Origin: a virus
Taxonomy: Duplodnaviria; Caudoviricetes
DNA: 34,187 bases
Direction: 5' to 3' (one strand)
IMG/VR virus record: IMGVR_UViG_3300037524_000103
Span: 1 to 34,187 of that record
Shown here: positions 1 to 34,187 of the stretch, piece after piece
How the letters are laid out: every line of letters starts with the position of its first letter
Numbering within the stretch: the stretch's first letter is position 1
Program-made: the position numbers and the translations under genes
The notes under the pieces: generated by a model
Told to the model about the DNA's origin: nothing
What the model saw: only the letters and a program-made list of their open reading frames with translations
Databases searched by the model: none

Positions 1-1301
1 GTCAGGATGTACAGCTCGGTAATCATGTCCTGCAGCTTGCGTGCCGACACGCGTTGCTTCTCGTCGAGTTCTGCGTCCATACGGGACGCGCCGCGCCCGT
101 ACATGGCGTCGACGTTGGCCCGCAGCTTGGCCAGGGCCTGCAGCGTGTTGCTCCCGCTGTACAGCTCGTTGCGCAGCAGCTCGCGTTCCCGCGGACGAAC
201 TTCCTCGTACTGCCCGGTACTGTCCAGCTTCTCCTTCATCAGCTCCGCTTGCGCGACGGTCTCTGCGAAGTCGACGAAGTAGTGCGCCTCGTTGCGCTGC
301 AGCTTCTTGACGGTCTCGTAGTCTTTCGCCTTCTCTGCTGCGACGTACTCCGGGGACTTGGCGACAACGACGTAGTTTCCGTACCGTTTCAACGGAGCGT
401 AGGGCGTCTTGGCGCTGAGCCGCAGTATCGAGCCGAACTGCTTGAGTGCGCCGTCCCTGTCCTTCTCGTAGCGCTTAACCGCTGCTTTGTCGTCGCGGTC
501 CTTGGCGTCCTTGATCAGCGCGTCGTATTCCGACGAGACTGCATCCCGCACCGTCTGCTTTTTCAGGTCGAGCGTGTAGTTGCCGAAACGGAAGATGTCG
601 CGCACGAAGTCCTGGGCGTCCTTGGGTAGCGCACCGAACCGCTCGGCCATAGCGGCGTCTACAGAGTAATCCCCCTCCTCCAACCAATCCGGCTTGAACG
701 CCCACTTGCCTTCGCGCGTGCTGTCGTACAGCAGCTTGTTGACAGCACCTTCCTGCCCCTTCATCGCATCCGGCAGTTGCGCGTAGCGGTCGACAAACGT
801 CGATACCTTCTGCTCGTGCTCGCCGACAAAGTACGCCTTCTGGTTGTGCCAGCCGCTGTACGCCTTGGCCGAAGGCAGCCCGAGCCTCACTGCGCGGTCG
901 AGCAGGTCCGTCGTGAACGTCCAGGTGTTGAGCGCCTTGCGCTGCCAGTGACGAAGCGTTTTCACGATATGCCGAGCCGACGCGCGCAGCGATGGCGGGA
1001 GCTTCTCGGTCTCCTTGTTGAACAACGCCTCGACGTTCGTGCGCAGGTGGGGAGGAGCCTCCACCGAGTACAGCATGGGCGATGCCTTGCCCTTGAACAC
1101 GCTGGGGTGCTGCTGCTTGAGCAGCGCCTCCATCTCCACACGCTCTGCCCGGATGTCAGCCAACGCGTCGGCGGCAGCGATACCTTGCGCCTTCTCGGCG
1201 GGAACGCCCGCGGCCATCAACTCATCGACACGCGCGAGCAGCGAGTCGCGGTCCGAGTCCGGCAACTTCGTGGCGATTGAAACGCAAGAGCGAATGTCCA
1301 T
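1..1301 (-). CDS. Large polyvalent internal virion protein with PLxRFG-like domain (partial; runs off left edge)
   Basis: Not in the ORF track (no stop in window). ATG at 1301 gives MDIRSCVSIATKLPDSDRDSLLARVDELMAAG..., open to base 1; contains PYAPLKRYGNY (~372-404), matching the PLxRFG signature. Confidence 0.8.
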   Translation of the reverse strand, partial: MDIRSCVSIATKLPDSDRDSLLARVDELMAAGVPAEKAQGIAAADALADIRAERVEMEALLKQQHPSVFKGKASPMLYSVEAPPHLRTNVEALFNKETEKLPPSLRASARHIVKTLRHWQRKALNTWTFTTDLLDRAVRLGLPSAKAYSGWHNQKAYFVGEHEQKVSTFVDRYAQLPDAMKGQEGAVNKLLYDSTREGKWAFKPDWLEEGDYSVDAAMAERFGALPKDAQDFVRDIFRFGNYTLDLKKQTVRDAVSSEYDALIKDAKDRDDKAAVKRYEKDRDGALKQFGSILRLSAKTPYAPLKRYGNYVVVAKSPEYVAAEKAKDYETVKKLQRNEAHYFVDFAETVAQAELMKEKLDSTGQYEEVRPRERELLRNELYSGSNTLQALAKLRANVDAMYGRGASRMDAELDEKQRVSARKLQDMITELYIL

Positions 1302-1304
1302 GAG

Positions 1305-2036
1305 TTACTCCAAAAGCCCCGCGGTTAGCGCTGCAACCGCAGTTGCGATTATCAACTTGTTCTGCGCAAGAACGTCTACCTTCCTAGCGCGACGCGGCGG
1401 TACGGTTCGCCAGGACTTGAGACGCTGTGAGCCGCCCGCGAAGTTTGGGTGGCCCACGAACGCGGAGCCTGCGCCAGCGAATGTGTCTGCGCCTATCTCG
1501 GACACCGACATCTCGCCCTGGACCAGCACCTTGCCACTGATGCCGGGTAGCACGTACTCCTTCTCGACGTACCCTGTCTCGACGTAGCCACCCAGTTCAT
1601 CGGCGCCAGTCTCGACGGCGGCCATCTCTCCGGTAACGATCTCGATGACGGGTACTGTCCCCGTCGCGGCGAACGTGTCCTCGACTTCGCCCTCGTAGGC
1701 GTCCAGCGAACCGGAAACCGGCACGGTGCCCGTAGCTGTGATGGTGTCCGCGCCAGTCTCGGTAACGGCGAGCGTGCCAGAGACAAGCACGTCTCCCGTG
1801 GACTCGAACGTATCCGAGCCGGTCTCTGTGGCTGCCAGAGTCCCGGTGATGGCTGAAGCGGATACCGTGCCGCTGGCTGCGAAAGTGTCGGCTCCGGTCT
1901 CATTGACGGCCAACGCCCCCGCGACAATGACGTCGCCGGACGCGGAGAATGTGTCTGCGCCAGTCTCAGTGGCTGACAGACTCCCGGTGGAGCTGCCGCC
2001 CCCAGGAGGTGGAGGAAACAGCAGCAGAACAGACAC
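1305..2036 (-). CDS. Repeat-containing virion fibre/stalk protein (243 aa)
   Basis: GTG start just after the upstream stop; LLLF-PPPPGGG leader; seven ~22-aa repeats of the form G-x-L-x-x-x-E-T-G-A-D-T-F-x-A-x-G-x-V. Confidence 0.75.
   Translation of the reverse strand: MSVLLLFPPPPGGGSSTGSLSATETGADTFSASGDVIVAGALAVNETGADTFAASGTVSASAITGTLAATETGSDTFESTGDVLVSGTLAVTETGADTITATGTVPVSGSLDAYEGEVEDTFAATGTVPVIEIVTGEMAAVETGADELGGYVETGYVEKEYVLPGISGKVLVQGEMSVSEIGADTFAGAGSAFVGHPNFAGGSQRLKSWRTVPPRRARKVDVLAQNKLIIATAVAALTAGLLE
1465..1990 (-). repeat. Seven degenerate ~22-codon coding repeats (ETGADTF motif); boundaries approximate
   Basis: TETGADTFSASG, NETGADTFAASG, TETGSDTFESTG, TETGADTITATG, YEGEVEDTFAATG, VETGADELGG, SEIGADTFAGAG. 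Confidence 0.9.
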
Positions 2037-2039
2037 GGC

Positions 2040-2675
2040 TTACTCGCTAGTGAACACCAGCACGACGTTCACGTTGCCAACCGAACTGTTGGTAGTCTGG
2101 TCTACCTTCAACCCCTGTCCTTCTTTAAGAAGCAGCCCGTTCAACGCTGGGCCGCGGTGGTTGGACAGTGGAATATGGTTCAGTTGGCTCGCCATACCCG
2201 AGTACGGGTTTGTTTCTTCTGATGACCCGTTCAGGTAGAGAAGTGTTGCTGAAGTTGTTGCCCCGCCAGTCGGCTTTGTGCGTGCAGTAACCTGCGCCGG
2301 CAGCGCCGTCGTGTCCGAGGAAGGAGACTGCGGGGTGATCGTGCTACCACCCGTACCGACCGCGCTTGTGCGAATCACTTCGTAAGTCTGTCCTACTCCA
2401 GTCACCGCCGCCAAAGCAGGAATCACATACAGACCAACAACTCGCAGAGTCTTACCGCTTCCGGAGGCGTTGAAGATGTCAACCAGCGTGGTTCTCGCTG
2501 CCGCAACATGCGCCGTGTTCCCAGTGGCCGCGTACCAGGTATCTTTGGATCCCAGCAGATGCCCAGACTCATCTGCAAGCGCGACTACTTGGTACTCTTT
2601 TGAGTTCGCCAAGTGAGTTGCGACCGTCGCGCCAGAGCCAGGCGTGATGGCAATGGAATCGTTGGCTTGGGTCAT
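2040..2675 (-). CDS. Putative virion structural protein, beta-rich (211 aa)
   Basis: T/S/G/A-rich, alternating beta-strand pattern; tightly packed in cassette B. Confidence 0.7.
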   Translation of the reverse strand: MTQANDSIAITPGSGATVATHLANSKEYQVVALADESGHLLGSKDTWYAATGNTAHVAAARTTLVDIFNASGSGKTLRVVGLYVIPALAAVTGVGQTYEVIRTSAVGTGGSTITPQSPSSDTTALPAQVTARTKPTGGATTSATLLYLNGSSEETNPYSGMASQLNHIPLSNHRGPALNGLLLKEGQGLKVDQTTNSSVGNVNVVLVFTSE

Positions 2676-2678
2676 GGA

Positions 2679-3056
2679 TTATGCGTGCGTGATGGTCGCG
2701 GAGCTGATGGTCACGGTCTGGCCAGCAGTGATGTTGGTCGAGTCCAGGTTGATGTCCGACCCGCTCGTACCAACCGTCAGCCCAGTGATGATGTCCGTGC
2801 CCCCCGACGCTGTGCGAATGCGCGCTGCTGCTGCCGTGCCTGAAGCGTCAGCGCTGGTGTCCGACTTCGGGAACCCGCTCAGGGTGAGCACGCCAGCCCC
2901 GGCCGCAGCCCCGGCGATGGGGTTGTTCAACGAGATCGTCGCCAGGACGGATGCCATCGCGGCTGTGCCGATCTCAAGAACTGCCGTGGTGCCGGCGGCG
3001 GTAGTCACAGCGTCCATGCGGGCGCACTTGACGGCATTGGTATAGGTTACGGCCAT
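2679..3056 (-). CDS. Small virion structural protein (125 aa), paralog of 22847..23245
   Basis: GAGGT RBS; C-terminus NITAGQTVTISSATITHA aligns with SIANGQTVTITSFTITRGN. Confidence 0.8.
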   Translation of the reverse strand: MAVTYTNAVKCARMDAVTTAAGTTAVLEIGTAAMASVLATISLNNPIAGAAAGAGVLTLSGFPKSDTSADASGTAAAARIRTASGGTDIITGLTVGTSGSDINLDSTNITAGQTVTISSATITHA

Positions 3057-3069
3057 ATGTACCTCTCAA

Positions 3070-3690
3070 CTATCCATAAAACGACGGACTTTTGAACGGC
3101 GTCGCGTCACGGTCAGACTCGTAGTGCAGGTCGACGAGGATGCCGAACACCTTGTCCGTGATGTTCGTTCCGCCGTTGGTCACGCGCCGCAGGGACACGA
3201 GCAGCAGCTCATCCGGCTCGGTGAAAGTCATTGCGCTCGCCAGATCCACTTCGGCTATCATGTGGCGCCACGCCGTACCCGCCGCTGCTTGCGTCACGGT
3301 CAAGGCAACCGGGGCACCGAAGTTCGCTTGGTTGTGCCCCAGCGCCCGCTGGACGTTGAACTCCCACTTGACTGTGTTGGTCTGCGTTCCGTCCGTGCTC
3401 CAGTGAACGTGCAAGTAGGCGAGCCCGCCCGGCTTGATGTCGTGGTTGACGTGAAACGGGGACAGCCACACGTAGTCGTTCAAGGCGAAGGCGTACTCCT
3501 TGCGCTGCAGTGTGCCGGCCGGGCCGAAGTTCTCAAGGACGGGTGCGGCAGCGCCTAGCGGAGCCCCGAAGACCGGCGCAACGAGATCCTTCCACCCGGG
3601 CGCTGTGCGCAGGTTCAGGTCGACGAAGTTCTCGTCGAGTTCGTTGTGGGTCAGCGGCGATCCCTTGTCGCTGCGCAGCGTGATGGTCAC
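3070..3690 (-). CDS. Putative fibre/spike protein with N-terminal KGSPLT-x-x-E-x-D-x-NF anchor motif (206 aa)
   Basis: MTITLRSDKGSPLTHNELDENFVDLN is a motif I recognise at N-termini of phage fibre proteins; followed by a beta-sandwich-like region; GTGA overlap with upstream gene. Confidence 0.7.
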   Translation of the reverse strand: MTITLRSDKGSPLTHNELDENFVDLNLRTAPGWKDLVAPVFGAPLGAAAPVLENFGPAGTLQRKEYAFALNDYVWLSPFHVNHDIKPGGLAYLHVHWSTDGTQTNTVKWEFNVQRALGHNQANFGAPVALTVTQAAAGTAWRHMIAEVDLASAMTFTEPDELLLVSLRRVTNGGTNITDKVFGILVDLHYESDRDATPFKSPSFYG

Positions 3691-4100
3691 TTCGACTCAC
3701 CCATCGGCGACGCCACAAGCCGGACAAGCTCACCCCCCGCGCCGTACTCCGGCGTGAAGTTCCACGTAGGATGCGAGGGCGCGGCGGGAGCTGCTGGTAG
3801 TCTGTCAAGCTTCGCGGTCAACTCGTCGACGCGTCGGCTCCACCGGGCTTCCTGCTCTGCGAGCAGCCGGTCCACCTCGGCACGCGGCACTCCGGGTTCG
3901 ACGGCAGGAACGGGGGTAGGCGGCGGTACTTCGACGAGCTGCTTGGGCGGCTCGGGGTCCGGCTCGGTGGGCGCGAGGCGCGGTGCGCGCACACGCAGTT
4001 TCTCTGCTGCAGCGTTGATGGTCCTGCCGGACACCGTGACGGTCGACCCGCGCTCCATGGCGAGACGGTGCAGGTCGGCGAGGGACTTGACTGTCTTCAT
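3687..4100 (-). CDS. Hypothetical protein (137 aa, Pro-rich centre and short coiled coil)
   Basis: Fills the gap between the ejection protein and cassette B; 3-nt gap upstream and 4-nt overlap downstream. Confidence 0.75.
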   Translation of the reverse strand: MKTVKSLADLHRLAMERGSTVTVSGRTINAAAEKLRVRAPRLAPTEPDPEPPKQLVEVPPPTPVPAVEPGVPRAEVDRLLAEQEARWSRRVDELTAKLDRLPAAPAAPSHPTWNFTPEYGAGGELVRLVASPMGESK

Positions 4101-4103
4101 CGC

Positions 4104-7100
4104 TCACTTCTTCAGGCAGTCGATGATGGACTTCATGAGCGACTCGCGCTCGTCCAGCTCGCGCATCATATCCTGCGCGTCCGCTGTCATGGTCGCCGTC
4201 TCGCCCGTCTCTGCCACCCGCACCTCGTAGGACAGCTTCTTGCCCTTCAGGTCAGCATACTCGGGCCCCAGATCGGCAAGCGTGCGGTCGGGGATGGGGG
4301 TGCGGATCTCCTCGTCGAGCTGCTCGCTGAACTGCGACTCCTCGCTGGTGTTGTTCTCCGGGTTGTTCAGGACACGGAGGATGTTCTTGTCGTTGAACAC
4401 GACGAAGTTGGTGCCGTCTTCGTAGGTGCCGCCGCGAGTGCTGTTAACGGGATAGCGGATACCTTTGATGCCGATGGAGTCAAGGTACTTGGACACTGCC
4501 TCGTCTTCCGGCAAGTTGCCATCGGCGTACCTTTGCTTGTCGGCTTTGCTCAGGTGCTCGTCGGGCAGCCCGCCTTCTCCTGCAACGGTTTTCAGGTACT
4601 TGTAGAGCGCTTCGCCATCGACGTTGCCGCCTGACCAATCTTCCGCCTCAGACACCCAATCGGCAAACTGCCCGGTAGTAAGAATGCCCTGAACGCGGCC
4701 GCTTTGTTCGTCTACCAGCCTGCTCCAGTCTAGCCACTCGTCGTCGGCGATGTTGAAGTCTGCAGTGTAGAGATTGCCAGCGACGTTTATCCCTTTGGCT
4801 TTTTTCCTCCGAACGTCGCTGTCGCGGTAGTTTTCTCCAACCCCGCGCAACTGACTGAAATACTGACCCCACCCAATGATTCGCCCGCCTTCGCCGCTAC
4901 CCATGTAGTCGTTCTTGAACTGGTGGACGTTGGCTGCAGTGCCGTGCCACTTGCCAGTCACGTTGATGCGCGCCGCACCGTAGCCGAGGTCGATGATGTC
5001 CTGCGGGGTGAGCGTGTCGATCTTGACGCCGAGCTTGCGCAGCGCGACCTTGAACGCGTGCCAGATGGTGCGGAGCATCGCGCCGAGAGGGCCGTCTGCC
5101 TTGGCTGCAGTGGGGTTGATGCCGGAGTTGACGGACTCTTCTAGGAAGTAGGCCACGAGTTCCGACGCGCCCTGCCCTTTGCCGACTTCGGCGGCCTTCA
5201 CGCGCGCAACCGCGCGCTTCGCCAGCGCCGTCTCCAGGCCGTCGCCCTCACGCTTCGACCATGACAGGATCTGCCGCGCGACGTTGGTGAACTTCTCCCC
5301 AGGCAGCAGCCTCTCCATGCCGAGGTGGCCACCGACTTCGTGGAGGAAGATGCCGCGCTCTGCGCCGACGCGCATGCGGTCTGCGATCAAGTACGCCGTA
5401 CCGTCACGCGCGAACGCGACGGGCTTCTTGCCCGACTTCTCCTTGGCGATCAGCTCGTCGATGGCCGCCTTCGGCAAGTACTTCGCGAGATCGCCAACGG
5501 TGTCGACAACGATGACGCGCTTGCCCAACGTGTCGGAGCGCATGAACGCCGTCAACGCATCTTCCAGCGTCTCGGCGGTGTGCATCACATCGCGCTTGTC
5601 GGACCGACGGTCCTGCACCGAGTACTGGTTGTCGTCTTCGTTGTCTGCCTGCTCGGCCGGGGGCTCGCCGCGTGTCGTGTCCGGGGCGGCTTTCTCGAAC
5701 GCGTCTTCCAGGGCCTTGCGGAACGAGGGCGACTTCTCGCGTCGGCGAAGTTCAGTGACGATAGTCTGCAACGCGGCTCTGTCTTGTGCCGCGTTCTTCT
5801 CAACGAACGGCTGCGAGAAGATGTACAGATCGGCGAGCTGCGCGTCGCTCAGCTTATCGAAGCCGATTTCAACCGCAGCGCGGTAGCGGGCGCGTGATGC
5901 CAACGGAGCAGTGACTTTCTTGCTCTCCGTCTTGCCGGCAAACTTTGCGCCCTTCTTCTCGGAGCCCACAGCCTCGTCGGAGTCCGCAGTCGAGTCAGGC
6001 TCGGCAACGATGATGGACGTAGCTTCTTGCGCGGCTTCTTCGGCAAACGACTTGGGCGGAGTTTCGTCCAACCCTTCAGCGCGCTCGTTGGCCTGCGCAT
6101 TGCTGCTCAGCCACTTCCTCCGCACCTGCATGGTCAGGCCCAACGCCTTCATCGCGTTGCTGACGCGGGAGCCACTGTTCTCTCCCAACCCGGCGCGCGC
6201 TGCTGCCTGCTGGTTCGTCAAGCCCTTGTCAAGCCGGTCCGACTGCGCGTCGACACCTAGAGCAAGACGCACAGCGTGGTGCAGGCGCGGGTCGACGGGC
6301 TCAAGGATGTCCTTGACCGCTTTCCAGTCGATGTCCCCGCCGAGTACGGCTCGGCGCTCCTTGGCCCGCTCGGCGACGAGCTGCTGCTCTTTGACGGTGC
6401 GGGTGATCTGCGCCCGACGCGACGGGACTACTGCAGGGGCGCTGGGCTGCCCCACTCCATCAACTGCAGGCGCAGCAGCAGGGGCACGTACTCCATCGGG
6501 AACTCCACGTACTCCGTCTGCTGCAGCAGGTACTCGTCCTGGAGCAGCCACGCCTCCTGCGTCGACAACACCCCCTGCATCACTGCCGACTCCAGCTCCG
6601 GGTCCAGGTACATCTGGAACGCTGACATTGGGTTGCTCCCCTACAAGCAGTTGATTGCCTACGTCCGGCTTGGTGGACGGGGCGACGAGGATCTGCGGCT
6701 GCTTCTGCGGAGCGGCCGGGGCGGGGGCGGGCATCGACCGCGAGACGATGAACTTCTCGACGGCCTTGTAGGCCGCAGGCTTGTCCTGCGCGTCGCGGAT
6801 GGAGGCGAACATGGTGTCACGCTCGTTCTCCGTGACCTGCCCACTTTCTACCAGCCTGTCCAGTTCATCGACGACGCTGCGTGCGCGCTTCTTGCTGTCG
6901 CCCACCTGCTGCACGTATCTTGCGAACTGCTTCTCAGCTTTCTTCGCAACGGGCTGTCCGCGCGTGGACTTCACACTATCCACAGCCGGCAGATCGAGCT
7001 TCGTGTTCCGCGGCGCGTACACACCCGGCGTCATGCTGGGGTTGGCGTCTTCGACGTTCGTCTCTGCCCACAGACCGGCTCGCGCAAGCGCGTCGCCCAT

Positions 7101-8312
7101 AGCCCCACCATCCGACAGGGGAGGCTGCTGCGCCTCGGTGAACGTCTGCTCCGGCACCCCACTGAACAGCCCGAACTGCGGCGTTGCCACCGTGTCCGCT
7201 CCACGTTGGAAGTCAGAGACGTAGCCGCCCAGGTCGTAGGGGTTGAACGCTCCGACAATGCCCGTGTTCGTATCAACAGATGAGAAGTCCGGCTGCGGCT
7301 TCTGCAGGAGGTCGATGGCTTCCGACGCGGCCTGTTCCCGGCGGGCGAATGCTTCTTGTCGTGCCGTCAGCCACTCGGCGATGGAACCAGCGTCCACACC
7401 TTGAGCGCGCGCTTCGCGCACGACAATGTCTTCCGCCTGGGCTCGGATCTTCGCGTCGGGGAACGCCAGCGCGGCATCGAGCTGCTTGGCAGCAGAAGCG
7501 CGGCGCACGTTACCGAATAAGGCAAGCGGGCCCAGAAGCGCAGTCAAGCCGATGGCTCCCTGCGCGGAGTCTTTGGCGATCTCCCAGGCATCCTGCGGCT
7601 GCGCGCCGTACCCACGCTCAACCAGCTCAGTGCCGACGTCCTGGCCAATTTCCGTCACCGGCTGCAGCGCGAAGTTGGCTGCCATGCCCTTGGCGAACGG
7701 CTTGAGTACGGACTGGTTGGTCATGCTGCCGACCACACCGCCCATCGTCTGAGCCCCACCGCCAAGCCACGCAGGCAGCAGAGGCCGCGCAAGGCCCAGC
7801 GCCTTGGCACCGAGATACGTCGCGCCGGCTTCACCAAGACCCTGGATGCCGCCAGTCCAGATACCCGCAGGAGTCGCCTCGTCGTTGGGCACACCCTGTA
7901 GCCGCAGCTTGTCCTCAGTGTCCTGCGCTTGCGAGAAACCAAACAATCCACCGGTCGCTGCGGCACCCAGCAGAGCGCCACCCCCAGGAACAGCCATCGC
8001 TGCAATGCCGGGAGCCATCGGGCCCACTGCTCGACCGCCCTTGATCAGCGTCTCGGCAAACGTCCCGCGCCCGCGCAGGTCAGGCTCCCACCCAGGAGCG
8101 CGCTCATCGGCGCTTTCTACAACGCTGCGGCCGAACTCGTCCAACGACGATCCATCGGGAGCCACGCGGCGCAGGCCCTGCCCGACCATCCGCGGGAGGT
8201 CAACAGCGAAACCCGCGCCGACCTGTCGGCCTACCTCGTAGGCGTCACTCCAGAACGGGCGATCCTCTTCCTTCTTGGAAGGTGCACCAAAGCTGTCGAA
8301 CAGGCTTGGCAT
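4104..8312 (-). CDS. Large ejected internal virion (polyvalent) protein: Gly/Ala-rich N-terminus, HTH, zincin-like metallopeptidase, ADP-ribosyltransferase-like fold (1402 aa)
   Basis: Third and largest gene of the ejection trio; HEVGGH (5325-5342) with downstream ELVAYF; WHGT...GSGEG...GWGQYFS...NFVVF (~4390-4950); LTNQQAAARAGLGENSGSRVS HTH-like segment; AGGT RBS. Confidence 0.85.
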   Translation of the reverse strand: MPSLFDSFGAPSKKEEDRPFWSDAYEVGRQVGAGFAVDLPRMVGQGLRRVAPDGSSLDEFGRSVVESADERAPGWEPDLRGRGTFAETLIKGGRAVGPMAPGIAAMAVPGGGALLGAAATGGLFGFSQAQDTEDKLRLQGVPNDEATPAGIWTGGIQGLGEAGATYLGAKALGLARPLLPAWLGGGAQTMGGVVGSMTNQSVLKPFAKGMAANFALQPVTEIGQDVGTELVERGYGAQPQDAWEIAKDSAQGAIGLTALLGPLALFGNVRRASAAKQLDAALAFPDAKIRAQAEDIVVREARAQGVDAGSIAEWLTARQEAFARREQAASEAIDLLQKPQPDFSSVDTNTGIVGAFNPYDLGGYVSDFQRGADTVATPQFGLFSGVPEQTFTEAQQPPLSDGGAMGDALARAGLWAETNVEDANPSMTPGVYAPRNTKLDLPAVDSVKSTRGQPVAKKAEKQFARYVQQVGDSKKRARSVVDELDRLVESGQVTENERDTMFASIRDAQDKPAAYKAVEKFIVSRSMPAPAPAAPQKQPQILVAPSTKPDVGNQLLVGEQPNVSVPDVPGPGAGVGSDAGGVVDAGGVAAPGRVPAAADGVRGVPDGVRAPAAAPAVDGVGQPSAPAVVPSRRAQITRTVKEQQLVAERAKERRAVLGGDIDWKAVKDILEPVDPRLHHAVRLALGVDAQSDRLDKGLTNQQAAARAGLGENSGSRVSNAMKALGLTMQVRRKWLSSNAQANERAEGLDETPPKSFAEEAAQEATSIIVAEPDSTADSDEAVGSEKKGAKFAGKTESKKVTAPLASRARYRAAVEIGFDKLSDAQLADLYIFSQPFVEKNAAQDRAALQTIVTELRRREKSPSFRKALEDAFEKAAPDTTRGEPPAEQADNEDDNQYSVQDRRSDKRDVMHTAETLEDALTAFMRSDTLGKRVIVVDTVGDLAKYLPKAAIDELIAKEKSGKKPVAFARDGTAYLIADRMRVGAERGIFLHEVGGHLGMERLLPGEKFTNVARQILSWSKREGDGLETALAKRAVARVKAAEVGKGQGASELVAYFLEESVNSGINPTAAKADGPLGAMLRTIWHAFKVALRKLGVKIDTLTPQDIIDLGYGAARINVTGKWHGTAANVHQFKNDYMGSGEGGRIIGWGQYFSQLRGVGENYRDSDVRRKKAKGINVAGNLYTADFNIADDEWLDWSRLVDEQSGRVQGILTTGQFADWVSEAEDWSGGNVDGEALYKYLKTVAGEGGLPDEHLSKADKQRYADGNLPEDEAVSKYLDSIGIKGIRYPVNSTRGGTYEDGTNFVVFNDKNILRVLNNPENNTSEESQFSEQLDEEIRTPIPDRTLADLGPEYADLKGKKLSYEVRVAETGETATMTADAQDMMRELDERESLMKSIIDCLKK
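6428..6628 (-). CDS. Overprinted acidic 66-aa protein nested in the +1 frame of the ejection-protein gene
   Basis: GGGGAG at 6636-6641, 7 nt before ATG; 63 of 66 sense codons end in G/C; host frame here is a low-complexity V/G/A/P/D linker. Confidence 0.8.
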   Translation of the reverse strand: MSAFQMYLDPELESAVMQGVLSTQEAWLLQDEYLLQQTEYVEFPMEYVPLLLRLQLMEWGSPAPLQ

Positions 8313-8319
8313 GTATCAC

Positions 8320-9663
8320 CTAGCGCCAGCTACCGGTGGGTTGCTCCCAAGGCAGCGCAGCGGGCCGTTGACCGATAGGAACCCCACGAGTGGGGGTCGG
8401 GAGCGCCGGCGGAGGTTCTTTCGGCGCAATGATTGGCGCGGGCAGTCCCGGCCTTCCGGCAGGAGCGGCGGGAGTCGGCTGCGTGTTGCCGCGCAGTAGT
8501 TGCGCAAGCGCCGCGGCAAACGCAGGGTCAACCGAGGCCCACTTGTTGATCTCTTCAATTTGCGCCGCGGGCGGGTCGCCGGCAATGGCACGAGCAGCCA
8601 TCTCGGGAGTAACTCGTCCAGTATGCACTGCCAGCGCACGCTGCCCCATAGCAACGTCGCCGCCAAACGACTCAGTAAACGCCGCCAGCGCGTCAGCAGT
8701 CTCCTTGGCGTTCATCTGCGGGCGTTCCCGCGCCGGCATCTTCAACCCCGGAGGCAACGCTGCGCTGCCGTCAGGCGCCTTCTTCAACGAGTTGACGTCG
8801 AAATACCTGGGCTCCCCAGTGGCCGCGTCCTGCAACTGCACCCAGTTGGGTTTGTTGGCAGCAGCTTGTCGAACACCGAGTTCCGCGTTAGCGATCCTTG
8901 TACGAGCCGCGTCGTTCTGTGCATTGAGGTATTTCGAGTACGCGTCATTGCTGGCGCGCGTGGCGTCAGCCTGTGCGGAGAACATGTCCTTGGCGCGCGA
9001 GTACAAGTCTTTGTCGATGCCGGACATGATCTGTAGCCCGGTCGCCACGTCGCCTTCTTCCATGTGCGCGTACGCCAGCGCCAACTGCTGGCGCTTGACG
9101 GCGTCGAGCGGGATCTGCTTGCGCTTTCCGTCGTTGAGAACCACGTCAACTGACTTGAACCCCGTGGGTTTGCCTTTCGAGTCCACGAGATCGCCGAAGG
9201 TGAACGGCATCTGCCCGTCAGTATTGATTGCCCCGTACCGCTGCTCGTACGCCTCCAACTGCTCCGGCGTCATGTTCTTGAAGCGGTCGGCGATGTTGAG
9301 CCGCTTGTCTTCAGCCATGCCCAGGCGCAAACCCTGCGAGTCGCCGCGTGCCGCGGCAAGTCCCTGCATCGCCGCGTTGAGTTCGCGCTCGGTCGCCTTG
9401 CGGAAGGGCATCGTCGGGCCGTACTGGGCTTCTTCCGCCGGGGTAGGGATGCCCCTGGTCTGGATGTCAGTCAACCGCGTCGTGGCGTCGTCGACGCGCT
9501 GCGCGTTGCGCATCTGCAGTCCGTGCGCCTCTGCGGCGCGTGCGTCAGCGGCTTTGCGAAGGTCGAGTTCCTGCTGCATGAGCAGCCCCCGCTGATAGCG
9601 ATCCGCCGCTTGGTTGGCGGAAGGGACGAACCCTGCTCCGAACCCACTCCAGAAGTCAGCCAT
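8320..9663 (-). CDS. Ejection/internal virion protein (447 aa)
   Basis: MADFWSGFGAGF N-terminus, helical A/Q/R-rich body, position between pilot-like and large ejection genes; GGAG RBS. Confidence 0.75.
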   Translation of the reverse strand: MADFWSGFGAGFVPSANQAADRYQRGLLMQQELDLRKAADARAAEAHGLQMRNAQRVDDATTRLTDIQTRGIPTPAEEAQYGPTMPFRKATERELNAAMQGLAAARGDSQGLRLGMAEDKRLNIADRFKNMTPEQLEAYEQRYGAINTDGQMPFTFGDLVDSKGKPTGFKSVDVVLNDGKRKQIPLDAVKRQQLALAYAHMEEGDVATGLQIMSGIDKDLYSRAKDMFSAQADATRASNDAYSKYLNAQNDAARTRIANAELGVRQAAANKPNWVQLQDAATGEPRYFDVNSLKKAPDGSAALPPGLKMPARERPQMNAKETADALAAFTESFGGDVAMGQRALAVHTGRVTPEMAARAIAGDPPAAQIEEINKWASVDPAFAAALAQLLRGNTQPTPAAPAGRPGLPAPIIAPKEPPPALPTPTRGVPIGQRPAALPWEQPTGSWR

Positions 9664-9665
9664 GC

Positions 9666-10565
9666 TTATCTCCAGATGGACTCAAGCTGTCGATTGCTCG
9701 GGCTGCTGATGCCCAAGCCACCACTGATGGCCCCGCCCAGGTTGGCGCCAACGACAGAACCCATCGGACCGAAGAACGAGCCGGCGATACCGCCAAGCGC
9801 GCTACCAAGCCCGCCCAGCCCACCAGATTGAGAGCGGCGGTAGTTCTGCTCCGCGATGCTGTCCCAGTTCTTAGCGGCCGAGCTACCCCAGTTCATCGCA
9901 GTAGCCTGTCCAGTGTTCTGTCCCGCCCAGGCTTGGTTGCCCGCACGGAAGCCGGTACCTCCTGCAGCGAGCGCGCTGCCGCTCAAGTCGCCGGACTGTC
10001 CGAGGTAGTTGCCGCTGGCGCCCATCAGGTTGCCGCCAAGCCCCGCAGCCGTGGCACGCAGGTTGAGCCCCTCGCGCTTCGCAGCTTCGTACGCCATCGT
10101 CGCAGCGCTGGCCTTGGCCAAGGCCCCCTCAAGCTCGATGTCAGCCAACGACGACTGCATCGCTGCGCTGTTCGGGTTCCACCCACGAGCCGTCAACCCG
10201 CGCGTGTACGCGCCACGAGCGCTGTCCAACTGCCCCTCGACGTTGGCAATGCCACGACCGGCCATGCGGTCGGCTTCTGCGGGGGTGGAGTACTGGTCGA
10301 CCAGTCTGTAGAACTCGTCTTCCTGTTTGGCGGTCGTGTCCCAGTACCGTTGGTCGAGCCGGCGCGAGCGGTCGTTGGCCTCCGTGGACAACCCTTTAAG
10401 GTAGTTCCACTGCTCAAGTCCTCGCTCGTTCTCAAGCGCAGCCTGCTGGCGGGCCCAGTTGTAGTAGTCCTCCGTCAGAGCCATCTGACGGTATGTCGCG
10501 TCGGTCTGCGCCTTGGCCAGATCGAGTTGCTCCTGAGGCGGCGGTGGTGCTTTCTTGCTTCCCAT
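9666..10565 (-). CDS. Ejection/DNA pilot-like internal virion protein (299 aa)
   Basis: MGSKKAPPPP start, coiled-coil body, Gly-rich hydrophobic C-terminus (GGLGGLGSALGGIAGSFFGPMG); follows the GNAT-like gene. Confidence 0.75.
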   Translation of the reverse strand: MGSKKAPPPPQEQLDLAKAQTDATYRQMALTEDYYNWARQQAALENERGLEQWNYLKGLSTEANDRSRRLDQRYWDTTAKQEDEFYRLVDQYSTPAEADRMAGRGIANVEGQLDSARGAYTRGLTARGWNPNSAAMQSSLADIELEGALAKASAATMAYEAAKREGLNLRATAAGLGGNLMGASGNYLGQSGDLSGSALAAGGTGFRAGNQAWAGQNTGQATAMNWGSSAAKNWDSIAEQNYRRSQSGGLGGLGSALGGIAGSFFGPMGSVVGANLGGAISGGLGISSPSNRQLESIWR

Positions 10566-10978
10566 CAGTGACTCCGGCTCAACATGCGCTGCGCGAACGG
10601 GTCAGTGCGCCACAAGGCGAACAGCAGCAAGTCGTGATCTCCACAGGCGCGCCGCAGCTGCGCCTCCTTGGTGGCGCCAAGCGCCGTGACGAAAGCAATG
10701 GCTTTAAGGTTCCCCGCAGAGACGGCGTAGGTCATCCGCTCCAGCCCGATGTGCTGGTAGACGTACTGAGCCACAGCGCGGAGCAAGGGGACGGGCATGC
10801 CGTCATCGCAGGCGACGTGGGCGAAGATGTTGTTGTCGGTCAAGCCGTCGAAGTACACGCCGGCAATCAGCTCGCCGTCTCGCTCGAAACCAAGCGCAGA
10901 GTTAACGGCCGGGGCAGGAGCGCCCCACCGGGCAGCCACCCAGTTTGCGACTTCCGTGTCTCGGCCGTACACCACCAT
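10565..10978 (-). CDS. GNAT-fold acetyltransferase-like virion assembly protein (137 aa)
   Basis: NLKAIAFVTALGATKEAQLR resembles the GNAT N-x-x-A...LGF-x-x-EG motif; typical position before ejection genes in podoviruses. Confidence 0.75.
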   Translation of the reverse strand: MVVYGRDTEVANWVAARWGAPAPAVNSALGFERDGELIAGVYFDGLTDNNIFAHVACDDGMPVPLLRAVAQYVYQHIGLERMTYAVSAGNLKAIAFVTALGATKEAQLRRACGDHDLLLFALWRTDPFAQRMLSRSH

Positions 10979-10979
10979 C

Positions 10980-11246
10980 TCACTTCGCAGTCAGCTCGTC
11001 GATGAGGTCCGAAAAGTCCATGTCCGGGTCTTCGACCGCGGCCACCTTCGACTTGCGCCCGCGCTTGGCGGGAGCTGCCGGCTCGTCAACCGGCAATGGG
11101 GTCTGCGCCGTCGAAGCGGCGGGGATGGTGAGAACGTCCTCGAACATCTCCAACCCGTCCACAGTAGAACGTCCGACCAACCGGCCCTGGTAGTACAGGC
11201 CGCCAGAAACGAACTCGGCACCTGCCGCTAGGAGTTTGTCGAGCAT
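10980..11246 (-). CDS. Hypothetical protein (88 aa)
   Basis: AAGGGG RBS; PAKRGRKSK basic patch and acidic tail; abuts the next gene. Confidence 0.7.
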   Translation of the reverse strand: MLDKLLAAGAEFVSGGLYYQGRLVGRSTVDGLEMFEDVLTIPAASTAQTPLPVDEPAAPAKRGRKSKVAAVEDPDMDFSDLIDELTAK

Positions 11247-11267
11247 GAAGTACCCCTTTGTGAACGA

Positions 11268-11293
11268 ATCATATCACTTGCATACCTGTAAAC
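11268..11293 (-). promoter_or_regulatory. Palindromic box GCATAC-CT-GTAAAC (11280-11293) plus extended -10 (TGaTATGAT)
   Basis: One mismatch to the recurrent motif; TATGAT (11268-11273) lies 6 nt downstream on the minus strand. Confidence 0.6.
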
Positions 11294-11294
11294 G

Positions 11295-11897
11295 CTACCA
11301 GACTATCGCTGCGACCTCGGCAATAGTTGTTGCTGCGTTGATGGCTGCCCGGCGAGCCTTGAACTGGGTACGGATCTGCGCCGTCCGGTTATTCATCGCC
11401 CGCACCAGTGCCTTGACCTGGGCCGCTGTCAGCGTGATGTCGTTGCCGTTTGCGCGCTCCCAGTCCAGGGTGTACGCCAGCCCATCATTGATCGCCATCT
11501 GGGCCGCCAGCGCCTCCTGCATCAGCTCGGTGCGCGTCTCGGTGTCGGCCTTGAAGTTCACGCCGGAGACGTTGATGTTCGCTTGATCGGCGGCGAGAGC
11601 GGCGGCTTTCATGTCAGCGATCCGCATCTGCTTAGCCTCTGCTAGCGTTGCGGTGCTGACCCACGACATCGTGGCGTTGCTCCACTCGTTGCTGCCGCGC
11701 GGACGGTTCGCTCGGGCTAGCAGCTGTTCTGCGGTGTAGGGGATGAACGCACCGGACGACACGTAGCCAGTGAGTACGGGATGCACAGCGGCAAGGAACC
11801 CGATGTCGGCGTTGCGCGCGTACTCCGTCTGGAGCTGCGTTGGGTGCGTGGTGAACGCGACGATGTCGCCGGTAGTGGTGTTATACGCGGTAGGCAT
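11295..11897 (-). CDS. Tail fibre assembly protein, DUF4376-like C-terminus (200 aa)
   Basis: Start moved to ATG 11897 (MPTAYN..., AAGGT RBS) just after the fibre stop; W...NG...LTAAQVKAL and AATTIAEVAAIVW ending. Confidence 0.75.
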   Translation of the reverse strand: MPTAYNTTTGDIVAFTTHPTQLQTEYARNADIGFLAAVHPVLTGYVSSGAFIPYTAEQLLARANRPRGSNEWSNATMSWVSTATLAEAKQMRIADMKAAALAADQANINVSGVNFKADTETRTELMQEALAAQMAINDGLAYTLDWERANGNDITLTAAQVKALVRAMNNRTAQIRTQFKARRAAINAATTIAEVAAIVW

Positions 11898-11898
11898 G

Positions 11899-14358
11899 TC
11901 ACACCTTGGATATGCCGCCGTTGATAAGTACGGAACCGTTTGCGCCACCAAGCGCGGCAATGTCATACATGTTTCCGGGGTCGTTCCATTTGATAGAAGC
12001 CCTATTCAACATCACTTTTGCAGCCGAAGCTACCCACCCAGCGGGGACGCCGTACACGTACCCTAACGAAAAAGGTACTTGCACCCAAGTGCCGGAGTAT
12101 TGGTACTCTTGCGTTATCTGTATAGCCGTATTGTCCAGTAGCGACCAAAACTGCGCGGCGGGGTTAGCCGCTGGGCCTGTCCACACATACAGCAGAAACT
12201 GGCCTGTGTACAGGCGCAAGCCGGTGCTGTCAAAGCGCAAGCTGAGCGATCCGGTTGCGTTGACAATTACTGTCTCCCCCTCGACGGCCTCAACTGGGAA
12301 CGTCGCTTCTGACCCTATCTGCTGGTTAAGCACAACGGTGTTGCTGGTGATAACGAACGACGAGTACCCGCCCCCGTTGAACGGTTTCGTCACCGCGCCA
12401 ACTTGAATCCGATCCGTCGTAATCGTGCGCGAAGTGATCTTGTCAGCATTCAGCGACCCCGCCGCAATGCGGTTGGCACTCAACGTACCGGTGCTGATCG
12501 TCCCGGCATCCACACTGGCAATGCGCGCGTAGTCAATGGCCGCCGCCGCGATGTAGGTGCTGACATTGTCGGAGTTGATCTGGAACAACCCAGACCCGCC
12601 GCTGACGACGACGTTGCCGTTCTGCAGCGTGAAAGACAGGTCGATCCAGGCGTTGTCGGGACCGTCCAAGTCTGGATCTGCGCCACTCCCAGCGTACTTC
12701 TCGGCAAGGGCGTTACCCATACCTACGCCGCCCCCGTAGGAGATCAGCATGTACGCGCCGCGAGACAGAAAGTTCGTAGACTCGAAGATGCCCGGCGTTC
12801 CACCGGCTTTGTAAATCGCGGCGGGCAACCCGCCAGTCGTGCGCAGGTTGGAAGGCTCGTCGTAGGTGAACAGGACGATGACCTGACTCGACGTTGTGGC
12901 GTTGAGCGCTGCAGCCAACGCAGCGGCATCGCGGCCCGCCGCATCAGCTCCAGCACCGTACACATCGTAGGTCTGCGAAGTGATGCCGCCCGTAGTCCGG
13001 TCAATCAACGCCAAGCTGTACGACCTGCCTGGACCGGCGACAAGTGCGTTGCTCTCGTCGTACAAGCCGCCGTTAAGCGGCGCTCCGTTCGTCCCAAGCC
13101 CGCGCGACACCACACGGTACGTCTTTGGCTTGATGCCGCCAAGGCGCGACCAGTCGAGGTTCTGTGACGCGCTCAGGATCACGTTGCCGCTCGCGTCCTT
13201 GATGGTCAAGTTGCGTGAATCGATCTTGTCGGCGGTGATGCTGTTGGCGTTGATCTTGTCGCCGCTCAAGTTGACAATCTTCGCGTCAGTGACAGTCAGG
13301 TTGGCGATCTTGGCGCCCGTCACTGCTAAATCAGCGATCTTCGCGGTCTGTATCGTGGCTTCGGCGATCTTCGCGTTGTCGACCGCCAAGTCAGCAATGA
13401 TCGCGTTGGTGACCGCTGCGTTGGCAAGAACGCCAGAGCCCGCAGTGATGGTGCCTGTGATCATCGACGCCGAAGACACGGTACGCGCAATCAGATCGGC
13501 ACCATCCACCTGCGCAGTCCACGTAGTGCCTGTTGAACGGTACAGCCGGCTGTTCGTCGTCGTGATGAAGATCGCGCCGGCTGGGTACAACGCGTTGGGC
13601 AGTGCAGGCAGCGCCGCGCCCATGAACACCGGAGTCGTGCCGTTGGCGAACATGATCGGCGTGATCTGCCCGCTGGCGATATTGTTGGCCAGTACTACCG
13701 CGTCACCGAGATCAAGGTTGCCGATGAGCAGCCGCCCGCCCGGCGTACCTGCCGTAGCGTTCACCGCGCCGGTTGTGTTCTCCAGGTTGACCGCGCGAAC
13801 CCAGTAGTAGTACGTAGTGTTCAACGCCGCGGTGGCGTCTACGTACTGGTTCGAGACTGCCGTGCCGATCACCGTGGCCATAGCCAAGTTGTCGGACGTG
13901 TAGCGCAGTACTTCGGTGTACGCGTGGTTCCGGTAGTCCAGCAAGTCCCAGTCAAGGATGACGTTGGTGAACGCGCCCTGCACCGTCAGGTTCTCGGGTG
14001 TTGGCGGAGTCGACAACACTGGGCGCGGGTCTTCGTACCCACTACCCCCACCGCCGCCACCTCCAGGAACGACGTTGATCGTGGTATCACCAGCGCGCAT
14101 CCCCTGCGAGGGGGTGTATACGAACACGTCGTCGTTCAGCAAATCACGCGAAGTCAGGGCCTTGTCCAGCACCGAGCCAGACGACCCCGTCAGAGTGTCG
14201 ACAACAGCCTTCAGTGCACGAACACTGCGCGCAAGAGCGGCCACGTCCTCAGTGGGTGGAGGAACCCCCGGCAGCGAAGCTGCGCGAGTCAGGTCCGCTG
14301 TGCCGTCTGCGAACTCTACCGCCAGCCTGTTCGAGATGGTCTCAGAGCTGTCCGCCAT
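11899..14358 (-). CDS. Tail fibre / host-specificity protein with Fn3-like domain, 10-aa AKI repeats and ILEI/PANDER-like domain (819 aa)
   Basis: Start moved to ATG 14358 (MADSSE..., GGGGA RBS); PPTPENLTV...YYYWVRAVN Fn3 pattern; IADLAVDNAKI-type repeats; RSYSLALIDR...TYDVYG...FTYDEP...RGAYMLI ILEI pattern. Confidence 0.85.
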   Translation of the reverse strand: MADSSETISNRLAVEFADGTADLTRAASLPGVPPPTEDVAALARSVRALKAVVDTLTGSSGSVLDKALTSRDLLNDDVFVYTPSQGMRAGDTTINVVPGGGGGGGSGYEDPRPVLSTPPTPENLTVQGAFTNVILDWDLLDYRNHAYTEVLRYTSDNLAMATVIGTAVSNQYVDATAALNTTYYYWVRAVNLENTTGAVNATAGTPGGRLLIGNLDLGDAVVLANNIASGQITPIMFANGTTPVFMGAALPALPNALYPAGAIFITTTNSRLYRSTGTTWTAQVDGADLIARTVSSASMITGTITAGSGVLANAAVTNAIIADLAVDNAKIAEATIQTAKIADLAVTGAKIANLTVTDAKIVNLSGDKINANSITADKIDSRNLTIKDASGNVILSASQNLDWSRLGGIKPKTYRVVSRGLGTNGAPLNGGLYDESNALVAGPGRSYSLALIDRTTGGITSQTYDVYGAGADAAGRDAAALAAALNATTSSQVIVLFTYDEPSNLRTTGGLPAAIYKAGGTPGIFESTNFLSRGAYMLISYGGGVGMGNALAEKYAGSGADPDLDGPDNAWIDLSFTLQNGNVVVSGGSGLFQINSDNVSTYIAAAAIDYARIASVDAGTISTGTLSANRIAAGSLNADKITSRTITTDRIQVGAVTKPFNGGGYSSFVITSNTVVLNQQIGSEATFPVEAVEGETVIVNATGSLSLRFDSTGLRLYTGQFLLYVWTGPAANPAAQFWSLLDNTAIQITQEYQYSGTWVQVPFSLGYVYGVPAGWVASAAKVMLNRASIKWNDPGNMYDIAALGGANGSVLINGGISKV

Positions 14359-16006
14359 CAATGATCCCCTGCATCGTGTCGGACAAGACGAACGAACGCA
14401 CCGTGCCGGAGCCGGTGAAGCGAACCCTGTACCGCGACGCCACGTATCCTGACGGCAGCTTGAACGCAACACGCCCGGAGTACGTGCGAGGGCCGAACTT
14501 CACCTCACCGTCTGCGATCAAGGTGAACTGGATGCTGCCGATAGAGTCCACACGCGCCGCGCTCATGTTCATCGGGGAAGGCGCCAGCAGGTCACCAGAC
14601 TCCCACGTCATGGTCGACGCAGCCCCTGCGTCCCACTTGCGCACCTCGCGGTTGTTGCCCGTACCGTTGATGCAGAGGTACAGCGCGTCGCGCCCGCGGT
14701 CACGGAACCCCGCCGTAGCGTAGTAGTTCGTTCGACTGAAGCTCAGCTCGGGGCCGAAGTCGAACACCAAGCCGTTCTTGGTAGTGCCGTCGTCGTAGAA
14801 GGCGATGTACTTCGTGTCTGCGTTGTACGCGTGAATAGTCTCCGGCTTGTAAGCCTGCCACTGCTGACGCGTAAGCAACGTATCTGTCAGCATGCGAAAC
14901 CCGCCGGAGCCTACGAAAGCCAGTCCGTCTGGGCACGCGAACACTACCCCGCCATTCATCTCGACCATCGACCGCTTCGACACACAGGTCTGCGGCACTG
15001 CAAGCCGCTCCGAAGTCAGCTGCGAGGGGTCAGCTCCCGTGAACACGTACAGACTGCGCTTGGTAGCCACCAGCAGCGATTGATCAAAAGCCGCCAGTCC
15101 AACGATGGCTGCATCCACGGATTGCTCATACCGTCGCGGCCACGCGTGTGGGACGAACGGCTCGGAGAAGCACACCGTGCTGCCGCTGAACCCGGCCAAG
15201 ATGCCGTTGGCCATCTGTGTGAGGCCGACCATGTCGCTGCGTGGCTCCGACCAGTTCTTGCTGCGCATGGCTTCCCCCAGCGTAGCGGTCGACGCAGTGT
15301 CTGCGTATGTTTCGGTGGCGATGGCGAGAGAGTCGTCCTTGTTCACGAGTAGGAACTTGGCCGAACCCGTAGTCCCAGTCGCAGACCGGTAAATGCGCTT
15401 CTTGGCGCCTGTGCCGAGCGGGTAGTTCCCTGCGGCGGAAGTCTGCATCGTCACCGTGATCGTCTGACCAGCACGCCACGTCACCAAGGCGGACGGATCG
15501 GAGGGCTCGCTCTCCTCACCCCACTGGGATACAAGGGTCACGACATAGGCTACGGTCTCAGGCGTCGACTCCGGGTCGTCGGCAGTGCCGCTCAGCTCCA
15601 CCGTGGGGGTCGCTGGCTTCGGCAAACCCATCTTGAAGCTGGCGCTGGGGTACGGCGCGGCGGAAGTGGCGATGCTGGAGCGCGTCTTGGATGGTCCTGC
15701 AGCCGTACCGGTGAAGTACGTAGTTTCCTCAGTGTCCCCATCGAGTGGGCCCTTGAGGAAGTTGGCGTCTTCGACCGCCTGGAACCAGTACTGCGCCTCG
15801 TTGGTGTTGGTCTGCCCGAAGCGGTAGATGGTCTTCAGCTCGTTGGACGAGGTCAGCGTCACTGCGGCAGCGGCAGGTGCATAGATCGGCGCCAGCGTAC
15901 CCTGGAGAAACGACGTATTGATGGCGTTGGTTGCCTCGCCAGGATTCAACAGGTCCGAGGAGACTGCCGGGCGCATGCCGGTGAACACCCGCACTTCCGC
16001 GCGCAT
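14342..16006 (-). CDS. Tail nozzle / DNA-stabilisation (tubular) protein (554 aa)
   Basis: Size, position, beta-propeller-like motifs (FSEPFVPHAWP, CVSKRSMV, FACPDGL); AAGGGG RBS. Confidence 0.75.
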   Translation of the reverse strand: MRAEVRVFTGMRPAVSSDLLNPGEATNAINTSFLQGTLAPIYAPAAAAVTLTSSNELKTIYRFGQTNTNEAQYWFQAVEDANFLKGPLDGDTEETTYFTGTAAGPSKTRSSIATSAAPYPSASFKMGLPKPATPTVELSGTADDPESTPETVAYVVTLVSQWGEESEPSDPSALVTWRAGQTITVTMQTSAAGNYPLGTGAKKRIYRSATGTTGSAKFLLVNKDDSLAIATETYADTASTATLGEAMRSKNWSEPRSDMVGLTQMANGILAGFSGSTVCFSEPFVPHAWPRRYEQSVDAAIVGLAAFDQSLLVATKRSLYVFTGADPSQLTSERLAVPQTCVSKRSMVEMNGGVVFACPDGLAFVGSGGFRMLTDTLLTRQQWQAYKPETIHAYNADTKYIAFYDDGTTKNGLVFDFGPELSFSRTNYYATAGFRDRGRDALYLCINGTGNNREVRKWDAGAASTMTWESGDLLAPSPMNMSAARVDSIGSIQFTLIADGEVKFGPRTYSGRVAFKLPSGYVASRYRVRFTGSGTVRSFVLSDTMQGIIDGGQL

Positions 16007-16019
16007 GAAGAACCCCTTG

Positions 16020-16301
16020 TCAGTTGAACGGGGCGTACACGGTCAACGTCGCGGTCTCGCCGCGCCACTCGCCCTGTCCGATGATGATGTGTGCTTGCAA
16101 CTTCCACGTCCCCGCCATGTCGAAGGTGTCGGCGTTGGTCGTGTACCCAATCAAGTTGGTGCCGGACAGAAACGCAGGCCACACCTCCTGGTCACCGTTC
16201 GGTTTGAGTACGTTGATCTCGCGCAGCATTGCTGTAGATACGTCGCGCCCACAGTCCAGCAAGATGTCCGTGTTGGCGTCGTTGATGTAAACCTTGGCCA
16301 T
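16020..16301 (-). CDS. Small BppU-N-like adaptor protein (93 aa)
   Basis: KPNG...W...IGYTT...D-x-AGTWKLQA pattern; GGAG RBS. Confidence 0.6.
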   Translation of the reverse strand: MAKVYINDANTDILLDCGRDVSTAMLREINVLKPNGDQEVWPAFLSGTNLIGYTTNADTFDMAGTWKLQAHIIIGQGEWRGETATLTVYAPFN

Positions 16302-16304
16302 GCG

Positions 16305-17435
16305 TCACGCTCCGTGTATGTAGGACGTCAGCGTCACTGAGGATGCAATGGGGGACTGTAGCGTGACCGACTCGAACGCGCTGCGCACTGTGCCCATAAG
16401 AGATACCGTTGTGTCCACTTGGTCAGTGATAGACAACGTCGCATTTCTCACAGCCAGCATGTTCGCAGTCGCTACCAAAGTGTCGCTCGCATCCGTAACG
16501 ACCAAAGAAGCGCTGCTCTCGGTGGTGGCGAGCGCCACGGCGGCAACGGTGTCATCCGGTTCCGTGACGTAGAAGAACACGGTGCGCGGCACCAGCACCA
16601 CAGCCGCGGAAACCGTCAGCGCGTCATCCTCGTCCGCAACAGCCAACGCGGCGTTGCGCTGGACTTCTGGCCCGGTAAACAGGGCATTGAGGGTGTCTGC
16701 AGCATCAGTGACCGACAGCGAGGCGCTTACGCTCGTACTCCACGACAGCGCAACTTCGGCGGCCAGGGTGTCGACATCATCGGTCTGCAACAGATCGGCG
16801 AACGCCCCGAAGTCCACCGTCACGGTGCCTGTGCCGGCTTGCTCCACGCCGTCGATGAACCACTTGTAGGTGATCTCGCACACGCCGGTCAGTTGCGGCG
16901 CGATGACGGTGAACGATGTGTCCCCGAAGACCGTGGCGGTGTAGCCAGGGGTGACGCTCAGAACCTCCAGCCGGACGTAGTTCGCCTGCAGCGCGTTGGT
17001 GACGACTTCCTCATACAGAATCGCCGGCCCGTCTTGGCCGATGGCCGGCACCGCAGAACCGAGAACGCCGAGAAGCACCGACTCGGCGACCATTTCGTCG
17101 TCTTCGTCGTACTCATTCAGGTTTGCGCGGTTGACGCCAGTGCCGGTGGCCCACGACGCAGCGTAGACCTGGGTGTGGCCTAGCCCGCGCGAGTAGAGCT
17201 GCCACCACGGCCTCGGGCGCATGGTGCCCGTAACGCCAGGATCGCCACCGCCACCACCACTCCTGGCGTGCTGGTAGACGAACGTCGTGGTGCCGCGCGC
17301 CTTGACGACGAACGCCTGAGGAGGTTTTGCCAGCGCAGCCGGATTGGCTGCGGAATACCCCTGACTGCGGAAGACGCGGCTACCCGTTGCACGACTGCCG
17401 CCGCGCTGTATGGAGTAGCCGCGGTCTCTCAGCAC
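16305..17435 (-). CDS. Repeat-containing virion fibre/stalk protein (376 aa)
   Basis: GTG start 1 nt after the upstream stop; C-terminal half has repeats LLQTDDVDTL, LSVTDAADTL, LAVADEDDAL, FYVTEPDDTV, LVVTDASDTL, LSITDQVDTT. Confidence 0.7.
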   Translation of the reverse strand: MLRDRGYSIQRGGSRATGSRVFRSQGYSAANPAALAKPPQAFVVKARGTTTFVYQHARSGGGGGDPGVTGTMRPRPWWQLYSRGLGHTQVYAASWATGTGVNRANLNEYDEDDEMVAESVLLGVLGSAVPAIGQDGPAILYEEVVTNALQANYVRLEVLSVTPGYTATVFGDTSFTVIAPQLTGVCEITYKWFIDGVEQAGTGTVTVDFGAFADLLQTDDVDTLAAEVALSWSTSVSASLSVTDAADTLNALFTGPEVQRNAALAVADEDDALTVSAAVVLVPRTVFFYVTEPDDTVAAVALATTESSASLVVTDASDTLVATANMLAVRNATLSITDQVDTTVSLMGTVRSAFESVTLQSPIASSVTLTSYIHGA

Positions 17436-17436
17436 G

Positions 17437-18360
17437 TCACACGTCCGTCAGCAGCAGGATGTTCAGGTCATCCGCGCCGGAAGCGGTGCACTTCAGGATG
17501 CAGGCGTTGGCGTTCAGCGACGCGGCAGTCAGGTCGATCTTGTACCAGCCGTTGTTCGTCTCGGTTGCCGCGCCCAGCGAAGTGAAGTTCGAGCCGCCGT
17601 CCAGCGAGTAGTTGACCGTCACTGTCAGGCCCGTTGCCGGGTTGTGGTTGGTGTTGTCCGTCATCACGAACGGGTAGCCGGACAGCGCGGTGTTGCGCTT
17701 CAGGCCCGAGCGAATGGCGACACTGCCCGACGACAGGCTCAGCTCACCAGCACCAGTACCGGACTTGATCGTGACCACCGGATAGCCGTTGGAGTCGGTT
17801 GCTGCGGCAGTGTTGCCCTTCCAATGAGTCGTGTTGACCTCGGGGCGACCACTTGCGAACGTGCCGGCAGCGCCACCGAAGTTGACCACGTTCACGCCAA
17901 GCTGGGCAGTTGCCGTACTGACCGCGGACCCGCTGATCTGGGTCACGCTCACGTCGAGCAGGTCGCCACCGTCACAGAGCGCGTCGTTGACCGCTGCAGC
18001 ACGGAAGCAGATGACCGGACCGCGCCAGGGCAGGACGCCAGTCGCCACCCCAGTGAACCAGCCGTAGCCTTCGGTGTCGTTGTTGATCGACGCGCCGCCG
18101 CTGGCGGGGATCTCGATGGTGTAGATGCCGTGCGCGCCGTGGTCGGTCCAGTCGTATGCGCCGCCCACAGTCGGCGTGACCTGCACGCCGTTGTTGTAGA
18201 CCCCGGCCGACGTGACGAAGTGCCACGTCAACACCAGCCCGGCGGCGTTGTACGCCACGGCATCTTGAATGGTTTTGAAATCTGAAGCCGACAGCAGCGG
18301 CATCAAGTTCACAGGCACCTCGGTGAGTGCCGTGTCCACGTCCATGTAAAAGTCAGCCAT
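17437..18360 (-). CDS. Putative virion structural protein (307 aa)
   Basis: GGAGAG RBS; two Ig-like beta-rich ends (GIYTIEIP; GWYKIDLTAA) joined by short V-x-V repeats. Confidence 0.7.
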   Translation of the reverse strand: MADFYMDVDTALTEVPVNLMPLLSASDFKTIQDAVAYNAAGLVLTWHFVTSAGVYNNGVQVTPTVGGAYDWTDHGAHGIYTIEIPASGGASINNDTEGYGWFTGVATGVLPWRGPVICFRAAAVNDALCDGGDLLDVSVTQISGSAVSTATAQLGVNVVNFGGAAGTFASGRPEVNTTHWKGNTAAATDSNGYPVVTIKSGTGAGELSLSSGSVAIRSGLKRNTALSGYPFVMTDNTNHNPATGLTVTVNYSLDGGSNFTSLGAATETNNGWYKIDLTAASLNANACILKCTASGADDLNILLLTDV

Positions 18361-18372
18361 GTCACTCTCCCG

Positions 18373-19008
18373 TCAAAGTTGAGATAGATACGCCATCGCG
18401 GCGCCAGTTGAAGATGAACCACCCGCAGAAGTCGGTGCCGTGTCCCCGTTCGTGCCGACGCCAAAGGCTTTCCAAGAATAGATCGTGGACACACCTGGAA
18501 GTCGGAAACCCAGCGATCCGCCTGCCGTCAGCGGCGCGCCGTCTGTGTAGTCAATATCCCATGTTCCAGGCTCTGTATCTACGTCAAGCCATGTCCGCGC
18601 TTTAAGGTTGCTGCCGTTTGCACGCAACCTGAACCATCTGTCGGACGTATCAATTGTCAGCCCTGACTTTGAGGCAAGAAATGAAGTTGTGCCGTCGTCA
18701 GTGCGAACAATACGGAACCCTGAGTCGTTCGCTTGCAGCCCGTAGGCATCAAAAGTAGCTAACGCGGTATCGTCCGCGCCTCGCAAGAAAGCAAAAGACC
18801 TGTAGGTTGACGACAGCCCAGCGAAACTAATCTTGACTGCAATCTCGACATCTGAAACGCCTGCACCATTCGCATACTTCAGGATGTCTCCACTGACAGA
18901 TGAGGTTTTCTCAATGTGCCCACTGACCACCGAGAACTGCGCGCCAACCGTCCAATCTGCTTCAGTCCAGTTGGTCAGTGAGCTGCAATCATCAAAGTAC
19001 GTCGCCAT
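18373..19008 (-). CDS. Putative concanavalin A-like beta-sandwich virion protein (211 aa)
   Basis: AAGGA RBS; WFRLRANGSNLKARTW...EPGTW...GGSLGF pattern common in lectin-like phage domains. Confidence 0.65.
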   Translation of the reverse strand: MATYFDDCSSLTNWTEADWTVGAQFSVVSGHIEKTSSVSGDILKYANGAGVSDVEIAVKISFAGLSSTYRSFAFLRGADDTALATFDAYGLQANDSGFRIVRTDDGTTSFLASKSGLTIDTSDRWFRLRANGSNLKARTWLDVDTEPGTWDIDYTDGAPLTAGGSLGFRLPGVSTIYSWKAFGVGTNGDTAPTSAGGSSSTGAAMAYLSQL

Positions 19009-19018
19009 GCTCTTTCCT

Positions 19019-22000
19019 TTATGGCAGTTTCACAACGGCCGCTGGTTGATCGTGTGCAGCCACAAGCCCTATAGCCCTGTGCTCTTGCAGCCATGCAATA
19101 CGGCCATACTGCCCAACAGCATTCTTCGGGATCGGTGTGCTCAATGGGAACGCGGACGCCTCTAGCGTTTCAGCGTCGATGCGGGCGATCTGCGTGATTA
19201 CCCCACCAGTAGACTCTTTGCCACCAAGCGCCCAGAAACAGTCCTCTTGCTCGTCGTAAACGATGCCCATTGCCGCCGACAGAATACCGGCATGGCTTGC
19301 CAGGCTTACCTGCGTCTTTGTTGCCGTGTTTGCGGCCCAATTGATCGAAAGCAAGTAAACAACCAGCGTAGGCGAGTTGTAGCCAACCAGAAGGTATCTG
19401 TTTCGTGTTGGGTCGTAGCAGTAGCTCGGGTCCCAACTTCCACTGAACAGAGATATCGAGAACGACGTGAACGCACCCGTGCTCATGTCGAAGAATCCGT
19501 TATCCGTGCCACTTAGCGGTCTATTGGCGAAAATCTTCGACTCGTCGGGGGAGAGGATAAGTATCCCGCCAGTGTCGTTAATGTCGATGGGATAGTTGCC
19601 GTAGGTGCCGGTGTCCTCATCGAACCAATAGAACCCGCTTGGAGCCAGCGGCACTTGCCCGTTGTTGACATCGGGCCAAGATGAACTATTGCCTCTGTAG
19701 ATGCGGCGCCTTGATTGCGAGTACACCACATTGGAATAGGTGTGCACGGCATTTGGCTTGCCGTCTGCATAGGCTCCAACTCGCCAGTAAGAAACGATGG
19801 AATCCAGGGCGCTGCCTTCGCTGCGCGACCCTTCAAGCGTGTAGAAGCCTAATGGCCTAGTAGTTCCGCTCCAATCAAAAACGTGCCATCCGTTGTTGGC
19901 GCCGTCCGAGTGCCCGCCGCCTGAGAAAAACAAGCGCTTCGTGGTCGGGTCGTAAACGCCACCACTCCACGCGCTGATGATCCCCTCAGTTTGGAACCGA
20001 GCGCTTCCGTTCCACGGCGGCGGCTGTGATGCGCGGAACGTCGCAGCACCCAAAGGCGCATAGGCCCCGGTGAGCTGCCGCACCTCGAACGGCTGCATGC
20101 CGTCCGTGTAGTGACCCGTAGCCGGCGCCGGAGGTGATGGGGTGAACGATGGCGGAACCGCAGGCTCGGGTATGTAGTCGCTCGGCATCACGCCTACATC
20201 GGGAATAGGCAGCGGCTCCCTAGAAACTATGATGTCTGTGAACTCGACAGCGGTCGTTCCTTTCGGCGGCGGCTGACCGCCAGATCCTATGTAGATGTTT
20301 CCGAACGAACCGAACTGCAACATGCTCAAGCCGGGTGGGTTCTGCTGATAGTGCCCTGCGTGGTTCTTGTCGTCACCGAACATCCAGGCGTAGCTTGGAT
20401 AATCTATGATGCGCTTCCACTTTGTATCGCCCGGCTCTGCCACGAAAACTTTTATTTCCGTCCGGTAATCTGCGTCGTAGGCTGCCGGCTCAGGAACCTT
20501 CTCTTGCGCCCTGTTAGCCGCAAGGTTTGTGTTGTAGTCAACCCACGGTTGGACTGCGTTGTCCCTGCCAAAGTCGAAGTGGATCATGTACGTGACCCAC
20601 ACATTACCAGGGAAGCGCCAGCCTGCATCCGCACTGGTGAGCGTCGGATACGTCGCTAGTGGGTAATCCTCTTGATGGTGCACCCGATAGCCAAAGGTGC
20701 TGTTGTCTTTCGTAACCTCCCCAGGCCATGACGGCGGCATAACTAGCGTTGAAGGCTCATGCGCCGCAGAATCGTTGTACTGGGTGTAAGGGACCAGGCG
20801 GCTGCCTCTACCGTCTGGACGCACGTTGTCTGGATCACCGCCAGCGTTCCAAACAAATTGCCCGTGCCCGGACATATCGTTCTGAATGAAAAAGTGCTTT
20901 GCCGTGCCTAGCAAAATTCTGTTGGCGTTCAGCTTGCTTCTGAACTGAATCCAGACACTTTGCCCTTCAAATACGTCTGTTCTGACGTAGTTGTTTGAGT
21001 TCACCGGATTTGGTGGCACCCAATCCTTGTACTCGGCTACACCGTAGGCTGGATTCCAGTAAGACCTATGCCCCCAGTATCCTTGTAGAAAATGCGTAGT
21101 TCTGTCACCGCGGGTCGTAACCCGTTCCCCATTAGCCTTGAACGGGGGCCAATCTCTAGGTTTGACCGCAGCCCCGTTAGTGATGCCGATGTCGTCGCGG
21201 ATGCCGTTGATCCGCTTGGCACACATAAAGCGCTCCCAAGCGCCCGTTGAGTCAGTCCCGATCCTTATTTCATGAATGGCTAGAAGCGCTGCGGCAGTGG
21301 TCGCGGTTGACCCGCCACCGTAAGACACACCCATATAACCGTAGGAGCTTCCTGTGGTCCTACGCAGCAGCGTAATCTCGTTCGTCTCATAGTTTAGGCT
21401 TTCGACGCGAACAATCTCTAGGTTTCTAGTTCCGCCCCCTTCGCCTACTTCTGAACCTTTCAGCCCGACATGTACGTCGAATGGGTACGGTCCATCAGGC
21501 CACTCTGACAAGTCCGACACCCTCCAAACTTGTCGGGCTACCTCGGGGGTAGATTTATTCAAGTAGTACGAAGGACACGCCGGCACATCCTCAACCAGCA
21601 ATGACCCAACGGTTTTCTGTGTCAACGCCCAGCCGCCCAGGCTTGTACTCACCCGTGCGGGGGCATTGAATTCTGTTGGCTCAGCTTTGGAGAACTGATC
21701 GACTTCCCAATCCGCCGCAAAGTTGTGGTGGAACAGAACGGAATTGCGGAACGCACGATCAGCCCACGATCCATCCCCGAAGATAAGGGTGTCGGTGTTG
21801 ACGATGGGGTAGCTGGAACTGTTGACAAGCCGCAGCTTGGAGTTACCAGCCGAGTGCCGGTAGACCCAGAACTCCTTGCGTCCTACTTCCCCGGCAGCCC
21901 AGCTAACCGTTGACGGATAGACCGTGGTCTGATCTGTGCCTTCTGTGGCGAACAGCACCGCACTGCAGGCAGTTTGAATAGGGCCGTTGGGCTGGACGGC

Positions 22001-22834
22001 GAAGCGCACCCAGGTATTCGGCTTGCCGCCCTTGGCGCCGAGTAGATCAAGCCTTGTGGCGTTGACCTTGGTGACTGTGACCGGGGCGCCGACCTTCGTC
22101 GGAAGCGGATGCGTTGCAACGGAGGAAGCTCGCTTGATGACTACATCTAAAGTCTCTGGCGCGGCAGTGGTGAAGATGACATCCTTGTAGGACTCTCCGA
22201 TCTCGCCTGTCTTCAGGGAGAACGCAAATGTCCTGACCCCGCCCTTCATCACATCAATTTCATACGACCCGGGCGCGGGCTGATTCAGCTCCACAATTAC
22301 CGTGTACGGTTTGTAAAGCTCGACCACCGATGGGAATGTGACGGTGGCGGTGAGCGCCACAGGATCGGCCACGGTAAGCGTGATCGTGTTCGTCGTCAGC
22401 GCGGGGCTGGTCGTGATGCCGATGGTGTAGGTGCCATTGGCCGCGGCGGTGTGGGTGAAGGTGTAGACCTTCGAGTTGACGGTGACCACCGGACCGAACG
22501 TGCCGCCGCCCGTACTGGTGGGGATGATTTCAAGCCCATCGGGGGGCTCACCGTTCAGAGTGACGGTGTACGTCACGGGCGTGCCCACTGCTGCGGACGT
22601 GGAGCCTGTCAGAGTGGCTTGGTACGCGATAGCCATCGCGGCCGCTGAAACGGTGTCGATCTCATCCACCGTGGCCAGCGTGACGCTTCTGGGGGCTCCA
22701 TTCTCAAGCTGCGTGAGCGCTACCAACAGGTCGGCGTCATCGACCTGCCCCAGTGCAACGCGCGGCCCGAACCGGCCGCCGTGGGCTACCCCACCCGACT
22801 GGATCTTGTACCGCTTGTCAATGGGCGCCGGCAC
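19019..22834 (-). CDS. Large multi-domain virion appendage/adhesin: Ig-like domains, lectin/lyase-like sandwich, C-terminal Kelch-like propeller (1271 aa)
   Basis: GTG start with AAGGA RBS; T/V-rich Ig-like N-terminal part; Pro-rich linker; AWSGGVYD...SGGGHSD...KPNAVHTY propeller-type motifs. Confidence 0.7.
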   Translation of the reverse strand: MPAPIDKRYKIQSGGVAHGGRFGPRVALGQVDDADLLVALTQLENGAPRSVTLATVDEIDTVSAAAMAIAYQATLTGSTSAAVGTPVTYTVTLNGEPPDGLEIIPTSTGGGTFGPVVTVNSKVYTFTHTAAANGTYTIGITTSPALTTNTITLTVADPVALTATVTFPSVVELYKPYTVIVELNQPAPGSYEIDVMKGGVRTFAFSLKTGEIGESYKDVIFTTAAPETLDVVIKRASSVATHPLPTKVGAPVTVTKVNATRLDLLGAKGGKPNTWVRFAVQPNGPIQTACSAVLFATEGTDQTTVYPSTVSWAAGEVGRKEFWVYRHSAGNSKLRLVNSSSYPIVNTDTLIFGDGSWADRAFRNSVLFHHNFAADWEVDQFSKAEPTEFNAPARVSTSLGGWALTQKTVGSLLVEDVPACPSYYLNKSTPEVARQVWRVSDLSEWPDGPYPFDVHVGLKGSEVGEGGGTRNLEIVRVESLNYETNEITLLRRTTGSSYGYMGVSYGGGSTATTAAALLAIHEIRIGTDSTGAWERFMCAKRINGIRDDIGITNGAAVKPRDWPPFKANGERVTTRGDRTTHFLQGYWGHRSYWNPAYGVAEYKDWVPPNPVNSNNYVRTDVFEGQSVWIQFRSKLNANRILLGTAKHFFIQNDMSGHGQFVWNAGGDPDNVRPDGRGSRLVPYTQYNDSAAHEPSTLVMPPSWPGEVTKDNSTFGYRVHHQEDYPLATYPTLTSADAGWRFPGNVWVTYMIHFDFGRDNAVQPWVDYNTNLAANRAQEKVPEPAAYDADYRTEIKVFVAEPGDTKWKRIIDYPSYAWMFGDDKNHAGHYQQNPPGLSMLQFGSFGNIYIGSGGQPPPKGTTAVEFTDIIVSREPLPIPDVGVMPSDYIPEPAVPPSFTPSPPAPATGHYTDGMQPFEVRQLTGAYAPLGAATFRASQPPPWNGSARFQTEGIISAWSGGVYDPTTKRLFFSGGGHSDGANNGWHVFDWSGTTRPLGFYTLEGSRSEGSALDSIVSYWRVGAYADGKPNAVHTYSNVVYSQSRRRIYRGNSSSWPDVNNGQVPLAPSGFYWFDEDTGTYGNYPIDINDTGGILILSPDESKIFANRPLSGTDNGFFDMSTGAFTSFSISLFSGSWDPSYCYDPTRNRYLLVGYNSPTLVVYLLSINWAANTATKTQVSLASHAGILSAAMGIVYDEQEDCFWALGGKESTGGVITQIARIDAETLEASAFPLSTPIPKNAVGQYGRIAWLQEHRAIGLVAAHDQPAAVVKLP

Positions 22835-22846
22835 GGCCGGGCTTCC

Positions 22847-23245
22847 TTAGTTGCCGCGAGTGATCGTGAACGACGTGATCGTGACGGTCTGCCCGTTGGC
22901 GATGCTGTTCACGTCGGGGACCATCTCCTGGCCGGCGCCGAACGTGCCCTGGATGCAGGAGTCCGTACCGTTGTTCTTGAAGATGCGGAAAAACGTGCCC
23001 GCGACACCTGCGCCTGCGCCGGATTGCCCCGTCAGGGTCCAGGTGCCGGACTTGGTGATGACGCCAGCGCTTGTCGTAAGCGCAGTCGCGGGCAGCACGC
23101 CCTCGGCGATGATTACCGCCGCGCCAACGGAAGTCGTTTCGTTGGCGGGAACTGCGCCGGAGTAGACGCGACAGACCGGCGCGCTGCCGACTTCGGAGAT
23201 CAGACCAGCCTGCTGGGCGTTGCGAACGGCATCGGAATAGAACAT
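22847..23245 (-). CDS. Small virion structural protein (132 aa), paralog of 2679..3056
   Basis: AGGAG RBS; shares Y-x-x-AV, AGV-x-T-x-SG and GQTVTI-x-S-x-TIT motifs with the paralog. Confidence 0.8.
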   Translation of the reverse strand: MFYSDAVRNAQQAGLISEVGSAPVCRVYSGAVPANETTSVGAAVIIAEGVLPATALTTSAGVITKSGTWTLTGQSGAGAGVAGTFFRIFKNNGTDSCIQGTFGAGQEMVPDVNSIANGQTVTITSFTITRGN

Positions 23246-23264
23246 GGTGACAACTCCTAAGCGT

Positions 23265-23278
23265 GTTTACATGTTAGC
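23265..23278. promoter_or_regulatory. Palindromic box GTTTAC-AT-GTTAGC
   Basis: Intergenic, a few nt upstream of the RBS of 22847..23245; one mismatch to consensus. Confidence 0.6.
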
Positions 23279-23293
23279 ACGTTGGAGGCGAAT

Positions 23294-23926
23294 CTAGGCG
23301 AATCGCCGTTGAGAAACTTGCAAGGAAGAGCGCACTGCACCCTTCGATGATCGGTTGGATGCCGCACTGACGCCAGCCTCAAACTGCGCGCGCATCGTAG
23401 GCACTTGCAGAAGGTTCGAGTATGGTTGGTTCGGTTGCGCGTACAGGTACGCCAGAGCCCCTGAAGCGATTGGCGTGGCCCACTTGTCGAGTAGCGCGTC
23501 ATCCAGCGATGTCGCAGTCCGCAGGGGAGTGAAAGACGCTCTCAGCACCAACGCACTGCCTGCGCTCGGCGCAGGGTACAGGCTCACGCTCGTCGCGTAG
23601 GGCGTCTTCTGGTACAGGTACATCGGCGTGCCGGCCGGCGCGCCCGTGAAGGCGTTGCTCGCAAGCACTTGCTCCGTCGGCACATTGCGCAGCGGCTGCT
23701 CGTCGAGCCACGCGTCAAGTACCGTGGACAGCTCCGTGCCGGTAGGCGCGGTCACTGCGTAGTCCGCGGCGGTCGTCGTGGTGATCTGCACCACGCCCTG
23801 AATGGAGTGTGTCTTGCGGCAGAACTCGATGGCGGACTCGATCAGCGCAATGTCCGCTGCTCCAGGGGAGCACCCCGTCGCAAACGGCAGCAGGAAGGGG
23901 TAGAAGTCCGACAGAGCGCGGGCCAT
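23294..23926 (-). CDS. Head-tail adaptor-like protein (210 aa)
   Basis: AIEFC...LYPAP...IASGALAYL...QPYSN pattern; TGATG coupling with the upstream gene. Confidence 0.7.
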   Translation of the reverse strand: MARALSDFYPFLLPFATGCSPGAADIALIESAIEFCRKTHSIQGVVQITTTTAADYAVTAPTGTELSTVLDAWLDEQPLRNVPTEQVLASNAFTGAPAGTPMYLYQKTPYATSVSLYPAPSAGSALVLRASFTPLRTATSLDDALLDKWATPIASGALAYLYAQPNQPYSNLLQVPTMRAQFEAGVSAASNRSSKGAVRSSLQVSQRRFA

Positions 23927-24549
23927 CACTTACCCCCTTCGATACGCGCGCCAACCGCAAGGTTGAACAGCTGCAGGTGCATCTGCGCCTTGGGGGAAGC
24001 CCCCGCGAGATCCTGGTCCTTGCAGTACGCGCGGAAACACATGAAGTCGACCAGTGCCCCTGCGTACAGATCGTCGATGCTGATCACGTCCTCCTGCTGC
24101 CTCACGGTGGCAGGGACAATCGCGTAGTGCAGGTCCACCTTGACCCCCTCCGTGACCGGAGGAGACACGTAGAACACCCGTGGGACCGCGGGGTCGACCG
24201 CAGCGCAGTAGACAGTGCCCGTAGGAGTGGCTGCATGCCACCCCGGTGTAGAGGAGGTCAGAAGATCGAGAGTGGTCGCGTAGACCGCGCGCCCTGGCGC
24301 ACCCGCCCCGTCCACGTTGCGAATGGCTCGGATCAACGCAACACCGTTCGACGGTAGCGTTTGCCGGGTGCCAGCGACCAGAGTGTGCGTAGTTACCGTG
24401 GAACAGGCGTCGGGCTTGACCGACGCAATAACCCGCTGGCCTTCGTTCAGCGCCAGCAGATGCTCATAGTCTTGCCACCGGTCGTTGTCCGGGTCTTGGA
24501 TCAGCGCCTTGGTCTGGCTGATCAGGGACTGCGCAGTGACGCTAGGCAT
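23926..24549 (-). CDS. Head-tail adaptor protein, DUF6682-like (207 aa)
   Basis: Start moved to ATG 24549 (GGAG RBS); QD...RW...LNEGQR...KPDA, FYVSPP, ALVDFMCFRAYCKD. Confidence 0.75.
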   Translation of the reverse strand: MPSVTAQSLISQTKALIQDPDNDRWQDYEHLLALNEGQRVIASVKPDACSTVTTHTLVAGTRQTLPSNGVALIRAIRNVDGAGAPGRAVYATTLDLLTSSTPGWHAATPTGTVYCAAVDPAVPRVFYVSPPVTEGVKVDLHYAIVPATVRQQEDVISIDDLYAGALVDFMCFRAYCKDQDLAGASPKAQMHLQLFNLAVGARIEGGK

Positions 24550-24599
24550 CAAAACTCCACGCGGGAACGCCCAGTGAATGACACCCAAGCAGTGTAGCT

Positions 24600-24613
24600 G
24601 CTTACTCGTAAAC
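24600..24613. promoter_or_regulatory. Palindromic box GCTTAC-TC-GTAAAC
   Basis: Intergenic between glycosyltransferase and adaptor; exact consensus; TACACT (24591-24596) 3 nt downstream on the minus strand. Confidence 0.65.
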
Positions 24614-24622
24614 GCACAACAG

Positions 24623-25261
24623 TCACTTTGCTTCTGTCCAGGTCCACGTACGCTGGCCAATGTGCCCTATCAGCTTGCTCGCATCGTGATCCAGATAGGT
24701 CTGAAACCCAGCCTCCCGCGCGGCGCGGAAAAATGGGGCATCCTCGGTGCTGTAGGTCACTGTGTCAGGGTCGAAGAACGGCTGGAATCTCGGCAAGGGA
24801 ACGGCCTTGAACACATTCATGTCGAACACGCTGACACCGAACCCGGCAAAGTCAACCGGCTGGATGCCCGACGACGCCTCCGTAGTCTTGACGCGCGCGC
24901 CGTTAAGGTCGATGGCCATGAACTCAGGGTTCTCGGTCTTCATCAGGTAGTTGGTCACCACGATGGGCTGACGTCGACCTAGCATGATCTCCAGCACTTG
25001 TGGCTCGAATTTCATGTCGTCGTCGAGAAACATGAGGTGGGTGCGCCCTGCCTCCAGTGCGCGATGAACCAGCTGTTCCCGGTTGGTGATCCAGTTGCTG
25101 CTTTGCGCGATGTCCATCGAGATCATCACGTGGGTCATGTCCGGCATCGTGCGGATCGCGTTCTGGCACACGAAGGCCATCAAGGAGGCCACGGAGTGGG
25201 CGAACCCCATAGGCACCGTGCCGGCAGTCGGAATGGCTACAACGAGATCGAGTTTGGACAT
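24623..25261 (-). CDS. GT-A fold (family 2-like) glycosyltransferase (212 aa)
   Basis: LVVAIPT first strand, NREQLV, HLMFLDDDM (DxD), GFG, TEDAPFF (ED motif), GHIG. Confidence 0.85.
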   Translation of the reverse strand: MSKLDLVVAIPTAGTVPMGFAHSVASLMAFVCQNAIRTMPDMTHVMISMDIAQSSNWITNREQLVHRALEAGRTHLMFLDDDMKFEPQVLEIMLGRRQPIVVTNYLMKTENPEFMAIDLNGARVKTTEASSGIQPVDFAGFGVSVFDMNVFKAVPLPRFQPFFDPDTVTYSTEDAPFFRAAREAGFQTYLDHDASKLIGHIGQRTWTWTEAK

Positions 25262-25262
25262 G

Positions 25263-25290
25263 AAAAAGCGCCGAGTGGTTAGCTCGGCGC
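25263..25290 (-). terminator. Rho-independent terminator after the capsid/decoration genes
   Basis: Minus strand GCGCCGAG-CTAACCA-CTCGGCGC-TTTTT: perfect 8-bp stem plus U5. Confidence 0.85.
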
Positions 25291-25312
25291 ATTCTACTGA
25301 AGCAAGACGCTC

Positions 25313-25660
25313 TTAGGCGCTCAGAACCGCCGTGTAGTCAATGCCGTTCGGATGGGCAAAGAATACCGCGGGCTTGTTCTGCGCGACCGAGAACGCAGCC
25401 GTCGTCGAGTTAATCTTGCCCGCCGTGGTGGGCGGGTAGACCAGCATCGCCACCGTCGAGGCCGTACTGATGGCGATCAGCGGCGACCCTTGCGCGTGGT
25501 TCTGCGGCAGCTTGACGCCAGACTCTCCAGCAGCCGTGGTCACAATGTTGACCATCGCGTTGAGAGAGACCGCGGTAGCCGCAGCGGTGCCAGCAGCAGT
25601 GACGGCGGCAGTAGTGCCATCGGACATGTCGGCCCGACCGAGTGCAATGGAATTTGCCAT
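25313..25660 (-). CDS. Putative capsid decoration/cement protein (115 aa)
   Basis: Directly after the capsid gene, AAGGAG RBS, A/T-rich, GVKLP...VYPP motifs, followed by a terminator. Confidence 0.65.
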   Translation of the reverse strand: MANSIALGRADMSDGTTAAVTAAGTAAATAVSLNAMVNIVTTAAGESGVKLPQNHAQGSPLIAISTASTVAMLVYPPTTAGKINSTTAAFSVAQNKPAVFFAHPNGIDYTAVLSA

Positions 25661-25687
25661 GATGAATACTCCTTGAAAGGTAGCGGT

Positions 25688-26725
25688 TTAGCCGTAGACG
25701 ACGGCAGTAGCCAGCGCCGTGCCCTTGACCACTTTGTGCCCAAAGACCTGCAGGCTGCGGACCAGATCACCAAAGTCGGTCGGGTTGCGCAGTTGCTCAG
25801 TCTTCGTGATCTGCGAAGCGAATGTGATGGCGCTGGTGTGGCCAGCAGCCAGCAGGCGGCGCGCGTTGGCGTTGGTCGTCGCAGCGATGCTGTTCTCGGA
25901 GCCGTCACCCGACACCCACAACGTCGCGTTGGCGGCGGCCGTCGGCAGGTTGTTGGTCACGTACACCTTGAAGCGGTCGATCATGCCAACCATGCCGTTG
26001 CGGACCATCGAGCGCGGGTCGCCCATCTGGTCAGCGTACGCCAGCTTGGTGCTCATCAGCTTCAGACGGGTAGCCGGGTCAATCAGCAGCCAGCGGCCAG
26101 ACTCGGGCACGTTCTGCTCATCCAACACCGACGCCATCTTCAGGATCAGGTCCAGCGTGGTGTCAGCCGAAGCGCCGAGGTTGACCGGAGCACCGTCCGT
26201 GCCGAGGTTGTAGCTGGCCGACTTGCGGCCAGCCGTCGCGCCCTTGTTGGCCGCAACCGTGCCGTCTTCGTTAGAGCCAGTGGCCGCAGTCAGCAGGCTG
26301 CGATACAGGCAGGTCGAGTCGATCACGATGCGCAGCTGCTCCGACGCGTCGTCGGTGAACATCGACATCAGGTCGGGCTTCGACTGGTACTCCAGCACGT
26401 CCGCCACGTTGAAGGCGAAGTACTTAGCCCGGTCGATGGCCAGCTCGACGGTGTTCGGCGTCGGGGTCTGATACGACAGGTTGCCGCCCACAACGTAGTC
26501 GCTGACGGTCAGCGACGGGATGTTGTTGATGACGACCTTGTCGCCCAGGTTGGCGATGTCGCCTTCCCAGTCGCGGTTGCAGATGTCGGCAAAGGTACTT
26601 GCCAAATAGAATTTACTATTCAGCTTCGCCGACCAGATGCTCGGAATGAACGTACCGGAGTACGCGGGCGAGGTGTTATACGCCGCCCCAACGGGGGTGA
26701 CGGCACCGGCGGTAATGGTAGCCAT
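25688..26725 (-). CDS. Major capsid protein (345 aa)
   Basis: FIPSIWSAKL, WEGDI...GDKVVI, LDEQNVPESGRW, FGDLVRSLQVFGHKVV; AGGAG RBS; follows the scaffold gene. Confidence 0.92.
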   Translation of the reverse strand: MATITAGAVTPVGAAYNTSPAYSGTFIPSIWSAKLNSKFYLASTFADICNRDWEGDIANLGDKVVINNIPSLTVSDYVVGGNLSYQTPTPNTVELAIDRAKYFAFNVADVLEYQSKPDLMSMFTDDASEQLRIVIDSTCLYRSLLTAATGSNEDGTVAANKGATAGRKSASYNLGTDGAPVNLGASADTTLDLILKMASVLDEQNVPESGRWLLIDPATRLKLMSTKLAYADQMGDPRSMVRNGMVGMIDRFKVYVTNNLPTAAANATLWVSGDGSENSIAATTNANARRLLAAGHTSAITFASQITKTEQLRNPTDFGDLVRSLQVFGHKVVKGTALATAVVYG

Positions 26726-26759
26726 TTGGATTACTCCTAGGGGGTGACCGCCACCACCG

Positions 26760-26773
26760 GTTTACACGTAAGC
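26760..26773. promoter_or_regulatory. Palindromic box GTTTAC-AC-GTAAGC
   Basis: Intergenic between scaffold and capsid; TTACACGTAAGCA is identical to 31349-31361. Confidence 0.7.
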
Positions 26774-26774
26774 A

Positions 26775-27746
26775 CTAGACTACGCGGCCCTCGGCGACAG
26801 CACGGTCGATTTCGGTTTGTAGACGCTCAGCTTCCGCATCGCGTCCGCGGTACTTGCCTTTCGCCAAGTCGTCGTAGAACTGCTTGATCAGTCGCTGGGA
26901 GACCATGCGCCTGACCGGCTCGCCCTGCGGCGTCGGCGTGGGCTGCCCTGAGCTGCTAGGCGTCTGCTGAGCGTTCAGCGTCGGCTTGGCTGGCTGGGAA
27001 GCCCGGAACTGGTTGAAGATCGCAATGACCCGCTTTGCGTCCATGCGTTGATGCGCGGTATCCAGCGCGACTTGGCGCGGGGCTCCGTAGACCTCGTCTA
27101 CCTCACCCAGCCACGCCAGCCACCGGTCGTCGGCATTGATCTGCCTCCAATCCGGCACGGCCTGATCCAGCGCTCCGTAGAACGCCTGCTCAAGAGTCAT
27201 CTCGGTCTTTTGGCTAACCCCGGTGACCTGTCCTTCGAGCGCCTTGAGACGCTTGTCGAGGTCGGCGGCTGTGACGGACACGTCTTTACGCATCAGCTCC
27301 AACGCGTTGGCCACGTACCGCTGCACCATCGCCACAAGATCCTCACCAAACTCCGCAGCGTCGCGGGGATCGGCTTTCGGCGTCTCGGGAGCGGGGGCCG
27401 TCTTGGCCGTCGCAGCGGCGGTCAGCACCTGAACTTGCTGGGTCAGCTGGTTGAGCTGACTCTCCAGCGCCTTGTTCTGGGCTTTCTCCGCAGTCCACAT
27501 ACCCTGAAGGGTACGGAACCTGTTCTCCATCGAGTCGTCGGACTTGGGCGCGGCAGCGGGGGTCGCTGCGGCTGGAGCTTGGGCAGGAGTCGGCGTCGGT
27601 GCCTCGTTGGCGGCAGGAGCGGGTTCGCTCAGTTGGGTGATGTCGGTAACGACACCCTCCGTCGAGTTACCTGCTGCTACTGCGGCGCCTTGAAGGGTCG
27701 CCTCGGCCGCGTCGAGCTGACGCTGCACAGTCTTGGGAATTGCCAT
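26775..27746 (-). CDS. Capsid scaffolding protein (323 aa)
   Basis: P/A-rich N-terminus, RFRTLQG coiled coil, VPDWRQIN, C-terminal AEGRV; AAGGAG RBS; precedes the capsid gene. Confidence 0.85.
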   Translation of the reverse strand: MAIPKTVQRQLDAAEATLQGAAVAAGNSTEGVVTDITQLSEPAPAANEAPTPTPAQAPAAATPAAAPKSDDSMENRFRTLQGMWTAEKAQNKALESQLNQLTQQVQVLTAAATAKTAPAPETPKADPRDAAEFGEDLVAMVQRYVANALELMRKDVSVTAADLDKRLKALEGQVTGVSQKTEMTLEQAFYGALDQAVPDWRQINADDRWLAWLGEVDEVYGAPRQVALDTAHQRMDAKRVIAIFNQFRASQPAKPTLNAQQTPSSSGQPTPTPQGEPVRRMVSQRLIKQFYDDLAKGKYRGRDAEAERLQTEIDRAVAEGRVV

Positions 27747-27790
27747 TCTACGGTCTCCTTGCGCTGCCAGTATCGACTAGCGCCTGGGTT

Positions 27791-27823
27791 AAAAACCGCG
27801 GATACTCGGCATAGTATCAGCGG
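27791..27823 (-). terminator. Terminator-like hairpin upstream of the scaffold gene
   Basis: Minus strand CCGC-T-GATACT-ATGCCG-AGTATC-C-GCGG-TTTTT: 10 of 11 bp paired plus U5; overlaps the stop of 27817..28008. Confidence 0.65.
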
Positions 27824-28008
27824 GCTTGGGATTCGTCTAGTAGTTTGATTAACTTTTCGACGAATTGAACCTTTCCCTGGGCTCGAAACAAAACTACGTT
27901 GTCCGTCCCCTCGGCAAGATACCTGTACGCGTCGGCTTTCTCCTTCTCAAGCCACGGACGCAGTACGTTCCTAGGGATTCTGGAGAATATCTCCAGGTCG
28001 TTGTTCAT
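27817..28008 (-). CDS. Small conserved-type head-region protein (63 aa)
   Basis: LFRAQG motif and position between portal and scaffold, typical of small podoviral head-region proteins. Confidence 0.7.
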   Translation of the reverse strand: MNNDLEIFSRIPRNVLRPWLEKEKADAYRYLAEGTDNVVLFRAQGKVQFVEKLIKLLDESQAR

Positions 28009-28010
28009 AT

Positions 28011-28196
28011 TCAGAGTTGTTGTCCGCGATACAGCGGGGTGATCACGCCGTGAAGGTCGATGGCTTTCTGCTCGGCACGGGCTCGGTCAAGAAACACTGC
28101 CGCGTGCCCGTTGTACTCGACCAACCACGCGACAGGGCGTTCCGCCTGTGCGGCGTTCCCACACTGCTTGCCGGTGGTCAGGTCGACGGGGATCAC
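28011..28196 (-). CDS. Hypothetical protein (61 aa)
   Basis: GTGA overlap with the upstream gene; fills the gap exactly; RPVAWLV motif. Confidence 0.6.
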   Translation of the reverse strand: MIPVDLTTGKQCGNAAQAERPVAWLVEYNGHAAVFLDRARAEQKAIDLHGVITPLYRGQQL

Positions 28197-28606
28197 TCTC
28201 TTTCGTCATTTTTGGGATGAATCACCCGATCCACCCATGTAGCCAACGTGCGCGTTCCGGCGTACCCAGCCAGGAGCAGCACCATCGCCAACGAAGCGGG
28301 CCCTATCTCCTGCGTCATCCCGCCCCAGTACCCCGACAGACCGATCACGGTCGATACAGCACCATCCCGAGCAAACTCTCGTCCGGTGTGGAACGGCTTG
28401 CGCTCGTAGGTCGCCGTGACCATGCGCCCGAGACTGGCAGCAAAGCCACCGATCCACGACACGATCACCCCCACGCCGGCCTGCGCCCAAGGAAGCGCCA
28501 ACAAGTTAGGGCCAGCCAACTCCATCGCGGCCCAGGACGTACCCCAGGCCGCGGCGAAGTAGATGAGGACAAAGTTCCTCAGGCGCTGCCGCAGTCGTTC
28601 CGGCAT
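28193..28606 (-). CDS. Putative holin-like membrane protein (137 aa)
   Basis: 3-4 hydrophobic segments, LLAGYAGTR motif, charged C-terminus. Confidence 0.6.
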   Translation of the reverse strand: MPERLRQRLRNFVLIYFAAAWGTSWAAMELAGPNLLALPWAQAGVGVIVSWIGGFAASLGRMVTATYERKPFHTGREFARDGAVSTVIGLSGYWGGMTQEIGPASLAMVLLLAGYAGTRTLATWVDRVIHPKNDERE

Positions 28607-29031
28607 GATGGCTCTCGTTCTTCGCGTTGTTCATGAGCAAGAGCCGCGGCCTCAATGGTGATACCCGCAGCAACAAGGACATAGTAGAGCCCCACCTGCA
28701 CTACGGCCGCGGGGTCACCGGTTGCGACAAACGCCCGAATGCCAAACGCGGCAGCCAGTGCGGAATAGGTAGCCACACAGAACTGGTGCCGCCAGCGCAT
28801 TGGGAAACTAGGCAAGATCAGGCCGCGACGCAGTATGTCGTGCCACGCAATGTCGGCGAGCGCGAGCCCACTCAGTACAAGAACTGCGACGTTGACGACG
28901 TCAATGACCGTACTGCTGCCAGCAGCACGATACGCCAGCGAAAGCGGCGCGAATAACTGCAACCCCGCCGTCCACATGGAGGCGACGACAATCATTACGC
29001 GCGCAGAAGTGGCGTGCAGGTCAGTTACCAC
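28579..29031 (-). CDS. Membrane protein, possible holin/antiholin partner (150 aa)
   Basis: Four hydrophobic segments, charged C-terminus; overlaps the next gene by 28 nt. Confidence 0.6.
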   Translation of the reverse strand: MVTDLHATSARVMIVVASMWTAGLQLFAPLSLAYRAAGSSTVIDVVNVAVLVLSGLALADIAWHDILRRGLILPSFPMRWRHQFCVATYSALAAAFGIRAFVATGDPAAVVQVGLYYVLVAAGITIEAAALAHEQREEREPSCRNDCGSA

Positions 29032-29052
29032 GCAACCTACCCAGACAACACG

Positions 29053-29223
29053 TCACTTCTTGCCTAGGCGGCGCTGCATGTTCTTCATCATCCCGCCGGT
29101 CGCCTTGGCTGCAACGGCCGGAACCTTGCCGTAGCCAGGGGCAGCGGGCTTCGCTGCGGGAGCGCCTGCGCGGGTACGCGCCTGATTCTTCATGCCACCA
29201 CCGAGAGATTTCTTTCCAAACAT
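29053..29223 (-). CDS. Small highly basic peptide (56 aa), not in the ORF track
   Basis: AGGAG RBS overlapping the portal stop; MFGKKSLGGGMKNQARTRAGAPAAKPAAPGYGKVPAVAAKATGGMMKNMQRRLGKK. Confidence 0.75.
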   Translation of the reverse strand: MFGKKSLGGGMKNQARTRAGAPAAKPAAPGYGKVPAVAAKATGGMMKNMQRRLGKK

Positions 29224-29232
29224 GATGAACTC

Positions 29233-31326
29233 CTACTTGGGTTGAGGGGAGTGGTTGTCGGTCGTCGGCGTGCCGTCTTGCAACTGCTCGTCGCTCCCCG
29301 GCTTGCCTTGCTGCTGCGCAGCCTGCTCCTGCTGCAGCATCATCGCTCCGCGCATCGCCAGAACCTCTCTAGGCGGCACAACACGGTCAGCGTTGATGTT
29401 CAGTTGTTTCGCCGAATGCCGTAGCAACTCCGCGCGCCCTTCAAGGCCGACGATCTGCATGTCGATGGGGTTCCCCGTCGCAGCCAGGAACTCGTTGAGC
29501 CGGACCATCGCCGATTCCTTGGCGATCAGCGAGGTCGCGCCGCGCGCTACTATCTTCACGTCGCCCTTCAGCTCCGGGTCGTCTCCATAGCGCATGTTGT
29601 AATAAAAAAGTCTTTCAATAAGCGGCGTGATGACGTACACGTCCATCGTCCCGATGACCTGCTTGATGACCTTGCTGGCGTTGCCGATCATCATCGAGAT
29701 GCCACTGGCTGTACGTCCCGCACCGCCCTCGCCACCGTTGAACCCGGCCATATAGCGCGGCACGCCTACGTACTCGTCGGCCAGAAGGCTGAACCGCTCG
29801 AAGACGGCCATCAGCTCGGTGGAGTTGCTCTCGGGCTGGAAGAACTCAATGGGCTTGGCCGAGGTGCCCATCGGGTCGGACTCGAACTGCCATATCTTCC
29901 AAGGGAACATCTCGGTGACCGACTCGCCCGCAGGGATGCGGTTGGACAGGATCGACACCTGGGGGCCCGAGCTGATGCCCATGTTGGCCGCAAGCGCACG
30001 CGCCGAGGCGTTGCACATGTCCTGGCAGTCGCGGCACAGGTCGTAGGGGCTGTTGCCCCACACCGAGCCCGGCACGGTCTGGAAACTCGCGCCGTAGTAC
30101 GGCCTACGCGCCAGCGGATCTGCGTTGAGCACGGCCTTGATAACAACACGGTCCACCAGCCACGCCTCGATCTGATACTCCTTCTGCGCGTCTGGCACCT
30201 GCGAGGCGTCCATACCCCAGTCCAGCAGCATCTGCCCGCTGGCGGAGCCCCAGTACTGCAGCGCATCGTACAGGCCGGTGTCGTTCTGGCTGAACGAGTC
30301 CTTCCCCTCGGCGCTGGCCACCTGGGTGTCGTTGACCATCGACTCGCTGTGCCCGTCCGGGTAATTGACCAGCACCTCGCGGATGGCCGTCTCGCTGAAC
30401 CCCTCCACGCCGATCAGCTCGTTGAGCTTGCCCCGGCTCAAGCGCCAGCGTCGGATCAGGTCGTCGGACTGGATGTCCTTGGCCCAAGGCGCTGGGTACA
30501 TGTCGAAGGGGTCGACGCGCTCCCACTCCAGCACGAGGTCGTCGATGACGGTCAGCTCCCCAGCCTGCGACCAGGACAGCACGGGCTTGCGCCGCACGAA
30601 CGGACCGCCGACGTACGCTGTCTTGAACGTGGCGATGTCGGTGACGAAAGAGTCGAACGCCTGCAGCGCCCCTCCCTCCGCCAACTGGTCCTCCATCCGC
30701 TGCTCCATGCGCTCCGCGTGCTTCCTCGCCTGCTCCATGAGCAGTGGACGGACCTCGTCGCGGATCTCCCGCAGGCGCGCCTGCGCGGCCTGGATGGTCG
30801 GCATGAAGCCACTCATCATGGCCTGCTGGATCTCCGTCGCCAGCTGCTGCGTGACCTGCGCCACGATGGCTGGGGGCAGCTCGGGCTCCGGTGTCGGAGC
30901 CAGCGTCCAGGGCTTGTCGGCCCCCGTGCCGAGCAGCACATCGCGGATCAGCGCCTCGACTTGACGCATCTTCGATGCCGCCACCATCATGTAGATGGCG
31001 GGCTGCTTGGACTCCCTGATCTGCTGCAGCTTGGCGCTGGTGTACTCGCCCCTGCGAGCCAGCATGGCCTCGATCATCTCCTGCTCGACAGTCTGCCGAG
31101 CCTGCGACGCCTTGGTCCAGAAGCTCCTGATGTGTCCTGCGAGGCCGGTGATCACCGGCTGCTGCTGCTCGCTCTCGAACTGCGCGGAGCGCAACCTGTC
31201 GCGCTCCTTGTCCATCGCCAGCACCGCGGCTTGGCCGCGCACGGGTAGCACCCCGTTGAAGTTGATGACCTGCGCCCCCTGCTGGGGGAGCACGGGCGGG
31301 GGCATAGGGAGTCCCAAGGCTTGCAT
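29233..31326 (-). CDS. Portal protein (697 aa)
   Basis: Follows TerL; WERVDPFDMYPAP, RALAANMGISSGPQV, GAGRTASGISM, GDVKIVARGA; size typical of podoviral portals. Confidence 0.9.
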   Translation of the reverse strand: MQALGLPMPPPVLPQQGAQVINFNGVLPVRGQAAVLAMDKERDRLRSAQFESEQQQPVITGLAGHIRSFWTKASQARQTVEQEMIEAMLARRGEYTSAKLQQIRESKQPAIYMMVAASKMRQVEALIRDVLLGTGADKPWTLAPTPEPELPPAIVAQVTQQLATEIQQAMMSGFMPTIQAAQARLREIRDEVRPLLMEQARKHAERMEQRMEDQLAEGGALQAFDSFVTDIATFKTAYVGGPFVRRKPVLSWSQAGELTVIDDLVLEWERVDPFDMYPAPWAKDIQSDDLIRRWRLSRGKLNELIGVEGFSETAIREVLVNYPDGHSESMVNDTQVASAEGKDSFSQNDTGLYDALQYWGSASGQMLLDWGMDASQVPDAQKEYQIEAWLVDRVVIKAVLNADPLARRPYYGASFQTVPGSVWGNSPYDLCRDCQDMCNASARALAANMGISSGPQVSILSNRIPAGESVTEMFPWKIWQFESDPMGTSAKPIEFFQPESNSTELMAVFERFSLLADEYVGVPRYMAGFNGGEGGAGRTASGISMMIGNASKVIKQVIGTMDVYVITPLIERLFYYNMRYGDDPELKGDVKIVARGATSLIAKESAMVRLNEFLAATGNPIDMQIVGLEGRAELLRHSAKQLNINADRVVPPREVLAMRGAMMLQQEQAAQQQGKPGSDEQLQDGTPTTDNHSPQPK

Positions 31327-31334
31327 GGCGCCTC

Positions 31335-31360
31335 AGTCTAGCACGTACTTACACGTAAGC
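31335..31360 (-). promoter_or_regulatory. Palindromic box ACTTAC-AC-GTAAGC (31347-31360) plus extended -10 (TGcTAGACT)
   Basis: Overlaps the TerL stop; TAGACT (31335-31340) lies 6 nt downstream, the same geometry as the 11280 copy. Confidence 0.6.
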
Positions 31361-32749
31361 ATAGCTCACCGGCTTGATCTCCACACGAGTGCTCGTGTGT
31401 CTCGCCCCGAACGTCGTGCCGTTGTCGGCGTGCATGGCCACGTACTGCGCACAGTCCGCGATGTCCGACCAGGGGTGGCTCTTCTCCGGCGTGTCGTCCT
31501 TCTGCCCCTTGGTGTTGATCTTGTAGCGGTACTTGCTCCGCAAGGCGGTCACGAGCTGGGCTGCGTGGGTCTTGTCGATCAGCATGCACGGCCTACCGTC
31601 GACGGTGCGGGTCAGGTAACTCTCGACCGCGGCGATGCGTGCCGCGATGGCGTTGGTCCGCGCCGGGATGACCTTGAACCCCTCGGCCTTGTAGATGTCT
31701 GCGACGGTGCGCTCGTCGGTCTGCGCCCGCTGGAACGCTGCGGGGTCGATGACGATGACCGCCGGCCTGCCCGCGTACTTATTCGACAGCAGCGGCTTCA
31801 GCCGCTCGCGCACGAAGCGCAACGCCCCCATGCTCTCCCCGGTGATCGCGTCGTGGATGATGAGCCGGGACTGGTAGTCAAGCTGCCCGATGACCGCTGC
31901 GGGGGTGAGCCCTGCGTCCACGCCGATGATGAGCGGCGAGCTGAGGATGTTGAGTGACGCGGCGGTGTGTCTCTCGGTGTCGAAGCTCTTGCCGAACACC
32001 GGCTCGCCAGACAGGCTGCGCCCGAACTTGTTGTCGATGTAGACCGCGATCCAGTCGTCAGTTTTCCCCTGCGCGAGATCGTCGTAGTAGTCCTCCGGCA
32101 GGTGCTCCAGCCAGTCCGCCTCCGGGCTGCGCGCCGAGGGCTGTATGAACACCGACGCGTTGTCCGGCGCGTTGTCCATGTACTCCGCCCACCACGAATC
32201 CTGATCTGGCGGGTTCGTCGCGCCCCACACGTGCCGGTTCGGCTTCCCATCGTCGGTCACGCACCCGCCGTCCTTCATCGAGGGGTAGCGCCCCACACGC
32301 GCCTGCAGCGCGTTGAAGATGTCCGGGTTGATCTCTCGGAACTCATCCAGCACGCCGAAGCTCACCTCCAGGGACAGTAGCCGGCGCACGTCGTTCGCGT
32401 CGTCCAGGCCCCTGAACAGGATCGTGCACTCCACGTCCCCGAACTTGAGCAGGAACTTCTTCTCCGTCTTGTGATACGTCCCTGCGACATCCGGCGGGAA
32501 CCACGTGTTGAACGTGGGCAGCGTGGAATCGGACAGCATCTCGGCCGTGTTGCGCAAGACCACTGCCCTGGAACGGCGTATGCCGTCCTTCTGCTTGCGC
32601 ATGCGCGCCGCATGGTACGCGATCTTCAGCATGGACGCGCTGCTCTTGCCGCTGCCCACCGGGCCACACACGAGGCTGATGAACGACTCGCTCGTCAGGA
32701 ACCCCTGCAGTGATGGCGGGGCCTTGTAGACAGTGACCTCGTCACTCAT
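31349..32749 (-). CDS. terL: Terminase large subunit (466 aa)
   Basis: Walker A GPVGSGKS, Walker B FGVLDE, ATNPP coupling motif, nuclease IGVDAG and SDIADCAQY. Confidence 0.95.
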   Translation of the reverse strand: MSDEVTVYKAPPSLQGFLTSESFISLVCGPVGSGKSSASMLKIAYHAARMRKQKDGIRRSRAVVLRNTAEMLSDSTLPTFNTWFPPDVAGTYHKTEKKFLLKFGDVECTILFRGLDDANDVRRLLSLEVSFGVLDEFREINPDIFNALQARVGRYPSMKDGGCVTDDGKPNRHVWGATNPPDQDSWWAEYMDNAPDNASVFIQPSARSPEADWLEHLPEDYYDDLAQGKTDDWIAVYIDNKFGRSLSGEPVFGKSFDTERHTAASLNILSSPLIIGVDAGLTPAAVIGQLDYQSRLIIHDAITGESMGALRFVRERLKPLLSNKYAGRPAVIVIDPAAFQRAQTDERTVADIYKAEGFKVIPARTNAIAARIAAVESYLTRTVDGRPCMLIDKTHAAQLVTALRSKYRYKINTKGQKDDTPEKSHPWSDIADCAQYVAMHADNGTTFGARHTSTRVEIKPVSYAYV

Positions 32750-33134
32750 CAGTGTCGGCGCTTGTGGTGCTGGCGGCTTCGGCCGGCTCGTTCTCGATGA
32801 TCTCGACGGTGGGCAGGGGCTGGGTCGTTGTGGGGGTGGGGGACGGTGTCTGGTTGTTCAGCACTATCTGCACGCTGAAGCCGCTGCCCTGCGCCGTGAT
32901 GGGCTGGTTGCGCGCCTGTCCCAGGCCGCCGTACTTCGCCAAGTGGTCGAGCCACGACAGCCGCTGCGACAGGGGGATGGTCTGGTCGCGCATCGCGCGC
33001 TGCATCTTGTCGACGCCAACGAGGTACAGCTTCCTGCACCACGCCTCCAGGGCCCGCGGGTCGCCACCCACCTCCTCCAGGAACGCTGGGGGGATAGATA
33101 CCTGCTTGGAAACTGCCGGGTTGTCCTCGTTCAT
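32742..33134 (-). CDS. Putative terminase small subunit (130 aa)
   Basis: ATG 33134 (MNEDNPAV...); helical core then FSVQIVLN strand; 8-nt overlap with terL; call rests mostly on position. Confidence 0.6.
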   Translation of the reverse strand: MNEDNPAVSKQVSIPPAFLEEVGGDPRALEAWCRKLYLVGVDKMQRAMRDQTIPLSQRLSWLDHLAKYGGLGQARNQPITAQGSGFSVQIVLNNQTPSPTPTTTQPLPTVEIIENEPAEAASTTSADTDE

Positions 33135-33142
33135 GCGTGGGG

Positions 33143-33148
33143 ATTGTA
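33143..33148 (-). promoter_or_regulatory. Candidate -10 element (TACAAT) for the late operon
   Basis: 5/6 match to TATAAT, 8 nt upstream of an ATG that has no SD. Confidence 0.4.
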
Positions 33149-33735
33149 TGGGCTGGTGGCGAGTATGGGTAGGGGTTACGGTCGCATGTATGTAGACATA
33201 TTGGTGTAGGGGTTTTGTCCAAAAATTTCTTGCACGTATGAGGACGAATGAGGATGGTGCGTGGTAGGTGTGGAATAGGTAAACACCGGCCGGCACCTCG
33301 CCCTCTCGGCCCCACCCCCTCCCCCTATTCATCGGATTCATGGGCTCGGCATAGGTGGAAAGGCCGACATCCTGCGCGAGATAACGCAAACAGTCGGGAA
33401 CCGGGTAGGTTAACGCTCCCCCTGCATGAGACAACTGATTGTGGGGATGCCTGATGGCCGAGGGTTCGCGGATAGTCGCACGCCAACGGGTAACGCCGGG
33501 CCGGGCGTCAAGTCGCAAAGTGAAACATGCGGGTCTGCCGCATGCCGAGCCCCTCAGAAGGCCGGTGTACATCGGGGTGAGACGGTGCCCAACAAGCAAA
33601 CCCGTAGCGCCAACAAGTGGGGGGCGCTGTTAATACCCCACTAGGTTTTAGCTTTCCTGATCGTTGGGGGCATTCTCCAGTGCATTGAATACGTGCATTG
33701 GTTGTGCCCCTAACTCACTCACTCAAGGAAGCATC

Positions 33736-34187
33736 ATGGATAAGAAGCAAATTCAAGCCCGCATTGGCAAGATCGGCCGCGCTATCGCAACGCTGACGAA
33801 GGATGTTCAGGAGACGGCAGTCGAAATCACGTTCCACGCGCTCGCGCATGGCGACGTGACGCTGGCTGACGAACTGATCTCTGCACTCGGCAAGGTGGCG
33901 CGTCGGCAGTCGCTGCTGGCATGGTTTGAAAAGCACGGCCCGTTCGTGTTCCTCAGCTCCACGAAGAAGTTCGGACTGGACAAGGAACGCGCTAAGGAGC
34001 TGCGCAAGGCCGATCCCAAGGAACTGCGCGAAAAGCTCATGGCTCTGCCGTGGCAAGAAGCGCAACCCGAGCCGGAGCTGGCCAGCACGCTGGACTGCAG
34101 CGAAGCGGTCGATAAGTTCCTGAAGCGCCTGCACAAGCAGGTGCAGGAAGGGACGATGGAGATCCGCAACCGCGACCTGCTGGATCG
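33736..34187 (+). CDS. Divergent, probably early, phage protein (partial; runs off right edge)
   Basis: AAGGA RBS; MDKKQIQARIGKIGRAIATLTKDVQETAVEITFHALAHGDVTLADELISALGK...; open to the window end; not in the ORF track. Confidence 0.8.
   Translation, partial: MDKKQIQARIGKIGRAIATLTKDVQETAVEITFHALAHGDVTLADELISALGKVARRQSLLAWFEKHGPFVFLSSTKKFGLDKERAKELRKADPKELREKLMALPWQEAQPEPELASTLDCSEAVDKFLKRLHKQVQEGTMEIRNRDLLD

Follow-up and report, generated by a model that had tools for sequence, protein, structure and literature searches.

Does the small open reading frame (ORF) that lies entirely within a giant late gene of this virus encode a protein, and, if it does, what would that protein do for the gene around it? 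The window (the whole stretch of DNA analysed, 34,187 nucleotides) is a 34-kb virus record, ~58% complete. A morphogenesis operon of podovirus type runs along its minus strand and encodes terminase, portal and adaptor of the SU10 type, capsid and tail proteins and an acyltransferase. It also holds two virion genes of middle size and a 1402-aa gene, here called the host gene (Table 1). No sigma-70 promoter was found upstream. The host gene had no direct Pfam match. By motif and by its relatives, which carry LPD38/39, Eco57I methylase, SNF2 and Acb1, it combines several unrelated effector domains, a zincin-like peptidase included, in a late phage context. In this context, its mosaic domains, its HEXXXH peptidase and its ART-like domain, it resembles the polyvalent proteins of phages (Iyer et al. 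2017; PMC5512222, text in part). The model of the peptidase domain (pLDDT 82) placed three strands ahead of the HEXXXH helix, and Foldseek gave no significant match to it. Judging from gene position, the host protein is probably packaged and injected, and position likewise suggests an ejection role for its N-terminal domain. Phage JC1 has a DarB-like protein that is associated with the virion (PMC9144972, text in part).

Table 1. Features of the window that bear on the nested ORF (positions in the window).
Feature	Position	Strand	Remarks
Nested gene (family A), 66 aa, ATG start	6428..6628	(-)	+1 frame within 4104..8312; overlaps host residues 562-628
Shine-Dalgarno-like GGGGAG	6636..6641	(-)	7 nt ahead of nested ATG
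In-frame TAG	6641..6643	(-)	Five codons upstream of nested ATG
Host gene, 1402-aa polyvalent ejection-type protein	4104..8312	(-)	Residues 562-628, rich in G/A/V/P, form the linker that reads through the nested gene
Host N-terminal Gly/Ala-rich helical domain	7338..8156	(-)	Highly diverged form in 40/40 giant proteins compared (single-linkage)
Host HTH-like domain, just downstream of nested gene	6093..6356	(-)	HTH label by eye; 3/34 carriers
Host metallopeptidase-like domain	4938..5582	(-)	Invariant HEVGxH (HEXXXH type of Iyer 2017)
Host ART-like domain	4425..4952	(-)	Profile matches L078 residues 1242-1286, within Pfam ART-PolyVal match
Three late genes upstream: 447 aa; 299 aa, phrog_8003 virion protein; 137 aa, phrog_4470 acyltransferase	8320..10978	(-)	Divergence tracks that of the nested gene

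The first-pass annotation had singled out the nested ORF, and its coordinates, the spacing of GGGGAG, the upstream TAG and the composition (63/66 codons ending in G/C; 10 D/E, 1 R and 0 K in the product) were all correct. The corresponding first positions of the host gene are 67% G/C elsewhere, which gives P(≥63/66) = 2e-8; across the rest of the host gene, windows of 66 codons reach at most 55 on the same count. Across the nested gene the GC3 of the host drops from 0.78 to 20/67. For a constant host linker protein and typical codon use, the +1 frame would be open by chance 38% of the time in the window (mean over 31 clusters, 40%), and the host gene has two more +1 ORFs, of 72-83 codons, that show no codon shift. 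An open +1 frame alone is thus weak evidence, and conservation is what decides whether the ORF is a gene.

Homologues, here called family A, were found in 41 clusters at 80% identity (the earlier clusters together with carriers selected by their peptidase) and in the cultured phages BA3, vB_ValP_FGH and VvAW1, in every case nested in the +1 frame of a giant polyvalent or DarB-like gene. Protein searches with the nested protein returned 8 and 21 matches, nearly all of 55-70 aa; the 8 that have context come from contigs of 0.5-3 kb, on which truncation of the host gene probably let the gene caller see the nested frame. Loci with flanks came from DNA scans. Among 88 matches of a motif scan, 48 scored ≥48 bits and 40 chance matches ≤9 bits. 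The host frame was open at 48/48 of the high-scoring matches, for at least 675 codons in the 41 with long flanks, and at none of the chance matches did it exceed 446 codons. Overall, 112 sequences were scanned and 70 carriers found, a number that counts duplicates, the window and the window's own locus; they represent 50 distinct proteins in 33 clusters, and the host frame is open in 70/70. The 40 chance matches, together with L002, L023 and P0023, were dropped as false family A matches.

Since the ATG and EAW..QD were built into the motif scan, two independent routes matter. In the first, 57 loci were chosen by the host peptidase alone, and 17 of them (3 already known) carry family A, all in the +1 frame, with an ATG or GTG in register in 17/17 and a Shine-Dalgarno (SD) motif, read by eye, in 16/17. 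Dropping the 9 of the 57 with a partial 5′ end left 48 loci for comparison. In the second route, the fold model of the nested protein matched the viral structure A8HNW3 (110 aa, TM 0.74, rmsd 1.6, E 0.055, 24% identity), which we take to be an entry of Thalassomonas phage BA3. BA3_0004 (EU124666; ABV74289.1) is 110 aa long, lies in the +1 frame inside the 2631-aa BA3_0002, and was matched by the family profile with E 4e-7 in the six frames of that genome. It is annotated only as hypothetical, from a start 46 codons upstream of the likely one. The homologues in the Vibrio phages FGH and VvAW1 are unannotated and nested as in BA3. Neither tblastn of the window nested protein and of the host N-terminus against cultured phages nor a scan with the whole host protein gave matches.

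Two further observations concern how the nested gene is expressed and constrained. An SD motif precedes 28/36 family A starts vs 147/1539 control +1 ATGs in the same genes, and the start region is weakly structured (median 14th percentile of host-gene windows, 31 clusters). These figures, with ATG and GTG in register, bear out the earlier view that the ORF is initiated independently rather than reached by frameshifting. In 18 disjoint close pairs, the nested frame had a dN/dS of 0.25, the host frame one of 1.68 and the host flanks one of 0.29; differences by nested codon position numbered 125/93/225, and the host frame was less conserved than the nested one in 440/528 pairs. The earlier suggestion that selection acts on the nested frame, over an unconstrained linker, and the prediction of homologues nested in other ejection genes with a +1-frame dN/dS below 1, thus hold. 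The host-frame value above 1 follows from constraint on nested second positions, not from positive selection. As the host frame is open in 31/31 clusters, vs ~7 expected, it is also selected to remain open, while its sequence in the overlap looks unconstrained, like a by-product. With full nesting (70/70; 17/17), a start and ribosome-binding site of its own and selection at the protein level, all read from sequence, the family A ORF is almost certainly a gene.

In one metatranscriptome, two 151-base contigs are identical to 6231-6381 and 6438-6588, at a depth of 2; they may be DNA and are not evidence of translation.

The nested protein was modelled (pLDDT 80) with three predicted helices, at residues 10-17, 23-35 and 45-59. 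Residues conserved in family A are L8, L12, E25-A26-W27, Q30-D31, P44 and R53, and the predicted three-helix fold, which corresponds to no known fold, would carry a conserved acidic-aromatic patch formed by E25, W27, Q30 and D31. The protein had no match in Pfam, PHROGs, PDB sequences or Foldseek PDB; a VIA wide search gave a best Z of 4.0 and no match, and the ESM Atlas returned unnamed clusters only. Sequence and structure searches thus gave no homologue of known function for family A. A by-eye likeness to SHOCT, MshEN or the plectin hairpin is supported by no search. The acidity claimed for the product extends to most of the family (net charge ≤-5 in 31/41 clusters) but is not universal, the range being -10 to 0. 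Length is 61-70 aa in 35/36 clusters.

To learn what the nested gene travels with, its carriers were compared. The host proteins are mosaics of polyvalent or DarB-like type, 1400-3600 aa long. The N-terminal regions of 40 giant proteins were compared and all join one cluster, though weakly; an iterated profile reached only 9 of them. In 37/38 complete genes the nested start falls at host residue 420-731, in the linker after the N-terminal domain, and the nested gene is single-copy in 30/30 carrier records. In Mantel comparisons, which rest on small samples, similarity of the nested protein followed that of the acyltransferase (rho 0.78, n=12), the 447-aa gene (0.60, n=9), the 299-aa gene (0.48, n=20) and the capsid protein (0.84, n=6). 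The correlation with the host N-terminal domain was only 0.06-0.25, a domain that may be too diverged or saturated to give signal, as it does not track the acyltransferase either. This co-descent with virion genes can reflect plain vertical inheritance. The window capsid protein matches 6/36 records; the carriers therefore span unrelated capsid types, which limits how specific a structural partner of the nested protein can be.

The window nested protein is 59% identical to the copies in loci L004 and L008, whose hosts have no BLAST similarity to the window host, and the BA3 and FGH nested proteins are 71% identical while the host segments after them are non-homologous. Conversely, L151, whose N-terminal domain and peptidase are 47% and 43% identical to those of the window host, has no nested gene, and Vibrio phage 1.183.O, 80% identical to BA3 over the last 1800 residues, has no copy in its whole genome. 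The gene is thus dispensable or replaced in these hosts. Family A behaves as a long-standing accessory of the virion module would, with the giant protein's domains being exchanged around it.

Where a related giant gene has no family A, it usually contains other +1 genes led by an SD motif. In the 48 loci, the same slot holds family A in 17, family B (~80 aa) in 21 and family E in 2; A and B never occur together (Fisher p 2e-6, without correction for kinship). Nesting holds for family B in 22/22 loci, for C in 10/10 and for D in 35/35, with dN/dS of 0.22, 0.18 and 0.16 (8, 2 and 14 pairs). The basic family D has a weak match (E 5e-4) in phrog_1375, whose members are called as separate genes. 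Family H is weakly TnpV-like (E 0.015, below the Pfam cut-off) and was found in 21 phage records, each time under one large annotated gene, the large gene of Itty13 being annotated on the opposite strand; family F matched 8 records. Of five records checked among these families, four are +1, and that of PBC5 is in frame. Family H lies ~280-300 residues ahead of an Eco57I-type methylase in 3/3, and family F ~170 residues ahead of a ResIII-type helicase in the 4/4 complete enough to see. Family A has no profile homology to families B, E, F and G (hhalign <0.3%); against family H, hhalign gave 1.1% over 20 columns, with a G..(S/T)..EAW motif in common, for a single H sequence. A convincing nested gene is absent from at least 4 of the 48 loci (L121, L122, L125, L168), and also from 1.183.O and PTXU04. 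Nesting is a general habit of these giant genes.

The reading that we favour, though tentatively, is that family A is an accessory, replaceable virion-assembly factor with a loading or chaperone role for ejection cargo. A conserved small gene under purifying selection sits in the first linker of the gene for a giant injection protein. On this proposal, its product would be translated separately from the same mRNA, from its own ribosome-binding site and, to judge from the operon, late. It would bind a conserved ejection or assembly component, not the shuffled effector domains, and would help to load the ejection cargo or keep it soluble. As to origin, a small gene may have been captured inside the giant gene, the host reading it as a spacer. 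Stop codons begin with T, so a G/C-ending gene tends to free of stops the frame that reads its third positions first (stop-free 0.23 vs 0.05 for the other frame). Capture as a spacer would therefore be an easy route, and would explain why nearly all cases are +1. Capture of a pre-existing gene fits the unconstrained host frame as well as overprinting does; whether a new gene arose here on top of an older one, as "overprinted" would imply, is doubtful.

The strongest competitor, which we consider somewhat unlikely, is that the linker is a parking slot for a passenger late gene that acts on the host cell (lysis timing, exclusion, counter-defence) or encodes a small packaged protein. The occupation of one slot by unrelated families is what a parking slot would give, as are the match of nested family D to separately called genes and the close relatives of the window protein in hosts that BLAST finds dissimilar. 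However, in loci with flanks family A was never found outside a giant ejection gene (70/70, 17/17 and the three cultured phages), no match was found in 401 sampled bacterial genomes (a search without positive control), and the mutual exclusion of A and B fits one common job equally well.

An extension of the loader proposal, as a whole rather unlikely, is that these genes are two-layer cassettes. Every exchangeable module of the giant injection genes would have its own hidden +1 helper in the adjoining linker, and recombination would move an effector and its dedicated loader or regulator as a unit: family H would go with the methylase-SNF2 core, family F with the strawberry-notch-type helicase, and A, B or E with the ejection head, A being the ejection-head loader across unrelated capsid types.

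The first-pass annotation had proposed a built-in antidote, inseparable from its effector: in the producing cell it would mask the HTH, peptidase or ART domain next to it, and packaging would leave it behind. This now appears improbable, while the chaperone that the annotation named as its alternative may still hold. Its support comes from the mostly acidic character of family A, from the fixed distance that families H and F keep ahead of one module, and from an HExxH or HExxxH motif in 32/34 carrier hosts, which leaves room for a broad peptidase inhibitor; however, that motif is also present in 5/6 non-carrier cultured hosts. Of 34 carriers, only 3 have the window-type HTH, 3 the peptidase and 4 the ART. 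The same domains also occur without the nested gene, against an inseparable pairing: 31 of the 48 peptidase loci, which are of the same clade, lack family A, and ART is found in 10 loci with and 23 without it (23/33), whereas 7/17 carriers have no ART. Likewise, L121 has both HTH and peptidase and lacks family A. Family A does not, then, co-occur with one cognate toxic domain as a cognate antitoxin would.

It is very unlikely that the element is a cis-acting translation device, in which internal initiation throttles or paces the giant gene and the peptide matters little. The strong SD motif and the weakly structured start region would serve such a device, but the dN/dS of the nested frame, the narrow length range and a fold kept at 24% identity argue against it. 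No more credible is an alternative C-terminus, with a +1 frameshift joining the N-terminal ejection domain to the nested frame in a short isoform. Sinorhizobium phage PBC5 offers a parallel, in that family H sequence closes an annotated 2180-aa gene and shares its frame, be it natural or a sequence error. Against a frameshift, conservation in family A begins at the Met, the SD motif is present, GTG and ATG interchange, and the upstream +1 stretch is only 3-4 codons in 5/33 clusters and varies up to 365.

A selfish out-of-frame insertion like the ShiLan domain is a highly improbable source of the gene. ShiLan is an out-of-frame HNH insertion in a phage methylase (PMC11855218, text in part), and family A has the same architecture: an out-of-frame gene, missed by annotation, whose sequence becomes a loop or spacer of the host protein by read-through. 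The patchy presence of family A among related hosts would also fit. Unlike ShiLan, family A has no HNH or endonuclease signature (no Pfam match; an all-helical 66-aa model) and no sign of homing; it is single-copy, tracks virion genes, and is one of several unrelated nested families. Finally, the ORF might be no gene at all, since composition alone leaves the +1 frame open in 40% of cases for a linker of this kind, but this is scarcely tenable given the split in motif scores, the open host frame in 70/70 carriers, the dN/dS of 0.25, the fold match, the cultured homologues and the peptidase-selected carriers.

Small genes wholly within a larger late gene of the same strand, with a start of their own, have a known precedent. 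In phage lambda, Rz1 is in the +1 frame relative to Rz. The embedding of the Rz1 spanin gene inside Rz is described in PMC9144972 (text in part). Unlike Rz1, the window protein has no lipoprotein signal and no Cys, and its host is not Rz; the hosts of family A are ejection proteins of 1400-3600 aa whose own frame is an unconstrained linker in the overlap, and whereas Rz and Rz1 are obligate partners, family A is dispensable or replaceable. In function only, family A may resemble Ulx and DdrB, the P1 Dar accessory proteins that help to put giant anti-restriction cargo into the head (PMC9024508, PMC12810830; texts in part); these are virion-associated and encoded by ordinary separate genes. The main text of PMC5512222, as far as it is covered here, has no mention of overlapping or nested genes. 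More broadly, none of the literature covered, which includes parts of PMC9144972 and PMC3558961, was found to describe genes nested within DarB-like or polyvalent genes. By this comparison, the embedded architecture (Rz/Rz1, ShiLan) and the host class (Iyer et al. 2017) are known, and family A appears to be a new family of embedded genes.

Family A and at least seven other families, five of them in at least four loci, thus lie unannotated inside the largest genes of many podoviruses, cultured phages included, and supposed disordered linkers prove to be dual-coding DNA. Deleting, recoding or cargo-engineering DarB-like genes would unknowingly remove nested genes, and proteomics against annotated proteins is blind to their products. 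If the nested proteins are loaders or regulators, they would bear on how cargo of 250-500 kDa enters the heads of podoviruses that have no P1-type accessory genes, a gap in understanding noted for Bcep22-like phages (PMC9144972, text in part). Phages BA3, FGH and VvAW1 make family A experimentally testable.

In the giant polyvalent/DarB-like genes, the linker that follows the N-terminal domain is the site of the 66-aa nested gene of the window (family A), and other small genes (families B to H) are nested in related giant genes (see the table). Families A and B were mutually exclusive in the linker slot that they share, and a dN/dS of 0.22 was obtained for family B. The family E products end in a His, as do 20 of the 79 family A members, and a profile comparison between families E and A revealed no homology. 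Family C lies directly 3′ of family B, so that the two form a tandem pair of nested genes. Family D, for which phrog_1375 was a weak match, was found together with family A or with family B, and in one case (L174) two copies of family G were nested within a single giant gene.

Coordinates of the small nested genes (L-numbers, loci with related giant genes) and of the phrog_3758 paralogues of the window
Feature	Coordinates	Product	Position
Family B	L124:6463-6699; 21 other loci	about 80 aa	nested +1, family A's linker slot
Family C	L130:6394-6570; 9 other loci	about 57 aa	nested +1
Family D	L137:7639-7809; 34 other loci	about 50 aa, strongly basic	nested +1, ahead of the metallopeptidase-like domain
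Family E	L166:6298-6471; L172:7384-7557	58 aa, acidic	family A's slot
Family F	L117:12044-12433; L119:11393-11788; L120; L175; L177	about 130 aa	
Family G	L174:5413-5595 and 6931-7146; L176	61 aa	
Family H	L115:13013-13336 (Itty13); L114 (VvAW1); L074		host residue 742 (L114); host residue 1365 (L074)
BA3_0004	L112:8141-8473		nested frame
BA3_0003	L112:5036-5380		nested frame
phrog_3758, two paralogues	window 2679-3056 and 22847-23245	virion structural protein	

The giant protein of the window (4104-8312) is short, with 1402 aa versus 2000-3600 aa in its relatives, whose long C-terminal region it lacks; its last 30 residues are similar to the C-termini of the L005 and L018 hosts. A helix-Gly-helix motif, at most loosely reminiscent of SHOCT, is encoded 5′ of the nested gene (window ~6720-6900, host residues 475-505). 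Look-alikes were seen in the L006 and L007 hosts, and a profile of the motif matched 1 of 34 carrier proteins. The L004 host, a giant protein carrying family A, has an anti-CBASS Acb1 domain at residues 1375-1515. The two phrog_3758 paralogues flank the tail and ejection block of the window, one on each side. A beta-rich 1271-aa gene (window 19019-22834; GC 0.56, below the rest) had no match in family searches; it may have been acquired and may encode a surface or tail protein.

Cultured phages were also inspected. The giant gene of Pseudomonas phage Itty13 (L115:7999-18612) is missing from the annotation, which instead places three 'hypothetical' genes on the other strand of this region. In BA3, the true start of BA3_0004 is probably 46 codons downstream of the annotated one; BA3_0003 is likewise nested in the +1 frame, and looks like a shadow frame.

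Family H, which is weakly TnpV-like, had matches in 21 phage records. In the Sinorhizobium phage PBC5 (L179, record 26155-32697) an annotated gene has the family H sequence as its in-frame C-terminal end, through either a natural fusion or a sequence error. An Eco57I-type methylase is found about 280-300 residues downstream of the nested family H, and a ResIII/strawberry-notch-type helicase about 170 residues downstream of the nested family F, which had matches in 8 phage records.
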